From: an uncultured Candidatus Planktophila sp.
GTDB lineage: Bacteria; Actinomycetota; Actinomycetes; Nanopelagicales; Nanopelagicaceae
DNA: 64,000 nt
Direction of reading: 5' to 3'
NCBI GenBank assembly: GCA_964576975.1
Contig: CAZNWM010000002.1
Coordinates: 3,811-67,810, forward strand
Translations under genes and position numbers: made by a program
In this document: positions 1 through 64,000 of the stretch, one piece after another
Layout: the number at the start of each line of letters is the position of its first letter
Numbering within the stretch: position 1 is the first letter of the stretch
Notes under the pieces: generated by a model
Databases searched by the model: none
What the model was told of the DNA's origin: nothing
Seen by the model: the letters and a program-made list of their open reading frames with translations, nothing else

Positions 1-1
1 A

Positions 2-1420
2 GGCTCTGTTCACGCATTAATTGGTGAAAATGGTGCAGGCAAGTCCACTGTTATGAAGATTTTGTACGGAATGCAGCGCCCCGATAGCGGCGAAATTTTG
101 GTCAATGGCCAGAGTGTTCAATTCAAGAAGCCAGCCGATTCAATTGAAGCCGGAATCGGTATGGTTCACCAACACTTCATGTTGGCAGATAATTTCACAG
201 TTTTAGAAAATATTGTTTTGGGTTACGAACCATCTCGTGGCGGCGTTATTGACTTTAGTGCGGCCCGAATAAAGATTAACGAAATGGCTGCGGCTTACGG
301 ACTTTCAGTCGACCCCGATGCACTTATTGAAGATTTAGGTGTGGGACAACGACAGAGAGTTGAAATTCTCAAGGTTTTATATCGTGGCGCAAAGATTCTA
401 ATTTTTGATGAACCAACAGCCGTGCTTGTTCCACAAGAAGTTGATGAGCTCTTTGAAGCGCTACAGGGCTTGCGTAAAGATGGATTAACAGTCATCTTTA
501 TCACCCATAAACTCGATGAAGTCTTGCGAGTAGCAGATGACGTCACAGTTATTCGCGCCGGATCAACTGTGGCAGAAGTAAAGGCAAGTGAAGTCAGTGC
601 CAAAAAATTGGCTGAGTTAATGGTGGGAAGCGAACTTCCATCTCCAGAAATTCACGGAAGTGCTAAGCGCAGCGAAGTAACGCTCTCGCTCTCTCAATTA
701 ACTGTCCCAGCAGAATCAGGTGCACGAAATCTCGTCAGCGATGTCAGCTTTACGTTGCACGCTGGTGAAGTCCTTGGAATTGCTGGAGTAGAAGGAAACG
801 GTCAGAGTGAACTAATCGAAGCAATTCTTGGATTACGCCCTTACACCGGAACAGTTATCTTCAAAGGCGAGCCACTTGATGATGAATCAGTCTCTGAACG
901 TCGCGATATGGGAATTGGATTTATTCCAGAAGATCGCCAACGTCAAGCATTATTAATGTCATCGCCGCTGTGGGAAAACAGAATTTTGGGTCATCAACGT
1001 GGAAAACCTGTCATGAATGGCGCGCTGATTGATCGCAAGGCAACAATGAGTGACACCGTTCGAATTATGCAGGAGTTTGATGTGCGCGCTCCAGGCCCAG
1101 ATACTTTGGCACTTGCTTTATCTGGTGGAAATCAACAGAAGTTTATTGTTGGTCGCGAAATGAGTGGTTCACCAGCATTGCTCTTGGCATCACACCCAAC
1201 TCGTGGCGTTGACGTTGGTGCCCAAGCAGCAATCTGGAATGAATTACGCGCAGCTCGTGAAAAGGGAATGGCTATCGTTCTTATCAGTGCCGACCTCGAA
1301 GAACTCATTGGTTTATCAGATCGACTAATAGTTATGCTCCGCGGATCTGTAACAGCAGAGTTAGATCCTGCAAAGACAACCCCAGAATCACTCGGTTCTG
1401 CAATGACGGGTGCGGCATAA
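2..1420 (+). CDS. Nucleoside/sugar ABC transporter ATP-binding subunit (two NBDs), 5' end truncated by window
   Basis: Frame is open from base 2 (GSVHALIGENGAGKST, Walker A) upstream of the ORF-track Met. It has LIFDEPT, a second NBD with LSGGNQQK and HPTRGVD, and precedes two permeases and cdd/deoA. Confidence 0.93.
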   Translation, partial: GSVHALIGENGAGKSTVMKILYGMQRPDSGEILVNGQSVQFKKPADSIEAGIGMVHQHFMLADNFTVLENIVLGYEPSRGGVIDFSAARIKINEMAAAYGLSVDPDALIEDLGVGQRQRVEILKVLYRGAKILIFDEPTAVLVPQEVDELFEALQGLRKDGLTVIFITHKLDEVLRVADDVTVIRAGSTVAEVKASEVSAKKLAELMVGSELPSPEIHGSAKRSEVTLSLSQLTVPAESGARNLVSDVSFTLHAGEVLGIAGVEGNGQSELIEAILGLRPYTGTVIFKGEPLDDESVSERRDMGIGFIPEDRQRQALLMSSPLWENRILGHQRGKPVMNGALIDRKATMSDTVRIMQEFDVRAPGPDTLALALSGGNQQKFIVGREMSGSPALLLASHPTRGVDVGAQAAIWNELRAAREKGMAIVLISADLEELIGLSDRLIVMLRGSVTAELDPAKTTPESLGSAMTGAA

Positions 1421-2520
1421 TGAAATACAGACCAGGAAAAATTGCACTCGCCATTGCTGCTCCGGTTTTTGCAGCGGTGTTCAGTCTGGCAGTATCTAGT
1501 GCATCACTGATCCTTACCAATAAATCACCTCGTGAAGCTTTTGCTCTTATGTGGGAGTTTGGTACTGGTGCAGGTTCATTAATGGAAGCCGTAAATCTTG
1601 CGACCTCTTATTACATTGCAGCAATTGCAATTGCTCTGACATTTCGCGCTGGTTTGTTCAACATCGGTGTTGAAGGACAACTTCGTTTAGGTTCGCTCTT
1701 TGCAGCGTACTTTGGCGCGATGCTTGTTCTTCCACCAGTGCTGCACATTCTCGCAATATTTTTGATTGCAATGTTTATCGGCGGTTTGTGGGCGGCAATT
1801 GCTGCCTACATGAAGGTCAAGCGCGGTGTCAGCGAAGTTATTTCGACCATCATGCTCAACAGCGTGGCGGGCGGTTTGTCTGCGTACTTATTGTCTAAAC
1901 ACTTTATGGTCAAAGTTGAAGGCAGTAATGACTTGGCAACCAAGCCACTACCTGCCAGCGGTCAGTTCCCAGATTTAATGCCTGTCCTAAAGAAGATGGG
2001 CGTAGAAGAGCAACCTGGTGGTGGCGTTTATGGAATGCTCATTGTCGCCATAATTTTGGGTATCGCATTTTGGTTTGTTGTTAATCGCACACGATTTGGA
2101 TTCGAATTGCGTTCAAGTGGCATGAATCCAATTGCAGCGCGAGTAAGCGGAGTTAACTCCAAGAAGATGACTTTTATTGCTCTAGTCGCAAGTGGTGCGA
2201 TTGCAGGACTTGCTGGCCTACCAACCCTGCTTGGTGACACACATAGTTACACACTTGGATTCCGAGGAGGCGTTGGCTTTACTGCAATTGCGATCGCACT
2301 TCTTGGGCGAAACACAGCACTAGGTATGGCAATTAGTGCCATGTTATTTGGCTTCCTTGAAGTTGCATCACGCACTCTCGAACTTATTGATATTGCCCCA
2401 GAAACGTATGTGATTATGCAAGGTTCAATTCTTCTCAGTGCAGTGATTGCCTACGAAGTGGTACGCAGGTACCAACTAACGCTGCAAAGTCACGCACTTG
2501 CTAAGACAGGTGACAAATAA
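1420..2520 (+). CDS. Nucleoside ABC transporter permease 1
   Basis: Hydrophobic protein with AGLFNIGVEGQ and GVSEVISTIMLN, typical of BMP/nucleoside ABC permeases; TAATG overlap with the ATPase. Confidence 0.9.
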   Translation: MKYRPGKIALAIAAPVFAAVFSLAVSSASLILTNKSPREAFALMWEFGTGAGSLMEAVNLATSYYIAAIAIALTFRAGLFNIGVEGQLRLGSLFAAYFGAMLVLPPVLHILAIFLIAMFIGGLWAAIAAYMKVKRGVSEVISTIMLNSVAGGLSAYLLSKHFMVKVEGSNDLATKPLPASGQFPDLMPVLKKMGVEEQPGGGVYGMLIVAIILGIAFWFVVNRTRFGFELRSSGMNPIAARVSGVNSKKMTFIALVASGAIAGLAGLPTLLGDTHSYTLGFRGGVGFTAIAIALLGRNTALGMAISAMLFGFLEVASRTLELIDIAPETYVIMQGSILLSAVIAYEVVRRYQLTLQSHALAKTGDK

Positions 2521-3770
2521 TGTTAGAAAAAGGCAAGCTCTCAGGAATGCGTCGATCCATAATCATCTTCTTTGGAATTGTCGCAATTCTCTCCATAATT
2601 CGAGTCGTAACGGGTGCATCTGATTTAACAAGCGTTGGAACAGCGCAAGCCGCTTTGTTGCTCTCCGTACCAATTGTTTTGGCAGCTCTCGGTGGTTTAT
2701 TTGCCGAACGTGCTGGTGTTGTAAACATTGGCCTTGAAGGCATGATGATCATGGGTGCATGGGCTGGCGGATTTATTGGAAGCGTTCATGGACCATGGAT
2801 GGGATTAGTCGGAGCAATTGTTTTTGGCGCAGTTGGTGCACTCGTTCACGCAGTTGCAACAATTACATTCGGTGTTGACCATGTTGTATCTGGCGTTGCA
2901 ATTAACATCATTGCAGCAGGTTTAGTTCGCTATATCTCAACTATTTTGGCCCAAGGAGGCTCATGGCCTGGGCCGTCACAGTCACCCGATGTCGAACCTA
3001 TTGGACTAAATGGATTACCAATTCTTTCGGGTGGACATTATTTTGGTTGGAAGAGTCCCGATATTCTTAATTCAATCGGTGAGAAAAACTGGTTCTTGAT
3101 TTCAGATATCTCTCGTGTGTTGCGCGGTTTAACAGGAGAGCTTTCATACGTAACGATGATTGCTATTGCCCTTGTTCCACTGAGTTATTTCCTCCTATGG
3201 AAAACTTCATTTGGATTGCGCTTACGAAGCACAGGTGAATCACCAATTGCCGCAGAGTCACTGGGTGTAAACGTTTACGTAATGAAGTATTGGGGCGTAT
3301 TAATCTCTGGTGGATTTGCTGGATTAGGCGGTGGTTTCCTCGCAATAGTGGCAGCTAATCACTATCAAGAGAATCAAGTAGGAGGCCGCGGATATATCGG
3401 ATTAGCAGCAATGCTCTTTGGTAATTGGCGCCCAGGTGGATTACTTGCAGGTTCTGCACTATTTGGATTTGCTGATGCACTACAACTTCGAGATTCTGCT
3501 GCAATTCACGCACTTATTCTGCTAATAATTGCATTCCTATTGTTTGCATCATGGCGATCATTTAAGAAGGGTCAACGTATTGCAACAATCGTGGCTCTAG
3601 CCCTAGCCGGATTCTTTGTCTGGTTCTTTTTTGCATTTGAAGAACTACCAGGCCAACTTGTAACTATGACTCCATACCTTGCAACATTGATTGTTCTATC
3701 CCTTGCATCGCAACGATTGCGTGGGCCTGCGGCTGCAGGTTTACCGTACAGACGTGGTGGATTGAAATAA
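2520..3770 (+). CDS. Nucleoside ABC transporter permease 2
   Basis: ERAGVVNIGLEGMM and GRGYIGLAAMLFGNWRP motifs; TAATG overlap. Confidence 0.9.
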   Translation: MLEKGKLSGMRRSIIIFFGIVAILSIIRVVTGASDLTSVGTAQAALLLSVPIVLAALGGLFAERAGVVNIGLEGMMIMGAWAGGFIGSVHGPWMGLVGAIVFGAVGALVHAVATITFGVDHVVSGVAINIIAAGLVRYISTILAQGGSWPGPSQSPDVEPIGLNGLPILSGGHYFGWKSPDILNSIGEKNWFLISDISRVLRGLTGELSYVTMIAIALVPLSYFLLWKTSFGLRLRSTGESPIAAESLGVNVYVMKYWGVLISGGFAGLGGGFLAIVAANHYQENQVGGRGYIGLAAMLFGNWRPGGLLAGSALFGFADALQLRDSAAIHALILLIIAFLLFASWRSFKKGQRIATIVALALAGFFVWFFFAFEELPGQLVTMTPYLATLIVLSLASQRLRGPAAAGLPYRRGGLK

Positions 3771-4169
3771 ATGTCGCTCACACCTGATTGGCAGTTATTG
3801 CATGCAACGGCAATTGCTGCGAGCAAAAAAGCCTATGCTCCGTATTCAAAATTTCCAGTAGGTGTTGCAGGATTAGTAAGCGATGGGCGAATAGTCAGTG
3901 GCTGCAACGTTGAAAACGCTAGCTATGGCCTTGGTTTGTGCGCCGAATGCAGCATGACTTCAGAATTGATAATGAGTGGTGGTGGACGCTTGGTCGCTGT
4001 TCTCTGCGTAGATGCTCAAGGTGATTACTTGGCACCTTGCGGACGCTGCAGACAACTTCTTTTTGAACACGGTGGCAATGAGTTGTTACTCATGACGCCA
4101 GATGGACCAATGAAAATGTCAACGATTTTGCCATGGGCATTTGGTCCCGATGATTTAGATCGTAATTAA
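3771..4169 (+). CDS. cdd: Cytidine deaminase (homotetrameric type)
   Basis: AYAPYSKFPVG, GCNVEN, CAE and PCGRCRQ zinc motifs. Confidence 0.95.
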   Translation: MSLTPDWQLLHATAIAASKKAYAPYSKFPVGVAGLVSDGRIVSGCNVENASYGLGLCAECSMTSELIMSGGGRLVAVLCVDAQGDYLAPCGRCRQLLFEHGGNELLLMTPDGPMKMSTILPWAFGPDDLDRN

Positions 4170-4175
4170 CTTTAA

Positions 4176-5465
4176 ATGAGCGCGGTAGAACCATTTTCAG
4201 CTGTAGAGATAATTGCTGCAAAGCGAGATAAGTTCACCCTTACAAATCCACAAATTGATTGGGTTATTGACGCCTATACACGCGGTGTTGTCGCAGATGA
4301 ACAAATGTCAGCATTACTTATGGCAATTTTGCTCAACGGAATGAATTCACAAGAAATCTCTGGCTGGACAAATGCAATGATCAATAGCGGGGAAAAAATG
4401 AATTGGTCCGCACTTGATCGGCCAACAGTTGATAAGCATTCGACAGGCGGCGTTGGCGACAAAATCACTCTGCCACTTGCACCACTTGTTGCGGCTTGTG
4501 GCGCTGCCGTTCCGCAATTATCTGGTCGTGGATTAGGTCATACAGGTGGAACACTCGATAAGTTAGAAGCAATCTCTGGCTGGCAAGCCTCTTTGAGTAA
4601 TGAAAAAATGTTGCAAGTTTTGCAAGAGTGTGGAGCAGTTATTTGCGCAGCTGGTGCAGGTTTAGCGCCAGCGGATAAAAAACTTTATGCCCTTCGTGAT
4701 GTAACAGCAACGGTTGAAGCTATTCCGCTTATTGCTTCATCAATCATGAGTAAGAAAATTGCAGAGGGAACCAGCGCATTGGTACTTGATGTGAAAACAG
4801 GCGCGGGTGCATTTATGAGCGATCCTCTTAAAGCGCGCGAATTAGCACAGACAATGGTCGGCCTTGGAAAAGATGCCGGAGTCAAAACTTTGGCACTAGT
4901 CACGGCCATGGATATTCCATTGGGGCGCACCGCTGGCAATGCTCTGGAAGTTCGTGAATCACTTGAAGTTTTATCTGGTGGCGGTCCTGAAGATGTTGTT
5001 GAATTGACTGTAATTTTTGCTCAAGAAATGTTGGAACTCGCTGGAATTAAAGGTAAAGATCCAGCCAAAGCACTTAAAGATGGTTCAGCAATGGATGTCT
5101 GGCGAAAGATGATTAGCGCGCAAGGTGGAAATCCGGATGCACCTTTGCCGGTAGCAAAAGAAAATCTAACAATCACCGCGGATTCCAGTGGAACAATGCT
5201 TTCTATGGACGCAATGGCTGTCGGAGTTGCAGCATGGAGACTTGGAGCTGGTCGCTCACGACAGGGCGAAAGCGTGCAATCAGGAGCGGGCATCGAAATT
5301 CATAAAAAACCAGGTGAAAAGATCACAGCAGGCGAAGCGATTTATACGCTGCATACGGATACGCCTGAACGATTTGCACGAGCGCAAGAAGTGTTAGAAG
5401 GTAGTGTTGCAATCGGAAGCGGAGAAGTGAAGCGACTCCCACTTATTGTTGAACGAATTAGTTGA
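4176..5465 (+). CDS. deoA: Thymidine / pyrimidine-nucleoside phosphorylase
   Basis: [37 protein letters not shown] and [11 protein letters not shown] motifs. Confidence 0.95.
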
Positions 5466-5484
5466 AATTGGTGAAAAAGTGAGC

Positions 5485-6573
5485 ATGCAGAGTATTCCAA
5501 CAGTAGATCAAATTAAACGAGTTCCAAAAGTCCTTTTGCATGATCACTTAGATGGCGGTCTTCGTCCACAAACGATTATTGATATCGCCAAAAGAATTGG
5601 ATATACCGCACTGCCAACAATGGATGCAGATGAATTAGCAACGTGGTTTCGTGAATCATGCGACTCGGGCTCACTGGTTCGCTATCTGGAAACTTTTAGC
5701 CACACAATTGCGGTAATGCAGACAGAAGAAAACATTATTCAAGTAGCTCGTGAGTGTGCACTTGATCTCGCACGAGACGGTGTTGTTTATGCTGAAGTTC
5801 GCGGTGCGCCGGAGTTGTTTACTGAACAAGGTCTCACTCTTGAACAAGTTGTTCAGGCGACTCTTGCTGGTTATCGCGAAGGCGAAGAGATCGCACGTAA
5901 AGAAGGATTTAATATTCAAGTTCGAGCACTCTTATGCGGTATGCGACAAAATAACCGATCACAAGAAGTCGCCGAACTCGTGGTTAAGTATCGTGACAAA
6001 GGCGTTGTTGGCTTTGATATTGCTGGACCAGAAGATGGATTTCCACCGTCAAACCAACAGGAAACCTTCGAATATCTTCGTCGCGAAGATGCTCACTTCA
6101 CAATTCACGCAGGCGAAGCATATGGACTTCCTTCTATCTGGGAAGCAATTCAGTTGTGCGGGGCAGAACGTCTAGGCCATGGGGTAAGAATTATTGATGA
6201 CATAGATGTTTCTGGCCCAGAACCAAAGTTGGGACAACTGGCTTCATATATTCGAGATCGCAGAATTCCTCTAGAACTCTGTCCTACATCTAATTTGCAA
6301 ACTGGTGCCGCAAAAAACATTGCACAGCACCCAATTGGAGTATTGGCTAAATTGCGTTTTCGCGTAACGTTAAATACTGACAATCGCCTTATGAGCCAAA
6401 CTTCAATGTCTTATGAAATGACTGAAGTTGTTAGGGCATTTAAGTGGGATTTTACTGATTTGCAGAGAGTGACAATTAATGGAATGAAGAGTGCATTCAT
6501 CCCTTACCCAGAACGGCTTGAGATAATTGAAAAGATCATTAAGCCAGGATATGCAGCGATTGCATCTGAATAA
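5485..6573 (+). CDS. add: Adenosine deaminase
   Basis: [20 protein letters not shown] and NTDNRLMS motifs. Start placed at ATG 5485 to avoid overlap with deoA (GTG 5479 is also possible). Confidence 0.93.
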
Positions 6574-7767
6574 ATGATTGATTTTCTCGATCACAAATTC
6601 ATCGAAAATCCTTATCCAGCATTAGAGAAGTTGCGCAGAGAAGGCAAACCTGTCTGGCATGAGGGTGTTGGGATGTATCTAGCTGCGCGCTATGAAGACG
6701 CTAATAACGTGCTTCGCACGAAATCTCTGGGAAGAATATTCAAGGCAAAAGAACCTGAATTTGAGTGGGATGTATTTAACTGGCTTCATTCAGATTCAAT
6801 CCTAGATAGCGAACCACCTAAGCACACACGCTTGCGCTCATTAGTTGCCAAAGCATTTAATCGAAACAAGATTGAAAGCCAAAGACCAGCGATTGAGAAG
6901 ATTACAAATGAATTGCTCGACGCCATAGAATTTAAAGTTCGCGCAGGTCAAACTTTTGATGTGATCTCAGATTATGCCGAACCACTACCGGTTAAAGTCA
7001 TCGCCGCACTCTTAGGATTTCCAGCGGAGGATGAGCACCTTTTAAGACCTTGGTCACAATCTATTGTGAAGATGTATGAAGTTAATCCATCTGTAGAACA
7101 TCAAAATGAAGCAAAGGCAGCCGCAAAAGCATTTGCCGATTATGTACTTGGTCTCATGCTTGAACGCAAGAAAAATCCTGGTACAGATTTGATTAGCGAT
7201 CTTGCTGCCGTTGAAGAGAGTGGGGAGACGTTAAGCGCACACGAACTGGTAGCAACGTGCGTTCTCTTACTTAATGCCGGTCATGAGGCAAGTGTTAATG
7301 CATTTGGAAACGGAATGGTTGCTGCCTTGTCGCGCCCAGATCAAGCAGCGTTATTGCGCACCAAATCACGGGAAATAGCAGAGACCGCTGTTGAAGAGTT
7401 CTTAAGATTCGATGCCCCGCTACATTTATTTGAGCGAACAGCAACTGCTGATACTGAAATTGGGGGAGTCACTGTTCGAGAGGGGCAGAAAATAGCGTCA
7501 TTACTCGGTTCTGCTAATCGCGACGAAAGCGTATTTGAGAACTCAAATGAGATGAATTTGTTGCGCAATCCAAATCCACATATTGGTTTTGGCGCTGGCA
7601 TTCATTTTTGTTTAGGTGGCCCGCTTGCCAGACTTGAAATGGCAATATCGCTACCCGCACTCTTTGAACGATTTAACGATATTGAATTAGCGAGCACCCC
7701 GAAGCGACGCCCAACATTTGTTCTGCGTGGTTATGAAAGTGTGGATATCTCAGCTGCAGTTGGATAA
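6574..7767 (+). CDS. Cytochrome P450
   Basis: I-helix LLNAGHEAS, K-helix EEFLR and heme motif FGAGIHFCLG; starts immediately after the add stop (TAAATG). Confidence 0.95.
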   Translation: MIDFLDHKFIENPYPALEKLRREGKPVWHEGVGMYLAARYEDANNVLRTKSLGRIFKAKEPEFEWDVFNWLHSDSILDSEPPKHTRLRSLVAKAFNRNKIESQRPAIEKITNELLDAIEFKVRAGQTFDVISDYAEPLPVKVIAALLGFPAEDEHLLRPWSQSIVKMYEVNPSVEHQNEAKAAAKAFADYVLGLMLERKKNPGTDLISDLAAVEESGETLSAHELVATCVLLLNAGHEASVNAFGNGMVAALSRPDQAALLRTKSREIAETAVEEFLRFDAPLHLFERTATADTEIGGVTVREGQKIASLLGSANRDESVFENSNEMNLLRNPNPHIGFGAGIHFCLGGPLARLEMAISLPALFERFNDIELASTPKRRPTFVLRGYESVDISAAVG

Positions 7768-8627
7768 GAAGACTGCGCACCTTTTCTGGTAACACTTAGT
7801 GCGGCAATGCGACAAGCAAATTCAGCCGAACTCTTAGGATCTAAACCTGAAGCAATTGCGAATGAGAAAGAACCTATAAAGCAATCTCCTGCACCAGTTG
7901 AGTCAACGGCTTGGACTTTTGTCGTGGCAATTGAAGTTAATCCACCATCGGTAGAAACTAAAACTGCACCCTTATCTCCTAGAGTAACTATCGAATTCTT
8001 TCCAGGGCGAAACTGTGCAAGTGATTCAGATGTTGGAGCCTTGCCAACGAATTCTTCAAATTCAACTTCGTTTGGAATTAACCAATCAGTGACAGCCAAT
8101 AACTCGGGGGAAAGATCTTCGTACGGAGCAGGATTTAGGATTGTGATTGCACCACGGTCTTTGGCAACTTTAAATGCCGCAGTGGTTACAGATTGGGGAA
8201 TTTCGCATTGACCAAGAACTATAGAGAGTTCAGGAATTGATTTAATTGCGTTGGCAGCGTGGTTTTCATCAAAGTCATGATTGGAACCAGGAACAATCAA
8301 AATTCTGTTTTGACCCTGTGCATCCACCCAGATATGGGCAACACCAGTTGGTAGATCTGAAATCTTTACGTGAGTCGAATTTATCTTTTGATTCTTGAAA
8401 TTTTCTTGTAGCGATTTACCGAAGAGGTCATTTCCTATGCATCCCACCATAAACACATCAGCACCCGCCAGGGCTGCCATAACGCCTTGGTTGGCACCTT
8501 TTCCACCAAAGCCTGTTGTAAATAGATTTCCATAAAGAGTCTGGCCAGGTTGCGGTAGAACATCGGCATAGCAAGTCAGATCCATACTTGCACTGCCTAC
8601 GACAGCGATCACGGGTGCTTTAGCCAT
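7731..8627 (-). CDS. rbsK: Ribokinase (PfkB family)
   Basis: GGKGANQ, PNEVE and DSTGAGDCFIG PfkB motifs; 3' end overlaps the P450 by 37 nt. Confidence 0.88.
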   Translation of the reverse strand: MAKAPVIAVVGSASMDLTCYADVLPQPGQTLYGNLFTTGFGGKGANQGVMAALAGADVFMVGCIGNDLFGKSLQENFKNQKINSTHVKISDLPTGVAHIWVDAQGQNRILIVPGSNHDFDENHAANAIKSIPELSIVLGQCEIPQSVTTAAFKVAKDRGAITILNPAPYEDLSPELLAVTDWLIPNEVEFEEFVGKAPTSESLAQFRPGKNSIVTLGDKGAVLVSTDGGLTSIATTKVQAVDSTGAGDCFIGSFSFAIASGLDPKSSAEFACRIAALSVTRKGAQSSYPTAAEISTLS

Positions 8628-8638
8628 GAAATAGATAA

Positions 8639-8644
8639 TAGGCT
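8639..8644 (+). promoter_or_regulatory. Probable -10 box of a leaderless transcript (nucleoside hydrolase)
   Basis: TAGGCT lies 6 nt before ATG 8651 and there is no Shine-Dalgarno. Confidence 0.55.
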
Positions 8645-8650
8645 AACTCC

Positions 8651-9598
8651 ATGAATTCCACACCCGTCATTCTTGATGTAGATACCGGAATTGATGATGC
8701 ATTCGCGGTTTTGTTCGCCGCTAGACATCCATCAATAAAATTGTTGGGCGTTACATGCGTTGACGGAAATACGAATGTGGCACAAGTTGTAGCAAACACA
8801 CTTCAGGTTCTAGATGCTGCAGGAGCAGGAGATATTCCAGTTGCACGAGGTGCTATTCGACCACTCTTAGGTCAATCACAGTACGCAGAGTATGTACATG
8901 GTGAAGATGGAATGGGTGATTTAGGTTTACCACCTTCTCGCAGAAGTGTGGATTCACGATCTGCAATTGAATTGCTCCGTGATTTAGTTGATCAATCACC
9001 TGAGCCAGTGACTCTAGTTCCTTTGGCGCCATTAACTAACATTGCCCTGTTCTTACGTGCATTTCCTGAGAGTGCAAAGAAGTTAAAGCGAATTGTTTTG
9101 ATGGGCGGTTCAGCTTCTGCAGGAAATGCAACCCCTGCTGCCGAATTTAATGTGTGGCATGACCCTGAAGCCGCTGCCATTGTTTTCCAAAGTGGAATTC
9201 CAATCACAATGTATGGACTTGATGTTTTTATGCGTCCTTGCGTCAGCGCAGAAGAAGCGGACAAACTATCTAAATCCGCCGATCCATGTGCACAATTCGC
9301 TGGAAGATTAATCAATGCATTCGTTGAACGTATTGGTTCACCAGTTACTTTGGGGGATTACGGCGCTGTAGCGAGTGTGATTGCACCAGAATTAGTTACC
9401 ACGCAGCGCTTTGATGTAGTTGTTGATACATCTGCAGGTCCTGCTCGTGGCCAAACTATTGTTGATCGCAGACCAGCTCTAGAACTAGAAATTGAACCAC
9501 TCAGATTAGAAAACGCTGCAAAAGTTGATGTAACTCTGGATTTAGATGTTGAAGGTATTCGTCAATTGTGGCTTAAAACAATTGATCCGAACTTTTAA
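8651..9598 (+). CDS. Nucleoside hydrolase (IU-NH/Rih family)
   Basis: DVDTGIDDA Ca-binding motif, HGEDG, APLTN and AEFNVWHDPEAA; the C-terminal HD motif reads GD. Confidence 0.9.
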   Translation: MNSTPVILDVDTGIDDAFAVLFAARHPSIKLLGVTCVDGNTNVAQVVANTLQVLDAAGAGDIPVARGAIRPLLGQSQYAEYVHGEDGMGDLGLPPSRRSVDSRSAIELLRDLVDQSPEPVTLVPLAPLTNIALFLRAFPESAKKLKRIVLMGGSASAGNATPAAEFNVWHDPEAAAIVFQSGIPITMYGLDVFMRPCVSAEEADKLSKSADPCAQFAGRLINAFVERIGSPVTLGDYGAVASVIAPELVTTQRFDVVVDTSAGPARGQTIVDRRPALELEIEPLRLENAAKVDVTLDLDVEGIRQLWLKTIDPNF

Positions 9599-10444
9599 CT
9601 AAACGCCTATGGGGTGCCAGACCGTCTTGGACTCCATAAAGGCCAAGATTCGCGCAGGTGAAGAAATTTCTTTAAATGAGTGAATTCTCTTTAAGTTTTG
9701 CGCACCCGCTTTTTTAACTTCTGCAACTAACTTTGACTCTAAGCCAGATATATCTAAGCCATCGATATCCATGTGAGAAGCAAACCATGGAGCAAGCTCG
9801 GCACTCTTTCCAGTCAAGATGTTTACAACACCTGCAGGAACATCACTAGTTGCAATAACTTCTGCAAGGCTCATTGCAGGCAGAGGAGCACTCTCACTTG
9901 CAAGGACAATCACTGTATTTCCACTAGCGATTATTGGTGCGATACCTGCAACAAATCCAAGGAGTGCAGACTTCTTTGGGGCAATAAATCCCACAACCCC
10001 AAGTGCTTCGGGAATTGTGAAGTTGTAATAAGGCCCAGCGACCGGGTTTGTTGCACCGTCTAGTGCACTGATTTTATCTGTCCAACCCGCATACCAAACT
10101 AGAAGATCGATACTTGCTTCAACTTCATCCTGTGCTTTCTTTGGAGTAACTCCAGTGATTTCGCAAATTTCTGCAGCGAATTGATCGCATCGACCTTCGA
10201 GCATTTCAGCAATTCGGTAAAGGATTTGCCCACGGTTATATGCAGTTGCGTGCGCCCAACCTGATTGCGCAGCACGCGCAGCAACGACTGCATCCTTTAG
10301 ATCTTTGCGAGATGCTAAACATGGATTTGCAATGAATTCACCACGTGCATTTTTGACTTCATATGTGCGACCAGATTCAGTGCGCGGAAATGTTCCACCA
10401 ATAAATAACTTGTATGTCTTTTTCACATCAATGCGCTTACTCAT
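9599..10444 (-). CDS. Truncated aldehyde dehydrogenase-like protein (Rossmann domain only)
   Basis: 281 aa with KLFIGG, W-Y-A-G-W-x-D-K and AGVVNILTG of the ALDH NAD-binding domain. It lacks the ELGGK Glu and the catalytic-Cys domain. Confidence 0.85.
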   Translation of the reverse strand: MSKRIDVKKTYKLFIGGTFPRTESGRTYEVKNARGEFIANPCLASRKDLKDAVVAARAAQSGWAHATAYNRGQILYRIAEMLEGRCDQFAAEICEITGVTPKKAQDEVEASIDLLVWYAGWTDKISALDGATNPVAGPYYNFTIPEALGVVGFIAPKKSALLGFVAGIAPIIASGNTVIVLASESAPLPAMSLAEVIATSDVPAGVVNILTGKSAELAPWFASHMDIDGLDISGLESKLVAEVKKAGAQNLKRIHSFKEISSPARILAFMESKTVWHPIGV

Positions 10445-11876
10445 GAGTTACTCCTTTGAGATAAGCAGTCAGACCATGGCGACCGCCTTCACGCCCCCAA
10501 CCAGACTCTTTGTATCCACCAAATGGACTTGTTGGATCAAATTTATTGAATGTATTTGTCCAGATAACACCAGCCTTTAACTTCTGTGCTGCCCAGAGAG
10601 TCTTAGATCCCTTATCGCTCCAGACACCAGCTGATAATCCAAAGGGAGTGTTATTTGCTTTATCGATACCCTCTTGTGGAGTGCGAAATGTTAAAACAGA
10701 TAGAACTGGTCCAAAGATTTCCTCGCGTGCGATTCTGTGAGATTGAGTAACGCCAGTAAAGATCGTTGGAGCAAACCAGAAACCCTTATCTGGCATTGAA
10801 CACTGTGGACTCCAACGCTCTGCACCTTCGGCGTCGCCGGCAAGTGATAACTCTTTGATTTTCTCTAATTGAGAACGTGAATTAATTGCGCCCAAATCTG
10901 TGTTCTTATCTAAAGGATCTCCCACGCGAATTTTTTCCATGCGCTTCTGTAACTTCTTAATGAACTCATTAGAGATGCTCTCTTGAATAATAAGTCTTGA
11001 CCCCGCGCAGCAGACGTGACCTTGGTTAAAGAAAATTCCATTAACGATTCCTTCTACGCTCTCATCAATAGCAGCATCTTCAAAGACGATATTTGCTGCT
11101 TTACCACCAAGTTCGAGAGTCACACTCTTTGATGTTCCTGCAACTGATTCAGCGATGATTTTTCCAACTTCAGTCGAACCGGTAAATGCAATTTTGTTAA
11201 TGCCAGGATGATTCACAATCAGAGCACCAGTTGATCCATCGCCGGTAACAATGTTTACAACTCCTGCAGGTAATCCTGCTTGCTCACATACTTCTGCGAA
11301 TAGCAGTGCGGTCAGGGGCGTGGTTTCAGCAGGTTTAAGTACAACTGTGTTGCCGGTGGCAAGGGCGGGAGCCACTTTCCACGCCAACATCAAAAGTGGA
11401 AAATTCCAAGGAATAATCTGTCCTACAACTCCGTGAGGTTTTGCTTTAGTTCCAACACCGGCAAATTCGAGTTTGTCTGCCCAGCCCGCGTGATAAAAAA
11501 AGTGCGCAGCAGCAAGTGGAACATCAACATCACGTGATTCTCTAATCGGTTTTCCATTGTCTAAACTTTCAAGGACTGCAAATTCGCGCGCACGTTCTTG
11601 CAGAATTCGAGCTATGCGAAAAAGGTACTTTCCACGTTCGCGCCCTGAAAGTTTGGACCAATGTATATCCAAAGCTTTCTTGGCAGCCTTAACTGCTGCA
11701 TCAATATCTTTTTTGCTGCCGAGTGCAATAGAACTAAGGACTTCTTCGGTGGCAGGGTTAATTGTTGGGAAGTGCTTTTCGCCTGCAACGAATTTTCCAC
11801 CGATGTAATGCCCGTACTTGGGCTTGATGGAGACGCTGGCGCGAGATTCAGGCGCCGGTGCATATTCGAAAGTCAT
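10437..11876 (-). CDS. Aldehyde dehydrogenase (full length)
   Basis: IIPWNFP, KPAE, FTGST, LELGGKA, GHVCCAGSR (catalytic Cys), EEIFGP and PFGGYKESG. Confidence 0.95.
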   Translation of the reverse strand: MTFEYAPAPESRASVSIKPKYGHYIGGKFVAGEKHFPTINPATEEVLSSIALGSKKDIDAAVKAAKKALDIHWSKLSGRERGKYLFRIARILQERAREFAVLESLDNGKPIRESRDVDVPLAAAHFFYHAGWADKLEFAGVGTKAKPHGVVGQIIPWNFPLLMLAWKVAPALATGNTVVLKPAETTPLTALLFAEVCEQAGLPAGVVNIVTGDGSTGALIVNHPGINKIAFTGSTEVGKIIAESVAGTSKSVTLELGGKAANIVFEDAAIDESVEGIVNGIFFNQGHVCCAGSRLIIQESISNEFIKKLQKRMEKIRVGDPLDKNTDLGAINSRSQLEKIKELSLAGDAEGAERWSPQCSMPDKGFWFAPTIFTGVTQSHRIAREEIFGPVLSVLTFRTPQEGIDKANNTPFGLSAGVWSDKGSKTLWAAQKLKAGVIWTNTFNKFDPTSPFGGYKESGWGREGGRHGLTAYLKGVTHE

Positions 11877-11889
11877 GCGAAATTCTCCA

Positions 11890-12846
11890 TTAATCGATAG
11901 TCACGTACTGAGGACTAGCGTAGTAGCCATCATCCATTTTCATGCGTTGCATCAATAAATCATTAAGAAGTGCGCTGGCGCCAATTCTAAAAAGAGATGG
12001 AGTTAGCCACTCTGGACCCGCAGTCTCATTAACCAATACCAATTGCTTGATTGCATCCTTGGTGTTGCGAATTCCGCCCGCAGGTTTTACGCCAATGCGC
12101 ACGCCTGCCATTTCATAGAAATCACGAACAGCCTCAAGCATGACAAGTACGACAGGGGGAGTAGCTGCAGGCGCAACTTTGCCTGTTGAAGTTTTGATGA
12201 AATCCGCTCCGGCTAGCATCGCTAAATAAGAAGCCTTTCGAACGTTGTCATAAGTAACCAATTCGCCAGTTTCAAAGATAACTTTTAGGTGGGCTTTTTC
12301 CCCACAAATCTCTTTAATCGCAACTATTTCATTAAACACTTCTATGTAATTGCCCGATAAAAAAGCACCGCGATCGATAACCATATCAATTTCGCCAGCA
12401 CCGGCATCTAAAGCATCTTGTGTATCTTGAATCTTAACTTTCATTGACGCACGACCAGATGGAAATGCAGTTGAAACAGCGGCAACTGGCACGTGCGCGC
12501 CACCGATTGCATCTAAATGTTTTCTGGCAACTGAAACCATGTCGTTGTACACGCAGACTGCACCAACACTTGGAACACTTAAATCAGTGGGATCTGGTCG
12601 AACCGCTTTCGAACACAGTGCCTGAACTTTTCCTACGGTGTCAGCTCCTTCAAGCGTTGTTAAGTCCACCATTGTGATTGCAGTATCAATAGCCCATCTC
12701 TTACTTGTGGTTTTTATGCTTCTAGTAGCAAGCATCGCAGCGCGAGCATCTGCACCAACTGCGTCGACACCAGGTAGTTTATTTAGAAACTCTTTTAAAG
12801 ATGAATCAGAACCATCAATGAGGCCGTAGTACTTCATGCACCTCAT
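11890..12846 (-). CDS. deoC: Deoxyribose-phosphate aldolase
   Basis: DLTTLEG, EIDMVI, LKVIFETGEL, FIKTSTGK and GVKPAGGIR. Exact start uncertain (12846 or 12837). Confidence 0.95.
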   Translation of the reverse strand: MRCMKYYGLIDGSDSSLKEFLNKLPGVDAVGADARAAMLATRSIKTTSKRWAIDTAITMVDLTTLEGADTVGKVQALCSKAVRPDPTDLSVPSVGAVCVYNDMVSVARKHLDAIGGAHVPVAAVSTAFPSGRASMKVKIQDTQDALDAGAGEIDMVIDRGAFLSGNYIEVFNEIVAIKEICGEKAHLKVIFETGELVTYDNVRKASYLAMLAGADFIKTSTGKVAPAATPPVVLVMLEAVRDFYEMAGVRIGVKPAGGIRNTKDAIKQLVLVNETAGPEWLTPSLFRIGASALLNDLLMQRMKMDDGYYASPQYVTID

Positions 12847-12874
12847 CCATTCCCGCTTGATTGAAGCATCTGAA

Positions 12875-14491
12875 CTAAGAGAGTAATTCTCTCAGTGAAG
12901 GGCGTAATTGTTCAAGTAGGGACATTGCAATGGTTTTTTCAGAGTTAACTACTTCTATGTAGCACTTGATCTTCGGCTCAGTACCGCTTGGGCGGATGAT
13001 AATTCGAATGTTCTGTTCTAGCGTGAATCGAAGTCCATCTGTTGGGGGCAAAGAATTTGCAGGCTTTGCTAAATCATCCATTGATGCAACCTTAAATCCA
13101 GCAATTTCCAAGAGTGGATTTGTGCGTAATTTATTCATAATGGTCGAGATAAGAGCAATGTCAGTCACACGAATAGAAATCTGTTCTGTTGCGTGAAAAC
13201 CATAGGTATCCCAGATTTCATCTAGTAAATCAATGAGAGTCTTTCCCTCACTCTTTAGATCAGTTGCAATTTGAGAGAGCAATAATGCCGCAGATATACC
13301 ATCTTTATCATTAACTGTATGTGAATCAACACAGAATCCAATTGCTTCTTCATATCCAAAAATCAGGTTAGGAATCTTGGCAATGTACTTAAAGCCGGTG
13401 AGCGTTTCTACAAAATCTAAATTGTGAGCAGTAGCGATTTTAGACAGAACTGAAGATGAAACTATTGAGTTTGCCAGAGTTCCAGATTGTGTACTTTTTG
13501 CGATAACTTCACCAAGAATTGCGCCAACTTCATCTCCACGAAGCGCTCTCCACCCGAGATCACGATCTTTAATTGCCACCGAGCAACGGTCAGCATCAGG
13601 ATCGTTTGCAATCACCAAATCTGCATCAAAAGTTTTTGCTGTTTCAAGCGCCAGGTCGAGTGCTCCTGACTCTTCGGGATTAGGAAATGGCAATGTTGGA
13701 AAATCAGGATCTGGTTGCGCTTGAGATTGAACAAGAATTAGGGATGGAAAACCTGCGCGATGAAAAACACGTTGCAAAGTTTTGGTGCCAACACCATGCA
13801 TAGCTGTGTAAACAATCTTTAGGTCACCTGGTCGTGGCGCTAGAACTTTTGTTCGATCGATGTATTTTTCGACAATATCTTCATCAAGAATCTGCCAGCT
13901 CGAACTTCGTGTCACTTCTTTGAGTGATTTAATGCTCTTAATGTGAGCTGACATTTGTTTATCCGCAGGAGAAATTATCTGAGAGCCGCGGTAAGTAACT
14001 CCATCAACTTCGCCACCCAAATAAACTTTGTAGCCATTATCGCTTCCAGGATTGTGGCTAGCGGTGACCATAATTCCAACGTCTGCACCCAATTCATTTA
14101 CTGCAAAAGCGAGTACGGGTGTTGGCAAAGGGCGTGGCAACACTGAAACATTAAGACCAGCACCACTAAAAATCTCAGCACTTATGCGTTCAAAAACTTC
14201 TGATCCATGTCTAGCATCGCGCCCAATCACAACGGATGTAAGTGCACGCTCTTTCATGTATTTAACAATTCCAGCTGCAGTTTTTCCCACAACGGCTTGA
14301 TTCATGCATGAAGGACCAGGTCCAAGTGGACCCCGCAAACCAGCAGTGCCGAACTCCAGGAACCCTGCGAAAAATTTACGTAGAGTTACTTCATCTGCTG
14401 CTTCAATGAGTGCGTTTAACTCTGCAACTGTTTTTGGATCTGGATCATCTTCAATCCATGCACGAACTTCGGCGAGAAGATTTGAATCCAT
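12875..14491 (-). CDS. Phospho-sugar mutase (alpha-D-phosphohexomutase family), probable phosphopentomutase
   Basis: FGTAGLRG, TASHNP (phospho-Ser), DPDADR, GYEEAIG and RPSGTEPKIK; lies between PNP and deoC. Confidence 0.88.
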   Translation of the reverse strand: MDSNLLAEVRAWIEDDPDPKTVAELNALIEAADEVTLRKFFAGFLEFGTAGLRGPLGPGPSCMNQAVVGKTAAGIVKYMKERALTSVVIGRDARHGSEVFERISAEIFSGAGLNVSVLPRPLPTPVLAFAVNELGADVGIMVTASHNPGSDNGYKVYLGGEVDGVTYRGSQIISPADKQMSAHIKSIKSLKEVTRSSSWQILDEDIVEKYIDRTKVLAPRPGDLKIVYTAMHGVGTKTLQRVFHRAGFPSLILVQSQAQPDPDFPTLPFPNPEESGALDLALETAKTFDADLVIANDPDADRCSVAIKDRDLGWRALRGDEVGAILGEVIAKSTQSGTLANSIVSSSVLSKIATAHNLDFVETLTGFKYIAKIPNLIFGYEEAIGFCVDSHTVNDKDGISAALLLSQIATDLKSEGKTLIDLLDEIWDTYGFHATEQISIRVTDIALISTIMNKLRTNPLLEIAGFKVASMDDLAKPANSLPPTDGLRFTLEQNIRIIIRPSGTEPKIKCYIEVVNSEKTIAMSLLEQLRPSLRELLS

Positions 14492-14495
14492 AAAC

Positions 14496-15326
14496 CTAGA
14501 GTAACTTCGGAATTACTTCCTTGAGAAGAGTTCCCATGCGAGTTGCTGCGGCTTTTCCAGCGGCAATAACTTCTTCGTGATTGAGTTTTTCTCCTGTTAC
14601 ACCTGCAGCAGCATTTGTTACTAGGGAGATTCCAAGAACTTCTGCACCTAATGCGTGCGCTGCGATTGCTTCTGGAACTGTAGACATTCCAACTAAATCT
14701 GCGCCCATAGCTCTCATCATCAGAATCTCAGCAGGCGTTTCATATGTTGGTCCGCGCCAATGGACGTAGACACCTTCTGCTAGTGATGAATCTGCGCTCT
14801 TCACAATAGATCTGATGCGCTTGCTGTATAGATCAGTTAAATCAACAAAGTGCGCCCCGATTAGTGGTGATGTTGCAGTGAGAGAAATATGGTCACGAAT
14901 CAAAACTGGTTGACCGACCGAATAATCTTTATTAATTCCGCCACATGCATTTGTAAGAATAACCACTTTGCAACCAGATTTAACGGCAGTTCTGACGCCA
15001 TGAACAACAGGTTCGATTCCTTTGCCTTCATATAAATGTGTACGTCCAAGAAAAACAAGTGCCCGTAAAACTTTGTCCCCACTCTTTATGGAATAGGAAC
15101 GAATCTTTCCTGAGTGACCTTCGACAGCAGGTGGAAGAAATCCAGTGATTTCATCAGCGTTGCATTCGTAATCTGGCGTACCGAGTGCTGAAACTGCATC
15201 GACCCATCCAGAACCCATAACTAATGCGATGTCATGAGAAATTACGCCTGTGCGTTTGGCAATATCAGCCGCGGCTTGTTCGGCAGCCTTCAATGGATCG
15301 CTATAGAGCAGTTGGTCACTTGTCAT
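14496..15326 (-). CDS. punA: Purine-nucleoside phosphorylase (trimeric PNP-I type)
   Basis: VMGSG, GRTHLYEG, LTNACGG, GPTYETPAE, GMSTVPE and SLVTN. Confidence 0.93.
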   Translation of the reverse strand: MTSDQLLYSDPLKAAEQAAADIAKRTGVISHDIALVMGSGWVDAVSALGTPDYECNADEITGFLPPAVEGHSGKIRSYSIKSGDKVLRALVFLGRTHLYEGKGIEPVVHGVRTAVKSGCKVVILTNACGGINKDYSVGQPVLIRDHISLTATSPLIGAHFVDLTDLYSKRIRSIVKSADSSLAEGVYVHWRGPTYETPAEILMMRAMGADLVGMSTVPEAIAAHALGAEVLGISLVTNAAAGVTGEKLNHEEVIAAGKAAATRMGTLLKEVIPKLL

Positions 15327-15352
15327 GTGTCAATAATGTCACAAAGCGCATT

Positions 15353-15955
15353 TCATTTCATTAACTTCACTTCTGGCCAGCTATATCCAAGTTGATTCAT
15401 CGCGCTACGAAGAAAAGGCATTGAGATACCAACAACATTTGTGTAGTCACCTTCGATAGTTGGAATGAAAGGGGAGCTGTAACCATCGAGAGTAAAGCCA
15501 CCCGCTACGTGGAGAGGTTCACCAGAATTAATGTAATCATCTATTTCAGCATCTGACATATCTGCAAAAGTGACTTTCGTAGTTATTCGATCACTTATCT
15601 CTCGCCCTTGGCTTGTATCGATCACACAATGACCCGTATGCAAATATCCGGATTTTCCTCGAACTCTTTGGGCCCGCTGCCTAGCAACGTGTGCAACACC
15701 GGGCTTGCCGAGTGATTCACCTTCGAATTCAAAGGTTGAGTCGCAACCAATAATGATTGCTGGAAAATCGATTTGTTCACGAATTGTGTGCGCTTTAGTG
15801 ATTGCCAATGCAATAACCATGTCTTGAGGTGCCATGGCATTAAAGAAATCCGTTTCCTCATCAACATGACTCACCATGATTTGTGGAAACAGCCCAGCAG
15901 ACTCCAAGAGTCTGCGTCTAGAAGTTGATTGAGAAGCAAGAATAATTTTTGGCAT
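15353..15955 (-). CDS. maf: Maf-family nucleoside triphosphate pyrophosphatase
   Basis: ILASQSTSRR, GCDS, GKP, AGGFTLDG and NVVG. Confidence 0.9.
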   Translation of the reverse strand: MPKIILASQSTSRRRLLESAGLFPQIMVSHVDEETDFFNAMAPQDMVIALAITKAHTIREQIDFPAIIIGCDSTFEFEGESLGKPGVAHVARQRAQRVRGKSGYLHTGHCVIDTSQGREISDRITTKVTFADMSDAEIDDYINSGEPLHVAGGFTLDGYSSPFIPTIEGDYTNVVGISMPFLRSAMNQLGYSWPEVKLMK

Positions 15956-16023
15956 TTAGTTATCTTGCCCTGAATCACGGTCCATACCCGTACGGTACTA
16001 GTGGAGGGTATTGAATTACGTCA

Positions 16024-16986
16024 GTGGCGAGCCAAGCCGCCAATAAGATAACTTCTGTGAAATCTGAATACCCAGTCGTTGGCGTAATTGGCGCAGGCCA
16101 ACTCGCACGAATGATGATTGGGCCAGCAACAGCGTTGGGCATTAAGTTAATTCCGTTCGCATCAAGTAACGAAGATAGCGCTGCACAAGTAACGCATTGC
16201 GTGATTGGTGATTACAAAGATCTTGAAGCAGTAAAGAAATTCGCACAACAGTGCGATGTTGTCACCTTCGAGCACGAACTAGTTCCCTTAAGCATCATAA
16301 AAGCCTTAGAAGTATCTGGCGTAAGAGTCCGTCCAGGATCTGAAACTCTCGAGCATTCACGCCAGAAAAAGAACACCGCAGATTCAATAGATTTTGATTA
16401 CGAAATTGCTGTACTCGTTGCCCGTTCGCCACACGCTCAAGCAACTACTTGGGCACCAACACACGTAGTTAAGAGTGACGGAGTATGCACGATGACAATT
16501 ACTCCGGTACCTCACATGAGCACTCAGATGAACGAACAGGCACAAAAAATTGCACTAGATACTGCTGCGAAAGTAAAACTGATTGGCGTAATGGAAGTTC
16601 AGATTCTTGTAAAAAATGAAGAATTACTTGTGAATAAACTTGTCATGCACCCAAGTACTTCAGGTTATTGGAGTATTGACGCTTCACGAACGAGCCAATT
16701 CGAACAGCATCTTCGTGCAATTCTTGATCTTCCACTCGGCGATCCATCCATGACAAATGACTTCGCCGTAATGGGAAACATTGTCGGAAAGAATAAGACC
16801 GATATGTATCGCCCATACCTTCACTTAATGGCGCGAAACCCTTCGCTCAAGTTTCATATGTATTCAAAGCACGTACGTCCAGGTCTTGAGGTTGGTCACA
16901 TCAACGCTTTTGGAAAAGACCTTGCAGAATTGCAATCAGAAATAGAGCACGCTGTTGATTACATGAGTGGAGAAATTGATGAATGA
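16024..16986 (+). CDS. purK: PurK (N5-CAIR synthase) homolog with internal deletion of the ATP-grasp B domain and altered catalytic motifs
   Basis: IGAGQLARMM, TFEHE, ARSPH, SQFEQHLRAILDLPLG and actinobacterial C-terminus DMYRPYLHLMAR. The K-x-x-R-G-G-Y-D-G-K-G segment is absent. Function doubtful. Confidence 0.8.
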   Translation: MASQAANKITSVKSEYPVVGVIGAGQLARMMIGPATALGIKLIPFASSNEDSAAQVTHCVIGDYKDLEAVKKFAQQCDVVTFEHELVPLSIIKALEVSGVRVRPGSETLEHSRQKKNTADSIDFDYEIAVLVARSPHAQATTWAPTHVVKSDGVCTMTITPVPHMSTQMNEQAQKIALDTAAKVKLIGVMEVQILVKNEELLVNKLVMHPSTSGYWSIDASRTSQFEQHLRAILDLPLGDPSMTNDFAVMGNIVGKNKTDMYRPYLHLMARNPSLKFHMYSKHVRPGLEVGHINAFGKDLAELQSEIEHAVDYMSGEIDE

Positions 16987-16998
16987 TGCCGAAAAGAA

Positions 16999-17394
16999 TT
17001 ACTTTTTGCGGTACTCAATCGCAGGACACCTATCCATAATTGCTGTTAAACCAGCAGCCTCTGCCTTCGCAACTGACTCTGCATCAATTACTCCAAGCTG
17101 AAGCCAGATAGCTTTGGCGCCGAGTGCGATAGCAACGTCGACTTGAGGGGCTACAAGCTCTGAATTAATAAAGAAATCAACCACATCAACCTTTACTGGA
17201 ATTTCTTCAAGTGTTGCGTACCCTTTTTCACCATGCACAGTTTCGGCCTTAGGGTGAACCGGAATAATCGTGTGACCCTTTTGCTTTAGAAGCGCTGCTA
17301 CCGAATAAGCCGCACGATCAGGGTTATTACTGAGTCCTAAAATTGCCCACGTTTTGTACTGAAGTACCCGATTGATTTCTTCTTGCGTGTTAAT
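16999..17394 (-). CDS. CoA-binding protein (YccU-like)
   Basis: The frame stays open upstream of the 79-aa track ORF: INTQEEINRVLQYKTWAILGLSNNPDRAAY...IIPVHP...WLQLG...MDRCP. The only start-like codon before the domain is ATT at 17394. Confidence 0.85.
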   Translation of the reverse strand: MNTQEEINRVLQYKTWAILGLSNNPDRAAYSVAALLKQKGHTIIPVHPKAETVHGEKGYATLEEIPVKVDVVDFFINSELVAPQVDVAIALGAKAIWLQLGVIDAESVAKAEAAGLTAIMDRCPAIEYRKK

Positions 17395-18700
17395 CGGTCC
17401 GACCTAACGCATGAAATTTCCATCCAGAAGCTCGCCACTTATCGCGGTCCAGTGCATTTCTGCCATCAATAACAATTTTTTTACGGACAAGTGATGCCAG
17501 TGCTTTTGGATCTAATTCGCGATATTCGCGCCATTCGGTCAGGTGCAGAATCAAATCTGAATCCTTCACACACTCTTCAACACTTACCGCAAAGCCAAGC
17601 TTTGGGAAACGCTTACGAGCATTCTCGATTGCTTTTGGATCGTGAACAACAACTGCAGCACCTGCCGCCTGTAATTGTGCGGCGATATCTAACGCTGGAG
17701 AATCTCGAACATCATCGCTATCTGGTTTAAATGCAGCACCGAGTACGGCAATCTTGTATGAAGTGAGATCTTCTGTGAGTTCAGCGCGAACAACATCAAT
17801 TACTCGCTGACGGGCTCGCAAGTTAATCGCATCGATTTCCCGCAAAAATTCGAGAGCCTGCTTAGCGCCTAACTCTTCTGCGCGAGCCATAAATGCACGG
17901 ATATCTTTTGGAAGACATCCACCACCAAAGCCAATACCTGCTTGCAAGAAACGGTTTCCGATTCTTGGGTCATAACCAATTGCCTTAGCAAGCACGGTTA
18001 CATCACCACCGGCTGCTTCACACACTTCAGCCATCGCATTGATAAATGAAATTTTGGTTGCAAGGAAGGAGTTTGCAGCAACCTTGACTAACTCTGATGT
18101 TGGAAGATCTGCTCTAATCCATGGCGTACCTAGATCAATAACTGGCTTATAAACCTCTTTAAGAACATCTTCTGCACGATCATTGGCAACTCCGACAACT
18201 AAACGATTTGGAGTTAGCGTGTCTTCAACAGCGAAACCTTCTCGCAAAAACTCTGGATTCCAAGCCAAATCTGATTGTGGCGCACTCTGCGCTAATTGAT
18301 CGCGCAATCCTTGTGCAGTTCCAACTGGAACTGTTGATTTTCCAACTACTAGTGAACCCTTTTTCAAATAGGGAGCGATTGCTGCGACTGCTGATTTAAC
18401 GTAGGTAAGGTCTGCTGCTAATCCATCTTTGCTCTGTGGTGTTCCTACGCAAATAAAGTGAACATCGGCATCTGCAACAGCCGAGAAATCAGTTGTGAAT
18501 GTGAGGCGACCCGTTTTTATCTCGCTTGCAAGTAAAGAATCAAGTCCAGGTTCATAGAAAGGCAACTCACCTTTTGAGAGTAACGCGATCTTTTCAGGAT
18601 CTGTATCAACCCCGATAACTTCAAATCCCAAGGAAGACATACAAGCGGCGTGTGTAGCTCCTAAATAACCACAACCAACAACTGAGAGCTTTAGCGCCAT
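17390..18700 (-). CDS. ugd: UDP-glucose 6-dehydrogenase
   Basis: VVGCGYLG, FICVGTP, KSTVPVGT, NPEFLREG, GFGGGCLPKD and FKPDSDDVRDSP. Confidence 0.93.
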   Translation of the reverse strand: MALKLSVVGCGYLGATHAACMSSLGFEVIGVDTDPEKIALLSKGELPFYEPGLDSLLASEIKTGRLTFTTDFSAVADADVHFICVGTPQSKDGLAADLTYVKSAVAAIAPYLKKGSLVVGKSTVPVGTAQGLRDQLAQSAPQSDLAWNPEFLREGFAVEDTLTPNRLVVGVANDRAEDVLKEVYKPVIDLGTPWIRADLPTSELVKVAANSFLATKISFINAMAEVCEAAGGDVTVLAKAIGYDPRIGNRFLQAGIGFGGGCLPKDIRAFMARAEELGAKQALEFLREIDAINLRARQRVIDVVRAELTEDLTSYKIAVLGAAFKPDSDDVRDSPALDIAAQLQAAGAAVVVHDPKAIENARKRFPKLGFAVSVEECVKDSDLILHLTEWREYRELDPKALASLVRKKIVIDGRNALDRDKWRASGWKFHALGRTD

Positions 18701-18707
18701 AGTGAGA

Positions 18708-18713
18708 ATCCTA
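18708..18713 (-). promoter_or_regulatory. Probable leaderless -10 box for ugd
   Basis: TAGGAT (minus strand) lies 7 nt before the ugd ATG; its TAG is also the LCP stop codon. Confidence 0.5.
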
Positions 18714-19823
18714 TTTCAGTTCTCCGCATGGATTTTCATCAGCGGTTCGTGTCTTGAATTTATCGATGATTGTTTTCTCTGGCTTAGCAGTTGCAGACGC
18801 ATTAGGTGATGGGACTACTTCATCAACAATTGGCAGATCATCTCGCAATCTCTGAAAGAGTTCACCGGCTAGAACTGGATCCCAAGTAACAACTGATCCA
18901 ACACCTTCTGCGTATGCGTTTGGATTGTCAATTGGAACAGTCAGTGTTCGAACTTTGCTCGCAGATAAGTTACGCAATTGCTTAGCAAGAGTCAGTAAAT
19001 CTGATTCATTTAATGCTGAATCGGTTTTGACTGTAGAAATTGCAGCATTAAAGAAATTCACAAGTTTAATTGGGTTTAGCAAAACCCCTGTGCTCGTTGC
19101 TTTTCTAAGTACAGAACTCATGAATTGTTGCTGGCGCTGCATACGCCCGATGTCACCTAGTCCATCAATGTCTCGAGTTCGAACATACTTAAGTGATTCG
19201 ATTCCGTTAAGTGTATGAACTCCAGCGGCAAGCACGAGATGGCTCTTTGGATCATCAATGTCCTTCTTCGTACAGACTTCAATACCGCCCAGTGCATCAA
19301 CAATCTTGGCGAATCCCGCAAAGTTGATTTCGATGTAGTGATCAATACGTAGGTTTGTCGCAAGTTCTACAGTTTCAATTAACAGAGGTGCGCCACCCCA
19401 TGCAAAGGCGGCATTAATCTTTGATTTACTCACACCAATATCTTTTGTGCCATCAGAACTGCGATGCGCAGGAATTGTGACGAGCGAATCTCTAGGTAGC
19501 GAAACAATCATTGCCTTATCACGCGCTTTGCTTATGTGAACAAGTAACATCGTGTCAGAACGACCACCAGCGGCAGTCTTTGTACTTCCAACACGAAGCA
19601 CCTTCATCTGCTCTTTAGTGAGCCCTTCTCGCGTATCTGAACCAACAAGCAAATAGTTCAGAGCTTTAGAAGTTTTCTCAGGACGAGAATCTAATTTTCC
19701 AAATACGTCAATTCGCTTAATCGAGCCACTGACCTGACCAAGGGCTAACCAAGAAAAAGCAGATACGAGTACAACGCTTACTGATAAAACAGTGAGCGCC
19801 TTAATTCCTCGCGTAGTATTCAC
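18711..19823 (-). CDS. LCP (LytR-CpsA-Psr) family glycopolymer transferase
   Basis: N-terminal TM, LLVGSD, GRSDTMLL, SLPRDS, KINAA, YVRTR and GRMQRQQ. Confidence 0.93.
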   Translation of the reverse strand: MNTTRGIKALTVLSVSVVLVSAFSWLALGQVSGSIKRIDVFGKLDSRPEKTSKALNYLLVGSDTREGLTKEQMKVLRVGSTKTAAGGRSDTMLLVHISKARDKAMIVSLPRDSLVTIPAHRSSDGTKDIGVSKSKINAAFAWGGAPLLIETVELATNLRIDHYIEINFAGFAKIVDALGGIEVCTKKDIDDPKSHLVLAAGVHTLNGIESLKYVRTRDIDGLGDIGRMQRQQQFMSSVLRKATSTGVLLNPIKLVNFFNAAISTVKTDSALNESDLLTLAKQLRNLSASKVRTLTVPIDNPNAYAEGVGSVVTWDPVLAGELFQRLRDDLPIVDEVVPSPNASATAKPEKTIIDKFKTRTADENPCGELK

Positions 19824-19859
19824 GGGTAGAGCGTACTTGGACGATAGCGTGTAGGGGTT

Positions 19860-20870
19860 ATGGCGACATCAGGAATTGAGTTATCTCTCTCACCGGGGAC
19901 CAATTTGCCCGGTGTTTCTGTCGTTCTTCCCGTTCTTAATGAAGAGTTGCATTTAGCCAATGCTATTAATTCCATACTTTCTCAAGATTATTCCGGCTCA
20001 CTTGAAGTAATTCTGGCACTCGGACCTTCGCAAGATAAAACCAATCAAATAGCACTGGAGTTAGCTTCATCGGATTCTCGAATCACATTGGTCGAAAATC
20101 CCAGTGGAAGAACCGCAGCAGGATTAAATGCAGCCATTAACAAATCAAAAAACCCTGTCATCGTAAGAGTTGATGCGCATTCTGAGTTACAAAAAAATTA
20201 TGTTTCTCAAGCCATTGAAGTGATGAAATCAAGTGGCGCCGTAAATGTTGGTGGAGTTATGGGAGCAGAAGGAAAATCTTCATTTGAAAGAAGCGTCGCC
20301 GCCGCAATGCGAAGTCCCTTAGGAGTAGGCGCATCTAGATTTCATACAGGTGGCAAAGCTGGGTATGTGGACACTGTTTACTTGGGCGTTTTTCTTCGTT
20401 CGGCAGTGATTGCAGTTGGTGGCTTCGATGAACGATTTATCCGGGCTCAAGATTGGGAATTGAATTATCGTCTTCGCCAAAGGGGCGGCACTATTTTTTT
20501 TGATCCACGTTTACATGTGACGTATCGTCCGCGATCTACAGTCAGAGCTCTGGCAAAACAATATTTTGAATATGGAAGATGGCGCCGGGTTGTCTCACGT
20601 CGACATCAAGGAACAATCAATTATCGTTATTTGGCGCCACCTTTCGCATTCTTAGGGACAACTCTTTCGCTAGTTTTTGCTTTAGTAATTAATCCAATCT
20701 TCATAATTCCCGCTGCTGTTTATGGAATTTTCTTAATTCTTGCCTCATTGATAACAGGAAAAGGAATAATAGAAAAACTTCTGTTGCCAATCGTTTTATT
20801 CACGATGCAGATGTCGTGGGGCCTTGGTTTTCTCACATCACCCAAGACTCTTGCTCCATCCAAGGGCTAA
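19860..20870 (+). CDS. Glycosyltransferase family 2 with C-terminal TM helices
   Basis: VVLPVLNE, RVDAH (DxH), GGFDE and AQDWELNYR. Confidence 0.9.
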   Translation: MATSGIELSLSPGTNLPGVSVVLPVLNEELHLANAINSILSQDYSGSLEVILALGPSQDKTNQIALELASSDSRITLVENPSGRTAAGLNAAINKSKNPVIVRVDAHSELQKNYVSQAIEVMKSSGAVNVGGVMGAEGKSSFERSVAAAMRSPLGVGASRFHTGGKAGYVDTVYLGVFLRSAVIAVGGFDERFIRAQDWELNYRLRQRGGTIFFDPRLHVTYRPRSTVRALAKQYFEYGRWRRVVSRRHQGTINYRYLAPPFAFLGTTLSLVFALVINPIFIIPAAVYGIFLILASLITGKGIIEKLLLPIVLFTMQMSWGLGFLTSPKTLAPSKG

Positions 20871-20900
20871 GAAAGAACGGGCTGATGTAGCCTGTACACC

Positions 20901-21728
20901 GTGAGCGCGCCACTGCAGGTATACGAACCATTTAGAGCAGGGCTGCCACCACTTCGTAAGTACTGGCGATCACTATGGTCACGCAGAACATTTATAGCCG
21001 AATATTCTCGTTCTGAATTACGCGAGCAGCACTTTGATTCAATATTTGGCCAACTCTGGCTAATCCTTAATCCACTTCTTCTTTCTGGTGTTTACTTCTT
21101 GTTAATTGTCATTATCGGAGGCTCAGGGGGAGCGCTTCGTTATGGCCACTTAACTGCAAGTCTTTTTCTCTTTTACTTGATAAGCAACAGTTTAAGTGGT
21201 GGAGTGAAATCAGTTACTGCAGGTCAACGCTTGATTCTTAACACCGCATTTCCACGAATGATGCTTCCAATTTCAGCCACCGTTATTGCTTTGTTTAAGT
21301 TTATTCCAACCCTGTTCGTATTCTTGATAATGCGCACAGTGTTGGGGCTGCCATTTGGCTGGGAAATGTTGTGGGCTATTCCTATAATTCTTATTGCGCT
21401 CGTTTTTGCGCTAGGTGTAGCAATTTTGATTTCAACAATTAATGTTTACTTTCGAGATATAGCGAGCTTCTTGCCATATCTAATTAGAACTTTGTTGTAC
21501 TTATCTCCAATCCTTTATGAAGCATCAGCGCTCAAACCAGAGCTGCGAATTCTCCAGCACATCAACCCACTATTTGCTCTACTTGATTCATGGTCTACAG
21601 CAATTGTTCATGCGCAGACTCCAGAGCTATCAAGCATGCTAGCTGCCAGTGGTTGGGCTTTTGGAGTCTTACTTGTTGGAACATACTTCTTCTTATCTAG
21701 GGAGCGTGAGTTCGCTGTCCGCCTCTAA
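20901..21728 (+). CDS. ABC-2 glycopolymer export permease (Wzm/TagG-like)
   Basis: FGQLWLILNPLL, INVYFRDI, LYLSPILY and INPL motifs. Confidence 0.9.
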   Translation: MSAPLQVYEPFRAGLPPLRKYWRSLWSRRTFIAEYSRSELREQHFDSIFGQLWLILNPLLLSGVYFLLIVIIGGSGGALRYGHLTASLFLFYLISNSLSGGVKSVTAGQRLILNTAFPRMMLPISATVIALFKFIPTLFVFLIMRTVLGLPFGWEMLWAIPIILIALVFALGVAILISTINVYFRDIASFLPYLIRTLLYLSPILYEASALKPELRILQHINPLFALLDSWSTAIVHAQTPELSSMLAASGWAFGVLLVGTYFFLSREREFAVRL

Positions 21729-22512
21729 CACACTCCATAAAACTGGTGACCTTGCAGTTTCAGTTAACAATCTTGGCCTGACTTATGAAACAGCGATTGA
21801 TCGCAGACCAACGCTTAAGGCACGCGTTAAATCTTTAGGTCGTGGCACAAAACAAACTCGTGTTGTACAGGCACTAGATAACGTGAATCTTGATGTGACC
21901 TATGGTCAAGTGCTCGGAGTTATCGGAACAAATGGCGCTGGTAAATCATCTTTAATGCGCACAATTGCTGGAATCATTCCGCCGACGCAAGGGCGTATTG
22001 AAGTTTTCGGAAAAGTGAGCACATTGTTAGCACTAGGTGTCGGCTTTAATCCCGCAATGTCAGGTAGGGCAAATGTTCATCTTGGAGGACTTGCTGCAGG
22101 CATGACGCGTAAGGAAATAGAAGAACACTTTGATGAGATTCACGATTTCTCCGAACTCGGTGACGCCATCGATGCGCCTATGAGAACTTATTCATCTGGA
22201 ATGTATGCACGATTAGCTTTCTCGGTTGCGGCAACTGTTCAGCCAGATATTTTGATTGTTGATGAAGCGCTCAGCACAGGTGATGCACACTTTAAGGAGA
22301 AGAGCTTTAACAAGATAAAGGAACTCAGAAGTGAAGATCGTGCATTAATTCTTGTGAGCCATGCCATGGCAACGCTTCGAGAAATATGTAATGACGTTGC
22401 TTGGTTACATAAAGGCAAATTAGTTTCACGTGGCAACCCAGATAAAATAATTGATGAGTATCAAGATTTCTTGCACCTAGGAAAGAGCTCTGCAATTGAT
22501 GAGGATCTCTAA
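21706..22512 (+). CDS. Glycopolymer export ATP-binding protein (Wzt/TagH-like)
   Basis: GTNGAGKSS, YSSGMYARLAF, LIVDEAL and VSH. Start placed at GTG 21706 (track start 21649). Confidence 0.9.
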   Translation: MSSLSASNTLHKTGDLAVSVNNLGLTYETAIDRRPTLKARVKSLGRGTKQTRVVQALDNVNLDVTYGQVLGVIGTNGAGKSSLMRTIAGIIPPTQGRIEVFGKVSTLLALGVGFNPAMSGRANVHLGGLAAGMTRKEIEEHFDEIHDFSELGDAIDAPMRTYSSGMYARLAFSVAATVQPDILIVDEALSTGDAHFKEKSFNKIKELRSEDRALILVSHAMATLREICNDVAWLHKGKLVSRGNPDKIIDEYQDFLHLGKSSAIDEDL

Positions 22513-23746
22513 AACTTTCATAGTTGTTTTCTCACTTATTTTTTCGCTAACACCAGCGCACGCACAGGAAATTCCGACCGAATTTAGTTTTCAAGGCAAC
22601 GGGTATGGCCATGGTGTTGGTCTGAGCCAAATTGGCGCACGTGCAAAGGCACTGAGCGGAGAAAGTGCTCAATCAATTCTTTCCTATTACTACGCTGGCA
22701 CTCAAATACTTTCTCTAAACGATGATCAAAACATTCGGGTCAATGTTGGCCACATGCTCACCCAAGCAACCCTCAAATCCGGTACTCAGAATTCAACTCT
22801 TAATCTTTATATGGGAGACGTAGGTGAAAACACCGCTGCCATTCCTGTTGCAACACTTAATTGGAGATCAGGCATTTCTTTTATTCAACTTGGCCGTAAT
22901 GTTTCAGCTTTTGTTGTTACTGGTAAAAATTCTCAATTTATAGGTAGTAGTTCAGCGTGGAGTGTGCGTTGGTCTGGTACACGGTATCTGGAAGGAATCC
23001 CGTCAACAGTTTCATTAAGGATTAATTCAAAGAGTGTGAAGTATCGCTATGGCCAAATTCAAGTTAAGTCTGTGAGGTCACCGGTATTGGGACACAGAAT
23101 GGCGGTGACAAATACAGTTCGAATCCACGATGAGTATCTATATGGAATTGGTGAAGTTCCTTCATCATGGCCGAGAGAGGCTCTCATTGCTCAGGCAATT
23201 GCATCTCGTTCTTATGCGTTAAGTAAACTTGGTACTCCAAGATCTATATGTGATTGCAACGTGTACAACAGTATTTCCGACCAATCCTTCGTTGGCTTTT
23301 CAAAAGAAAGTGAATCTATCTATGGAAAGCTGTGGAAAGAGGCCGTTCAAGCGAGTTCCACATCTGAAACTACTGGACAAGTAATCACACTCAATGGTTT
23401 ACCAATTACTGCATTTTTCTTCTCATCAAGTGGAGGACAAACCGAAACCAGTGTAAATGCATGGGGTCAAGAAAGAAGTTTTACAACTAGCGTTGCAGAT
23501 CCCTTTAGCTTAGATCCGATTCTTAACCCACGTTTTTATACCTGGAATCGCCCCTTGACCCAAGCAGTTCTTGCACGAGCATTCGTCCTAACAGATGTTG
23601 TCGCGCTAAACATTGACTCTAGAAATACCACCGGAACCGTTGCAAGAATTACAGCCAGATCAAGTGATGGAAAAACTTCTACGCTACGTGGTGAAACTTT
23701 CCGCAGCAGAACTCAACTGCCATCAGCGTGGTTTAACTTAATTTGA
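22499..23746 (+). CDS. SpoIID/LytB-domain protein (putative lytic transglycosylase), secreted
   Basis: Signal peptide (AHA-Q), [37 protein letters not shown] and GETFRS. Confidence 0.85.
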
Positions 23747-24661
23747 ATGTAGGACTGAGTTTAATCCGCCCCACGAACCAGTGCGCATAACTACTTCTAA
23801 ACAACCATCAAGTGAATTACGTCTAAATAGTAAGTTGCTTGCTCCCGACAAAGAAGATGCCTTTACGATATCTCCATCTGGCAGACGAACCTTTGCCGCA
23901 GCTGTTATGTAAGTACCTGATTCAATTACACAGTTATTTCCCAGTGAAATTCCAAGACCTGAGTTTGCACCCAAGAGGCATTTTTCTCCGATAGAAATAA
24001 TCTCTTTTCCGCCTCCGCTAAGTGTTCCCATAATTGAGGCACCGCCACCAATATCTGTTCCATCGCCAACAATTACTCCAGCAGAAATTCTGCCCTCAAC
24101 CATTGATGTTCCAAGTGTCCCAGCGTTGAAGTTAACAAAGCCTTCATGCATCACTGTTGTTCCAGAGGCTAAATGCGCTCCCAGTCGTACACGATCGGCA
24201 TCTGCAATACGCACACCTGAAGGAATAACGTAATCAACCATTCGTGGAAACTTATCAACGGCAAGAACTGTTATAGCACCATACTTTTGCTTCAGATTAG
24301 CTCGCGTAATTTCAAAATTTTCAACAGGACATGGACCGACTGAAGTCCACACAACATTATTTAATACTCCAAATATTCCTTCGAAATTGGCGCCGTGAGG
24401 TTTGATAACTCGATGTGAAAGCAAATGAAGTCGAAGATACGCATCACTAACTGACTCAGGGGCTTTATCTAGATTAATCTCGAGGGAAACAACTTCACGT
24501 TTTACTCCGCGTATTTCATCAACACCTGCAAGTGCCGACAGAAATGGCAAGACCGGGGTAGAAAGATTGCCCAATACGGGTTCTGGAAACCACGTATCCA
24601 AAACCGCTCCACTGAGTGAAACGGTGGCAAGACCATGGCCCGATGCAATGCGTTGTGACAT
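23738..24661 (-). CDS. dapD: Tetrahydrodipicolinate N-succinyltransferase (actinobacterial type)
   Basis: [39 protein letters not shown] and LFRRNS. Confidence 0.95.
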
Positions 24662-24667
24662 GGGCTA

Positions 24668-24689
24668 AGCGTAACGCCTATTGTTACGC
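24668..24689. promoter_or_regulatory. Back-to-back leaderless -10 boxes of dapD and LOG within a 7-bp inverted repeat
   Basis: TACGCT (minus, 24668-73) lies 6 nt before the dapD ATG; TATTGT (24679-84) lies 7 nt before the LOG ATG; GCGTAAC-N7-GTTACGC spans 24669-24689. Confidence 0.55.
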
Positions 24690-24691
24690 CC

Positions 24692-25234
24692 ATGTCGTTA
24701 CGTATATCTGTGTATTGCTCATCTTCTCCAACTATTGATAAGAAATATCAAGATTTAGCATTTGAACTCGGAGAAGCAATTGGTGCACGTTCCTGGAATC
24801 TTGTTTCAGGTGGTGGCCATATTTCAATGATGGGTGCGGTGGCACGTGGGGTTAGAAAATCTGGCGGCCACACAATTGGCGTGATTCCACAATTGCTTGT
24901 AGATATTGAGTTTGCAGATAAAGATAGCCATGAATTACACGTTGTTGGATCAATGCGAGAGCGCAAAGGCAAAATAGAAGAGCTAGCCGATGCATTTATT
25001 GCTCTACCCGGCGGCCTTGGAACCCTCGAAGAGTTGTTTGAAATATGGGTTGGGCGGTTCTTAAATTTTCATCAAAAACCAGTTGTGGTGCTCGATCCAT
25101 TTGGTCTTTATGAACCACTCAAGACTTTAATTGATCATCTAGAAGTCGAAGGCTTCGTTAAACCGGGACAACGCGAGTTACTACATTGGTGCACAACAAT
25201 CGATCAAGCATTGGATATCTGTAGTGGCCGATAA
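24692..25234 (+). CDS. LOG family (TIGR00730-like) nucleotide phosphoribohydrolase
   Basis: VYCSSS, SGGG..MMG, MRERK and LPGGLGTLEE. Confidence 0.92.
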   Translation: MSLRISVYCSSSPTIDKKYQDLAFELGEAIGARSWNLVSGGGHISMMGAVARGVRKSGGHTIGVIPQLLVDIEFADKDSHELHVVGSMRERKGKIEELADAFIALPGGLGTLEELFEIWVGRFLNFHQKPVVVLDPFGLYEPLKTLIDHLEVEGFVKPGQRELLHWCTTIDQALDICSGR

Positions 25235-25673
25235 TCACATAGCGCTCACACTTACACTTCCCTGCAGCGCCGAACGTGCATGGGATGAAGTAACAAATTG
25301 GGAGAAGCAAGGCTCATGGATGTTACAAACTTCAGTGTGGCTGACATCTGAGATTGAAAAAGGGCCAGGGACGGAAATCGCAGCATTTACTGGTCCACTA
25401 CATAAACTCTTTCCACGATTTAAATTTTTAGGACTTCTAGACACCATGGTTGTTACAGATTGGCAACCACCACACATTTGCGATGTTTTGCATACTGGTA
25501 AAATACTTAAAGGAACAGGACGTTTTGAAATTATTGCAATAGATGATCACACTTCTAGATTTAATTGGTCGGAAGTCATTTGGGCGCCACGCATAATTTT
25601 CTTGATTGTCAGACCAGCTTTTTACGTTGGAGTATGGATTTCTCTGCATAGATTCGCTCGATCTCTTAGATAA
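25224..25673 (+). CDS. SRPBCC (START-like) family protein
   Basis: AWDEVTNWEKQGSW, DTMVVTDWQPP and H-T-G-x-x-x-x-G-x-G-x-F patterns typical of actinobacterial SRPBCC proteins. Confidence 0.75.
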   Translation: MADNHIALTLTLPCSAERAWDEVTNWEKQGSWMLQTSVWLTSEIEKGPGTEIAAFTGPLHKLFPRFKFLGLLDTMVVTDWQPPHICDVLHTGKILKGTGRFEIIAIDDHTSRFNWSEVIWAPRIIFLIVRPAFYVGVWISLHRFARSLR

Positions 25674-25736
25674 CTCTCACGATAAATCGCCTAGATGCGG
25701 GCAGAGGTTGGCCGTTCGCACAGTAAACTTAGATAC

Positions 25737-25928
25737 ATGAGCGAACCCAAAACTTTGTCAGAAGTTCTGGCTGCGCTCCCAGATGAAGAAAGAATTATTT
25801 TGGTTATGCATTATTTGCGATCTATGCCACCCAGTGAGATTGCTCAAAAACTAGGGGTTCCAGAGCGTTCAGTTACGGCAGTTATCGCTTCAGGCAAGGC
25901 TCGCCTGAGCAAAGTACTGGGCATTTAA
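25737..25928 (+). CDS. Stand-alone sigma-70 region-4-like HTH protein (63 aa)
   Basis: LAALPDEERIILVMHYLRSMPPSEIAQKLGVPERSV matches the ECF sigma region 4 pattern; TAAACT -10 box lies 7 nt before ATG 25737. Confidence 0.75.
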   Translation: MSEPKTLSEVLAALPDEERIILVMHYLRSMPPSEIAQKLGVPERSVTAVIASGKARLSKVLGI

Positions 25929-26021
25929 GCCCCCTTTTTCGATTTCATATATTCGCTCTAAATGCGAGATACTTCTCCCTTACAGAACGCTCTTCAATTA
26001 ACTTCCCTAAGGAGTCCCCAG

Positions 26022-26201
26022 ATGGCAGCTATGAAACCCCGCACTGGTGATGGTCCTATGGAGGTCACAAAGGAGGCTCGCTCACTCGTGATGCGAATTC
26101 CACTAGAAGGCGGCGGTCGTCTCGTAGTTGAAATGAATGCAGAGGAAGCAAATAACCTCAGCGCTGCATTACATGCCGCAGTCTCCCTCGTTAAGAAATA
26201 G
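26022..26201 (+). CDS. DUF3117 domain protein
   Basis: MAAMKPRTGDGPMEVTKE...RIPLEGGGRLVVE signature; SD AAGGAG at 26009-14. Confidence 0.92.
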   Translation: MAAMKPRTGDGPMEVTKEARSLVMRIPLEGGGRLVVEMNAEEANNLSAALHAAVSLVKK

Positions 26202-26237
26202 AGCGCATTTCTTCGTTTTTTAGTTAGCCTTTGCGTT

Positions 26238-27719
26238 ATGCCTAATGCCCAACTTGCGAGCATCTCTTCACGCCTCGAAGATATTGTCAGCGCAGATGCA
26301 ATTGCAGTTGGCTTCGTTAAGTCCGAAGAAAATGGATATGAATTAGTTGGCGCTATTGATGCAATAGCCTCATTAGAGAAATTCTTCGATGTTGATCTCA
26401 TCGACGAAATATCTTTTTTTCAACCCGCAGGAAAACCTGGTGAGATTCTTGAAATCCCAGTGAGTCAAAAAGCCACAAAAGCTGATCGAGTCTTTGTCAT
26501 TGGCCTTGGAGACCAAAGCACTCAATCCCATCGTCTTGCTGCAGCTAGCTTGGGTAGAAGGTTACGCGGCAAAAAAGTTAATGTTTCAAATTTATTGGCT
26601 AGCGATTCACAAGATATTCGCGCTCATGCGATTTCCGCTGTTTTAGGTTCATATACATGGACACTTAAGAGCGATGCAAAAACAGATCAGCCAACATTTA
26701 ACATTGTAGGCAAGAGCGAAAAAGTCATTGATGAAGCGACTGTGATTGCAAATGCAGTATGTCGCGCTCGCGATTTAGTTCACACTCCATCGAATATCAA
26801 GAATCCACTGTGGATGGCGCAACAAGCGCAGAAGATTGCTAAAGAAGGCAAACTCGCAATCAAGGTGTTGGCAGGCAAAGAACTCGCTCAATTTGGCGGT
26901 TTGCGTGCGGTAGGAAATTCATCTCCAAAACCTGGGCCCCGATTTATCCAGATTACATATACGCCTAAATCAACTGGAAAAAAAGTGCCACACGTTGTCT
27001 TAGTTGGCAAAGGAATTACTTTTGACACAGGTGGCGTTTCACTCAAGCGACCTTACGATTTGATGATGGCCATGAAGAGTGACATGGCTGGTGCATCCGC
27101 TGTTCTAAACGTTGTGGGAGCGCTACCGGATTTAAAGCCGCGAGTGAAAGTCACAGCACTATTGATGTGTGCAGAAAATGCACTCTCTGGAACTTCTCAA
27201 AGGCCAAGTGATGTGATTACTCATTACGGCGGAACAACAGTAGAAGTTCTAGATACTGATGCCGAAGGTCGTTTAGTTCTAGCAGATGGATTGGCATACG
27301 CCGATGCAAAACTTGATCCGGATTATTTGCTGGACATAGCAACCCTTACTGGTTCTGCAACGCTGGGACTTGGTCGCCAGTATGGCGCCATGTACACGCG
27401 AGATTTGAAGTTAGCATCGCAGTTAGTTGCAGCAGGTGAATCTTCAGGTGATCGCCTCTGGCACATGCCTCTGATTGATGATTATCAAGATTCACTTGAA
27501 AGTGACATCGCAGACTTTAATCACACAGCAGATAAAGGTGATTACTCCGCTGGCTCTGTCACGGCGGCGTTATTTCTTGAGAAATTTACTGGCAAAAGAA
27601 AATGGGTTCATCTAGATGTTGCAGGCACAGCACGAAGTGAAAATGACGCGGGGGAGTCTCCTAAAGGTGGGACTGGTTTTGGTGTTCGCTTATTAATTGA
27701 TTGGATTATTAGTTTATGA
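26238..27719 (+). CDS. pepA: Leucyl aminopeptidase (M17)
   Basis: VGKGITFDTGG, MKSDMAG, AEN, DTDAEGRLVLAD and DIATLTG. Confidence 0.92.
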   Translation: MPNAQLASISSRLEDIVSADAIAVGFVKSEENGYELVGAIDAIASLEKFFDVDLIDEISFFQPAGKPGEILEIPVSQKATKADRVFVIGLGDQSTQSHRLAAASLGRRLRGKKVNVSNLLASDSQDIRAHAISAVLGSYTWTLKSDAKTDQPTFNIVGKSEKVIDEATVIANAVCRARDLVHTPSNIKNPLWMAQQAQKIAKEGKLAIKVLAGKELAQFGGLRAVGNSSPKPGPRFIQITYTPKSTGKKVPHVVLVGKGITFDTGGVSLKRPYDLMMAMKSDMAGASAVLNVVGALPDLKPRVKVTALLMCAENALSGTSQRPSDVITHYGGTTVEVLDTDAEGRLVLADGLAYADAKLDPDYLLDIATLTGSATLGLGRQYGAMYTRDLKLASQLVAAGESSGDRLWHMPLIDDYQDSLESDIADFNHTADKGDYSAGSVTAALFLEKFTGKRKWVHLDVAGTARSENDAGESPKGGTGFGVRLLIDWIISL

Positions 27720-28345
27720 TGAAGATAGATCCACATGCATATGCAGAAAGTTTTATCCAAGAAGATGAATTTCAAATTCGTGCGCGTGCTCGCGGAGCAG
27801 AAGTTGGCGCCAATGATGCGACAACAGGTGTTGGTTCATACCTTCGCGCACTCGCACATCAGCTCTCTGCCCAATCAGTTGTAGAAGTTGGAACAGGCTC
27901 GGGAGTCGGAAGTCTTTGGATTTTAAGTGGAATGATTTCGAGCGGAACTCTTACCTCAATTGATGATGAAACCGAGCATTCACGTATTGCCAGAATTGCA
28001 ATGCAAGATGCAGATATTGCTCCATCACGCTATCGACTCATCACTAATTCAATTATGGACGTTATGACGAAGTTAACTGATCGTGCCTATGACTTAGTCG
28101 TCTTACGACACAATCCTGAAGACCTGACATACACAATTGAGGAAGCGCACCGCATTTTGCGAAGTGGTGGAGTTATGGTTATTGACGGATTTTTTGGAGG
28201 TGGCAAAGTAAGCGATCCATCACAGCGGGATCCGCGAACAATTGCACTACGCGAAGCTGGCAAAACCGTGAAAGGCGCCACAGATCTTTGGGTGAGCACA
28301 CTCATCACAGTTGGTGATGGTTTGTTAATCGCAACAAAGTTGTAG
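27716..28345 (+). CDS. O-methyltransferase (Rv1220c-like)
   Basis: VVEVGTGSGVG SAM-binding motif, LTSID and AYDLV. Confidence 0.85.
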   Translation: MMKIDPHAYAESFIQEDEFQIRARARGAEVGANDATTGVGSYLRALAHQLSAQSVVEVGTGSGVGSLWILSGMISSGTLTSIDDETEHSRIARIAMQDADIAPSRYRLITNSIMDVMTKLTDRAYDLVVLRHNPEDLTYTIEEAHRILRSGGVMVIDGFFGGGKVSDPSQRDPRTIALREAGKTVKGATDLWVSTLITVGDGLLIATKL

Positions 28346-28358
28346 CAGGATAAGCGCC

Positions 28359-29492
28359 ATGAAGTTTCGCTCTCGAAAATCCAAAGTGCCAACATATGCG
28401 CCATGGTGGAACTCTCAAGATTTTCCACGTTCCAATAGAGGAGTCACTCCTGGCACACTCGTTGTGCTTGCAATCATCGCTGGAATAATTGGTGGAGCAC
28501 TCGGCATCAATGCATCAGGCGGTTTTTTTGGCGCCAAAGCTAATTTAGTTTCTGCTTCAAATTCAGTTGAACGCAAACCTGATTCGGTTGCTGGTTTAGC
28601 AAATCGCGTCCTGCCATCTGTGGTTTCAATTACGACAGCTGCCGGAAGTTCTGGTTCAGGATTTATCATCGATAGCTCAGGCTTTATTCTGACAAATAAT
28701 CATGTGGTTGAAGATGCCGCACTATCGAAGGCAAAGATTGTTGTCACGCTTAATAACGGTCAAGAATTTGAAAGCAGGATTGTTGGTCGAGATGCTTCTT
28801 ACGACTTAGCAGTGCTGAAAATTCTTGCTACAGGGTTGCCTGCTCTTCAATTTGGCGACAGTGACAAAGTTGCAGTCGGCGATTCAGTTATCGCCATTGG
28901 TTCACCGCTTGGATTATCTGGAACAGTGACACTCGGCATCATTAGCGCAAAAGACCGCGCTGTAACTGCCGGTGGTTCAGCGGGTGAGAGCGCATTTATT
29001 AATGCGCTACAGACAGATGCAGCAATTAATCCTGGCAATTCTGGTGGACCATTGATTGACACCACAGGAGCAGTTATCGGAGTTAACTCCGCTATAGCAA
29101 CTCTTAGCGGATCATTGAATTCTCAAGCAGGATCAATTGGTTTAGGTTTTGCAATTCCAATTAATCAAGCAAGAAAAACAGCTAATCAATTAATCACAAC
29201 TGGTAAAGCGTCATATCCTGTAATGGGTATCTCAATCGACATGAACTTTGCAGGACCTGGCGCCAAGATAACAACAACAGATGGTGCAATTCTTCCTGGT
29301 GGTCCAGCACAAAAAGCTGGCCTTAAGCCGGGGGATTTGATTATTGAATTTGGCGGCAAAGCAATTGGCAATCCTGATGAATTAATTGTTGCTATTCGAG
29401 CCAGAAATATTGGAGACCGTGTGGAAGTTAAGTTCAAACGCGGCAGCAGCACACGATCAGCGACTGTCACGCTAACTGCTGGCAAGAACTAA
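28359..29492 (+). CDS. htrA: HtrA-like trypsin serine protease with PDZ domain
   Basis: TM anchor, LTNNHVV, DLAVL, QTDAAINPGNSGGPL and a C-terminal PDZ. Confidence 0.93.
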   Translation: MKFRSRKSKVPTYAPWWNSQDFPRSNRGVTPGTLVVLAIIAGIIGGALGINASGGFFGAKANLVSASNSVERKPDSVAGLANRVLPSVVSITTAAGSSGSGFIIDSSGFILTNNHVVEDAALSKAKIVVTLNNGQEFESRIVGRDASYDLAVLKILATGLPALQFGDSDKVAVGDSVIAIGSPLGLSGTVTLGIISAKDRAVTAGGSAGESAFINALQTDAAINPGNSGGPLIDTTGAVIGVNSAIATLSGSLNSQAGSIGLGFAIPINQARKTANQLITTGKASYPVMGISIDMNFAGPGAKITTTDGAILPGGPAQKAGLKPGDLIIEFGGKAIGNPDELIVAIRARNIGDRVEVKFKRGSSTRSATVTLTAGKN

Positions 29493-29518
29493 TTCATGGC
29501 ACGCACTAGGCTAACAAC

Positions 29519-29818
29519 ATGATTTTCGGCATTGGCCCAGGTGAATTTATTGGCTTGGCAGTACTTGCTATCTTTTTTGTCGGCCCAGAGCGTTTGCCTA
29601 AGTTTTCATCCGATGCTGCAAAATTTCTAAAAAAAGCTAAGAGCATGGCAACGACTGCAACGGCAGAGCTTCGCGAAAATCTTGGTCCGGGTTTTGAAGA
29701 TTTACAACCATCAGATTTAAATCCAAGGACATTCATCAAGAAGCAACTCGCTGGCGCCCTTGATGAAGATAAACCGCGTAATGCAGCCACACCAAAGATG
29801 GATCCAGATTTGTTATGA
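29519..29818 (+). CDS. tatB: Twin-arginine translocase subunit TatB
   Basis: FGIG..E...LA....F.GPERLP and ELRENLGPGFED; TAGGCT -10 box lies 6 nt upstream. Confidence 0.88.
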   Translation: MIFGIGPGEFIGLAVLAIFFVGPERLPKFSSDAAKFLKKAKSMATTATAELRENLGPGFEDLQPSDLNPRTFIKKQLAGALDEDKPRNAATPKMDPDLL

Positions 29819-30936
29819 CCGTTATCGAATCCATTCACGCTGCACTTGCAACTGTAGAAGACCCGGAAATTCATCGCCCATTACCTGATCTCGGTATGGT
29901 CGAATCTGTACAAGCCGATGGTGGAGTTGCCCGCCTAAAGATTCTGCTCACTATTTCAGGATGTCCAATGCAAGATCGATTGCGCACAGACATTACAAAA
30001 GCAGTTATGGCTGTAGAAAGTATTTCATCCGTTGAAATTACTTTTGGTGTGATGGATGAAGAGCAACGTGGAAAACTGAAATCTCTTTTACGAAATGGCC
30101 GCGAAAAAATCATTCCATTCGCCCAACCCGAATCCCTTACTCGTGTAATCGGTATCGCATCTGGAAAAGGTGGAGTTGGAAAGTCATCTCTGACAGTGAA
30201 CTTGGCTGTTGCTGCAGCTCAAAAAGGTTTGCGTGTAGGAATTTTAGATGCAGATGTTTATGGGCACTCCGTTCCAAGGTTAATGGGATTAATTGGGCAA
30301 CGCCCAACTGCAATCGATCAGATGTTTATTCCGCTTGAGGCCTACGGTGTCAAAGTAGTTTCAATGGAGATGTTCAAGCCTGAGCGATCTGATGCGGTTG
30401 CCTACCGTGGTCCACTTCTACATAAAGTTTTAGAACAATTACTCTCGGATGCTTACTGGGGTGATTTAGATTTATTACTTATTGATTTACCACCAGGAAC
30501 TGGCGATCTTGCAATTTCTCTAGGTCAACTCATTCCTGGATCAGAAATACTTGTTGTAACAACACCACAAGTTGCTGCGGCCGAAGTTGCAGAGCGTGCT
30601 GGACGTATTGCACATCAGATTAAGCAGCATTTAGTCGGAGTAATTGAAAACATGTCAGATTTTCCTTGCCCTAACTGCAGTGACACGATTTCTTTATTTG
30701 GTTCTGGCGGCGGCGAGGAAACGGCGAAACGTCTTTCAGAGTTAGCCGGAATCGATGTCCCACTGCTTGGAAAAGTTCCATTTAGTCCAGATCTTCGAAC
30801 TGGTGGCGACAATGGCGCACCTGTCGTAGTTCAATTCCCAGACAGTGCAGCTTCTCAATCAGTTAATGCAATTGTGGATCAATTAGTTGTTCGCAAGAAA
30901 TCACTTCTCGGTGTCAGACTTGGACTTGCTACGTAA
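29815..30936 (+). CDS. mrp: Mrp/NBP35 Fe-S cluster carrier ATPase
   Basis: N-terminal FeS-assembly-P domain (V.DPEI, ISGCP), SGKGGVGKS, DLPPGTGD, ENMS and CPNC. Confidence 0.93.
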   Translation: MTVIESIHAALATVEDPEIHRPLPDLGMVESVQADGGVARLKILLTISGCPMQDRLRTDITKAVMAVESISSVEITFGVMDEEQRGKLKSLLRNGREKIIPFAQPESLTRVIGIASGKGGVGKSSLTVNLAVAAAQKGLRVGILDADVYGHSVPRLMGLIGQRPTAIDQMFIPLEAYGVKVVSMEMFKPERSDAVAYRGPLLHKVLEQLLSDAYWGDLDLLLIDLPPGTGDLAISLGQLIPGSEILVVTTPQVAAAEVAERAGRIAHQIKQHLVGVIENMSDFPCPNCSDTISLFGSGGGEETAKRLSELAGIDVPLLGKVPFSPDLRTGGDNGAPVVVQFPDSAASQSVNAIVDQLVVRKKSLLGVRLGLAT

Positions 30937-31401
30937 TTCATCAAGAACTTCTTCAAGCATGTCTTTTAGTTCATTTCGCAAGAAATCACGTGTTGCAACT
31001 TCTCCTAATGCATTACGAAGACTCGCTAATTCACGAGTTAAATACTCTGTATCTGCAATTGAGCGCTCATTTCGCGCACGATCTTCACTCACCTGAATAC
31101 GGTCACGGTCTGCTTGACGATTTTGCGCAAGGAGAATTAAAGGCGCAGCATATGAAGCTTGCAGCGACAAGATCAGAGTAAGAAAGATAAATGGATAGTC
31201 ATCAAAGCGAAGATCTCTTGGCGCAAATGCATTCCAGAAAACCCAACTAAGGACAAAAACTGTCATGTAGACCAGGAAGCCCGCAGTTCCTAAGAATCGT
31301 GCGAATCGCTCTGATAAGCGACCAAAGGCTTCAGGATCAAAGTTTGGGCGAAATGTTCGACCTGTCTCGCGAGGAGTATCCAAACGATTGTTGCGTGCCA
31401 T
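30901..31401 (-). CDS. DUF1003 membrane protein
   Basis: FDDYPFIFLTLILSLQASYAAPLILLAQNRQ signature. Confidence 0.9.
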   Translation of the reverse strand: MARNNRLDTPRETGRTFRPNFDPEAFGRLSERFARFLGTAGFLVYMTVFVLSWVFWNAFAPRDLRFDDYPFIFLTLILSLQASYAAPLILLAQNRQADRDRIQVSEDRARNERSIADTEYLTRELASLRNALGEVATRDFLRNELKDMLEEVLDELRSKSKSDTEK

Positions 31402-32712
31402 TTATTTTCCCTCGCTCTCTTGCGTATCGAGTAAATGCTCATGTTCCAAAACGTTTACAGTCTTAGATAAATCACGGTGATCGTGTCGCCAGTTTTCAGG
31501 CAACAAGTGATCTAGTACGTCATCAACGGTTACTGCCCCTAGCAAGCGTTCGTTCGCATCTACTACTGGCACTGATAACAAGTTGTAACTAGCTAAGTAT
31601 GACGAAACTTCATTTAACGATGCTTGGGGATTTAGTCCTTGCGTATCAGTATCAACCATCGAGCCAAGTAGCGTTGATGGCGCTTCGCGCAATAAGCGCT
31701 GATAGTGTGCAATTCCGATGAATCGTCCAGTAGGAGTTTCAAGCGGTGCGCGACAAATGAAGATTTGCGAGGCAAGAGCTGGAGAAATTTCACTTTGGCG
31801 CACAGCAGCTAGTGCTTCAGCAACAGTGTTATCTGCTGTCATAACAATTGGTTCTGTTGTCATCATGCCGCCCGCTGTGTAATCCTCATAGTTCATCAAG
31901 CGTCGAACATCTTCGGCATCTTCTGGTTCCATCAACTCAAGAAGCGCTTGTGCGCGCTCTTGTCCAACTTCACGGAGCAAGTCGGCAGCATCATCTGGAT
32001 CCATTTCACCTAAAACATCAGCTGCACGTTCGCCTTCTAACTCTGCCAACAACTCAACCCGCTCTGCTTCATCCATCTCTTCGAGAACATCTGCAAGCCG
32101 TTCGTCATTGAGTGCGCGTGCAACTTCAACACGACGCTTAGGAGCAAGGTCGTGCATTACGGAGGCAAGGTCGGCCGCGCGAAGTGTGCTCAACGTTGAA
32201 AGCAAATTTGCAACACCTTGGTTGTGTTCAGCAACTGCGAAACCAGTTATTTCTTCCCAGAGAACTGTTGATGTTGCACCTTTACGACGCAATCCAGTGC
32301 CACGGCGCATGATGTGAACACGAGTGATCAGCCAATCACCACTTCGATTCTGTTCCATTCCCATATCTTCAACAACAACATTTTCGCCAGTTTCAAGAAG
32401 TGAAATAGAACGATCAAGCATGTCACCGAGAACAAGTACTTCACCGGTGCGCGCTTCAAAACGGCGCATGTTAAGTAAACCTGTAATAACAACTGCTCCA
32501 CTCTCTATTGAGTTGACGCGAGTAATTGGAACAAAGACACGACGACGTAGTGGTACTTCAACAATTAATCCCAAAATGCGCGGTGGTTGATTATTTGCAC
32601 GAAGGGTCGCCAGTGCATCTCGCACCTTTCCTACTGGATCACCATTTGGATCAAAGACCGCGGTACCTGCAAGACGGGCGAGAAATACTCGATTAATCAA
32701 GTTTCCGCTCAT
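31402..32712 (-). CDS. MgtE-like cytosolic protein (PRC + MgtE_N + CBS), no TM domain
   Basis: Asp/Glu-rich MgtE_N repeats (MDPDDAADLL), AGGMMTTE, and a CBS pair ending GAVTVDDVLDHL. Confidence 0.88.
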   Translation of the reverse strand: MSGNLINRVFLARLAGTAVFDPNGDPVGKVRDALATLRANNQPPRILGLIVEVPLRRRVFVPITRVNSIESGAVVITGLLNMRRFEARTGEVLVLGDMLDRSISLLETGENVVVEDMGMEQNRSGDWLITRVHIMRRGTGLRRKGATSTVLWEEITGFAVAEHNQGVANLLSTLSTLRAADLASVMHDLAPKRRVEVARALNDERLADVLEEMDEAERVELLAELEGERAADVLGEMDPDDAADLLREVGQERAQALLELMEPEDAEDVRRLMNYEDYTAGGMMTTEPIVMTADNTVAEALAAVRQSEISPALASQIFICRAPLETPTGRFIGIAHYQRLLREAPSTLLGSMVDTDTQGLNPQASLNEVSSYLASYNLLSVPVVDANERLLGAVTVDDVLDHLLPENWRHDHRDLSKTVNVLEHEHLLDTQESEGK

Positions 32713-32783
32713 GGGCTAAGGGTAACGGTTATAACTGCCTGCATGCTTTCGCTTAAATTGCATTAAATAGATACTTTTGGGTT

Positions 32784-33689
32784 ATGCAAGAGCAGAAATC
32801 ACTCATCAATAGCCATACGGCGATGCCGGGGCGTGCTGATTCGATTCGACTGTTGATTGGAATATTTGGCATAGGTGTATCTGGTCCACTTATTGCTCTG
32901 AGCACTATGCCTGTTGTGACTTTAATTTTCTGGCGAAATCTTGGTGGAGCATTAGTGATGGCTCCTTTTGCATTGAGACATCATGCCAATCGCAGAGCAA
33001 TAGCTTGGGCTGCATTAGGTGGTTTTGTATTGGCAATGCACTTCATCGCATTTTTCTTGGCGATGCGCCTAACAACTGTTGCCGCTGGCACCGCACTCGT
33101 TGCTCTGCAACCAATATTTGCAGCCCTCTTTGTCAAAGTTAAAGGTGGTCATATTCCATCTCGAGCGTGGCTCGGAATGGTTGTGAGTTTTTCTGGCGTA
33201 CTTTTAATTTCAGGTGTGGATTTAAGTATTTCACTGCGTGCTTTTACCGGAGATGTTGCAGCCATTATCTCTGCCGTACTTGCGGCAATTTATGTGATGA
33301 TTGGTTCGAAGGCACAACAGAGTTTAGAAACGAGTGCCTACACTGCAATCTGTTACGCAACGTGTGCGCTCACGGCTTTGCCGATTGTTCTAATTGGCGG
33401 CTTTCAATTATGGAACTTCAGCAGCACCGAATGGTGGCTAGTAATAGCGCTAGTTGTTTTTGCTCAGCTTCTAGGTCATAACATGTTTAATGCTGCATTA
33501 AAGCGAGTCTCACCTGCTGTGGTTTCCTTAATAATCTTCTTCGAGGTACCTGTTGCTTCTTTGTTAGCCATCTGGTGGTTAAACCAAACACCACCTATTG
33601 GAATCTTGCCAGGAATTGTTCTTATTCTCGGGGGATGCGCACTCGTAGTTTTGCGAACACGTCCTATAAAGACAGAGCCACTGCCATGA
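32784..33689 (+). CDS. DMT/EamA family transporter
   Basis: About 10 hydrophobic segments; HFIAFF...TTVAAGTAL and FAQLLGHNMFN. Confidence 0.85.
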   Translation: MQEQKSLINSHTAMPGRADSIRLLIGIFGIGVSGPLIALSTMPVVTLIFWRNLGGALVMAPFALRHHANRRAIAWAALGGFVLAMHFIAFFLAMRLTTVAAGTALVALQPIFAALFVKVKGGHIPSRAWLGMVVSFSGVLLISGVDLSISLRAFTGDVAAIISAVLAAIYVMIGSKAQQSLETSAYTAICYATCALTALPIVLIGGFQLWNFSSTEWWLVIALVVFAQLLGHNMFNAALKRVSPAVVSLIIFFEVPVASLLAIWWLNQTPPIGILPGIVLILGGCALVVLRTRPIKTEPLP

Positions 33690-34531
33690 TTGATTTACAC
33701 ACCCATACAGATTGCAGTGACGGTACTGACACCCCTGCACAATTAGTAAACAAAGCTTTAGCTGAAGGATTCTCTGTATTAGCAATTACTGATCACGACA
33801 CAACATCTGGTTGGAAAGCAGCACAGGAAGCACTTCGTCCAGGTTTATCTCTTGCATTGGGCGCAGAAATTTCATGCTTAACAAAAGATGGAATCAGCGT
33901 GCACATGCTTGGCTTGCTCTTTGATGGCAGTAACGCCGCGATGCAAGAGATGCTCGAAGACACTCGAGATGGTCGAATTCCACGCGCGCGTAAGATGATT
34001 GAATTACTCAACGCTGCGGGAATAAAGATTTCAATGGCAGATGTGGAGTCTGTAAAACCATCTGGAGCAACATTAGGCAGACCACATATTGCAGATGCAC
34101 TAGTAAAAAATGGCGTTGTCGCATCGCGTGACGAGGCGTTTACAGATTTACTACATAACGATTCTCCATTTTACGTTGCACACGTTGCACCAACTCCAGA
34201 GGATGCAGTTTCAATGATTCGTCGGGCTGGCGGTGTTTCGGTAATCGCCCATGCTTTTGCTTCACTCCGCGGAAAAGTTCTGTCGGTAGATGATTTTTTG
34301 CCGCTAAAAAACGCAGGATTAAATGCGATTGAAGTTAATCACCGAGATCACAGCAATGAAGAACGAATTGCGCTTGCGCACATCGCTCGTGAATTAGATC
34401 TCGTGATAACTGGTGCAAGCGACTACCACGGCACAGGTAAACTTAATTCACTAGGCGAAAACCTCACTGAACAGGCACAATGGGAACGCCTCGAGTCAGA
34501 GGCAGATCAACGAAGGGTAATCAGAGCATGA
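33686..34531 (+). CDS. PHP-domain phosphoesterase (YciV/TrpH-like)
   Basis: DLHTHTDCSDG, ITDHD, GAEISC, GRPHIA, AHAF and GASDYHG; ATGA overlap start at 33686. Confidence 0.9.
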   Translation: MIDLHTHTDCSDGTDTPAQLVNKALAEGFSVLAITDHDTTSGWKAAQEALRPGLSLALGAEISCLTKDGISVHMLGLLFDGSNAAMQEMLEDTRDGRIPRARKMIELLNAAGIKISMADVESVKPSGATLGRPHIADALVKNGVVASRDEAFTDLLHNDSPFYVAHVAPTPEDAVSMIRRAGGVSVIAHAFASLRGKVLSVDDFLPLKNAGLNAIEVNHRDHSNEERIALAHIARELDLVITGASDYHGTGKLNSLGENLTEQAQWERLESEADQRRVIRA

Positions 34532-35145
34532 GTATTGGCGAGGTCACCGCAGTAACTTTTGCTTTACAAGCTTTTGTAACTCTTTTCGTAATCATGGACC
34601 CACCCGGTTCTATTCCAATTTTTCTTGGACTTGTCTCCGACAAATCTCCTGCCACTCGACGCAAGCTCGCATGGCAAGCCGCTGCTGTCTCCATGGTTGT
34701 CATTACATCCTTTGCACTCTTTGGTCGCTGGGTACTTTCGTACTTAAATATTTCGCTCGAGTCTTTGCAAGCAGCAGGTGGACTTTTGTTACTGATCGTC
34801 TCACTTGAATTACTTATGGGTGGGCGCCAAGGATCAGAGAGTAAGAAATCTAATAACATCGCATTAGTTCCTCTTGGCACACCGCTATTGGCTGGACCAG
34901 GCGCAATTGTTGCCACAATGATTTACGTTCAAAAAATTGACAATGTTGAACAAGGTATCGGACTAGCCGTTGCAGTAGTTGCCGTTCACCTTGCAATTGC
35001 CTTAACTCTGATGGCCTCAACAACTATTCTTAAAGTAATCAAAGAAACCGGTGTAAATCTCGTTGCAAGCATCGCAGGTCTTTTGCTCGCAGCAATTGCA
35101 ATTCAAATGATCGCCGATGCCATTAAGGCGTTTACTGCTGCATGA
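34528..35145 (+). CDS. MarC family membrane protein
   Basis: LFVIMDPPG and VPLGTPLLAGPGAI; ATGA overlap start. Confidence 0.9.
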   Translation: MSIGEVTAVTFALQAFVTLFVIMDPPGSIPIFLGLVSDKSPATRRKLAWQAAAVSMVVITSFALFGRWVLSYLNISLESLQAAGGLLLLIVSLELLMGGRQGSESKKSNNIALVPLGTPLLAGPGAIVATMIYVQKIDNVEQGIGLAVAVVAVHLAIALTLMASTTILKVIKETGVNLVASIAGLLLAAIAIQMIADAIKAFTAA

Positions 35146-35930
35146 GTCCAGAGCTAGGTTTGTATTCACCAGAAAGTATTGTCTGGAAAGTTCACAGTGA
35201 TCCGTCAATGGTTGTTGGTGGAATCCGAGCGTTATTGCAGCAAGCCCTTCATCCTGTAGCAATGGATGGCGTAGCCAAAAATTCCAACTTTCGCGAAGAT
35301 ACCTGGGGAAGATTGCAACGCACTGGTGATTACGTTTCAACCCTTAGCTTCGCTCCACGTGCGGAGGCAGAAAAACTTGCAGCACGTGTCCGTTCAGTTC
35401 ACACCAAACTTGGCTTGGATGATCCACACCTTCTTTTATGGGTACACATGTCACTGGTTGATTCATTTATAGATGTTGCACGTCGTTCGGGTTTATCTCT
35501 TGCTCCACAAGATCTCGATCAATACGTTCTAGAAATGGTTACCTTTGCTGAACTAGTTGGAATTGATTCTGATTCAGTGCCAAAAGATATGAAGGAGTTA
35601 AAGACCTATTTCGAAGACATCGCACCTGAATTAGAGGCAAGTGATGATGCCAAACGCACCGCACTCTTTCTCGCTGTTCCGCCAATGCCAAACGCCATTC
35701 GTTTTGCAACACCTGCAGCACCTGCCTGGGCAACCCTGAGTGCACTGGCAACAGCATCGCTTCCACACTGGGCGCGCAAGTTATATGCAGTTCCTGCATT
35801 GCCTGGACACGACACAGTTACAAATGCAGCGCTGGTAGCAACGCGCTCAACACTTAAGTTATTGCCAGAAAATATTTTTCAGCCTCCAATACTTAAGGAA
35901 GCTCGCATCCGCTGGGGAATAGCTTCATGA
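35142..35930 (+). CDS. Oxygenase MpaB/DUF2236 family protein
   Basis: GGIRALLQQALHP, WGRLQRT, VRSVH and LLWVH. Confidence 0.88.
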   Translation: MSPELGLYSPESIVWKVHSDPSMVVGGIRALLQQALHPVAMDGVAKNSNFREDTWGRLQRTGDYVSTLSFAPRAEAEKLAARVRSVHTKLGLDDPHLLLWVHMSLVDSFIDVARRSGLSLAPQDLDQYVLEMVTFAELVGIDSDSVPKDMKELKTYFEDIAPELEASDDAKRTALFLAVPPMPNAIRFATPAAPAWATLSALATASLPHWARKLYAVPALPGHDTVTNAALVATRSTLKLLPENIFQPPILKEARIRWGIAS

Positions 35931-36613
35931 CATCGATTATTGCTGTTGCCAATATTGCAGGCGGCACGCATAAAACAACTGCTGCGCATTCGTTATCAGT
36001 TGCCATAGTTGAGTATGGAAAAAAAGTTTTGTTAATTGATCTAGACCCACGTGCCGAATTAACTTTTAACGTAGGTTTTGAAAGATCTAGAGAAACCATC
36101 GTAGAAATGCTTCAAGGATCTTCACTGGCACAAAGCAATGACATTACAACCGACGAGCGATTTGACTTTATTGGCGCTGATTCGAGATTAGCCTCACTGA
36201 GTGATGTCAACTCTCTCAAATCCTTTTTGAGTAAAGTGCCAAATAAATACGATGTAATTGTTATTGATACTTCATCTCAAGTGGATTCACGCACGGCTAT
36301 GGCCTTTAGCGTTGCTGATGCAATCGTGGTTCCATCGGATTCATCAATTCATAGCATCCGTGGGGCTTTAAATACAATGAAAATTGAATCCAACGCACAG
36401 AGATTTGTTCTACCAAGTGATCAATTCACATCTGAACAAGCTGCGCTTTTCTCTAGTGCAATTATTTTGGATGCACTCATCCCCGCACACACAGATATTG
36501 ATCAGGCGATAGCACAGAAGCGAAGTGTGCTTACTGCTGATAAGAATGCCGATTTTGCCCAGGCTTATCGAGAGGCTGCTTATAGCCTTTTAGAACACCT
36601 CAAGTTTTTTTAA
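35927..36613 (+). CDS. ParA/Soj-family protein with degenerate Walker A
   Basis: VANIAGGTHKTT, VLLIDLDP and YDVIVIDT; lacks the signature Lys of KGGxGKT. Confidence 0.8.
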   Translation: MTSIIAVANIAGGTHKTTAAHSLSVAIVEYGKKVLLIDLDPRAELTFNVGFERSRETIVEMLQGSSLAQSNDITTDERFDFIGADSRLASLSDVNSLKSFLSKVPNKYDVIVIDTSSQVDSRTAMAFSVADAIVVPSDSSIHSIRGALNTMKIESNAQRFVLPSDQFTSEQAALFSSAIILDALIPAHTDIDQAIAQKRSVLTADKNADFAQAYREAAYSLLEHLKFF

Positions 36614-37920
36614 GTAGTTTTAAACTTTTTCGTGCGAGTTCTCTCACGCTTTTCACGAGTCTGCTCTACCTTCGCAGCAGCCTCAACCTTCGCAGGTTTA
36701 GCTTTAACCATTCGCCCAGTTGAACCCGCAGGAATCTTCATTACTTCATAGAGATGCTCTGAAGAAGAGTATGTTTCTTCTGGTTCGGGTAGACCGAGTT
36801 TGAGCGCCATATCAATCATTTTCCAGCGCGCCATTTCATCCCAATCAACAAATGTCACAGCGATTCCATGTGCACCAGCGCGTGCCGTACGACCAATTCT
36901 ATGAACATAAGTCTTTTCATCTTCAGGACATTGGTAGTTAATTACGTGAGTAATTCCATCGATATCAATTCCACGCGCTGCAACATCTGTTGCAACAAGT
37001 ACATCTGTTTTGCCTGCCTTGAAATCATTGAGAGCTTTTTCGCGTGCATTCTGGGCTAAATCACCATGAATAGTGGCTGATCTAAATCCGCGCTCAAGTA
37101 AATCATCTGCAGTTTTTTGGCACGTACGCTTTGTGCGACAAAAGACGATAGTAGGACCGCGACCTTCAGCCTGCAGAATTCGCGCCAGCATTTCAATTTT
37201 ATCCATTGCATGTGCGCGATAAACATGTTGTTCAATTTTTGATACGACGGCGCCTTCATCTTCATTGTCCTGAGTACGAATGTGAATTGGTTGATTCATG
37301 AATCGGCGCGCAAGGTTGAGGATGTCACCAGGCATAGTTGCTGAGAAAAGCATTGTTTGAGTTCGTTTTGGAGTGCTCGTGAAGATTTTTTCTACATCGG
37401 GCAAGAATCCTAAATCCAACATTTCATCAGCTTCATCGAGAACAAGTCGCGATACTTCTTTAAGTTTAAGTTGACCTTGGCGATACAGGTCTAAAAGTCG
37501 CCCAGGTGTGCCAACAACTATTTCGACTCCAGCGTTGAGCGAATCGATTTGTGGCTCAAATGCACGGCCGCCATAAACAGCCAATGTTCTAATGCCTCGA
37601 TTGCCAGCGAGCTCATCAATATCTTTTGCAACTTGAATGCACAGTTCGCGCGTTGGTACCACAACTAGGACTTGTGGCAATCCTTGATGCTCGAGTTCTT
37701 TCCATTCGAGATCTTTCGGCGCAATGACTCGTTCAATGAGTGGAATTCCAAATGCCAGAGTTTTGCCTGTACCTGTTTTTGCTTGCCCGATTACATCGCC
37801 ATCTGAAAGCGCGATAGGAAGGACCATTTCCTGAATTGGAAATGGTGAAGCAAAGCCGTGCTCTTTGAGAGCAGCTTTTGTCTCTGGGCGAAGGGGAAGT
37901 TCTTCGAAAGTTAGTGACAC
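36610..37920 (-). CDS. DEAD-box RNA helicase (RhlE/Rv3211-like)
   Basis: PFPIQ, GTGKT, PTRELC, TPGRL, DEAD, SAT, TDVAARGID and HRIGRT. Confidence 0.95.
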   Translation of the reverse strand: MSLTFEELPLRPETKAALKEHGFASPFPIQEMVLPIALSDGDVIGQAKTGTGKTLAFGIPLIERVIAPKDLEWKELEHQGLPQVLVVVPTRELCIQVAKDIDELAGNRGIRTLAVYGGRAFEPQIDSLNAGVEIVVGTPGRLLDLYRQGQLKLKEVSRLVLDEADEMLDLGFLPDVEKIFTSTPKRTQTMLFSATMPGDILNLARRFMNQPIHIRTQDNEDEGAVVSKIEQHVYRAHAMDKIEMLARILQAEGRGPTIVFCRTKRTCQKTADDLLERGFRSATIHGDLAQNAREKALNDFKAGKTDVLVATDVAARGIDIDGITHVINYQCPEDEKTYVHRIGRTARAGAHGIAVTFVDWDEMARWKMIDMALKLGLPEPEETYSSSEHLYEVMKIPAGSTGRMVKAKPAKVEAAAKVEQTREKRERTRTKKFKTT

Positions 37921-38178
37921 TTACTGGACGCCAAAACCGACACGACGATCGGTTTGTTCGCCAATTTCTACAAAACCAATTTTGTCTGCAGGAACGATAA
38001 CCACTCGACCACGTATGTCTTCTAGTGTTAGCGCATCACCAGATTTAAGGGCTGCGCTCACCGCACTTTGTATTTCTGCAGCACTTAGAGCGCTCTCGAA
38101 ATTTAAATCAGAAGCTACGTTTGCAACTGTGATACGAACCTGAATCTTATTTGCGCTATCGCTTTTCTTTGTACTCAT
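37921..38178 (-). CDS. DUF3107 domain protein
   Basis: LTLEDIRGRVVIVPADKIGFVEIG...RRVGF signature. Confidence 0.85.
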   Translation of the reverse strand: MSTKKSDSANKIQVRITVANVASDLNFESALSAAEIQSAVSAALKSGDALTLEDIRGRVVIVPADKIGFVEIGEQTDRRVGFGVQ

Positions 38179-38221
38179 AGTTGCTAATACTACCGATTAA
38201 ATACCCTGCTTGTTTGCCAGA

Positions 38222-38839
38222 TTATTTGCTGGGAAAGCCTGATATTCCACGCCACATCAGATTTTCAACTAATTCGACGGCTTGTTGGCGGCTTAACTTA
38301 CTGTCGCGCTGTAGCCAATGTCGCGCCGTTACTTGTGCGCTTCCAATTAATCCGACACCAAGCAACATAGCAACTTCTTTAGGCAATCCTGTATCAAGAG
38401 AAATAATCGCGCTGACAGCCGCGGCGCAGTCATATGTCATTCGATCGAGTCGTTCAGCAACCGAAGGTTCGACACTCATGTCACTTTCAAAGAGCAAACG
38501 GAAAGCTTCTCCATCGCTTTCGATAAAACCAAAATACGCATCTACAGTTGCTCGTACACGATTGGCATTATCAGGAGTAGATGCAATTGCTTTTTGAATT
38601 TCAAAAACGAGTGAATCAATATGTAGATCCAACACTGCCAAATAGAGATCAAGTTTGGATGGAAAGTGTTGATACAAAACTGGTTTGCTTACTCCAGCGC
38701 GATCTGCAATTTCATCCATTGCGGCTGAGTGGTATCCAGCGGCAGTAAAAACCTCGAGTGCTGCAGAAAGCAGAAGTGCGCGACGCTCATCTCGTGGTAA
38801 GCGAGGCTTGTTATCTCGAAAATTGGCGGAGGTACTCAT
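38222..38839 (-). CDS. TetR/AcrR family regulator
   Basis: GYHSAAMDEIADRAGVSKPVLYQHFPSK HTH; start at ATG 38839 (TTG 38848 also possible). Confidence 0.92.
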   Translation of the reverse strand: MSTSANFRDNKPRLPRDERRALLLSAALEVFTAAGYHSAAMDEIADRAGVSKPVLYQHFPSKLDLYLAVLDLHIDSLVFEIQKAIASTPDNANRVRATVDAYFGFIESDGEAFRLLFESDMSVEPSVAERLDRMTYDCAAAVSAIISLDTGLPKEVAMLLGVGLIGSAQVTARHWLQRDSKLSRQQAVELVENLMWRGISGFPSK

Positions 38840-38932
38840 TGCGGCCAATCGTAGAGGTAAATGCCTTCAAATTGGCAGTGCTCTGGTGAGTACGGCAGAA
38901 TAAGCACATACTCACTCACATTCAGGACGGTT

Positions 38933-40114
38933 ATGAATATCCCACCATTAGTTGAAAAAGGCCCAGCGCTCACTGTTGAAGAAGTGCGCCGCTATAGCCG
39001 TCATCTAATTATTCCTGACGTCGCAATGGCGGGTCAGCAACGTTTAATGAATGCAAAAGTTCTCTGCGTAGGTGCAGGCGGACTTGGTTCACCTGCACTC
39101 ATGTATTTGGCGGCAGCTGGTGTTGGAACATTAGGCATTGTTGAATTCGATACAGTCGATGAATCCAACTTGCAGCGCCAAATTATTCATGGCCAGAGTG
39201 ATATTGGAAAGAGCAAGGCGCTTTCAGCTAAAGAGAAAATCGCAGAAATTAATCCAAATGTAAATGTTGTGGTCCATGAAATTCGACTTGATATAGACAA
39301 TGTCATGGATATTTTTGCACAGTACGATTTAATTGTTGATGGAACAGATAATTTTGCGACTAGATATTTAGTAAATGATGCGTGCGTTTTGTTAAAGAAG
39401 CCTTATGTCTGGGGCTCTATTTATCGCTTTGATGGTCAAGCAAGTGTTTTCTGGGCCGAATATGGACCTTGCTACCGTTGTCTTTATCCTGAACCACCAC
39501 CTCCAGGCATGGTTCCAAGTTGCGCCGAAGGTGGAGTTCTCGGAGTCCTTTGTGCATCTATTGGATCCATTCAAACAACAGAGGCTATTAAGTTAATTAC
39601 TGGAATTGGCGAACCACTTATTGGTCAACTCATGATCTATGACGCCCTTGAAATGACGTATCGCAAAATCAAGGTGCGTAAAGATCCTAAGTGCCCACTA
39701 TGCAGTGAAAAACCTTCTCAAACAGCACTGCTTCCAGATTATGAAGCATTTTGTGGCGTCTTATCTGATGCGGCAGAAGTTGCAGTTAAAGATTCAACAA
39801 TTTCTGTTTCAGAACTCAAAGGCAAAATTGACAATAAAGAAAACTTCTTGCTTATCGATGTTCGTGAACCAAGTGAGTTTGAAATTGTAAGAATTCCTGG
39901 TTCGGTGTTAATTCCTAAGCAAGGTTTTCTTGATGGAAGCGCACTGGCTGGTTTGCCACAAGACAAGCCGATTATTTTGCACTGTAAATCTGGAGTCAGA
40001 TCTGCTGAATGTTTAGCGATACTCAAGAGTGCAGGCTTTGCTGATGCAACGCACGTAAGTGGTGGTGTTGTGGCATGGGCAAAGCAAATAGATACATCAT
40101 TACCGGTGTACTAA
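38933..40114 (+). CDS. moeZ: Adenylyltransferase/sulfurtransferase MoeZ
   Basis: RYSRHLII, GAGGLG, SNLQRQ, CYRC, CAEGGVLG and a C-terminal rhodanese (HCKSGVRS). Confidence 0.95.
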   Translation: MNIPPLVEKGPALTVEEVRRYSRHLIIPDVAMAGQQRLMNAKVLCVGAGGLGSPALMYLAAAGVGTLGIVEFDTVDESNLQRQIIHGQSDIGKSKALSAKEKIAEINPNVNVVVHEIRLDIDNVMDIFAQYDLIVDGTDNFATRYLVNDACVLLKKPYVWGSIYRFDGQASVFWAEYGPCYRCLYPEPPPPGMVPSCAEGGVLGVLCASIGSIQTTEAIKLITGIGEPLIGQLMIYDALEMTYRKIKVRKDPKCPLCSEKPSQTALLPDYEAFCGVLSDAAEVAVKDSTISVSELKGKIDNKENFLLIDVREPSEFEIVRIPGSVLIPKQGFLDGSALAGLPQDKPIILHCKSGVRSAECLAILKSAGFADATHVSGGVVAWAKQIDTSLPVY

Positions 40115-40984
40115 GTGCGAGATAGTTATAAGGGTTTTCGCCTACTTTTAGTTCACGCCCATCCTGATGATGAAACGATTAACAATGGCGCAACAATGGC
40201 TATGTATGCCGATCTTGGCGCCGATGTCACTTTAGTTACCTGTACACGCGGCGAAGAAGGCGAAGTACTTGTCTCTGACTTATCTCACTTAGCAAGCACA
40301 CATACAGACTCGCTTGGGCAGCACCGTGAAATCGAACTCAAAGATGCAATGGATGCGTTAGGAATCAAAGACTTTAGATTCCTTGGAAACGGCGAAGTTA
40401 AATTCAGGGATAGCGGAATGATGGGCACCGAACCAAATAATCGCCCTGATGTTTTCTGGCAAGCAGATCTCGATTCAGCCGCAACACATCTTGTTAAAGT
40501 TATTGAAGAAGTTAAGCCACACGTGCTCGTTACTTACGATGAAATTGGGGGATATGGGCATCCAGATCACATCCAAGCCCACCGCGTTGCGATGCGAGCT
40601 AGCGAATTAGCACAGTGGAAAGTTTCAAAAATCTATTGGAATGCAATGCCGAAATCTGTTCTTGCGCAAGGAATAGAAAAAATGAAAGAAATCGGATCAA
40701 GCTTTTTTGGTGCAGAAAGTGTCGACGATCTTCCATTTGCAAAAGATGACGAACTTGTCACTGCAATGATTGATGGCACTAAGTATGTTGATTTAAAGAT
40801 GAAAGCTATGGCAGCGCATGCAACTCAAATTGAATTAGATGGACCATTTTTTGCCCTATCAAATAATCTTGGACAACAAGTATGGGGACACGAGTACTAC
40901 TCACTAGTGCAAGGTAATAAAGCTGAGCCATTTGATTCACATGGAAGAGAAACTGATTTGTTTGCAGGAGTTAATCCAGCATGA
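40115..40984 (+). CDS. mshB: GlcNAc-Ins deacetylase (mycothiol pathway)
   Basis: VHAHPDDE, CTRGEEGE, DSGMMG, GGYGHPDH and AHATQI. Confidence 0.92.
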   Translation: MRDSYKGFRLLLVHAHPDDETINNGATMAMYADLGADVTLVTCTRGEEGEVLVSDLSHLASTHTDSLGQHREIELKDAMDALGIKDFRFLGNGEVKFRDSGMMGTEPNNRPDVFWQADLDSAATHLVKVIEEVKPHVLVTYDEIGGYGHPDHIQAHRVAMRASELAQWKVSKIYWNAMPKSVLAQGIEKMKEIGSSFFGAESVDDLPFAKDDELVTAMIDGTKYVDLKMKAMAAHATQIELDGPFFALSNNLGQQVWGHEYYSLVQGNKAEPFDSHGRETDLFAGVNPA

Positions 40985-41292
40985 AGATGATTTATTCTGC
41001 TGCACTTGGAGTCATGGCAGGAATTGCTGCGGTCCTGCTGCATATTTTTTATCCACCAGTTGGATTAGTAATTGCGATTTTGGGTTCGGCTACAACAGTC
41101 TGGGCCATCGGTCGCCAATTTGGCTCACGAACATTTAAAATAATTGCATCAATTGCATGGGCGTTAATCCTCTGGAGAGCTTCAACTTTTGGTGTTGGCA
41201 ATGAACTCTTGGTTCAAGGTAATTCAGAAGGAAGCGCTCTAGTTCTTCTTGGGCTTCTTGCACTCTTTATTGTTATTGCACTTCCTGCTTAA
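40981..41292 (+). CDS. Small membrane protein downstream of mshB
   Basis: 103-aa hydrophobic ORF with 3-4 TM segments and an ATGA overlap with mshB. Confidence 0.7.
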   Translation: MKMIYSAALGVMAGIAAVLLHIFYPPVGLVIAILGSATTVWAIGRQFGSRTFKIIASIAWALILWRASTFGVGNELLVQGNSEGSALVLLGLLALFIVIALPA

Positions 41293-42657
41293 CTAACGCC
41301 AACTCCAGTTCTGACCTGTTGCTGAGTCAGATATTTCTAATCCAGCACTTTCAAGAGTCGCCCGCAGTTGATCACTCAACGCCCAATCTTTTGCAGCCCT
41401 TGCAGCCTCACGTTGCTGCAGAAGATTAAGTAATTCATCAGGTAATTCTCGAACTTCTGGTGCACGCGAAAGATCCAGACCTAACACCTGATCAGCGAAA
41501 ACAAATGCATTCGCCTTCTGCTCATCGGTGGCACTCGCATCTTTTTCTAGAGCGCGCAAGTAAGTGATTACACGGGGCGTATCTAAATCATTCTCGAGAT
41601 AAGTAAGTACGGTTGAATCTGTCTGAGCGCTTTTTACAACGCCCCATCCAGAAACTTTGCTCCGCCAACGTTTGATTGTTTCGTGAGCTGCTGAAATAGA
41701 TTGCCACGAAAGATCCATTTGCGATCTATAGCGATTTTCCAAAAAGCACAGGCGCAGAGCAAGTGGATCAAATCCCTTAGCAATTACATCATCGAGTAAC
41801 ACAACATTTCCGGCACTCTTGGACATTTTTCGACCCTCAAATAAAAGGTGCTCACCGTGAACCCAAAGGTCAACACTTTCAACTCCCGTAATCGAGTTGG
41901 ATTGTGCGCGTTCATTTTCATGATGTGGAAAACGCAAATCAATTCCACCCACGTGGATATTTACATGTCCATGCAAAAACTTAAGGGACATCGCAGAACA
42001 TTCAATATGCCAACCGGGAAATCCCGGACCCCAAGGTGATTCCCAAATCATCTCGTTTCGTTCACCAGCTGCTTTCCACAATGCCCAATCAGCATGGAAT
42101 TTCTTTGCACCATCTTCAACGTACTCATAGCGGTGACCAGGTTTAAGCGCATCCAAGCGATTGCCACTTATCTGTCCATAACCGGCAAAGGATTGTGCAT
42201 CAAAGTAAACGCACTTGTCTTCACCAATATATGCCGCACCCTTTTGAATAAGTTCGGAAATCATTTCGTGCATGAGCTCAATAGATTCACTCGCTCGTGG
42301 ATATTTTTTTGCAGGAATAATGTTCAGATTGGCAAGATCGTGATGAAACCGTTCTTCATATTTACGAGCGATTTCAAAAGGATCTATTTTCTCTTTCTTT
42401 GATTGCTCAAGCATTTTGTCCTCTTGAAAATCATCAGACATATGCCCAACATCTGTAATGTTTTGAATCATTTCAACGGAAAACCCACTCAGGGCAATCG
42501 TTCGAGCAATGAGGTCACTTAACAAAAAGGTTCGTAAATTACCAACATGTGCGTCTCGATACACAGTCGGTCCGCAGCAATACATGGTGACGTTCTGATT
42601 GTGCGAGGAGATTTCCTTAGGTTTGCGTGTAAAAGTGTCGTAAATTGATAAAACCAT
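41293..42657 (-). CDS. cysS: Cysteine--tRNA ligase
   Basis: CGPTVY, HVGN (HIGH), DWALWK, GFPGWHIECS, GGIDL.FPHHENE and KMSKS, plus a C-terminal anticodon domain; start ATG 42657 overlaps the GNAT stop. Confidence 0.92.
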   Translation of the reverse strand: MVLSIYDTFTRKPKEISSHNQNVTMYCCGPTVYRDAHVGNLRTFLLSDLIARTIALSGFSVEMIQNITDVGHMSDDFQEDKMLEQSKKEKIDPFEIARKYEERFHHDLANLNIIPAKKYPRASESIELMHEMISELIQKGAAYIGEDKCVYFDAQSFAGYGQISGNRLDALKPGHRYEYVEDGAKKFHADWALWKAAGERNEMIWESPWGPGFPGWHIECSAMSLKFLHGHVNIHVGGIDLRFPHHENERAQSNSITGVESVDLWVHGEHLLFEGRKMSKSAGNVVLLDDVIAKGFDPLALRLCFLENRYRSQMDLSWQSISAAHETIKRWRSKVSGWGVVKSAQTDSTVLTYLENDLDTPRVITYLRALEKDASATDEQKANAFVFADQVLGLDLSRAPEVRELPDELLNLLQQREAARAAKDWALSDQLRATLESAGLEISDSATGQNWSWR

Positions 42658-43613
42658 TAGCAGCAACCATCTGAAAGCAACGTTAAACTTTTTTGATAAG
42701 CGCGATAAACATATTCGTGGTGAAGTTTAAAACCAAGTGATGTATACAGATTAATTGCCGTGAGATTCTGGGAATCAACTTGCAGGACTGATTTATGGAT
42801 TCCAGCTTCTAAGGAACTCTTTAGCAGTGCGTTAACTATCAATTTGCTTACGCCTTGGCCTCGATAATCGAGATGAACAAAAACTCTTGATAGTGCACTC
42901 CAACCATCTGCGTGTGAAGTGCGACCGACTCCAATTAATTTGTCCCCATCAAATACAGATGCGTATAGAGCTGGATATCCCCTCATAAGTTCAGCCACTC
43001 CGTAATCGTCCTGCAAAGCAAGCCATGAATCATCAAAGTGATCTGAAATTTCAGTCTTGAAAGAAGATTGAGCCGACGCAGGGTCTGCAATATCTGCCAC
43101 CATGACATGTGCTCGAACTTTTTCAACCCAACCTAGATCAAATAGTTTCGAATCTAAATCCGCATACGTTGGCAATGGGATTGAAAATGTTGGCACAAGT
43201 CCTGCTTTTTCATAATGTGAAATAACGTGAGAAATAGATCCATCGATATCAATTGGAGGTTCTCCGTAGGGAGCCTTTCCGGTGGGCAGCACCGAGTTAG
43301 CGCGCATTGTGAATTTTCCGGATGATCTAATCAACCAATTACCAAAGAGTTCCTGACGCAGCGGTGGCCACGTTTTCGTTAACACTCGTTCTAACTCTTG
43401 AATTCGAATTGACAGTGGAGCACCGTGCCCAGCTGATTGAATTTTCTCTTCGATGACTTTATAGACCGCAATTCTTTCGACATCAAATTCGATGAGTTCT
43501 CCGTGTCGATTACGAAGTGAGTTTTCAGACTCTAGATAACCAACCAGGTCACGAAATCCGCCTTCGGGATCGTGGAAGCGAATACTTACTCGCGCACCAA
43601 TAGGAGCCTTCAT
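42657..43613 (-). CDS. GNAT acetyltransferase with small N-terminal domain
   Basis: RANSVL, VFVHLDYRGQG (motif A) and LYTSLGF; start placed at ATG 43613. Confidence 0.85.
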   Translation of the reverse strand: MKAPIGARVSIRFHDPEGGFRDLVGYLESENSLRNRHGELIEFDVERIAVYKVIEEKIQSAGHGAPLSIRIQELERVLTKTWPPLRQELFGNWLIRSSGKFTMRANSVLPTGKAPYGEPPIDIDGSISHVISHYEKAGLVPTFSIPLPTYADLDSKLFDLGWVEKVRAHVMVADIADPASAQSSFKTEISDHFDDSWLALQDDYGVAELMRGYPALYASVFDGDKLIGVGRTSHADGWSALSRVFVHLDYRGQGVSKLIVNALLKSSLEAGIHKSVLQVDSQNLTAINLYTSLGFKLHHEYVYRAYQKSLTLLSDGCC

Positions 43614-43744
43614 ATCTGAACCTTCACAGGAGTAACGATAATCGCCCACGCCAAACTCGCGAGTTACAGGGGCTTCGCATTACAATCGCGCTATAGAAAT
43701 GGCTACGTAAGCCGAGTGAAAAGAGTTTCAGGGAGGCTGTTCTC

Positions 43745-44065
43745 GTGACGTATGTGATTGCCCAACCATGTATCGATGTGAAGGATAAGTCCTGCATCGA
43801 AGAGTGCCCAGTGGACTGTATCTATGAAGGCAATCGCATGTTGTACATCCAGCCAGATGAGTGCGTTGATTGCGGCGCGTGCGAGCCAGTCTGTCCGGTT
43901 GAGGCAATTTATTACGAAGATGATGTTCCTGGACCATGGAAAGATTTCCAAAAGGTGAATAGCGAATTCTTCGTCGAACTAGGTTCACCTGGTGGGGCAG
44001 CAAAAGTTGGTCCAACAAATAAAGATCATGCCGACGTTGTAACTGCTCCAGCAAAGAGCGAGTAA
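43745..44065 (+). CDS. fdxA: 7Fe ferredoxin
   Basis: [24 protein letters not shown] and [12 protein letters not shown]; SD GGAGG upstream of the GTG. Confidence 0.95.
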
Positions 44066-44076
44066 AGGCGCGTGCA

Positions 44077-45144
44077 CTGAAACTTCCAGATTTTCCGTGG
44101 GATGCTTTAGCGCCCTTTGGAGATCTAGCGCGCAAACATGGCGCAGGAATTATTGATCTATCTCAAGGAACTCCAGTTGATCCAACCCCGCAATTTATTC
44201 AGAAATCTTTAGCCGATCATTCCAACTCTCCAAGTTATCCATTAACTGCAGGCACCCAAGAGTTGCGAGATGCAATTAAAAAATGGGCAAGTAATCGCCT
44301 GGGCGTAACAGGAGATTTCGATGTTTTACCACTGATTGGATCTAAAGAATTTGTTGCTTGGCTTCCAACGTTCTTACAATCTAAAAAAGTACTTTTCCCA
44401 AAGGTTGCGTATCCAACTTATAACGTTGGAGCAATCATCGCCGGAGCAGAACCTCACGCCGTAGACATCGATGCGCGCTCTTGGCCAGATTCAGATTTGG
44501 CGTGGATTAATTCACCATCTAACCCAACTGGTCGAGTGCACACAGAGTCTGAGTTAAGGGCAGCTATTAATTACTCTCGTTCGCATAATGCACCACTTGT
44601 GAGTGATGAGTGCTATTTAGAGTTTGGCGATAAAACCCAGCCATCTTCCATTCTCTCTTTCACAGATGGTGATAACTCAAATATCTTGGCGGTTCAATCA
44701 CTATCTAAACGCTCTTCAATGGCTGGATATCGCGGTGCTTTTGTTGTTGGCGATCCTGCCTTGATTAAGAAAATTCTCGAAATTAGAAAACATGCAGGAA
44801 TGATGGTGCCGCTTCCAATTCAGCACGCAATGATTGCTGCCCTGAGCGATGATGCACATGTACAGGAGCAGCGCGCTCGCTATAACCAACGTCGCAAAAC
44901 TTTGGCGCCTGCACTTGTATCTATTGGATTTAAAATCGAGCATTCTGAGGCTGGGCTCTATATCTGGTGCACTCGCGGAGAAGACTCGTGGAAGTCAGTA
45001 GAAGCACTTGCACAGCTTGGAATTTTGGTTACGCCCGGAATCTTCTATGGCAGCGATGGTGCGCAACATGTTCGAATTGCAATGACTGCAACGGATGATG
45101 CAATCGCTGATGCTGCACTTCGCATTAGTTCATCGAAGGCGTAA
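44077..45144 (+). CDS. dapC: N-succinyldiaminopimelate aminotransferase
   Basis: The frame is open upstream of the track ORF with LPDFPWD and DLSQGTPVDPTP; also NSPSNPTG, SDECY and SLSKRSSMAGYR. The only plausible start is CTG 44077. Confidence 0.88.
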   Translation: MKLPDFPWDALAPFGDLARKHGAGIIDLSQGTPVDPTPQFIQKSLADHSNSPSYPLTAGTQELRDAIKKWASNRLGVTGDFDVLPLIGSKEFVAWLPTFLQSKKVLFPKVAYPTYNVGAIIAGAEPHAVDIDARSWPDSDLAWINSPSNPTGRVHTESELRAAINYSRSHNAPLVSDECYLEFGDKTQPSSILSFTDGDNSNILAVQSLSKRSSMAGYRGAFVVGDPALIKKILEIRKHAGMMVPLPIQHAMIAALSDDAHVQEQRARYNQRRKTLAPALVSIGFKIEHSEAGLYIWCTRGEDSWKSVEALAQLGILVTPGIFYGSDGAQHVRIAMTATDDAIADAALRISSSKA

Positions 45145-45147
45145 TAA

Positions 45148-46116
45148 ATGACCCTGGGTATTTTGCTTGTCGGGGGAATGGGCACGCGGCTTATGCCATT
45201 AACTCGAGATACTCCTAAACCAATGCTTCCTATCGCGGGATTGCCAGTAACTGAGCACCAACTAATGGCTGCAAAGCGAGCAGGAATAACAACAATTGTT
45301 TTGGCAACTTCTTACCTCTCAGAAGTCTTTACTCCTTATTTTGGCGATGGATCAAAATGGGGGCTAGATATTCGATACGCCGTTGAAGAAACACCACTTG
45401 GAACTGGCGGTGCAATAAAAAATGCAGCGGCAGCCTTGAATTTAAGGGCTGGTTCAGATGAACCCATTGTAATTTTCAATGGCGATGTACTGAGTTCACA
45501 CAACCTTGCGAAACAAATCCAAGAGCACCTTACTCATAAGGCAGATGTGACTTTGCATTTAACGCATGTAGAAGATGCCAGAGCATATGGATGTGTACCA
45601 GTTGATGAAAATGGTCGCGTAACTGCTTTCCTGGAGAAAATGGATAACCCAATAACCAACACGATTAATGCTGGTTCTTATGTTTTTCACCCATCTGTCA
45701 TAGAAACAATTACTGCCAATACCGTGGTCAGTGTTGAGCGCGATGTATTTCCAGCACTTGTCGCAGCAGGCAAAAAAATCTATGGCTACATCGAAGATGC
45801 CTATTGGTTAGACATTGGAACACCTCGCGCACTCCTTGCCGGTTCTAAGCACCTAGTTGGCGGGGATTTCAAGATAGATCCAACATCAACAATTGCAACA
45901 ACTGCGAAGTTGCAAGATGGATCCAGTGTCGGTGCGGGCTGCTCGATTCACGAGGATGTAGTCATTAGCGGCAGCATTATTTGCGCCGAAGTGGTTATTG
46001 AAGCGGGTTCTGAGATTAGAAATAGCTTTATTGCACCGGGTTCACATATTCCAAAAGATTCGAAAATCATCGGTAATTACTATTCAAATGAGTTAATTTC
46101 GCCCCTCAACCTCTGA
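45148..46116 (+). CDS. NDP-sugar pyrophosphorylase (mannose-1-phosphate guanylyltransferase-like)
   Basis: LVGGMGTRLMPL, PKPML, EETPLGTGG, NGDV and WLDIGTP, followed by a left-handed beta-helix. Confidence 0.9.
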   Translation: MTLGILLVGGMGTRLMPLTRDTPKPMLPIAGLPVTEHQLMAAKRAGITTIVLATSYLSEVFTPYFGDGSKWGLDIRYAVEETPLGTGGAIKNAAAALNLRAGSDEPIVIFNGDVLSSHNLAKQIQEHLTHKADVTLHLTHVEDARAYGCVPVDENGRVTAFLEKMDNPITNTINAGSYVFHPSVIETITANTVVSVERDVFPALVAAGKKIYGYIEDAYWLDIGTPRALLAGSKHLVGGDFKIDPTSTIATTAKLQDGSSVGAGCSIHEDVVISGSIICAEVVIEAGSEIRNSFIAPGSHIPKDSKIIGNYYSNELISPLNL

Positions 46117-46155
46117 ATTAGGTTGATTTCACGCTCAAATACGACTCTCACCGAC

Positions 46156-46184
46156 TTGACTTACAGGGATTACAAGCGTGTAAT
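46156..46184 (+). promoter_or_regulatory. Probable whiB promoter (-35/-10)
   Basis: TTGACT-N17-TGTAAT; SD AAGGAG at 46232-37 before ATG 46248. Confidence 0.6.
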
Positions 46185-46247
46185 TCACCTTTAGTAGGCC
46201 ACATCCACAAGGGATGAAGCCGATGAATTACAAGGAGAATCGACACT

Positions 46248-46574
46248 ATGCCGATCCGCCCACAAGATTCACAGAAACAGGCACCTACTTCCTCTCCTTC
46301 CTCCAATACATTTTCTCAAGGCCCAATCATTCAACTCATCTCAGGTGAGAGCGTTGAGCTGTCATGGCAAGAACGCGCACTCTGCGCACAGACAGATCCA
46401 GAAGCTTTCTTTCCTGAAAAAGGCGGATCAACTCGTGAAGCAAAGCGAGTCTGTCTTTCATGCGATGTGCGTTCACAATGTTTGGAATACGCACTTGCAC
46501 ATGATGAACGTTTCGGAATTTGGGGCGGACTTTCAGAACGCGAACGCCGCCGTCTGAAGCGCCGTCCTGCTTAA
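46248..46574 (+). CDS. whiB: WhiB-family Fe-S transcription regulator (WhiB/WhiB2 ortholog)
   Basis: WQERALCAQTDPEAFFPEKGGSTREAK..C..C......C and GIWGGLSERERR. Confidence 0.96.
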   Translation: MPIRPQDSQKQAPTSSPSSNTFSQGPIIQLISGESVELSWQERALCAQTDPEAFFPEKGGSTREAKRVCLSCDVRSQCLEYALAHDERFGIWGGLSERERRRLKRRPA

Positions 46575-46613
46575 TCGCAGCAAAGGTTTACGAGCGAAAA
46601 GCAGGTTCACGCT

Positions 46614-49600
46614 ATGGCTTTAAAAGCCGCAGAAGATTTGCGACACGTAACAGCAATTCTTGTTGTTCATGATGGTGCTCTTTGGCTACCTGAAGTTGTC
46701 GCATCCCTGACTTCGCAAAAACGTTCAGCAGATCAAATTCTTGCCGTAGACACTGGTTCGACAGATTCTTCTGCTGCACTTCTCAAAGGTGCAAAAATTC
46801 CAACTCTTTCACTTGATCGTGAATCTGGTTTTGGTGATGCAATTTGGGCAGCAATTCAAACTTTGCCCGCGCCAACTTCTCCCGAAAATGAATGGCTCTG
46901 GATTTTGCATGATGACTGTGCAATGCATCCCGATGCATTAAAGAAATTACTCGAAGCGCTCGAAGAAAAACCGCAAGCAATTATGGCTGGACCAAAATTG
47001 CTCGGTTGGCATGACAAATCACACTTACTCGAAGTTGGCGTGAGCATTGCATCCGATGGCGCTCGCTGGACCGGTCTTGAACCACACGAGTATGACCAAG
47101 GTCAACATGATGGTGTGCATGATGTTCTAGCTGTAAGTACTGCAGGTGCACTTGTTCGTCGCGATGCATTCGTTGAACTCGGTGGTTTCGATCCAAACCT
47201 TTCATTGTTTAGAGACGATGTTGATTTTGGTTGGCGTGCGCGAGTAGCTGGACACTCGGTTATCGCAGTGAGTGAAGCAAAGGGCTTTCATGCACAAGCA
47301 GCAGCATCAGAACGTCGTTCTGCAGATGTGAAGGAAGCTTTCTTACACAGACCATTACTTCTTGATCGCCGAAATGCCGCATACGTATTGCTCGTTAATT
47401 CGACATGGTGGATGTTGCCGTGGGTTGTGCTGCAATTACTCGGTTCAGCAACGGCTCGTGCGATTGGATACTTATTGGCAAAGCTTCCGGGTTACGCCAG
47501 CGATGAACTCTTGGCACTTGCAACACTTGTGATTCATCCTCGCGAACTTGCAAGTGCTCGCAAATTTAGAAAATCCCATAGATTGCTTTCAGCGCGAGTA
47601 GTTAAAGGATTTATTCCACATCGTCGCCATCAGTTAAGAGCTGCGACCGAAAGATTATTTGATTCTATTCGAAGCACTTTGCTTCCATCTGTTTCTGAGA
47701 CAAACACAGTCCTTGATCCTCTCAATGAGGATGAAGATTTACTGACACCTTCTACAACGGGTAGATGGTGGACAATTTTTAAACAGCCAAAAGCGTTGGC
47801 TGGTTTTGCAATATTAATTCTCATCGCAATTTGGTCACGCCAAAGATATGGCTCACTTGTTGGTGGAGCACTTGTGCAGACACCCGAAGGAGCACGAGAT
47901 TTATGGCGAATGTATTTTGAATCGTGGCATCAAATCGGAATGGGAACCGACCAAGGTGCACCAGCCTGGATTGCAATAGTTGCACTGGGTTCCACAATTC
48001 TCTTTGGCAAAGCAGATTTGTTCATTTCGCTCTTGTTCTTCTTTGCACCTCTAATGTTTATGCTCGCCAGTTTTAGGCTCTTCTCCAAACTCACATCTCA
48101 CAATTGGCTACGAGTTACAGCCAGTTTTCTTTATGCCATATCTCCCGTAGCCATTGCCAGCATTAACTCTGGGCGAATCGGAACTGTTTTCACGTTGATT
48201 CTTCTGCCATACATTGCTTTACTCATTCGAGATTGGCTGACAATTGAAAGTACATCCTGGCGTAAGGTCTTTCTGTTATCGCTAGTGCTTTCGCTTTCCT
48301 ATATGTTTTCAATGCAGGTATTTGTCTATGTTTTCATCGCCACATTGATCGTGACAGTTATTGATTTCCTCAAGTACGGAAACATTCGATTTTTTCATGA
48401 TCGATTATTGCGACGTCTCACCTTGGTCTTTGCACCGTTACTTGTCAGCACACCATGGTCATTTTCGACGTTACTAAACCCAAAGAATCTTTTTCTCGAA
48501 CCAGGATTATCAATTGCTGGGGGAGGGCCTAACTTTGCATTGATTTCAAATCCAGGGGGATCAGGCGCCCTACCGTGGTGGTCAATAAGTCCAATTTCAC
48601 TGATTTTGTTAGTTGGTCTTTTTTCATCTACAAAAGCAAGAGTTATTTCTTATTTTGGATGCGGTGCAATTGCTGCGGCTGTTTTGATTGGCTCTGTATC
48701 AATCTCGGGTCACGGAAACTCTTCACCCGTTCGCACATGGACAGGTTCCTTCATAGCTATTGCAACTATCTGTTCAGTGGCTGCCGGAATCTTAATTTTA
48801 GATCGACTCCGTGAAGTTCTAGTTGTCACAAACTTCCACTACCGCCACATACTTGCTGGCTTGCTAGTCGTCGTAACCACGTTGTATTCGCTCTCAACTA
48901 TTTCATGGCTCGTGACTGCAGGAGCTGATTCTCCACTTCGCACAACAGATTCAAGAGTATTGCCAGCATTTCTTGGTGTCGAAGGTGCTGCGAAAACAAT
49001 TGTGCTTCGTCAAGTAAAGAGCGATGGAGTTAACTCATTGCAATACTTCTTGGCACGTGGACACGATGCGTTACTTGGTGAACCAGACATTGCTCCACCT
49101 GAATTGCCGGCAATTAGCAATGCGATCAAAGAAATTGCAGACGGAAGTGGAATTTCTGCATCCCAAGTTTTAGGACAACACGGAATTAAATATGTCTTTG
49201 CAAAGAGCCCCACAGATAAAGAAGTTGTTCGCACTATCGATGGGCTTGGTGGATTTGTCAGATCTTCGGCAACGAATGCAGGAATTGTTTGGAAGGTGAA
49301 TGGGGCACTCAGTGGAATAAACTTTATTGATGCAACCGGAAAAATATCTGAGATTCCGAGCACAACCGTAGGAACTAGAACTCAAATCAATTCACCAGGA
49401 ACAATTCTGCTAACAGATTCATACAGCAGATCTTGGAAGGTATTTCAGAATGGTTTTAGTTTAGAACGCAGTAAAGATGCCAATGGCTTCCCGCAGTTTA
49501 AAGTTACTGAACCGGGTGAGATTTCCCTGCTTCACGATGGCACTACAAGACGTGGTCTGTTATCGCTTCAGTTTATTTTCCTTGTTACGTTAATTGTTCT

Positions 49601-49655
49601 GGCTGCACCTGCTGGGCGAAAACGGCGTGAAATGTCAGAAAGCGAGCTGACATGA
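46614..49655 (+). CDS. Large multi-TM glycosyltransferase family 2 protein
   Basis: GT2 domain (VVHDG, VDTGS, LHDD, FRDDVDFGWR) followed by many TM helices; sits downstream of whiB as in other actinobacteria. Confidence 0.88.
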   Translation: MALKAAEDLRHVTAILVVHDGALWLPEVVASLTSQKRSADQILAVDTGSTDSSAALLKGAKIPTLSLDRESGFGDAIWAAIQTLPAPTSPENEWLWILHDDCAMHPDALKKLLEALEEKPQAIMAGPKLLGWHDKSHLLEVGVSIASDGARWTGLEPHEYDQGQHDGVHDVLAVSTAGALVRRDAFVELGGFDPNLSLFRDDVDFGWRARVAGHSVIAVSEAKGFHAQAAASERRSADVKEAFLHRPLLLDRRNAAYVLLVNSTWWMLPWVVLQLLGSATARAIGYLLAKLPGYASDELLALATLVIHPRELASARKFRKSHRLLSARVVKGFIPHRRHQLRAATERLFDSIRSTLLPSVSETNTVLDPLNEDEDLLTPSTTGRWWTIFKQPKALAGFAILILIAIWSRQRYGSLVGGALVQTPEGARDLWRMYFESWHQIGMGTDQGAPAWIAIVALGSTILFGKADLFISLLFFFAPLMFMLASFRLFSKLTSHNWLRVTASFLYAISPVAIASINSGRIGTVFTLILLPYIALLIRDWLTIESTSWRKVFLLSLVLSLSYMFSMQVFVYVFIATLIVTVIDFLKYGNIRFFHDRLLRRLTLVFAPLLVSTPWSFSTLLNPKNLFLEPGLSIAGGGPNFALISNPGGSGALPWWSISPISLILLVGLFSSTKARVISYFGCGAIAAAVLIGSVSISGHGNSSPVRTWTGSFIAIATICSVAAGILILDRLREVLVVTNFHYRHILAGLLVVVTTLYSLSTISWLVTAGADSPLRTTDSRVLPAFLGVEGAAKTIVLRQVKSDGVNSLQYFLARGHDALLGEPDIAPPELPAISNAIKEIADGSGISASQVLGQHGIKYVFAKSPTDKEVVRTIDGLGGFVRSSATNAGIVWKVNGALSGINFIDATGKISEIPSTTVGTRTQINSPGTILLTDSYSRSWKVFQNGFSLERSKDANGFPQFKVTEPGEISLLHDGTTRRGLLSLQFIFLVTLIVLAAPAGRKRREMSESELT

Positions 49656-50941
49656 AGTTAAAAAGATTCGCAATAGTGGCACTTTCACTCGGTTTACTTA
49701 TTGCCACTTCAAATGCTTTGAATAGCACAATTTCTCGACAGAAGTTTTCAATGAGCTATCCATCAGTTGTATGTGCGCCAACGCAAAGCGGCTTGTCCTC
49801 TCAAGTATCACTAGGTTCGAGAGTCACAAAAATCAATCGTGTGGGTTCAACATCTACAAAGTTTTTCAACTCACGAGCATTGCGGCTACCTGTTAACAAA
49901 GATCCAATTCTTGTAGATGCGCAAGGAATCACGCCGATTATCTGGCAGAGCAGAGCAGGTTCCTGGGCGGGCGGAACAATTTGTTCAAACCCTTCCACGA
50001 GTCAATGGTTTGTCGGTGGCGCAGCAGACATCACTGCTCGTGGAAAACTGTTACTGGTTAATAGCGGACTAAGTGAATCTGTTGCAGATGTTTTTGTTTG
50101 GAGTGGCACATCACCTGCAGTTTCCAAGGTGATAAGTGTTAAGGCGAATTCATTTGAATCAGTTGGGCTTGACTCCCTTGCACCGGGTGAGTCATCTATT
50201 GTCATACGAGTTCTTACGCGTGCAGGTCGTTTGAATTCTTTTCTAGTTGATGAGCGAGGCAAAGGCCTTCGTACATTAGGTGGCGACCTAGTAAGTCCTG
50301 GAGTTTCTCCTGCGAAAGAAATTTTCATTCCAGCAATTCCACTTCAACCAAGAGTTGCGAATGCTCCCGCGCAGCAATTGCGATTGTTAGCTCCCGGTGA
50401 TGCGGATGCGAATGTCAGCGTTGAAGTTATTTCAGGTGATGGTCGATTTACTCCGGTAGGACTCGATGCCATCACAGTTAAAAAGGGTCAGGTGATGAAT
50501 TTTCCACTCTCACCATCTGTTAGTTCATCGATTTATGGAATACGCATTAATTCAGACGAACCCATAGTTGCAGGAGTTTTTGCAAACGTTAAGAGAGATT
50601 TTGTATGGAGCTCTTCAGTCCCTGCACTTACTCCATTTACAATTGCAATGACCGGCATGACTTCCTTGCTTGTGTTTATGGGAGATGACATCGAAGTTGA
50701 TCTCGAGATAAGCGTTGCAGGTGGAAAAAAAGTTCGTAAAACTATTCAGGGAAGCGATATCGCTGTCTGGCGCATTCCAGCCAATGCCCGAAATCTAAGC
50801 TTTATTCGAGTGAGCCCAAATACTTATGCCTCTGCTCTACAGGCATCTACTAATGGATTCGGATCGATACCACTGGTGGCAGGAAGCGTTCTTACAAAAT
50901 CGGCTATCCCGACCGCGAACATTCGCGTTTTAAATCCCTGA
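49652..50941 (+). CDS. Secreted/membrane-anchored protein (DUF5719-like)
   Basis: Signal/TM N-terminus, WFVGGAA and LLLVNSG; ATGA overlap with the GT2 gene. Confidence 0.7.
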   Translation: MKLKRFAIVALSLGLLIATSNALNSTISRQKFSMSYPSVVCAPTQSGLSSQVSLGSRVTKINRVGSTSTKFFNSRALRLPVNKDPILVDAQGITPIIWQSRAGSWAGGTICSNPSTSQWFVGGAADITARGKLLLVNSGLSESVADVFVWSGTSPAVSKVISVKANSFESVGLDSLAPGESSIVIRVLTRAGRLNSFLVDERGKGLRTLGGDLVSPGVSPAKEIFIPAIPLQPRVANAPAQQLRLLAPGDADANVSVEVISGDGRFTPVGLDAITVKKGQVMNFPLSPSVSSSIYGIRINSDEPIVAGVFANVKRDFVWSSSVPALTPFTIAMTGMTSLLVFMGDDIEVDLEISVAGGKKVRKTIQGSDIAVWRIPANARNLSFIRVSPNTYASALQASTNGFGSIPLVAGSVLTKSAIPTANIRVLNP

Positions 50942-50983
50942 CAATCCCAAGTTTTTAGTGGCCTGCCCACTAATCTTCTGTAC

Positions 50984-51355
50984 ATGACTTTGAGTTCACG
51001 TTATGGGCGCGCATGTTCGCGTACCAGTTGTCGGCTCACAGCGACCATGACTTTGACTTACAACTATGCAGATTCAACAGCGGTACTTGGTCCACTAGCA
51101 ACTTTTTCTGAACCGCACGCTTATGATTTATGCGAAAAACATGGCGAGCGTTTAACTGTTCCTAATGGATGGAATGTAATTAAAGCTTCAACTGACTCGC
51201 ATCACGGTGGCCCAACGCAAGATGACTTAATGGCTATCGCCGACGCTGTTCGAGAAGTTGGATCAAAAGAAATAACCACAGAAAATCCACAAAGCAGTGC
51301 CAGCGCTGCAACGTCACTCGGTCGCCGGGGACATTTGCGCGCAGTTCCGTCCTAG
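50984..51355 (+). CDS. DUF3499 domain protein
   Basis: CSRTSC, TLTYNYADST, LGPLA, EPHAYDLC..H and DDL.A.ADAVRE; TAATCT -10 box lies 7 nt upstream. Confidence 0.9.
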   Translation: MTLSSRYGRACSRTSCRLTATMTLTYNYADSTAVLGPLATFSEPHAYDLCEKHGERLTVPNGWNVIKASTDSHHGGPTQDDLMAIADAVREVGSKEITTENPQSSASAATSLGRRGHLRAVPS

Positions 51356-51365
51356 ACTTTGACCC

Positions 51366-52730
51366 ATGGGTTCGAGTGAATTTGCGGATATTTTTAAGGC
51401 TTATGACATTCGTGGGCTCGTCGGAACTGAATTAACTCCTGACTTCGCATTTGCTACGGGTGCAGCCTTTGCACGTTTCATAATTCAAGAACGCGAACCA
51501 GGCACCGTTGTTGTGGGTGAAGATATGCGTCCTTCTTCACCGCAGTTAGCAGATGCATTTTCTGCAGGAGTCACTTCTCTTGGACTAGATGTAATTCGAA
51601 TAGGACTTGCTTCGACAGATATGTTGTATTTCGCAGCGGGTAAGTTAAATATGCCTGGGGCCATGTTCACAGCAAGCCACAATCCTGGCGAATACAACGG
51701 CATTAAATTATGTCTGAGCGGTGCCAGGCCAATTGGGAAAGAATCTGGCTTACTTACAATTGAAAAGTTTGTGCGCGCAGGGACGCCAATATCATTCGGA
51801 AGTGTTGGAATAGAGAGCGAGCGTAATTTACTCACTGATTACGCGCAGCACTTACATACGCTTGTCGATGTATCAGACATACGAAAACTAAAAGTAGTAA
51901 TAGATGCAGGAAATGGAATGGCTGGGTACACAGCCCCTGCAATATTTGAGGGATTAAACCTCGAGATTATTCCCATGTATTTTGAGTTAGATGGTTCATT
52001 TCCAAATCATGAAGCAAATCCAATTGATGCAAAAAACCTCAAAGATTTGCAAAAGGCTGTAAAGAAGCACGGCGCAGACTTAGGGCTTGCTTTCGATGGC
52101 GATGCAGATCGATGTTTCTTAGTTGATGAAAACGGTGAAACAGTTAATCCTTCAGACCTAACAGCTCTGATTGCAGAAAGAGAATTAAAAACACATCCTG
52201 GTGCCTCAATTATTCATAACCTTATTTCTTCACGCTCAGTAGCTGAAGTAATTCTAGAAAATGGTGGCACAGCGCTGCGCTCACGAGTTGGACACTCCTA
52301 TATAAAGGCGATGATGGCCGAAACTGGGGCAATCTTTGGTGGAGAGCACTCGGGTCATTTTTACTTTAAGGATTTCTGGAAGGCTGATTCAGGTGCACTT
52401 GCGGCACTACACACAATTGCAGCGCTAGGAACATCCAAAGCGTCGCTTTCAAAGTTACTAAAGCCATACCAAAGATATTTTTCAAGTGGCGAGATAAATT
52501 CCAAGGTAAAAGATGCACAGCAATCAATGAGTGTTATTGAAAAGCAATATGAAAAATTGAATTCGGTCACGATTGATCATCTTGATGGCTTGACGGTAAA
52601 TGGTGACACCTGGTGGTTTAACCTGCGCCCCTCAAACACAGAGCCGCTACTTCGCCTGAATGTGGAAGCCAAGACCCTTGCCCGTATGGAGAAAATCAAA
52701 GATGAGGTACTCGCCACAGTTAGAAAGTGA
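51366..52730 (+). CDS. manB: Phosphomannomutase/phosphoglucomutase
   Basis: FKAYDIRG, TASHNP, DGDADR, GGEHSGH and RPSNTEP; TAGACT -10 box lies 7 nt upstream. Confidence 0.92.
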   Translation: MGSSEFADIFKAYDIRGLVGTELTPDFAFATGAAFARFIIQEREPGTVVVGEDMRPSSPQLADAFSAGVTSLGLDVIRIGLASTDMLYFAAGKLNMPGAMFTASHNPGEYNGIKLCLSGARPIGKESGLLTIEKFVRAGTPISFGSVGIESERNLLTDYAQHLHTLVDVSDIRKLKVVIDAGNGMAGYTAPAIFEGLNLEIIPMYFELDGSFPNHEANPIDAKNLKDLQKAVKKHGADLGLAFDGDADRCFLVDENGETVNPSDLTALIAERELKTHPGASIIHNLISSRSVAEVILENGGTALRSRVGHSYIKAMMAETGAIFGGEHSGHFYFKDFWKADSGALAALHTIAALGTSKASLSKLLKPYQRYFSSGEINSKVKDAQQSMSVIEKQYEKLNSVTIDHLDGLTVNGDTWWFNLRPSNTEPLLRLNVEAKTLARMEKIKDEVLATVRK

Positions 52731-52838
52731 GTGCTTCAGTTCTCACTTTAGAAGCAATACCAGTAACCTAATCTCCTAGCCGCCTAACACTGTAGAGCCC
52801 TACCCCTTAGGTCACGTCTAAAAAACATTTGTACTTAA

Positions 52839-54142
<1,304 letters not shown>

Positions 54143-54143
<1 letters not shown>

Positions 54144-54826
54144 TGACCTTGGTATTGGTCGTCGATGACGACCAGGACCTTGCAGAAATGCTTGGCATCG
54201 TTTTAACCGGTGCCGGAATAGATGTTGATTTAGTAAGCAGAGGCGACGAAGCTCTGGAGGCATTTAGAAGTAATCCTCCAGACTTAGTCCTTCTAGATGT
54301 AATGCTTCCAGGTTTAGATGGCATAGAAGTTTGTAAACAAATTCGCTCCGAATCCATGGTTCCAATTGTCATGCTCTCAGCAAAAGGCGATTCACATGAT
54401 GTAGTTCGTGGACTTGAAGCTGGCGCTGATGATTACATGGTTAAACCTTTTCGCCACCAATCAGAGCTAGTGGCTCGTATTCGCACTCGACTACGTCGTA
54501 CAAATACCGACGTTGCGGGACTCTTAACAATTTCCAATTTAACTATCGATGTCAATGCTCATGAAGTTACGAGAGCTGGAAAAAACATTCAACTTACCCG
54601 CCTCGAATTTGATCTCTTAGTTGCACTTGCCCGCGAACCAGGCAGAGTCTTCACACGTGATGCGCTCTTGAGCGAAGTTTGGGGCTATAGGCATTCAACA
54701 GATACTCGTTTGGTCAACGTTCACATTCAGCGACTTCGTGCAAAAATTGAAAAAGACCCCGAGCATCCTGAAATTGTTCTCACAGTGCGTGGAGTTGGAT
54801 ACAAAGCAGGAAATCAAAACCATTAA
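54143..54826 (+). CDS. mtrA: Two-component response regulator MtrA
   Basis: LVLLDVMLPG, DTRLVNVHIQRLRAKIEKDPEHP and TVRGVGYK; syntenic position. Confidence 0.93.
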
Positions 54827-54828
54827 AC

Positions 54829-56382
54829 ATGGGCACAATTACCAGCAGGTTAAGAAATTCGCTCTCGCTTCGCGTGCTGATTTCAACAATTGTTCTCTCA
54901 TCCGGCGTGATTTGGCTATCGGGATCTCTACTGGAGTCTCGCGTGTCAGCAGGTGTGAAGCAAGTAAATCTTGATGCGGCAATAAATGAAGCACGCTCGA
55001 CGATTGTGAGCGCACGCTACAGATTGATTCTGGCAAAAAGCGGATCATCTGCAGAAATTGAATCCGTGATTTCTGAAATCGTAAGCTCTGCAACGACAGT
55101 TGGTGCTCGTGCAAGCGGGCGAGAATTAGTTCTATTACGTGGTCGCTTAGTCAATCCAGTTGAAAAAGACTTCACAACTACATCAAATTTAGTGGATCCA
55201 GCGTCACTGCCCAAAGAATTTCGTCAAGAAGTTCGCCGCACATCTGAACTTAGTTGGGCTTACATAACCATTCAATACGCCGGCGCATTAAAAGTTCCTG
55301 CAATTGCAGTCGGTGACATCGTTTCAGTTCCCAGGTCCGGTGCCTATGAAATGTATCTACTTTTTCCACTAAATAATCAAAACAAAACACTGACCCTGAT
55401 TTCGCGTTCGATTATCATCGTAGATATTGCGTTGGTTTTTTTAATTGGTTTGATTACATGGTTAGTCACTCGCCAAGTGATTCGACCTGTTCGTGAGGCT
55501 GCGCGAGTTGCAGAACGATTTACATCAGGTGATCTGAATCAACGAATGCAGGTAGACCGACAAGATGAAATAGCCACGCTGGGTAACTCCTTTAACGAGA
55601 TGGCCGCATCAATACAGCAGCAGATCATGCGCCTTGAAAACCTTTCACGTGTCCAACAGCGTTTTGTTTCGGATGTATCCCACGAGTTAAGGACGCCATT
55701 AACAACACTGCGAATGGCATCAGAAGTTATCTATTCGTCACGAAACAACTTCGACCCACAGGTTGCTCGAAGTGCTGAATTACTAGTTGGCAATATCGAG
55801 CGCTTCGAGCGATTACTTGAAGATCTGCTAGAAGTAAGTCGATTTGATGCAGAGGTCGCAGTTCTTGAACCAGTTGATTTCAATCTCATTGCGCTGATCA
55901 GTAGAGGCATCGAAGATCTTGAACTAGTTGCCAAGGAAAACGGAACCCAGATTGTTTTTAAGCCAAATAGCCAAGAATTGTTGATCAATGCAGATGCACG
56001 CCGTGTTGAAAGAATTTTGCGTAACTTACTTAACAACGCTATAGATCACGCGGATTCAAAGCCGATTGATGTTTACCTCGAATACAACGAAAACGATGTT
56101 GCTGTTGCGGTGAGAGATTATGGCGTTGGAATTGATGAGAACTCGCTACTTCGAGTCTTTGATCGGTTTTGGCGCGCGGATCCATCTCGTTCGCGTATCC
56201 GTGGTGGCACTGGTCTTGGATTATCAATTGCATTAGAAGATGCACGATTGCACAACGGAGAACTCGAGGTATGGGGTCGCCCAGGACACGGTGCACACTT
56301 TGTTCTTACGCTACCGCGCGTGGCTGGAAATAATCTTGAATCGCGACTTATCCGACTTGAACCGAAAGACTTTAAAGTTTAA
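54829..56382 (+). CDS. mtrB: Two-component sensor kinase MtrB
   Basis: Two TM segments, HAMP, FVSDVSHELRTPL, NLLNNA, VRDYGVG and GGTGLGL. Confidence 0.93.
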   Translation: MGTITSRLRNSLSLRVLISTIVLSSGVIWLSGSLLESRVSAGVKQVNLDAAINEARSTIVSARYRLILAKSGSSAEIESVISEIVSSATTVGARASGRELVLLRGRLVNPVEKDFTTTSNLVDPASLPKEFRQEVRRTSELSWAYITIQYAGALKVPAIAVGDIVSVPRSGAYEMYLLFPLNNQNKTLTLISRSIIIVDIALVFLIGLITWLVTRQVIRPVREAARVAERFTSGDLNQRMQVDRQDEIATLGNSFNEMAASIQQQIMRLENLSRVQQRFVSDVSHELRTPLTTLRMASEVIYSSRNNFDPQVARSAELLVGNIERFERLLEDLLEVSRFDAEVAVLEPVDFNLIALISRGIEDLELVAKENGTQIVFKPNSQELLINADARRVERILRNLLNNAIDHADSKPIDVYLEYNENDVAVAVRDYGVGIDENSLLRVFDRFWRADPSRSRIRGGTGLGLSIALEDARLHNGELEVWGRPGHGAHFVLTLPRVAGNNLESRLIRLEPKDFKV

Positions 56383-56441
56383 ATACCCACAGCCCTCACT
56401 TGTTTATGTAGTTCAAGATTGTTTTTAGACATTATGTCTCG

Positions 56442-57089
56442 GTGCTCAAACCTCATTCACTAACTGAGATTTTATTTCCACCTCGTTGTTTCGGCTGCCG
56501 TGCCCTTGGACCGAGCATCTGTTCGCAATGCAGAGTTCTCTGGAATCCGCATCTATATCGAAGCACCCTAGATTCGATGCACGTGTATTCATCAATTCTG
56601 TATTCACCGGTTGCGCAACGAATTATTCTTTCTGCAAAAGAAGGGGGAATAAAAGCTGCTGATGATTTAATCATTCATGCAATTTCACATAGCTTGCACT
56701 TATTGTTGCGTGATTTTGAAGTGGGAATCCTTGTTCCAGCACCGTCACGCAAGAGCTCCAATCGAAAACGCGGCCGAGATTTTTTATCGGTCATCACACA
56801 TTCGATTGCTCAAAGTGAATCCCTTGATTGCATGGATTTACTGATTCATACGCGAAAAATCAAAGATCAATCCGAACTAAATGCCCATGAGCGAACCAAG
56901 AATATTTATCAGGCCCTGGCGATTAACAGGAATAAATTGCCCACACTGGGAGTTGATACAGATGTGATTCTTGTCGATGACTTGATCACGACAGGTGCAA
57001 CACTTCTTGAAGCCCGCCGGGCCCTAGAAGTGCGTGGAATAAGGGTGATTGCGGCAATTACTGCCTGCCTCTCGCCACCGCTAAGATAG
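56442..57089 (+). CDS. comF: ComF-family phosphoribosyltransferase-like protein
   Basis: PPRCFGC...C..C and [17 protein letters not shown]-binding motif. Confidence 0.85.
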
Positions 57090-57133
57090 GCCAGTTACTG
57101 CGACCGACCATTGTTAAAGCCAGAAAGGGTGAT

Positions 57134-59806
57134 GTGATGCCAGCAATTTTAGACCGCATTATGCGCGCTGGCGAAGGTCGAATTTTAAAGGAACTCAGTA
57201 AATTAGTTGTTCAAGTAAACGCACAAGAATCTCGCATGGTCGCAATGAGCGATGATGAATTACGCGAGCAAACTCAAATTTTTAAGAACAGATTCGCACA
57301 AGGCGAATCACTAGATGATTTGTTGCCTGAAGCATTTGCAGTTGTTCGTGAAGCGGCGAAAAGAACTCTGGGTCAGCGTCACTACGACGTTCAGATTATG
57401 GGTGGCGCAGCGCTTCATCGCGGCAATATTGCAGAAATGCGCACCGGTGAAGGAAAAACTCTTGTTGCAACTCTTCCTTCTTACCTAAACGCACTTGCCG
57501 GACGTGGAGTACACGTTGTAACAGTTAATGATTACCTTGCCGAGCGCGATAGCGAGTGGATGGGTCGTGTCCATCGATTCTTAGGTTTAAAGGTTGGTGT
57601 GATTCTTGCAAACATGACACCTGCAGAACGTCGCGAAGCATATGGCTCAGACATTACGTATGGAACCAATAATGAATTCGGATTTGATTATCTGCGCGAT
57701 AACATGGCTTGGAATCTCGATGATTGCGTTCACAGAGATCACTACTTTGCAGTAGTTGACGAAGTTGACTCAATTTTAATTGATGAAGCTCGCACACCTT
57801 TAATCATTAGTGGACCGGCTGATAAAGCCACAAAGTGGTACCTCGAATTTAGCCAATTGGTTCAAAAATTAGATCGCGGACGTCATTACGAAGTAGATGA
57901 GAAAAAGCGCACCGCCGGAATTCTCGAAGAGGGTGTGACTCGCGTTGAAGAGTTACTGAAGATTGAGAATCTCTACGAAGCTGCAAACACACCAATGATT
58001 GGCTATCTCAACAACGCAATCCGTGCGAAAGAACTGTACAAGCGCGATAAAGATTACGTTGTCATGAATGGTGAACTCTTAATTGTGGACGAACATACTG
58101 GCCGTATTCTTGCTGGACGTCGCTATAGCGAAGGCATGCACCAGGCGTTGGAAGCAAAAGAGCGCATTGAAATTAAAGATGAAAACCAGACTCTTGCAAC
58201 AATTACGCTACAGAACTACTTCCGCTTATACGAAAAGCTATCCGGTATGACCGGTACTGCGATGACCGAAGCGTCAGAATTTCATCAGATTTACAAACTC
58301 GGCGTTGTTCCGATTCCAACAAATCGTTCAATGGTTCGTATTGACCAACCAGATTTGGTCTATAAAACTGAAGCTGGAAAGTTTGCAGCAGTTACTAAAG
58401 ACATTGCCGAACGTCATCGCAAAGGACAACCAGTTTTGGTTGGAACTGTCAGTGTTGAAAAGTCTGAAGAGTTATCTGCTCTCCTAAAGAAAAGTGGAGT
58501 TCCACACGAAGTCCTTAACGCAAAGCATCACGAACGCGAAGCCGCAATTATTGCTCGCGCAGGTGTTGTAGGGGCCGTAACAGTTGCCACAAACATGGCT
58601 GGTCGCGGTACTGACATCATGCTCGGCGGTAACCCAGAATTCATGGCAGATTTTGAATTACAACGCAAAGGTTTATCTCCAGTAGATAATCCAAAAGAGT
58701 ACGAAGCCGCTTGGCCAGATGAAATTGCAAAACAAAAAGCTGCGGTTGCAAAGGGTCACGATGAAGTCAGCGCACTTGGTGGTTTGTATGTTCTAGGAAC
58801 CGAGCGCCACGAATCTCGTCGTATTGATAATCAGTTGCGCGGTCGTTCTGGTCGCCAAGGCGATCCCGGAGAGTCACGCTTTTATCTATCTCTGCAAGAC
58901 GAGCTCATGCGCCGATTTAATTCAGGTTTAGTAGAGAGATTCTTATCTGCTGCCGGAATTCCAGATGACGAACCAATCGAGTCCAAGATGGTTTCAAATG
59001 CGATTCGTTCAGCACAAACACAAGTAGAAGCACAGAACTTTGAAATTCGTAAGAACGTTCTCAAGTACGACGATGTAATGAATCGTCAACGCGAAGTAAT
59101 TTATGGAGAGCGTCGCCTTGTTCTTGAAGGCAAAGACCTTAAGGACCAAGTTGGTTTATTCATGGAAGAAACACTTGGCGCTTATGTTGATGCAGCAACT
59201 GCTGATGGATACGCAGAAGATTGGGATCTAGAAAAACTCTGGACCGCTCTTAAAGTTGTTTACCCAGTCTCATTTACTATTGCAGAACTCGAAACAGAAG
59301 TTGGTGATCGAGCAGGACTTGACTCGGATTTCTTGCGAGCACGCATTCTTGAAGATGTTGCAGCTGCATATCAAAAGCGTGAACAGAGTTTAGGTAGCGA
59401 AGTAATGCGCGAACTAGAGCGTAAAGTTTTGCTATCTGTTCTTGATCGCAAATGGCGCGAACACTTGTATGAAATGGATTATTTGCAAGAGGGCATCGGA
59501 CTGCGTGCGATGGCACAACGCGATCCGCTCGTTGAATATCAACGTGAAGGTTTTGACTTGTTTACAGCCATGATGGATGCGATTAAAGAAGAAATCGCTA
59601 GCTATCTTTTCAATATCGAAGTTCAAGTCGAAGGCAACAATAAAGTCCAAGCAAAAGGCTTGGAACAACCAGAAGCACCCGTAGCTGCCCTTAAGTACAC
59701 AGCAGCTGATGAAGATGGTGTTACTCGCTCAACGGATGTTTCTAGAAATGGTCCGTGTCCTTGTGGTTCAGGTAAGAAGTTCAAGCGCTGCCACGGCGCT
59801 GCTTAA
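57134..59806 (+). CDS. secA: Preprotein translocase SecA
   Basis: [46 protein letters not shown] and SEC-C motif [14 protein letters not shown]. Confidence 0.98.
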
Positions 59807-59810
59807 TCAC

Positions 59811-60329
59811 TTAAAGCAATTCCAACGCAGTACACAACCAGCGGTTATCAACACCCTCAAATCGCACTGAAAGTGCACGTAATCTCTCACCGTATCTAAC
59901 TGTGACAACTGATTCGCAAATTCCATCAAGTGGTTCGCTCTGATGAATTGTTCTTAACTTTCCAACTTCTTTCATACTGCCAGCCCTTGCGTGTAATTCT
60001 GTGAAGATCTTTCTATGGCACATTCGAGTGAGTTGAGAAGGAGATCGTCGTCCTGCCCAGATTTCAAGCACACTCACAACAAATCTCATGGTCCACTCGT
60101 GTAACTCTGGAAGATCACTTGCTGAAGTGGGTTGTGGTGAAAACTCTGGATCGTATTCGTCATCAAAGCTAGAGGGAATCAAGTACAGCCGAGCTTTTTG
60201 TTTCTCATGTTCTTCAACAACTGGACGAAACATTTCGAGCATCGGGTGCTGCCAATCTTCGGCTTCGCAGCTTGAAATTTCTGCATATGTAACTGGTTTA
60301 AGTAAGGAAATGCTCTCAATAGTTGTCAT
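59811..60329 (-). CDS. Rv3235-family protein
   Basis: E...GRRS..QL and E..V.V..G.R.RAL..R.E....RW.CTALE signature; start ATG 60329 preferred. Confidence 0.85.
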   Translation of the reverse strand: MTTIESISLLKPVTYAEISSCEAEDWQHPMLEMFRPVVEEHEKQKARLYLIPSSFDDEYDPEFSPQPTSASDLPELHEWTMRFVVSVLEIWAGRRSPSQLTRMCHRKIFTELHARAGSMKEVGKLRTIHQSEPLDGICESVVTVRYGERLRALSVRFEGVDNRWLCTALELL

Positions 60330-60454
60330 GAACAGATGTTGGCGTCCACGAAAGGAAGTTGAAACGGGCAAAGTGATGATGCATTAATCAACTAAAAGTA
60401 TGAATGTGGATTTTCTGGATATGGCTTTGCCTTTATAGCGTTGAGTGCCTGCCT

Positions 60455-61054
60455 ATGGCCACTTATAGAAAAACTTCTCGTTCACGTTTAGTTCTCGCTA
60501 TCGCACTGATTGTTGCATCGCTGCTCAGCGCTTTCATATTTTCATCACTTGCCAATCAGAAGAGCACCATGATTGTTTCTACGACTTTTTTGCTTCCTGG
60601 ACATCAGATAACCCACAGTGATCTGGCCCGAGTACAAGTGACACTCGGCGAAGTTGCCCAGAACTACATCAGTGAGGAATCTGAAATTGTCGGAACTTTC
60701 TCAAAGGTGCGCATAGAAGCGCATGAACTCATTGCACGGACATCAATAACTTCGCAATCTGATTCCATCTCCATAAGTGCGGTACCACTCAGCATTCGAT
60801 CTGCAGATGCGCCTGAAGGGATTACTCCAGGGTCAATTGTTGATATCTACTGGGTGCAAGCAGAAACAAATGGAGAGATTCAATTAATCCCGGAACTCGT
60901 AATAGCAGGAGCACATATTTTGGCAATAACTAAGAGCGGTTCTAATTTTGGAAGTGAAATCGGACTCACGGTAGCTCTGCAATCAGATGACGTACTTTTG
61001 CTTTTAGGTGCAACATCACAAGGTCGTGTAGTTCTTGTGAGCTCTCATGGCTGA
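60455..61054 (+). CDS. SAF-domain (CpaB-like) membrane-anchored protein
   Basis: N-terminal TM, PG.QI...DL..V, and G.IVDIY C-terminal domain; start ATG 60455. Confidence 0.7.
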   Translation: MATYRKTSRSRLVLAIALIVASLLSAFIFSSLANQKSTMIVSTTFLLPGHQITHSDLARVQVTLGEVAQNYISEESEIVGTFSKVRIEAHELIARTSITSQSDSISISAVPLSIRSADAPEGITPGSIVDIYWVQAETNGEIQLIPELVIAGAHILAITKSGSNFGSEIGLTVALQSDDVLLLLGATSQGRVVLVSSHG

Positions 61055-62147
61055 AATTGCACTACCAATAATTGTGACCGCGATTTCAAACTCTGAACAA
61101 GAGAGTTTTGTTGCGGGAACACTCTTTACTCAAGGATGGAGCGTTATCCATCGAGCTGTCGATTTTGAATCTCTTCGTGAGTTTGCCTTAGCTAATCCAG
61201 AACAAGCGAGTTCAGCGCTCCTACTTTATTCACCTGATCTCAATGGTTTTGATAGCCCTTTATTTGAATCTCTCTGCTTAAGCTTTCGACAGGTTATAGG
61301 GTTTGCATCAAGTGTTACTGAACGAAGCATTGATGATGGCCTACATGAGATACCAACTTCAGCGCCTGCTTTAGCTACCTTTATTCGCGGATATGTTCGA
61401 TCGCCATTGATTCGCAAGCTCACACCGTTGCTCCAATCTCAAAAACGCGCCCGCATTATTGCAATTGCCTCTGCTGGTTCGAGCACTGGCGCAAGCACCG
61501 TTGCAATCAATCTTTCTTACGAGCTTTCGCTTCAAAAAAAGAAAGTTTTACTCATAGATGCAAACTTAAGTGAACCGAGCATTGCGATATATCTTGATCA
61601 GCGAAATCTGATCGATGAAGAACAATGGCGGCTTTCATCTCCTCTTATGTACATTAAAGAACTCACTCGAGAGCGAATATCAGAGTTTGATGCTGTCATT
61701 GATAAGGCCCATGCAGAGTTTGATTACATAGTTTTAGATTTAGGAATAGTTCATGATCTCTCTATGCAACTCTCTGATCGGCGTGCAGACTCACTGGTGA
61801 TTACTTGGGCTGGAGATCATGCAGATGAATTATGGATTATTGCCAGGCCGGATCGAATAGGCCAGATGAGATTTAAGAAAATCACAACAATACTCAGTAG
61901 AACCTCCTTAATTTCCTCGATTACATTTGTATTAAACATGCGGACTCACGGAAGAAAAGGTTTAGAAGAAGAGAAAGCCTTTCTGGATGTGGCAACGACT
62001 CACAAGGCAGCGCACTTGTATGTGCTTCCAGCAGATGTGCGCGGCACCTCTGACTCCGCTGAATCGCGAGCGGCCCTTGCAGAGGTAAATGAGCGAGGAG
62101 TTCTGAGAAAAGCGCTGGCGTCAATTGCAAGTGAAATGATTTCCTAA
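61047..62147 (+). CDS. P-loop protein (CpaE/Ssd/MinD-like) with receiver-like N-terminus and degenerate Walker A
   Basis: IIAIASAGSSTGASTVAINL, VLLIDAN and YIVLDLG. Confidence 0.7.
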   Translation: MAEIALPIIVTAISNSEQESFVAGTLFTQGWSVIHRAVDFESLREFALANPEQASSALLLYSPDLNGFDSPLFESLCLSFRQVIGFASSVTERSIDDGLHEIPTSAPALATFIRGYVRSPLIRKLTPLLQSQKRARIIAIASAGSSTGASTVAINLSYELSLQKKKVLLIDANLSEPSIAIYLDQRNLIDEEQWRLSSPLMYIKELTRERISEFDAVIDKAHAEFDYIVLDLGIVHDLSMQLSDRRADSLVITWAGDHADELWIIARPDRIGQMRFKKITTILSRTSLISSITFVLNMRTHGRKGLEEEKAFLDVATTHKAAHLYVLPADVRGTSDSAESRAALAEVNERGVLRKALASIASEMIS

Positions 62148-62166
62148 ACTCTTATACCCTTAGCCA

Positions 62167-62532
62167 ATGCGTGCATATCTAGCTATGACTCTCGATGAAG
62201 TCAGAGATTTTCATGCCCAGGAGAAATTCACTCCAGAAATAGTTTATGCACCGACAATCAAATTCATCACTGAAAATCCTGAGTTAGATGAAGAAGAAGC
62301 AGAGTATGAAATCTCAATGATTGCCGCCCGAAACTCAGGCGGTTATGTCATCGCACTAGAATTATCTGATAAACAAATTGCACAACACTTAGACGAAACC
62401 GTGGTACTCAACCAAGCAATACTCTGGGATAGCGTCGAAGCTCTATTCGTTTATGACGCAAATGACGATGAATTAACTTGGTATGCCACTCAAGAAATTG
62501 GTGATTATCTAAATGCTGCAGGAGCCAAATGA
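62167..62532 (+). CDS. Conserved actinobacterial hypothetical protein (DUF6912-like)
   Basis: MRAYL, DEEEAEY and L.WYATQEI; TACCCT -10 box lies 6 nt upstream. Confidence 0.75.
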   Translation: MRAYLAMTLDEVRDFHAQEKFTPEIVYAPTIKFITENPELDEEEAEYEISMIAARNSGGYVIALELSDKQIAQHLDETVVLNQAILWDSVEALFVYDANDDELTWYATQEIGDYLNAAGAK

Positions 62533-64000
62533 TGGCTCGCTTAGAAGATCTCGTACACGGCCGATCGCCTCTTTCGCCGGCACACATCCATAGAATTCAA
62601 GAACTAGTTGCTGATTGGCAATTACTCGCAGATTTATCTTTTGCTGACCTAGTGCTCTGGGTTCCGCTTCGTAAAGATTTCAAGAGTTGGCCAACAGGAT
62701 ACGTAGCTGTCGCACATATACGCCCAACAACGGCGGCAACGATTTTCACCCACGATGTAATTGGTGATGAGATCGATTGGGGGAGCAAACCACTTATTGA
62801 TCAAGCACTCTCTGATGGTGAAATCATCAGAAACTCCGAACCGGAATTAGTCGGAGAAGTCATGATTAAAGTTGAGACAGTTCCCGTTATTTTCGAATCA
62901 CAAGTAATCGCTGTCATCTCTCGCCACCGAAGTGCTGAGTCAATGCGCACACCAAGTCGACTCGAACTAAATTATCGAGAAATTGCTCATAAGTTGTATG
63001 CAATGGTTTGTGAAGGAACTTTTCCGTACCCAGGTGCACATGCATATTTAGATCCAATTCCACGAGTTGGTGACGGACTCATTCGATTAGATGTAAACGG
63101 AACAATTTCTTATGCCAGCCCAAATGCACGTTCTGCATACAACAGACTTGGCTGGGATAGCGATTTAGAAGGTTGCAATCTTGGAGAAGTCAGCGAGAAG
63201 GTAAACACAAATGTTCTTGAAGCAGATGATCAAGGATTGCGAAGTCGCTTAAGTGGAAAAACTCTACAGCGCGCAGAGTGTGAGAACGAGGGCGGAACAA
63301 TTGATTTAATTGTGCTTCCACTAGTTGCAAAAGGCGATCGCATCGGTGCAATTGTTCTGATTCAAAATGTGACAGAACTTCGCCGCCGTGAGCGAGAAAT
63401 CGTTACCAAGGATGTCACTATTAAAGAGATTCATCACCGCGTGAAGAACAATCTACAAACCGTTTCTGCGTTATTACGTTTACAAGCCCGACGCATCGAA
63501 GATCCAAGTGCAAGTGCTGCGCTGGATGAAGCTGTTCGTCGTATCGCATCTATCGCTTTGGTACACGAAACACTCTCCACAAGTTCGCAGGCCAGTGTGG
63601 AATTTGATCAAGTTCTGGATTCACTTATTACTCATGCATTGGATTTAAGCCCCCGTATGAATGAACTCAAGATTTCGCGAAAAGGTGAAATTGCATCCCT
63701 TGACCCTCGAATTGCAACACCACTTGCTCTCGTAGTTACCGAGTTAATTCACAACGCTCTAGAACATGGCTTAGCAACAACCGGTTCAGGACTTCACATC
63801 AGCATTGATCGTCAGAGCAAAGAGTGCACCATCGAAATCTCTGACGACGGAGTGGGTTTACCAAGTGATTTTGATTTGAACACATCGTCAAACCTTGGAC
63901 TTCAAATTGTAAGAACGCTTACGGAGAATGAACTAAAAGGTTCTATAGAGTTAAAGTCAGCCCAGAATTCGACTGTGGCAAAACTTAGGTTCCCGATTTA
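62529..64000 (+). CDS. pdtaS: Sensor histidine kinase PdtaS (stop codon truncated by window end)
   Basis: Missing from the ORF track. Frame from the ATGA overlap at 62529 reads LVADWQLLADLSFADLVLW, RVGDGLIRL, EIHHRVKNNLQ, ELIHNALEHG, DDGVGLP and NLGLQIV; it ends ...FPI followed by TA. Confidence 0.92.
   Translation, partial: MMARLEDLVHGRSPLSPAHIHRIQELVADWQLLADLSFADLVLWVPLRKDFKSWPTGYVAVAHIRPTTAATIFTHDVIGDEIDWGSKPLIDQALSDGEIIRNSEPELVGEVMIKVETVPVIFESQVIAVISRHRSAESMRTPSRLELNYREIAHKLYAMVCEGTFPYPGAHAYLDPIPRVGDGLIRLDVNGTISYASPNARSAYNRLGWDSDLEGCNLGEVSEKVNTNVLEADDQGLRSRLSGKTLQRAECENEGGTIDLIVLPLVAKGDRIGAIVLIQNVTELRRREREIVTKDVTIKEIHHRVKNNLQTVSALLRLQARRIEDPSASAALDEAVRRIASIALVHETLSTSSQASVEFDQVLDSLITHALDLSPRMNELKISRKGEIASLDPRIATPLALVVTELIHNALEHGLATTGSGLHISIDRQSKECTIEISDDGVGLPSDFDLNTSSNLGLQIVRTLTENELKGSIELKSAQNSTVAKLRFPI

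Follow-up and report, generated by a model that had tools for sequence, protein, structure and literature searches.

The deoC gene of an uncultured Candidatus Planktophila sp. is followed on the minus strand by two overlapping genes whose products, as judged from their sequences, are almost certainly a split homologue of ALDH16, an aldehyde dehydrogenase (ALDH) described so far as a single chain. The larger product (479 amino acids) has all the features of a complete ALDH, and the smaller one (281 amino acids) corresponds to the C-terminal, non-catalytic domain of ALDH16. The two proteins are likely to form a heteromer. With more reserve, we favour the view that this heteromeric ALDH16 oxidises acetaldehyde derived from the DERA reaction and closes an operon of nucleoside catabolism.

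Reviews of 2021 and 2025 name no physiological substrate for ALDH16 (PMC8160307, PMC12041015), and in our literature searches on ALDH16 and deoxyribose catabolism no report of a split form or of a link to deoC was found. The human member of the family is a dead enzyme with a genetic tie to gout. In bacteria ALDH16 is mostly a putative two-subunit enzyme, distributed over at least seven phyla and present in Streptomyces and the abundant freshwater acI Actinobacteria, so that omission of one gene suffices for a study of what the non-catalytic module does. Since split and fused forms both follow deoC, a concrete substrate hypothesis can be formulated, namely acetaldehyde from deoxyribose-5-phosphate. 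The finding also concerns annotation: the thousands of small-subunit homologues recovered bear generic names ("aldehyde dehydrogenase family protein") yet cannot catalyse the reaction, and the pair becomes the candidate in these genomes for the step of deoxynucleoside catabolism that deals with acetaldehyde.

Organization of the locus

The window, i.e. the whole stretch of 64,000 nucleotides that was analysed, carries the two genes as the last members of a tightly packed minus-strand run headed by a gene for a Maf-like protein (Table 1). From the Maf-like gene to the small-subunit gene the intergenic gaps are 26, 4, 28, 13 and -8 nt. The deoC product scored 167.9 bits with TIGR00126 (cut-off 117.3), has E. 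coli DeoC (1JCL) as its best PDB match and keeps the Schiff-base lysine motifs FIKTSTGK and KPAGG. The mutase gene, a candidate for phosphopentomutase, occupies the same place between the genes for purine nucleoside phosphorylase (PNP) and DeoC in loci of Nanopelagicales and Streptomyces. The genes between 53 and 9598, assigned by Pfam, make up the remainder of an island of nucleoside uptake and catabolism. In a promoter and terminator scan, 8500-16500 yielded fewer matches than shuffled sequence did, and the scan carries no information for this organism. No tRNA gene and no Rfam family was detected in the 64-kb window.

Table 1 Features of the window relevant to the deoC-ALDH16 locus
Feature	Coordinates	Strand	Remarks
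ABC transporter ATPase and two permeases	53-3770		Pfam
Cytidine deaminase	3771-4169		Pfam; motifs CAEC and PCGRCRQ
Pyrimidine nucleoside phosphorylase	4176-5465		Pfam
Adenosine deaminase	5446-6573		Pfam
P450	6574-7767		Pfam
Ribokinase-family kinase	7731-8627	-	Pfam
Nucleoside hydrolase	8651-9598		Pfam
Small subunit (281 aa)	9599-10444	-	Predicted Rossmann-like domain and beta-flap (hairpin, C-terminal strand); orthologue of the ALDH16 C-terminal domain
Coupling junction	10437-10457	-	AAAGGAG ribosome-binding site and ATGAGTAA stop/start overlap
Large subunit (479 aa)	10437-11876	-	Complete ALDH with NAD-binding and catalytic domains; orthologue of the ALDH16 N-terminal module
deoC (DERA)	11890-12846	-	13 nt upstream of the large subunit; TIGR00126
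PGM/PMM-family mutase, candidate phosphopentomutase	12875-14491	-	All four PGM_PMM domains; function from context
Purine nucleoside phosphorylase	14496-15326	-	Pfam PNP_UDP_1, E = 6.6e-38; 4 nt upstream of the mutase
Maf-like protein	15353-15955	-	Pfam Maf, E = 3.6e-47; heads the run

In the list of open reading frames the large and small genes overlap out of frame by 8 nt (ATGAGTAA, 10437-10444), the junction reading GGA GTA ACT CAT GAG TAA / ATG AGT AAG, and the ribosome-binding site (10451-10457) lies 6 nt 5′ of the ATG of the small gene. A metatranscriptome contig covers 10095-10915 and contigs cross both junctions; they were assembled from related strains and may include carried-over DNA.

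An out-of-frame overlap is also expected from a single-base error in a fused ALDH16 gene, and the small reading frame could accordingly be read as a frameshift artefact or as the decaying copy of a tandem ALDH duplication. On comparative data this reading was rejected and its probability is negligible. A stop and a start codon are present at every scored junction, and they occur in more than 190 independent loci with at least four junction geometries; the -8 overlap is common to 42 of the 76 junctions scored, the others including -4 (11 loci), -1 (3 loci) and 0 (12 loci). A ribosome-binding site of its own precedes the small gene, which is under purifying selection, with dN/dS of 0.03-0.12 as compared with 0.02-0.07 for the large gene. 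The catalytic domain has been removed precisely and the C-terminal strand kept. Finally, some genomes have the small gene by itself, and more than 100 clusters of stand-alone proteins of about 280 aa are found at the level of 50% identity.

Sequence and predicted structure of the two subunits

The large protein matches positions 4-457 of the 461 positions of the Pfam Aldedh profile (E = 6.5e-162). The ALDH16 of Loktanella sp., whose structures (6MVR, 6MVS, 6MVT and 6MVU) are reportedly the work of Liu and Tanner in 2019, provides its best PDB sequence match (6MVR residues 10-476, 587 bits), followed by ALDH1A2 as the next family with 414 bits, and fold matches 1-3 of its predicted model are all ALDH16, with 6MVS and 6MVR on top at 52% identity. 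With the motifs IPWNF, LKPAE, FTGSTEVG, LELGGK, VCCAGS and EEIFGP this subunit has the catalytic Asn, Glu and Cys as well as the NAD site. Its triad N158, E255 and C290 corresponds to N165, E261 and C295 of 6MVR and is invariant in 195 of 195 large homologues, in which W168, N169, K192, G245, S246, T247, G250, E268, C302, E399 and F401 (ALDH2 numbering) do not vary either. Outside ALDH16 the nearest relatives are enzymes of the ALDH1/2 class and the acetaldehyde dehydrogenase ExaC. The region from GWADK to IPWNF comprises 29 aa in the large modules of ALDH16, against 40 aa in the small subunit and 33-38 aa in six classical ALDHs. The model of the large protein shows no predicted hairpin, and its residues 443-479 are of low confidence; the C-terminus falls only 2-3 residues short of that of some classical ALDHs.

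The small protein covers positions 7-233 of the Aldedh profile only. Its best PDB sequence match is 6MVR residues 500-766 (E = 4e-46; 161 bits vs 118 bits for the next), aligned to the last residue. The AlphaFold model (pLDDT 96.8) has 6MVU, 6MVR and 6MVS as top Foldseek matches, with a TM score of 0.89 over 285 columns, and contains a hairpin at 131-147 and a terminal beta-strand at 270-278; the terminal ESKTVWHPIG is aligned with EVKTIWVPYG at the C-terminus of 6MVR. None of 149 split small subunits and none of 76 fused C-domains has a counterpart of N169, K192 or G250, and the same modules have no E268, C302 or E399 and no catalytic domain. By its residues the small subunit is thus seen as catalytically empty and devoid of an NAD site. 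The invariant residues of the small family include R77, E80, D123, K124, H224 and W276.

The original prediction for this DNA had described an overlapping pair of a 479-aa ALDH with catalytic Cys and Glu and a catalytically empty 281-aa partner ending in an oligomerisation strand, and had taken the pair to fit the ALDH16 architecture. The genes lie where it placed them, the motifs, the missing residues and the predicted strand agree with it, and each half best matches the corresponding part of the Loktanella enzyme in both sequence and predicted fold.

Phylogeny and distribution of split and fused forms

In neighbour-joining (NJ) trees the ALDH16 modules are monophyletic with respect to the six classical ALDHs (bootstrap 99 and 100 of 100). 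The large protein falls within ALDH16 by bit score (587 vs 414) and by grouping, the N-modules including it being recovered in 99 of 100 replicates. As point estimates, the trees of the large and of the small modules divide into the same two groups, and the split forms, from many phyla, make up a group of their own. As regards the direction of change (fusion or fission), NJ bootstrap values were 84 and 43 of 100 for monophyly of the fused forms and 57 and 57 of 100 for that of the split forms.

The two-gene arrangement was found in more than 200 loci, and this recurrence, together with the similarity of the small protein to the ALDH16 C-terminal domain (E = 4e-46), places the arrangement far beyond chance. 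Loci with the order deoC-large-small and a stop and a start codon where the two modules meet are found in Actinomycetota, Bdellovibrionota, Bacteroidota, Verrucomicrobiota, Planctomycetota, Gemmatimonadota and Acidobacteriota. Unlike the one-chain ALDH16 of the literature, all loci of the split clade, that of the window included, encode the modules in separate reading frames. The split is real and old.

Large and small genes are adjacent in 78 of 80 actinobacterial and 61 of 78 multi-phylum loci, and in most of these the stop and start codons overlap or abut. The tight linkage is not universal, because 5 of the 78 multi-phylum loci have a small gene with no large gene inside the upstream flank and several Opitutaceae carry a gene of a POT-family transporter between the two. 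One apparent fused locus of Opitutaceae was rejected, as its translation has an in-frame stop between the modules.

The linkage to deoC had also been predicted, with a proposal to tabulate it for fused and split forms; across genomes it is far stronger than this sequence alone could have shown. Among the loci with enough flank, to which these counts are limited, deoC is directly upstream in 192 of 192 (three scans): 63/63 actinobacterial, 59/59 multi-phylum split and 70/70 fused Rhodobacterales loci. The fused genes of Rhodobacterales, including those of near-identical relatives of the crystallised enzyme, directly follow deoC. In Loktanella gaetbuli, in which the C-domain is 95% identical to the crystallised one, deoC is the immediate upstream gene and the other neighbours are unrelated. 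A scan seeded with the fused protein P0268 recovered further loci of Rhodobacterales and one of Pseudokordiimonas, each of them preceded by deoC, and otherwise generic ALDHs; P0268 itself probably does not come from a sampled prokaryote.

Proposed assembly of the enzyme

We propose that the overlapping genes encode two halves of one ALDH16-type enzyme. The large subunit would supply the NAD+ site and the Cys/Glu/Asn catalytic machinery, with an apparently shortened oligomerisation hairpin, and the small one, an ALDH minus its catalytic domain, would supply a degenerate Rossmann-like domain and an intact beta-flap. This flap would pack on the catalytic domain of the large subunit, replacing the partner protomer of the classical ALDH dimer, and two large-small pairs would build an (LS)2 assembly resembling the tetramer of classical ALDHs. 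Translation may be coupled by the 8-nt stop/start overlap, giving a stoichiometry of about 1:1. The complex, to which we attach good but not full confidence, is proposed by homology with the fused Loktanella ALDH16; the obligate heterodimer of the original prediction is likewise an inference. In the Loktanella enzyme the C-domain does not bind nucleotide and drives an unusual dimer (PMC12041015, PMC8160307); our statements on its crystal structure rest on these two reviews and on alignments to the PDB entries.

The large protein keeps every catalytic residue and might work alone. Read in this way, it would be an autonomous homo-oligomeric ALDH with all catalytic and NAD residues in place. The small protein would then have a separate role, for instance as a regulator, as a sensor or by binding a further protein, in line with what has been suggested for the pseudoenzyme ALDH16A1 of humans. 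The small gene is unlinked from both the large gene and deoC in some loci of Phycisphaerales, Fimbriimonadales, Spirochaetota and Thermoanaerobaculia, and the invariant residues of its family exceed the needs of a simple fold. We consider such independence quite unlikely in view of the adjacency of the genes in most actinobacterial and multi-phylum loci, the fusion of the modules into one chain in Rhodobacterales and animals, the oligomerisation hairpin that appears short in the large module and full in the small one, and the dimer-building role of the C-domain in the solved fused enzyme (PMC12041015, PMC8160307).

Proposed substrate

The heteromeric enzyme would stand at the end of an operon of deoxynucleoside catabolism (PNP, pentose-phosphate mutase, DERA, ALDH-L, ALDH-S) and oxidise the acetaldehyde released by DERA to acetate with NAD+. 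The invariant place of the genes directly after deoC points to a DERA product, and acetaldehyde is, in our estimation, somewhat favoured as the substrate. Gene adjacency as such does not identify a substrate, and DERA also yields glyceraldehyde-3-phosphate.

A heteromeric ALDH16 might instead act on glyceraldehyde-3-phosphate in a GAPN-like manner, on deoxyribose, or on medium-chain or lipid aldehydes. Activity on hydrophobic medium-chain aldehydes such as hexanal is the only one reported for a bacterial ALDH16, that of Loktanella, in the literature consulted (PMC12041015), and no curated NCBIfam equivalog cut-off is reached by the ALDH of the window. The constant position of the gene after deoC in the three sampled sets speaks against such other substrates. 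So do the Cys preceding the catalytic Cys (VCCAGS) and the motif NKFDPTSPFGG, both apparently of ALDH1/2 type; GAPN has an Arg-lined phosphate site, unlike these motifs. Moreover, glycolysis already consumes glyceraldehyde-3-phosphate, whereas the toxic acetaldehyde requires a sink. A substrate other than acetaldehyde seems rather improbable.

A wider and doubtful extension of the acetaldehyde reading may be considered. DERA and ALDH16, split or fused, might constitute a dedicated two-step module, possibly a physical complex handing over acetaldehyde, and this might be the ancestral function of the whole family. The two-gene form would then precede the fusion, having arisen by a tandem duplication whose second copy lost its catalytic domain, and would have been fused later in the alphaproteobacterial/eukaryotic lineage; the link of animal ALDH16A1 to purine salvage and urate (HPRT) would be a relic of the role in nucleoside catabolism.

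Comparison with known systems

The closest known system is the fused ALDH16 of Loktanella. The large subunit is about 52% identical to its residues 10-476 and the small one about 39% to residues 500-766, over the full length; both systems have the terminal KT(V/I)W.P.G strand, a catalytic Asn, Glu and Cys, a C-module without NAD-site residues and a gene position directly downstream of deoC. The window differs in that the modules are separate polypeptides encoded by overlapping genes and the linker of about 23 residues is missing. Animal ALDH16A1 (human, and the Lymnaea stagnalis homologue P0234) shares the two-module architecture and clusters with the clade of fused bacterial forms. It is a fused pseudoenzyme without the catalytic residues, all of which the large subunit of the window has. 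Human ALDH16A1 has been linked to urate, gout and HPRT (PMC9351246); the urate link cited in the original prediction therefore stands as in the literature, and its connection to the deoC operon is speculation.

The C-terminal Rossmann and beta-flap domain of type B/C PutA is, by its description, also an extra ALDH-like domain that binds no NAD+ and replaces a dimer partner (PMC12041015); it is fused to a proline dehydrogenase/P5CDH protein of another pathway. After ALDH16, both subunits are most closely related to the classical ALDH1/ALDH2 homotetramers and ExaC, which have the same catalytic mechanism and include enzymes that use acetaldehyde. Their subunits are all complete, each forming the domain-swapped dimer with a hairpin and C-terminal strand of its own, whereas in the window the flap sits on a separate, catalytically empty protein.

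For the adjacency to deoC only, an analogy may be drawn with the acylating aldolase-dehydrogenase channelling complexes DmpFG and BphIJ, in which the aldehyde passes through a tunnel; there is no sequence relation, and the ALDH of the window appears to belong to the non-acylating, ALDH1/2-like class. A precedent for such a pairing is offered by the SPU bacterial microcompartments, in which an aldehyde dehydrogenase is genetically paired with DERA and disposes of the acetaldehyde from deoxyribose-5-phosphate (PMC11585597). The SPU enzyme is acylating and encapsulated and forms acetyl-CoA, whereas the window has no shell genes and its ALDH1/2-like enzyme is predicted to be non-acylating.

Organization of the deoC-ALDH gene run

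The 479-aa complete aldehyde dehydrogenase (ALDH; here the large protein) and the 281-aa ALDH-like protein (the small protein) are encoded in a packed minus-strand run with gaps, from maf to the small gene, of 26, 4, 28, 13 and -8 nt. At the large/small junction (GGA GTA ACT CAT GAG TAA) the start of the small gene, ATG AGT AAG, overlaps the end of the large one, and AAAGGAG lies 6 nt upstream of this ATG. The two open reading frames of the original prediction were confirmed, exact to the base, by coordinates, junction and Pfam coverage. The small gene and a convergent nucleoside hydrolase gene have adjoining last bases, and with zero intergenic nucleotides there is no space for a terminator between them.

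Features of the deoC-ALDH gene run and of other genes of the window
Feature	Position	Strand	Remarks
maf	15353-15955	-	packed minus-strand run
purine nucleoside phosphorylase	14496-15326	-	packed minus-strand run
PGM/PMM-family mutase	12875-14491	-	packed minus-strand run; 538 aa
deoC	11890-12846	-	curated equivalog model passed; E. coli DeoC lysine motifs kept
large ALDH, 479 aa	10437-11876	-	Pfam Aldedh across whole profile
small ALDH-like ORF, 281 aa	9599-10444	-	Pfam Aldedh, profile positions 7-233 of 461 only
nucleoside hydrolase	last base 9598	+	convergent with small gene (9598/9599)
cytochrome P450	6574-7767	+	ATG abuts adenosine deaminase stop (6573/6574)
second PGM/PMM-family mutase	51366-52730	+	shorter, 454 aa

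The 16 kb around the pair form a nucleoside island: besides the nucleoside hydrolase and an ABC transporter it encodes two deaminases, for cytidine and adenosine, a pyrimidine nucleoside phosphorylase and a ribokinase-family kinase. The cytochrome P450 gene lies inside this island and may be conserved, since relatives with the hydrolase and kinase show a kinase/adenosine deaminase gap of matching size. As a second PGM/PMM-family mutase is encoded elsewhere in the window, the mutase of the deo operon is probably a specialised paralogue and a candidate phosphopentomutase. At 318 aa the DeoC of the window is longer than that of E. coli (259 aa), with ~55 extra residues at the N terminus, and the deoC-type genes beside ALDH16 modules in other phyla show 50-59% identity to it.

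Two junctions, large/small (contig at 10095-10915) and deoC/large, are crossed by contigs assembled from lake metatranscriptomes. In metatranscriptome contigs from two runs, 12568 is joined directly to 12951, and the 382 nt between them (the deoC start and mutase end) are missing; the shorter side of this join is only 34 nt, and it may stem from a variant strain or from faulty alignment.

Both proteins are related to ALDH16

Among all PDB sequences the best match of the large protein was the crystallised fused ALDH16 of Loktanella (6MVR; residues 10-476, 587 bits), the next family being ALDH1A2 (414 bits). The small protein matched best the extra C-terminal domain of the same enzyme (residues 500-766; domain E-value 4e-46), the alignment reaching the final residue with ESKTVWHPIG opposite EVKTIWVPYG. 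For the small protein an AlphaFold model was built from 66 aligned sequences (pLDDT 96.8); its top three PDB matches were all ALDH16 structures, with TM 0.89 over 285 columns, whereas classical ALDHs covered only ~250 columns; ALDH16 was also the first structural match of the large model (pLDDT 79; 52% identity). In neighbour-joining trees, the method used throughout, monophyly of the ALDH16 modules was strong (99 and 100 of 100) and the split/fused bipartition weak to moderate (43-84); an animal ALDH16 (Lymnaea) clustered with the fused Rhodobacterales clade. With ALDH16 ranked first in sequence and predicted-fold searches of both halves, and ahead of other ALDHs in direct comparison, the ALDH16 identity proposed for the split pair is supported.

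Apparently complementary defects of the two modules

The alignment (ALDH2 numbering) comprised 195 unique modules of the large or N-terminal type, 149 small proteins that stand alone and 76 C-domains of fused proteins. W168, N169, K192, G245, S246, T247, G250, E268, C302, E399 and F401 were kept in 195/195 large modules, and by sequence the large protein possesses the complete NAD+ and catalytic apparatus. Counterparts of Asn169, Lys192 and Gly250 were found in none of the 149 small proteins and 76 C-domains, and the segment bearing E268, C302 and E399 was missing from every one aligned. Judged from these losses, the small protein, which had been proposed to be catalytically empty, lacks the canonical NAD contacts and should be incapable of catalysis; it reads as an ALDH with the catalytic domain precisely excised, retaining the Rossmann-like domain, beta-hairpin and C-terminal strand. 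The large module appears to carry the complementary defect, a reduced hairpin: its GWADK-to-IPWNF region has 29 residues, where the small protein has 40 and six classical ALDHs have 33-38, and the large model contains no predicted hairpin.

Distribution of the split form and its association with deoC

The nearest locus, OZ254155.1, showed 94-99% protein identity over most genes compared. When genomes were searched with the small protein, 80/80 best matches were actinobacterial (Nanopelagicales, Streptomyces, Amycolatopsis and Lentzea among them) with the order deoC-large-small. In Streptomyces coelicolor SCO4914 is deoC and SCO4913 an ALDH-family gene; we take SCO4913 to be the large and SCO4912 the small subunit. 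A scan seeded with distant small proteins recovered this gene order in Bdellovibrionota, Bacteroidota, Gemmatimonadota, Verrucomicrobiota, Planctomycetota, Acidobacteriota and Ignavibacteria. Among 1.8 billion representative proteins, 572 clusters matched the small protein at E < 1e-30, and the top 150 were nearly all stand-alone (~270-300 aa).

A sequencing frameshift was excluded by the recurrence of such loci with varied junction geometry (overlaps of 8 nt in 42 loci, 4 nt in 11 and 1 nt in 3, and abutting genes in 12) and with stop and start codons at every scored junction. A decaying duplicate was likewise excluded by the conserved triad, the stand-alone homologues and the low dN/dS of the small gene against relatives (0.03-0.12; large 0.02-0.07, deoC 0.03-0.06). 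The large and small modules co-occur, usually in an arrangement that would couple their translation, and form a single chain in the fused clade.

With the 6MVR C-domain as query the best 80 loci were fused ALDH16 genes (~766 aa), nearly all from Rhodobacterales, the few other labels resembling mis-binning or contamination; one of them was the Loktanella gaetbuli gene, with 95% identity to 6MVR over the C-domain. Wherever the flank sufficed, deoC lay directly upstream on the same strand; the remaining neighbours of the Loktanella locus were unrelated (alpha-amylase, DUF1523, DUF6638). The linkage to deoC noted in the window extends to both forms: deoC immediately preceded the catalytic module in 63/63 actinobacterial, 70/70 fused and 59/59 multi-phylum split loci with sufficient flank, each set being the non-random best 80 hits, with some contigs in two sets.

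Some loci departed from the common arrangement. At five multi-phylum loci the small gene stood in unrelated surroundings with an upstream flank devoid of the large gene. Stand-alone small genes occurred at L168 (5977-6855), L170 (5983-6858), L231 (5968-6891) and L236, from Phycisphaerales, Fimbriimonadales, Spirochaetota and Thermoanaerobaculia MAGs, with neighbours such as a methyltransferase, a short-chain dehydrogenase, a CAP-domain protein and UbiA, and neither large nor deoC was found within 6 kb. Nine multi-phylum loci had an insert between the two genes. In Opitutaceae locus L187 a POT/PTR2-family transporter gene (4471-5877) separates them, deoC still being upstream of large, and the gap is of similar size in L190, L211, L222, L225 and L237 (Opitutaceae). 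P0250 (HEX5367631.1, 833 aa, Acidimicrobiales MAG) is a fused ALDH16-like protein within the split clade with degenerate catalytic residues and a Pro/Ala-rich linker of ~90 residues; it looks like an independent secondary fusion, a bacterial pseudoenzyme.

The labels or binning of several public records (L008, L086, L092, L195) look wrong: Rhodobacterales-type fused ALDH16 genes occur in an assembly named 'Nocardioides marinus' and in a MAG named 'Luminiphilus', a Nanopelagicales-type locus in a 'Streptomyces griseus' MAG, and a Bacteroidota-like split locus in a 'Henriciella pelagia' MAG.

Discussion

The ALDH16 family and its fold are already known. Reviews from 2021 and 2025 describe ALDH16 as a fused protein only and give no physiological substrate (PMC12041015, PMC8160307). 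The literature searched contained neither a two-gene form nor a link of ALDH16 to deoC, deoxyribose-phosphate aldolase (DERA) or deoxyribose, and database names of both genes are generic ('aldehyde dehydrogenase family protein' or 'acyl-CoA reductase-like NAD-dependent aldehyde dehydrogenase'). The heteromeric gene organization has apparently not been reported before, and neither have its dominance among bacterial phyla and the invariant link with deoC.

Of the two DERA products we favour acetaldehyde over glyceraldehyde-3-phosphate as the substrate, since the closest relatives outside ALDH16 are ExaC and enzymes of the ALDH1/2 class, a class to which the active-site motifs of the large subunit presumably also belong, and since acetaldehyde is the DERA product without another sink. 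Microcompartments that contain DERA have been described along the same lines (PMC11585597). The enzyme would oxidize DERA-derived acetaldehyde to acetate with NAD+.

We infer that the small protein provides in trans the beta-flap that the large one appears to have lost, and that the two would form an LS pair, probably assembled as (LS)2. In fused ALDH16 the C-domain binds no nucleotide and imitates the second protomer of the classical ALDH dimer, and the ALDH16 dimer hence resembles the classical ALDH tetramer (PMC12041015, PMC8160307).

What the first reader, a model, noticed from the sequence alone, without database searches (positions are those of the whole stretch)
16024..16986. Intact but catalytically gutted PurK, with purE missing from its usual place
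Between SRQKK and DFDYE roughly 60-70 aa (the whole ATP-grasp B domain with KxxRGGYDGKG) are cleanly deleted in frame. The active-site NELAxRPHNSGH reads NKLVMHPSTSGY, and RKVGH reads LEVGH. The frame is nevertheless open, and the N- and C-terminal segments are well preserved, including the actinobacterial MY..YLH.MAR.P block. purE, normally directly downstream, is absent. This suggests a pseudo-enzyme kept for a non-catalytic role (scaffold, ligand sensor) or a recent relic in an organism that relies on purine salvage.
Basis: partly seen in the sequence, partly recalled or inferred. Interest (0 to 1): 0.68.

Follow-up and report, generated by a model that had tools for sequence, protein, structure and literature searches.

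The report
Conserved dead PurK lacking its ATP lid
This gene is a catalytically dead, lid-less copy of the purine enzyme PurK that abundant freshwater actinobacteria keep intact under selection, so it probably has a non-enzymatic job, and pipelines that label it PurK may overstate purine self-sufficiency.

Summary
Window 16024..16986(+) encodes a 320-aa PurK homologue. It lacks the 61-aa ATP-grasp B domain, most catalytic and substrate-binding residues are changed, and purE is absent downstream.

It is neither an artefact nor a fresh relic. All 17 short-form loci from independent assemblies have intact frames and none has purE downstream. All full-length relatives with enough downstream flank have purE.

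The B domain was lost at least three times, with different junctions. A profile search found about 27 clusters (50% identity) of short candidates; all 26 that I aligned lack the domain.

dN/dS is 0.12-0.24, clearly below 1, against 0.065-0.105 for full-length PurK. Relaxation is confined to the catalytic loop, the junction and the RPGRK motif. The A domain and two C-domain blocks (TSQFEQHLRAILDLPLG, DMYRPYLHLMARxP) stay as constrained as in active enzymes.

AlphaFold models keep the PurK A+C fold. Metatranscriptome contigs cover the gene.

Best reading: a selectively maintained pseudoenzyme with a non-catalytic binding or scaffold role. That role is inferred, not shown. I could not test whether these genomes are purine auxotrophs. 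Two deep lineages keep purE next to a dead PurK.

The parts
16024..16986 (+). Pseudo-PurK ORF, 320 aa, or 309 aa if the GTG at 16057 is the start. It has the PurK A and C domains but no B domain.
   Evidence: AlphaFold2 pLDDT 84, pTM 0.84; Foldseek TM 0.84 to PurK crystal structures
16078..16353 (+). A domain (pre-ATP-grasp, residues 19-110). Constraint is unchanged compared with active PurK (pN/pS 0.18 against 0.16).
16363..16386 (+). Deletion junction (residues about 114-121, QKKNTADS). This is where the 61-aa B domain carrying Lys120 and Asp127 (E. coli numbering) is missing. It is the least constrained stretch (pN/pS 0.59).
16630..16671 (+). Degenerate catalytic loop VNKLVMHPSTSGYW, which reads INELAMRPHNSGHW in all 63 full-length relatives. 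The Mg ligand Glu is now Lys, the catalytic Arg is now His, and the His is now Ser.
   Evidence: about 10-fold relaxation (pN/pS 0.38 against 0.04)
16684..16746 (+). Conserved block SRTSQFEQHLRAILDLPLGDP (residues 221-241), as constrained as in active enzymes.
16795..16863 (+). Conserved block KTDMYRPYLHLMARNPSLKFHMY (residues 258-280). It is nearly invariant across all Nanopelagicales-type short and long forms and is absent from E. coli PurK.
16876..16899 (+). Degenerate AIR-binding motif RPGLEVGH, which reads RPGRKIGH in all full-length relatives (Arg313 and Lys314 in E. coli numbering).
16987..16998 (.). A 12-nt spacer at the place where purE (about 507 nt) sits in all full-length relatives with enough downstream flank.
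15353..15955 (-). maf, the divergent upstream neighbour. Synteny is conserved with long-form loci.
16999..17394 (-). CoA_binding_2 gene, the convergent downstream neighbour. Its probable ATT start overlaps the stop of the UDP-glucose dehydrogenase gene.
53..15326 (.). Nucleoside uptake and salvage cluster: ABC transporter, cytidine deaminase, thymidine phosphorylase, adenosine deaminase, P450, ribokinase, nucleoside hydrolase, two aldehyde dehydrogenase ORFs, deoC, phosphopentomutase-like PGM/PMM, and purine nucleoside phosphorylase.

Best explanation
The gene encodes a pseudoenzyme derived from PurK (N5-CAIR synthetase). An in-frame deletion removed the ATP-grasp B domain, and afterwards nearly all catalytic and substrate-binding residues drifted, so it cannot make N5-CAIR (shown from sequence). 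The remaining A and C domains are still a folded protein that purifying selection maintains (shown). It is one member of a large family of lid-less PurK-like proteins that occupy the ancestral purK locus in Nanopelagicales-type freshwater actinobacteria and arose repeatedly (shown). The part that stays constrained is the A domain plus two C-domain blocks and an acidic C-terminus. Some of these are lineage-specific and are not needed for canonical PurK chemistry. The inferred mechanism is this. Full-length PurK in this group already carried a second, non-catalytic function on that surface, most likely binding other proteins as a scaffold or hub of purine-nucleotide enzymes. When PurK chemistry became dispensable, because of purine salvage or CO2-driven N5-CAIR formation, selection removed the ATP-consuming lid and kept the binding module.
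For: Dead enzyme. The B domain with Lys120 and Asp127 is deleted. Fourteen functional positions are invariant in all 63 full-length relatives. Among short forms Gln11, Glu153, Glu226, Asn237, Glu238, Arg242, His244, Arg313 and Lys314 vary, and in the window seven of these nine are changed while Gln11 and Asn237 are kept (nine of the residues are listed in PMC3261824, and the other five come from my own recollection of the E. coli PurK structures). NCBIfam scores fall below cut-off.

Maintained by selection. All 17 short-form loci found by a DNA-level search have intact frames. dN/dS is 0.14-0.24 in unsaturated pairs, with binomial p from 1e-3 to 1e-17 for w<1, and 0.12 in one near-saturated pair (dS 0.97, p 6e-29). 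This is similar to birA in the same genome pairs (0.20-0.23), and compares with 0.065-0.105 for full-length PurK. Relaxation is confined to the junction, the catalytic loop and RPGRK. The A domain and blocks 221-241 and 258-280 are as constrained as in active enzymes.

Recurrence. There are three independent deletions with different junctions in the PurK tree, and a second short clade persists down to 72% identity. About 27 clusters at 50% identity are short candidates. All 26 that I aligned lack the B domain, and most share the motifs ARSPHGQ..W.P, TSQFEQHLRAILDLPLG, DMYRPYLHLMARxP and HA..Y..G.IDE; the high-GC members do not keep the DMYRPYLHLMAR block.

Folded. AlphaFold2 gives pLDDT 84 for the window protein and 90.7 for the most degenerate member. 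Both match PurK structures at TM 0.81-0.85.

Transcribed. Contigs from four freshwater metatranscriptomes cover 16420-17073.

Scaffold idea. Two-hybrid work in P. aeruginosa and E. coli places PurK and PurE as hubs of the purine-enzyme interaction network (preprint 10.1101/2025.07.15.664858). In two deep lineages the dead PurK is still translationally coupled to purE.
Against: No partner, ligand or phenotype is known, so the scaffold role is an inference. In the window lineage purE is gone and birA is not adjacent, so the obvious partners are missing from the locus. The many invariant polar residues (R134, S135, H137, Q139, T223, Q225, E227, Q228, R231, D235, K258, D260, R263, Y265, H267, R271, H278, H309, Y313) would fit a ligand site or a new catalytic site equally well. 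The TSQFEQHLRA helix is conserved in all PurK and PurT enzymes and may be purely structural. The RNA evidence is thin: a few short contigs, with DNA carry-over possible. Only one of the five AlphaFold models of the window protein was confident. dS is saturated for most pairs, so the dN/dS estimates rest on a few close pairs.
Confidence: 0.6

Rival explanations
1. The protein is a new enzyme or small-molecule binding protein. It lost ATP-grasp chemistry but uses the invariant polar residues of the A/C scaffold to bind or convert a ligand without ATP, for example a purine-related nucleotide or nucleoside, and acts as a sensor or a new catalyst.
For: About 20 invariant polar or charged residues survive in short forms that are under 50% identical overall. 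Glu49 is kept in 17 of 17 short forms and Lys307 in 14 of 17; both are proposed AIR contacts. In the window lineage the gene ends a nucleoside salvage cluster.
Against: The other AIR contacts (Gln11, Arg313, Lys314) drift freely. The neighbourhood is ancestral actinobacterial synteny rather than a new association. No ligand evidence exists.
Confidence: 0.2
2. It is a decaying relic: a non-functional remnant of purK that has not yet been purged after loss of the AIR-to-CAIR steps.
For: Catalytic residues are lost, purE is deleted, and evolution is 2-3 times faster than for full-length PurK.
Against: There are no stops or frameshifts in 17 DNA-level loci, even though synonymous divergence between them is saturated. 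w is 0.12-0.24 and significantly below 1. Constraint at the A domain and two blocks is undiminished. Independent lineages converge on the same architecture, and deep family members below 50% identity still fold confidently. These streamlined genomes removed purE to within 12 nt yet kept this ORF.
Confidence: 0.04
3. It is an assembly or gene-calling artefact, such as a collapsed repeat or a chimeric contig.
For: None beyond the unusual length.
Against: The same junction occurs in many independent assemblies from JGI, ENA, NCBI and Logan, and in contigs of four separate runs. Different lineages have their own junctions.
Confidence: 0.01
4. It is a split or complemented enzyme, with the B domain supplied in trans by another protein so that PurK activity persists.
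For: The A and C domains are retained.
Against: The C-domain Mg ligands, the catalytic Arg and His, and the AIR-phosphate Arg/Lys are also lost. No stand-alone B-domain ORF lies in the window. purE is absent.
Confidence: 0.02

Closest known systems
PurK, N5-carboxyaminoimidazole ribonucleotide synthetase (EC 6.3.4.18; TIGR01161 / NF004680; PDB 1b6s, 3aw8, 3k5i)
   Same: It is a clear homologue and an ortholog by position: same locus between maf/birA and the CoA-binding and UDP-glucose dehydrogenase genes. It has the same A- and C-domain fold (TM 0.84) and shares the SQFExHLRA..LPL motif.
   Different: It has no B domain. The ATP, Mg, carboxyphosphate and AIR-phosphate residues are lost, it scores below the family cut-offs, and it has no purE partner. 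It is not a functional member.
Pseudoenzymes (catalytically dead homologues kept for scaffolding or regulation, e.g. pseudokinases and the viral pseudo-amidotransferases reviewed in PMC7605207)
   Same: It is a dead homologue of an enzyme that is conserved under purifying selection, with relaxation limited to catalytic positions.
   Different: It arose by orthologous replacement, not by duplication. It arose repeatedly through loss of a whole domain. No partner or function is known yet.
Domain atrophy (Prakash and Bateman 2015, PMC4432964)
   Same: A large in-frame loss of a structural unit occurred while the protein stays under selection.
   Different: That paper discusses the A domain of S. 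aureus PurK as an atrophied dehydrogenase-like domain within an active enzyme. Here a complete catalytic lid is lost and activity with it.
Bacterial purinosome-like network in which PurK and PurE are interaction hubs (preprint 10.1101/2025.07.15.664858)
   Same: It provides a known non-catalytic property of PurK, namely many protein contacts and a modelled PurK:PurE:PurC 4:8:8 complex, that a dead PurK could retain.
   Different: That work was done in Pseudomonas and E. coli with active enzymes. Nothing has been tested for actinobacteria or for lid-less forms, and the window lineage lacks purE at the locus.
Loss of de novo purine synthesis in Ca. Nanopelagicus (PMC12817590)
   Same: It concerns the same bacterial order, the same streamlining context and reliance on external purines.
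   Different: That paper reports pathway absence in Nanopelagicus isolates and never mentions PurK (0 occurrences). The window groups with Planktophila-like genomes whose close relatives have purK, purE and purH.

Membership tests
PurK (N5-CAIR synthetase) | Three-domain ATP-grasp architecture (A, B, C) | tested here: not met
   The B domain is absent. The gap is 61 aa against close relatives and about 80 aa against 3aw8.
PurK (N5-CAIR synthetase) | ATP-binding residues (E. coli Arg80, Lys120, Glu153) and the base Asp127 | tested here: not met
   Lys120 and Asp127 are deleted and Glu153 is now Ala. Only the Arg80-equivalent Lys remains (residue list from PMC3261824).
PurK (N5-CAIR synthetase) | Mg-ligand and catalytic loop residues (Glu226, Asn237, Glu238, Arg242, His244) | tested here: not met
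   The window reads Gln, Asn, Lys, His and Ser at these positions. All five are invariant in 63 full-length relatives. The functional roles of these five rest on my knowledge of the E. coli PurK structures.
PurK (N5-CAIR synthetase) | AIR-binding residues (Gln11, Glu49, Lys307, Arg313, Lys314) | tested here: inconclusive
   The window keeps Gln, Glu and Lys307, but Arg313 is now Leu and Lys314 is now Glu. Across short forms Gln11, Arg313 and Lys314 vary.
PurK (N5-CAIR synthetase) | Score above the curated equivalog cut-off | tested here: not met
   NF004680 scores 304.8 against a cut-off of 327, and TIGR01161 scores 237.1 against 318.4.
PurK (N5-CAIR synthetase) | Adjacent class I purE | tested here: not met
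   There is no purE in the locus or in the window. Every full-length relative with enough downstream flank has it.
PurK (N5-CAIR synthetase) | ATP-dependent carboxylation of AIR | not testable with these tools
   This needs an enzyme assay.
Pseudoenzyme | Homology to an active enzyme family with loss of catalytic residues | tested here: met
Pseudoenzyme | Maintained by purifying selection across species | tested here: met
   w is 0.12-0.24, with p down to 6e-29. Frames are intact in 17 loci, and deep family members remain conserved.
Pseudoenzyme | Expressed | tested here: inconclusive
   Short contigs in four metatranscriptomes cover the 3' two-thirds of the gene. There are no proteomic data.
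Pseudoenzyme | Demonstrated non-catalytic function or partner | not testable with these tools
   This needs biochemistry or genetics.
Unitary pseudogene / relic | Frame disruptions or dN/dS near 1 | tested here: not met

The most novel reading that the evidence does not exclude
PurK of Nanopelagicales, and perhaps of actinobacteria more widely, has a second function that does not depend on the purine pathway. It sits on the A/C scaffold (SPHxQ, DMYRPYLHLMARxP, the acidic C-terminus). It matters enough that lineages which abandon N5-CAIR synthesis repeatedly remove only the ATP-grasp lid and keep the rest for very long times, even after purE is lost. The lid-less proteins would then be natural separation-of-function alleles that expose a moonlighting role of a textbook enzyme.
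Probability: 0.35. Interest if true: 0.8.

Novelty: new variant of a known kind. Interest (0 to 1): 0.62.

Why it matters
Nanopelagicales (acI) are the most abundant bacteria in freshwater lakes, and their hidden growth requirements have blocked cultivation.

First, source annotations (the JGI/IMG names) call this protein '5-(carboxyamino)imidazole ribonucleotide synthase'. Pathway reconstructions may therefore count a dead enzyme and overestimate purine prototrophy. This matters because the isolation medium of the 2025 study (PMC12817590) contained no purine precursors.

Second, the same domain was lost repeatedly while the rest of the protein stayed strongly constrained. That is a natural experiment pointing to an unrecognised non-catalytic role of PurK, and it makes that role testable by pull-downs, two-hybrid screens and structures of a small stable protein.

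Third, lineages that keep purE beside a dead PurK bear on how AIR is carboxylated without PurK in oxic freshwater.

Tried and rejected
Genome-wide inventory of pur genes in short-form genomes. This was not possible.

Laying reads to test for purE elsewhere. The runs that hold the window sequence (X1-X4, X33, X34) proved to be complex metagenomes with millions of contigs, so absence cannot be read from them.

Synteny walk to purH. The long-form contig L001 has purH and folD 10 kb upstream of purK, but the window has no folD, mdh or icd region, so the comparison fails.

Supplementary tables of PMC12817590, which hold per-genome pathway calls, are not held.

Taxon names for the deep short forms. 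The cluster look-ups carried no organism names.

Species-tree placement with UDP-glucose dehydrogenase. That protein is too conserved (94-100% identity) and the region too recombined to resolve whether short-form genomes are monophyletic.

Other negative results. Rfam found nothing in the window. The sigma-70 promoter scan found nothing at the locus. A literature search found no paper that links purK to Nanopelagicales, and none describing an ATP-grasp pseudoenzyme.

Rejected readings: artefact, recent relic and split enzyme (see rival explanations).

Full report
**What is in the sequence.** Window 16024..16986(+) is a single open frame of 320 aa, and no ORF of 60 aa or more overlaps it in any other frame.
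- Pfam finds the pre-ATP-grasp domain (residues 19-110), only the second half of the ATP-grasp domain (profile positions 75-179 at residues 121-226), and PurK_C.
- Every NCBIfam purK equivalog matches in two pieces and stays below its curated cut-off.
- Against solved PurK structures the match is also split. Query 19-112 aligns to T. thermophilus PurK 2-94 and query 122-302 aligns to 175-348.
- Aligned with the closest full-length relatives (370-381 aa), the gene lacks exactly 61 residues between Q114/K115 and the DFDYE strand, including KSISGGYDGRGVW.

I mapped 14 functional residues through an alignment with E. coli PurK. Nine are listed in PMC3261824, which cites the E. coli structures. I added the five Mg-ligand and catalytic-loop residues from my own knowledge of those structures.
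- All 14 positions are invariant in the 63 full-length relatives.
- In the window, Lys120 and Asp127 are deleted.
- Glu153, Glu226, Glu238, Arg242, His244, Arg313 and Lys314 are replaced by Ala, Gln, Lys, His, Ser, Leu and Glu.
- Among the 17 short forms these positions, and also Gln11 and Asn237, vary freely. Only Glu49 (17 of 17) and Lys307 (14 of 17) persist.

The protein therefore cannot bind ATP in the ATP-grasp manner or stabilise carboxyphosphate. That conclusion is an inference from sequence, but a strong one.

**purE and the neighbourhood.**
- In a long-form relative (L001) the order is maf, purK (381 aa), purE (168 aa, overlapping ATGA), CoA_binding_2, UDP-glucose dehydrogenase. purH and folD lie on the same contig.
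- In the window and in short-form contigs the order is identical except that purE is missing. Twelve nucleotides separate the purK stop from the stop of the convergent CoA-binding gene.
- A tblastn survey of 88 loci shows a clean association within that sample. None of the 17 short-form loci has purE downstream, and every full-length locus with enough flank has it.
- No pur gene of any kind lies in the 64-kb window.
- Upstream is a 16-kb nucleoside uptake and salvage cluster: ABC transporter, cdd, thymidine phosphorylase, adenosine deaminase, ribokinase, nucleoside hydrolase, deoC, a phosphopentomutase-like mutase and purine nucleoside phosphorylase.

**Not an artefact and not a relic.**
- The same junction is present in contigs from many independent projects and in Logan contigs of four runs.
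- A DNA-level search would also have found broken copies. It returned 17 short-form loci, and all have intact frames.
- Synonymous divergence among most of them is saturated (dS above 1.2), so a neutral 930-nt sequence would carry many stops.
- In the unsaturated pairs dN/dS is 0.24, 0.20, 0.14 and 0.19, and in one near-saturated pair (dS 0.97) it is 0.12. Binomial tests for an excess of synonymous change give p from 1e-3 to 6e-29.
- Full-length PurK in the sister clade gives 0.065-0.105. birA, an essential gene, gives 0.20-0.23 in the same genome pairs.
- The short protein thus evolves 2-3 times faster than active PurK but is clearly under purifying selection.

**Where the constraint sits.** I pooled nine pairs per clade and compared pN/pS by segment.

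| Segment | Short clade | Long clade |
|---|---|---|
| A domain | 0.18 | 0.16 |
| Residues 221-241 | 0.066 | 0.067 |
| Residues 258-280 | 0.031 | 0.043 |
| Catalytic loop 201-220 | 0.38 | 0.04 |
| Deletion junction | 0.59 | 0.10 |
| RPGRK motif | 0.43 | 0.26 |

- Constraint is unchanged in the first three segments and relaxed in the last three.
- Column entropies tell the same story. Blocks SRTSQFEQHLRAILDLPLGD and MYRPYLHLMARNPSLKFHMY are at least as conserved in short forms as in long forms.
- This is the signature of a protein that lost one function and kept another, or at least kept its fold under selection.

**Recurrence.**
- In a tree of 80 sequences the window belongs to a clade of 15 short forms, sister to long forms such as L001.
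- Two other short forms, L029 and L070, are nested among long forms elsewhere. They have different junctions, with 47 and 62 residues removed.
- The L070 type has relatives at 72-98% identity, all 310-326 aa.
- A profile search of 1.84 billion representatives found about 27 clusters at 50% identity with lengths of 273-342 aa.
- I fetched and aligned 26 of them. All lack the B domain, at varied junctions.
- Most have scrambled GxGQLxRM, catalytic-loop and RPGRK motifs, though a few (P0265, P0272, P0338) still carry near-intact loops.
- A further search seeded with one of these showed many more 288-333-aa variants in freshwater metagenomes.
- Some of these have also lost part of the A domain.
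- Across 34 such proteins, with overall identity down to about 42%, the invariant residues form ARSPH.Q..W.P, T.Q.EQ..RA..DLPLG, K.DM.RPYLHL.AR.P...FH and HA..Y......E.
- The second and part of the first motif are general PurK/PurT features. The DMYRPYLHLMAR block and the acidic C-terminus are not present in E. coli PurK.
- High-GC members of the list lack the DMYRPYLH block, so lid loss also occurs outside the Nanopelagicales-type group.

**Fold and expression.**
- AlphaFold2 on a 60-sequence alignment gives pLDDT 84 and pTM 0.84 for the window protein. Only one of the five models was confident. Confidence is low at the junction (66) and the former catalytic loop (58).
- Foldseek places that model on PurK crystal structures at query-normalised TM 0.84.
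- The most degenerate member tested (P0262, 290 aa) folds with pLDDT 90.7 in all five models and also matches PurK at TM 0.81-0.85.
- Short contigs from four independent freshwater metatranscriptomes, one of them identical to the window, cover 16420-17073. The flanking genes are barely covered. This suggests transcription, but it is thin evidence.

**Context of the deep members.** All sit at the same ancestral locus.
- L089 and L091 read birA (4-nt overlap), dead PurK, UDP-glucose dehydrogenase, with no purE.
- L090 and L092 read birA, dead PurK, purE (overlapping start), CoA-binding, UDP-glucose dehydrogenase.
- Loss of PurK chemistry therefore does not require loss of purE. The association seen in the 88-locus sample is not universal.
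- The two PurE proteins that sit beside a dead PurK both read GGAAALPG in the 70s loop. The 64 PurE proteins beside full-length PurK read GG(A/S)AHLPG. The two are closely related to each other, so this counts as one evolutionary event.

**Organism and purine status.**
- One short-form locus comes from a MAG named Candidatus Planktophila sp..
- The window shares 94-97% amino-acid identity in maf and UDP-glucose dehydrogenase with long-form genomes that carry purK, purE and purH. It is therefore most likely Planktophila-like (acI-A).
- A 2025 study reports that all Nanopelagicus species lack de novo purine synthesis. It also notes that its isolation medium had no purine precursors, and it never mentions PurK (PMC12817590).
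- An earlier study found de novo nucleotide synthesis complete in four acI strains (PMC5301498).
- I could not determine whether the window's genome lacks the other pur genes. Purine auxotrophy is plausible but unproven.

**How it most likely works.**
- Shown: the ATP-grasp chemistry is gone; the protein is maintained by selection; the constraint maps to the A domain and specific C-domain blocks; the same outcome arose repeatedly.
- Inferred: the retained module has a non-catalytic role that full-length PurK of this group already had. Removing the lid abolishes a now useless ATPase while preserving that role.
- The most concrete candidate is protein binding. Two-hybrid maps in P. aeruginosa and E. 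coli place PurK and PurE as hubs among purine-nucleotide enzymes, and a PurK:PurE:PurC complex has been modelled (preprint 10.1101/2025.07.15.664858). Enzymes of that network such as PurA, PurB and GuaB remain essential in salvage-dependent cells (this last point rests on established knowledge of purine interconversion).
- A ligand-sensing role or a new catalytic role cannot be excluded, given the many invariant polar residues.

**Comparison with what is known, and novelty.**
- The protein is a positional ortholog of PurK but fails the defining features of the enzyme family. It should not be annotated as N5-CAIR synthetase.
- It fits the general concept of a pseudoenzyme and of domain atrophy (PMC4432964).
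- I found no paper describing lid-less PurK proteins or linking purK to Nanopelagicales.
- I rate it a new variant of a known kind: a large pseudoenzyme family derived from PurK by recurrent loss of the B domain.

**Unexplained.** The history of the short allele is decoupled from its flanks.
- Between the window and L002 or L010, purK dS is 0.05-0.13 while neighbouring genes show 0.4-1.3.
- Between the window and L012, neighbours are 96-99% identical in protein but the short PurK is only 72% identical, with dS 1.1.
- Recombination clearly moves alleles between lineages. Whether this reflects sweeps, balancing selection or chance is open.

Noticed in passing
window 16999..17394 (-); also L001, L002, L003, L008, L012, L014-L016, L019-L021, L035, L076: The CoA_binding_2 gene encodes the full Pfam domain but has no ATG, GTG or TTG before it. 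A conserved ATT codon overlaps the TAA stop of the upstream UDP-glucose dehydrogenase gene (GATTAAT) in at least 15 related loci. This suggests ATT initiation with translational coupling. Gene callers truncate the protein to 79-100 aa.
   Followed up: partly
window 9599..10444 (-): A 281-aa ORF matches only the N-terminal half of aldehyde dehydrogenase (Pfam profile 7-233 of 461). It lies beside a full 479-aa aldehyde dehydrogenase. It is conserved in L002 and L003, probably also in L092 where the ORF runs off the locus end, and is under strong constraint (dN/dS 0.059, window against L002). It may be a second truncated-enzyme case in the same cluster.
   Followed up: partly
L090:1614-2126 and L092:10884-11396: The two PurE proteins encoded directly after a dead, lid-less PurK carry GGAAALPG (His to Ala in the 70s loop). 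All 64 PurE proteins next to full-length PurK have GG(A/S)AHLPG. The SAHRMP and MGSDSD motifs are intact. This may be an adaptation to working without PurK, or the beginning of decay.
   Followed up: partly
window 15353..19823 compared with L002, L010 and L012: The divergence of the short purK allele is decoupled from its flanks. It is much younger than the neighbours against L002 and L010 (dS 0.05-0.13 against 0.4-1.3). It is much older against L012 (dS 1.1 and 72% amino-acid identity, against 96-99% identity in the flanks). This indicates allele exchange by recombination.
   Followed up: partly
window 53..15326: A contiguous 16-kb nucleoside uptake and salvage cluster with an embedded cytochrome P450 (6574..7767). 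The close long-form relative L001 lacks the aldehyde dehydrogenase, deoC, PGM and PNP segment between the nucleoside hydrolase gene and maf.
   Followed up: partly
window 38861..43649: A MoeZ-like ThiF-rhodanese gene followed by a mycothiol-type set (PIG-L deacetylase, cysteinyl-tRNA-synthetase-like ligase, GNAT acetyltransferase). This looks like ordinary actinobacterial synteny. It was annotated with Pfam only.
   Followed up: no

Follow-up and report, generated by a model that had tools for sequence, protein, structure and literature searches.

We describe a gene for a free-standing sigma region-4 (sigma-4) domain in a 64,000-nucleotide stretch of DNA, hereafter the window, from an uncultured Candidatus Planktophila sp. 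(GCA_964576975.1 CAZNWM010000002.1:3811-67810). The interval 25737..25928 on the forward strand is a real, intact gene under selection for a domain of this kind. Databases label the 63-aa product a sigma factor, but our results suggest that it is probably neither a sigma factor nor the remnant of one, and that it probably serves as a transcription accessory protein.

Results

The gene begins with an ATG at 25737 and ends with a stop codon at 25926-25928, so that the interval holds 63 codons and the stop. A first-pass annotation, made from the sequence alone, had given the interval as 25724..25928; the length of 63 aa and the sequence stand, but the start does not, as 25724 is the first base of the TAAACT box described below. 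An alternative in-frame ATG at 25695 would give a protein of 77 aa, and the extension that it adds (25695..25736, forward strand) lies outside the conserved gene. Across 21 orthologous loci, 3 to 53 residues are added ahead of the conserved Met/Val, and this stretch varies in length as well as in sequence; we therefore take the 63-aa reading to be the gene. Calls of 63-64 aa are common among database members. An SRPBCC-like ORF upstream ends at 25673, 63 bp before the ATG. The description of the protein as a stand-alone domain without region 2 also holds, with only region-4 families found in Pfam and the upstream frame not conserved.

The identity of the domain is clear. The strongest Pfam match is Sigma70_r4_2 (PF08281; E 5e-11, 42.5 bits, cut-off 25.7), which covers profile positions 4-53 of 54, and Sigma70_r4 (PF04545) also matches (34.7 bits, cut-off 24.1), while a Pfam search of the 63-aa protein returned no family from regions 1-3. 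NCBIfam sigma models align through their C-terminal third only (TIGR02937, positions 110-164 of 165) and all remain below their cut-offs, the best with 39.7 against 42.9. Of the regions that characterize a sigma factor of the sigma-70 family, region 4 is present and region 2, which is responsible for core binding and -10 recognition, is missing; hence, the 63-aa protein cannot act as a sigma factor.

A structure prediction, as proposed in the first-pass annotation, agrees with this assignment. The AF2 model, based on a 29-row family alignment, has a mean pLDDT of 87.6 and contains four helices (residues 7-12, 16-27, 32-39 and 43-61) in the four-helix architecture of sigma-4 with its helix-turn-helix (HTH). 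The best Foldseek matches are sigma-4 domains (SigF 8jzt, SigH, SigL, SigE and SigR) with TM scores of 0.72-0.82; the E-values reach only 3.5e-3 at best, a consequence of the very short domain. A comparison with 48,161 chains by VIA-align gave 22 chains with Z 8.1-10.2, of which 21 are sigma-4 domains, including SigF, sigmaE, SigR, BldN, SigW and SigH; the sole other chain at a Z of at least 8.1 is UPF0122 (1xsv; Z 8.3). LuxR/NarL-type domains, KorA and the sigma-like domain of PhyR (Z 7.2) form a lower tier at Z 6-7.4. A similar ranking was obtained when the family profile was run against PDB sequences: FliA scored 45 bits, SigF 42, SigW 36, SigR 29, Mtb SigE 28 and UPF0122 19.9 (E 0.004). 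Identity of the 63-aa protein to region 4 of SigF is 32-36%.

The gene is a constant feature of the order. The search for orthologues that had been recommended at first pass, performed with a family profile, detected a single match per genome in 151 of 151 genomes of the order (one family, 12 genera), a recurrence well beyond chance, and the gene is present in 144 of the 144 high-quality genomes. None of the 151 matches contains an internal stop, and all are in open frames of 62-172 aa. A search with the single protein found the gene in 22 of 24 genomes of the genus, the other two being 79% and 41% complete. A word-indexed search of proteins yielded 63 relatives (42-97 aa), with the distant members clustering under the names Ca. 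Nanopelagicus and Nanopelagicaceae, one of them as a "sigma factor-like helix-turn-helix DNA-binding protein".

Our set of orthologues consists of 51 unique coding sequences from 54 loci, which are kin and mostly of one genus, so that counts from this set overstate independence. The products are 61-73 aa in length and 63-66 aa in 44 of the 51. Median dN/dS is 0.20 (interquartile range, 0.12-0.27) by the Nei-Gojobori method for 251 of 1,275 pairs, namely those with dS between 0.2 and 2, with 1,020 saturated and 4 near-identical pairs dropped. Values for the window's gene against its four closest relatives are 0.08-0.14.

Searches beyond the order reached full-length sigma factors and nothing resembling the free-standing domain. 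At E 1e-10 or better, an exhaustive search of representative proteins retrieved 30, of which 29 are 34-105 aa long; the one long representative (432 aa) has several tandem sigma-4 repeats and falls outside the family. Below this level, the matches are ordinary sigma factors. Four proteins among the weaker matches of this search (P0094, P0100, P0104 and P0106; 240-432 aa) contain 3-4 tandem sigma-4 repeats. In a class-level draw, the 20 genomes that belong to the family gave matches of 94-106 bits, in frames of 66-111 aa; the best score in the other 280 genomes was 50.8 bits, in a 405-aa frame. Five outside matches that were cut out proved to be WhiG-type sigmas and ECF sigmas carrying GVPEGTVKARLSRGR. 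A search of 300 additional genomes of the phylum gave at most 49 bits, in frames of 177-507 aa, the top match being a SigF gene flanked by anti-sigma and anti-anti-sigma genes. Overall, about 580 other Actinomycetota genomes yielded full-length sigma factors only, with no free-standing relative outside the order. Six genomes flagged as unpublished (G030, G038, G191, G196, G202 and G402) enter some of the tallies in this work as negative rows only, and no locus or alignment was taken from them. The family is specific to one freshwater actinobacterial order, whose named members are Ca. Planktophila, Ca. Nanopelagicus and Nanopelagicaceae. Proteins of this general kind may recur in other lineages, as Bacillota, Bacteroidota and phages contribute Atlas clusters of 58-68-aa sigma-4-only proteins, which serve here as a lead only.

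A second conserved feature is located immediately upstream of the start codon. The -10-like box TAAACT (25724..25729, forward strand) stands 7 nt before the ATG and may be the promoter of a leaderless mRNA. A TANNNT hexamer is present 6-8 nt before the start codon in 50 of the 51 unique orthologous loci, compared with 405 of 10,200 random positions (4.0%) in the same loci. The spacing is 6, 7 or 8 nt in 16, 20 and 14 cases, respectively, and the variants are TAACCT (16), TAAACT (11), TAATCT (10) and others (13); a G is found directly 5' of the hexamer in the listed sequences. The lone exception, L050, has a purine-rich stretch at this site instead. An SD-like 4-mer at -16..-4 occurs in none of the 51 orthologues. 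A consensus scan of 25100..26400 gave no two-hexamer promoter and no terminator; as the scan requires a -35 hexamer, a -10-only promoter is invisible to it, and the promoter claim rests on conservation and not on the scan. The conserved hexamer and the lack of an SD word support the earlier annotation of a leaderless-type promoter belonging to the gene itself, and we infer from this conservation a -10-only promoter from which a leaderless mRNA would be made.

Contigs from RNA libraries cover the sigma-4 ORF in two of four runs (from two studies) at a depth of about 3-11, although assembled contigs give no strand, start or expression level and may include DNA carry-over. One contig of 151 nt covers 25753-25903 with 2 differences. 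Contigs of a relative that cover the ORF are 1,125 nt and 400 nt long, and the 400-nt contig bridges into the downstream DUF3117 gene; in runs X4 and X6, DUF3117 alone is covered. A 4-bp hairpin (GGGC/GCCC) followed by CCTTTTT lies across the stop codon of the sigma-4 gene at 25915-25939. A T-run follows the stop codon in only 7 of the 51 orthologues, and a conserved terminator is not evident.

We then compared the domain with what is known of -35 recognition by sigmaE. Lane and Darst (PMC1540707) attribute base-specific contacts to R176, S172 and R171, a contact with the T methyl opposite a conserved A to F175, and contacts with the backbone to R149 and Y156; R176 is described there as conserved across group IV sigmas. 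On the basis of the strongly conserved P-x-x-[TS]-V anchor and an ungapped alignment to actinobacterial ECFs, sigmaE residues R171, S172, F175 and R176 correspond to family positions 47, 48, 51 and 52. The recognition helix of the HTH (codons 43-56, ERSVTAVIASGKAR; 25863..25904, forward strand) aligns without gaps to GVPEGTVKARLSRGR of actinobacterial ECF sigmas, and residues 43-54 (ERSVTAVIASGK) are the helix quoted in the first-pass annotation, where it was described as non-basic.

This description is supported: the basic residues with which ECF sigma-4 domains read bases are missing almost without exception from the 51 orthologues. Position 47 (R171 in sigmaE) has 11 residue types and is basic in none of the 51; position 48 (S172) is A in 33 of 51; position 51 (F175) has nine residue types and is F or H in none; and position 52 (R176) is S in 28, Q in 11, A in 4 and another residue in 8, being basic in only one. 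An acidic residue occupies one of these four positions in 31 of 51 orthologues, and 36 of 51 have no K, R or H anywhere in positions 47-52. The domain segment (positions 6-61) has a mean net charge of -0.35 and is at 0 or below in 40 of 51, versus +1 to +4 in all nine true sigma-4 control domains; the segment of the window's own protein, at +1, overlaps the low end of these controls. Group-3 sigma-4 helices (for example, those of FliA and WhiG) also have few basic residues. The equivalents of the backbone-contacting residues are kept, with R19 (R149) and Y26 (Y156) each found in 47 of 51, and other basic positions are also conserved (R/K44 in 49, K/R54 in 51 and R56 in 50 of 51). Thus, the 63-aa protein has the domain family and fold of region 4 of ECF and group-3 sigmas (sigmaE of E. 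coli, 2h27; SigR of S. coelicolor, 5fgm; mycobacterial SigF, 8jzt; and FliA), and shares with them the LPxxxR motif, the HTH and the R149- and Y156-type residues. Unlike these sigmas, it has no region 2 and has not kept the base-reading residues at the positions of R171, S172, F175 and R176, and the domain is neutral to slightly acidic. On these alignments, it is very unlikely that a -35 box is read as ECF sigmas read it. With an intact HTH and with R19, Y26, R/K44, K/R54 and R56 conserved, the protein may still contact DNA in an unspecific or otherwise organised way.

The genomic context is equally stable. In 14 of 14 loci from 12 genera, the gene order is (LOG)-(SRPBCC)-sigma4-DUF3117-pepA-methyltransferase-(htrA)-tatB/mrp, with the sigma-4 gene directly upstream of DUF3117 and co-directional with it in every case and SRPBCC present in nine. 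The gap between the sigma-4 gene and DUF3117 is 7-139 nt (50 of 51 loci, in which a DUF3117 start was found). In the window, the DUF3117 gene (59 aa; Pfam DUF3117, 98.1 bits) is at 26022..26201 on the forward strand. Of 61 genomes of the class, 60 have DUF3117, and in 27 of 27 DUF3117 loci from other families no sigma-4 ORF lies within 1.5 kb; six-frame translations of DUF3117 loci, searched with a profile, gave matches in only three loci, all from the sigma-4 gene's own family.

The gap contains a conserved two-box promoter-like motif of DUF3117 at 25940..25974 (forward strand), consisting of CGATTTC, 17 nt and GCGAGATACTT. The CGATTTC / GCGAGATACTT motif is kept across the order with a spacing of 16-17 nt. 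Other families of Actinomycetia, which have no sigma-4 gene there, possess a TTTCC-like box, about 17 nt and GGGATAAT at 50-80 nt upstream of DUF3117. Given this shared motif, DUF3117 is probably a transcription unit of its own with an older promoter, and the proximity of the two genes is not in itself a sign of a functional tie. An operon or physical link with DUF3117 was considered in view of the invariant adjacency, but was set aside as DUF3117 has an older motif of its own. In one locus from another genus (L045, genome G092), the 3' end of the sigma-4 gene is 7 nt before the ATG of DUF3117 and overlaps a -10-like box of that gene (GATAAT, 6 nt before the ATG); DUF3117 looks leaderless in this genus.

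The first-pass annotation had placed the gene about 2.4 kb from the site where sigE-rseA is missing, and this is indeed the case: the O-methyltransferase gene ends at 28345 and htrA begins at 28359, leaving the sigE slot empty in the window. These two genes (27716-29492) have the same direction and are 13 bp apart. No ECF gene lies between the methyltransferase gene and htrA in any of 14 loci of the order. In other families, an ECF gene is found between the methyltransferase gene and htrA/tatB/mrp in four of five loci; the exception is a small genome (G213) with an empty slot, which is also without the sigma-4 gene. The methyltransferase gene was on the strand opposite to DUF3117 in all five of the other-family loci examined.

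The resident sigma factors comprise a primary sigma and a SigH-like ECF, whose gene precedes that of a ZAS-type anti-sigma in a genome of the genus; a further ECF, accompanied by a 215-aa membrane protein, occurs in some genomes. Among the resident sigmas, the nearest paralogue of the 63-aa protein is a 438-aa sigma with a C-terminal membrane extension (33-36% identity, E ~1e-4). In genome G007 (L086, 2399..3715), regions 2 and 4 of this sigma precede a long C-terminal portion that includes a hydrophobic segment. All five complete genomes checked encode this sigma; no copy was detected in the assembly to which the window belongs (91% complete). According to PMC12817590, each genome has two to four sigma factors, a count that may include the 63-aa gene.

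Discussion

The sigma-4 fold is kept and the base-reading residues are lost; the most likely mode of action, which we propose tentatively, is therefore one of protein contacts on the transcription machinery, that is, sigma-4 docking without promoter reading. Sigma-4 domains dock on the beta-flap tip helix, and they are targets of anti-sigmas and of activators. The 63-aa protein, with its retained fold and backbone-contact residues and without -35 base reading, would occupy a site that is normally taken by sigma-4 domains, the first candidate being the beta-flap tip of RNA polymerase, and would tune initiation without choosing promoters by their -35 box. A role as a beta-flap competitor was among the possibilities named at first pass. 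A prediction of the complex between the 63-aa protein and a 131-aa beta-flap segment from the organism's own rpoB scored 0.07 against a mark of 0.32; the prediction had no controls and is evidence neither way. Against docking at this site, a constitutive flap competitor would be expected to harm all sigma factors.

The intact HTH and the conserved residues R19, Y26, R/K44, K/R54 and R56 could also belong to a small autonomous DNA-binding protein, either a regulator, possibly dimeric in the manner of GerE/LuxR-type proteins, or a nucleoid-type binder of low specificity. Isolated sigma-4 domains do bind -35 DNA, as in the region-4/DNA crystal structures of sigmaE and SigW, and the predicted fold also resembles LuxR/NarL-type DNA-binding domains and KorA, at Z values below those of the sigma-4 matches. 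The gene always adjoins a conserved promoter-like motif; a regulator might perhaps act at its own promoter or at the neighbouring promoter of DUF3117. However, within a single genus the base-contact positions are variable, many members have acidic residues there, net charge is mostly at or below 0, and the DUF3117 motif is older and exists in other families without the sigma-4 gene. Moreover, no conserved operator-like repeat is found upstream of the gene besides the -10 box, and a dimerisation element is not evident. We consider such a DNA-binding protein somewhat unlikely, although it is the main alternative.

A more specific form of docking is suggested by gp33 of phage T4, a late-transcription co-activator that replaces sigma-4 on the beta flap without binding DNA. 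A cellular counterpart of gp33 would be a sigma-4 domain acting in trans on the beta-flap or on another sigma-4 docking site; it could make transcription by the minimal set of 2-4 sigmas largely -35-independent, or could couple the polymerase to another factor. The sigma-4 gene appeared in the same lineage that lost sigE-rseA. The comparison is a working analogy only, between small proteins in sigma-4's place that do not read promoters: unlike gp33, the 63-aa gene is cellular and lineage-wide, its binding to the flap is conjectural and it has no known clamp-type partner. T4 gp33 is absent from the listed fold and PHROG matches, an absence that does not exclude homology. We regard a true counterpart of gp33 as rather unlikely.

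A role outside transcription, through binding of another protein or of RNA as proposed for UPF0122/YlxM, is distinctly unlikely. UPF0122/YlxM proteins are likewise small, stand-alone and sigma-4-like in their HTH, and the structural match to 1xsv is level with those to many sigma-4 domains and accompanied by a sequence match. Atlas clusters of 58-63-aa sigma-4-like proteins in which UPF0122 accounts for 51-86% of members provide a further lead, and a lead only. On the other hand, true sigma-4 sequences (FliA and SigF) score far above UPF0122, with which the sequence relation is weak, UPF0122/YlxM differ in length and genomic context, and no SRP genes are linked in the locus.

The first-pass annotation also proposed an anti-sigma decoy and one half of a split sigma factor, for neither of which did we find support. 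As a decoy, the protein would mimic a sigma and titrate an anti-sigma in the manner of PhyR, a protein whose sigma-derived domain serves protein binding and not promoter reading. Candidate targets would be the membrane extension of the 438-aa sigma or the ZAS anti-sigma whose gene neighbours that of the SigH-like ECF, and many of the best fold matches come from anti-sigma complexes (SigF, SigW, SigD, SigL, CnrH and FliA), with PhyR itself in the lower tier. PhyR, however, combines a receiver with sigma-2-like and sigma-4-like parts in a fusion and imitates one particular resident sigma, whereas the 63-aa protein has no receiver, no close resident paralogue (36% identity at best) and no anti-sigma gene linked in any of the 14 loci. 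In five complete genomes we found no RsbW-size HATPase_c_2 protein and no STAS_2 protein, and sigE-rseA is absent from its usual slot. Titration of an anti-sigma is thus quite improbable.

In SigO-RsoA of B. subtilis, the functions of a sigma are split between two polypeptides, and a complete region 4 without region 2 is what one half of such a two-piece sigma would look like. The lone region-2 partner that was to be looked for should then be encoded elsewhere. Each of five complete genomes of the genus has 3-4 Sigma70_r2 (PF04542) matches above cut-off, in frames of 202-677 aa, and the ECF-sized frames carry an r4_2 match of their own; none of the matches above cut-off is in a short frame, and the sole short-frame match, in one genome, has 17.6 bits in 45 aa. 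A very divergent partner could escape this Pfam search. The window's own genome (91% complete, 100 contigs) has one r2 match, in a 216-aa frame. Unlike SigO-RsoA, therefore, the 63-aa family has no region-2 partner that we could find and is missing the -35-reading residues, and a split sigma is highly improbable.

Almost no weight can be given to a decaying leftover of a sigma gene such as the lost sigE, for which the empty sigE-rseA slot nearby and a SigE-family model as second-best NCBIfam match (far below its cut-off) might speak: the gene is present in one copy without internal stops in 151 of 151 genomes, its product has a stable length of 61-73 aa and not the variable one of a decaying fragment, dN/dS is 0.20, and the start codon and -10 box are conserved. 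A remnant of sigE in particular was rejected, because the gene is not at the sigE position and region 4 of Mtb SigE scores 28 bits against 42-45 for FliA and SigF.

The closest matches outside the order are alternative sigmas, and the donor of the domain would therefore be some alternative sigma: probably, the C-terminal domain of an ECF or group-3 sigma became a separate gene at the base of the order, inserted upstream of the older DUF3117 promoter. The donor cannot be named because ECF and group-3 types score alike. A phage origin was left without support, as tblastn of the 63-aa protein against 50,697 phage records gave no match at E 1e-3 and PHROG matches were weak, the best (27.6 bits) being to a sigma-factor family.

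This freshwater actinobacterial order is among the most abundant bacterial orders of fresh waters, and cultures now exist. A gene acquired by such genomes and retained in every one of them is probably important. We found no description of this free-standing region-4 family in the literature, and we know of no studied cellular example of the protein class, which is hidden by automatic annotation as a sigma factor; the same label may inflate sigma counts. If the protein does dock on the polymerase, a globally abundant lineage would have in it a new general transcription accessory factor, and if the protein binds DNA, it would be among the very few regulators of these cells.

Two further observations concern the C terminus of the protein and its neighbour. 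The C-terminal L-G-[LI] or [FL]-[ND]-F-P was considered as a sliding-clamp-binding tail and set aside, as it can equally be read as an ordinary helix C-cap with a hydrophobic residue after it; L61 is common to the 63-aa family and ordinary ECF sigmas. The predicted fold of DUF3117 (pLDDT 83.7) has three strands and a helix and is weakly similar to PUR-alpha, PC4/Whirly and COMM domains (Z 4.5-5.7), which may reflect chance sharing of a common arrangement; nucleic-acid binding by DUF3117 is at present a lead only. DUF3117 has a very high depth in the RNA-library contigs, a signal that is common to other organisms, and is near-invariant across the class, with 28 invariant columns in 26 sequences.
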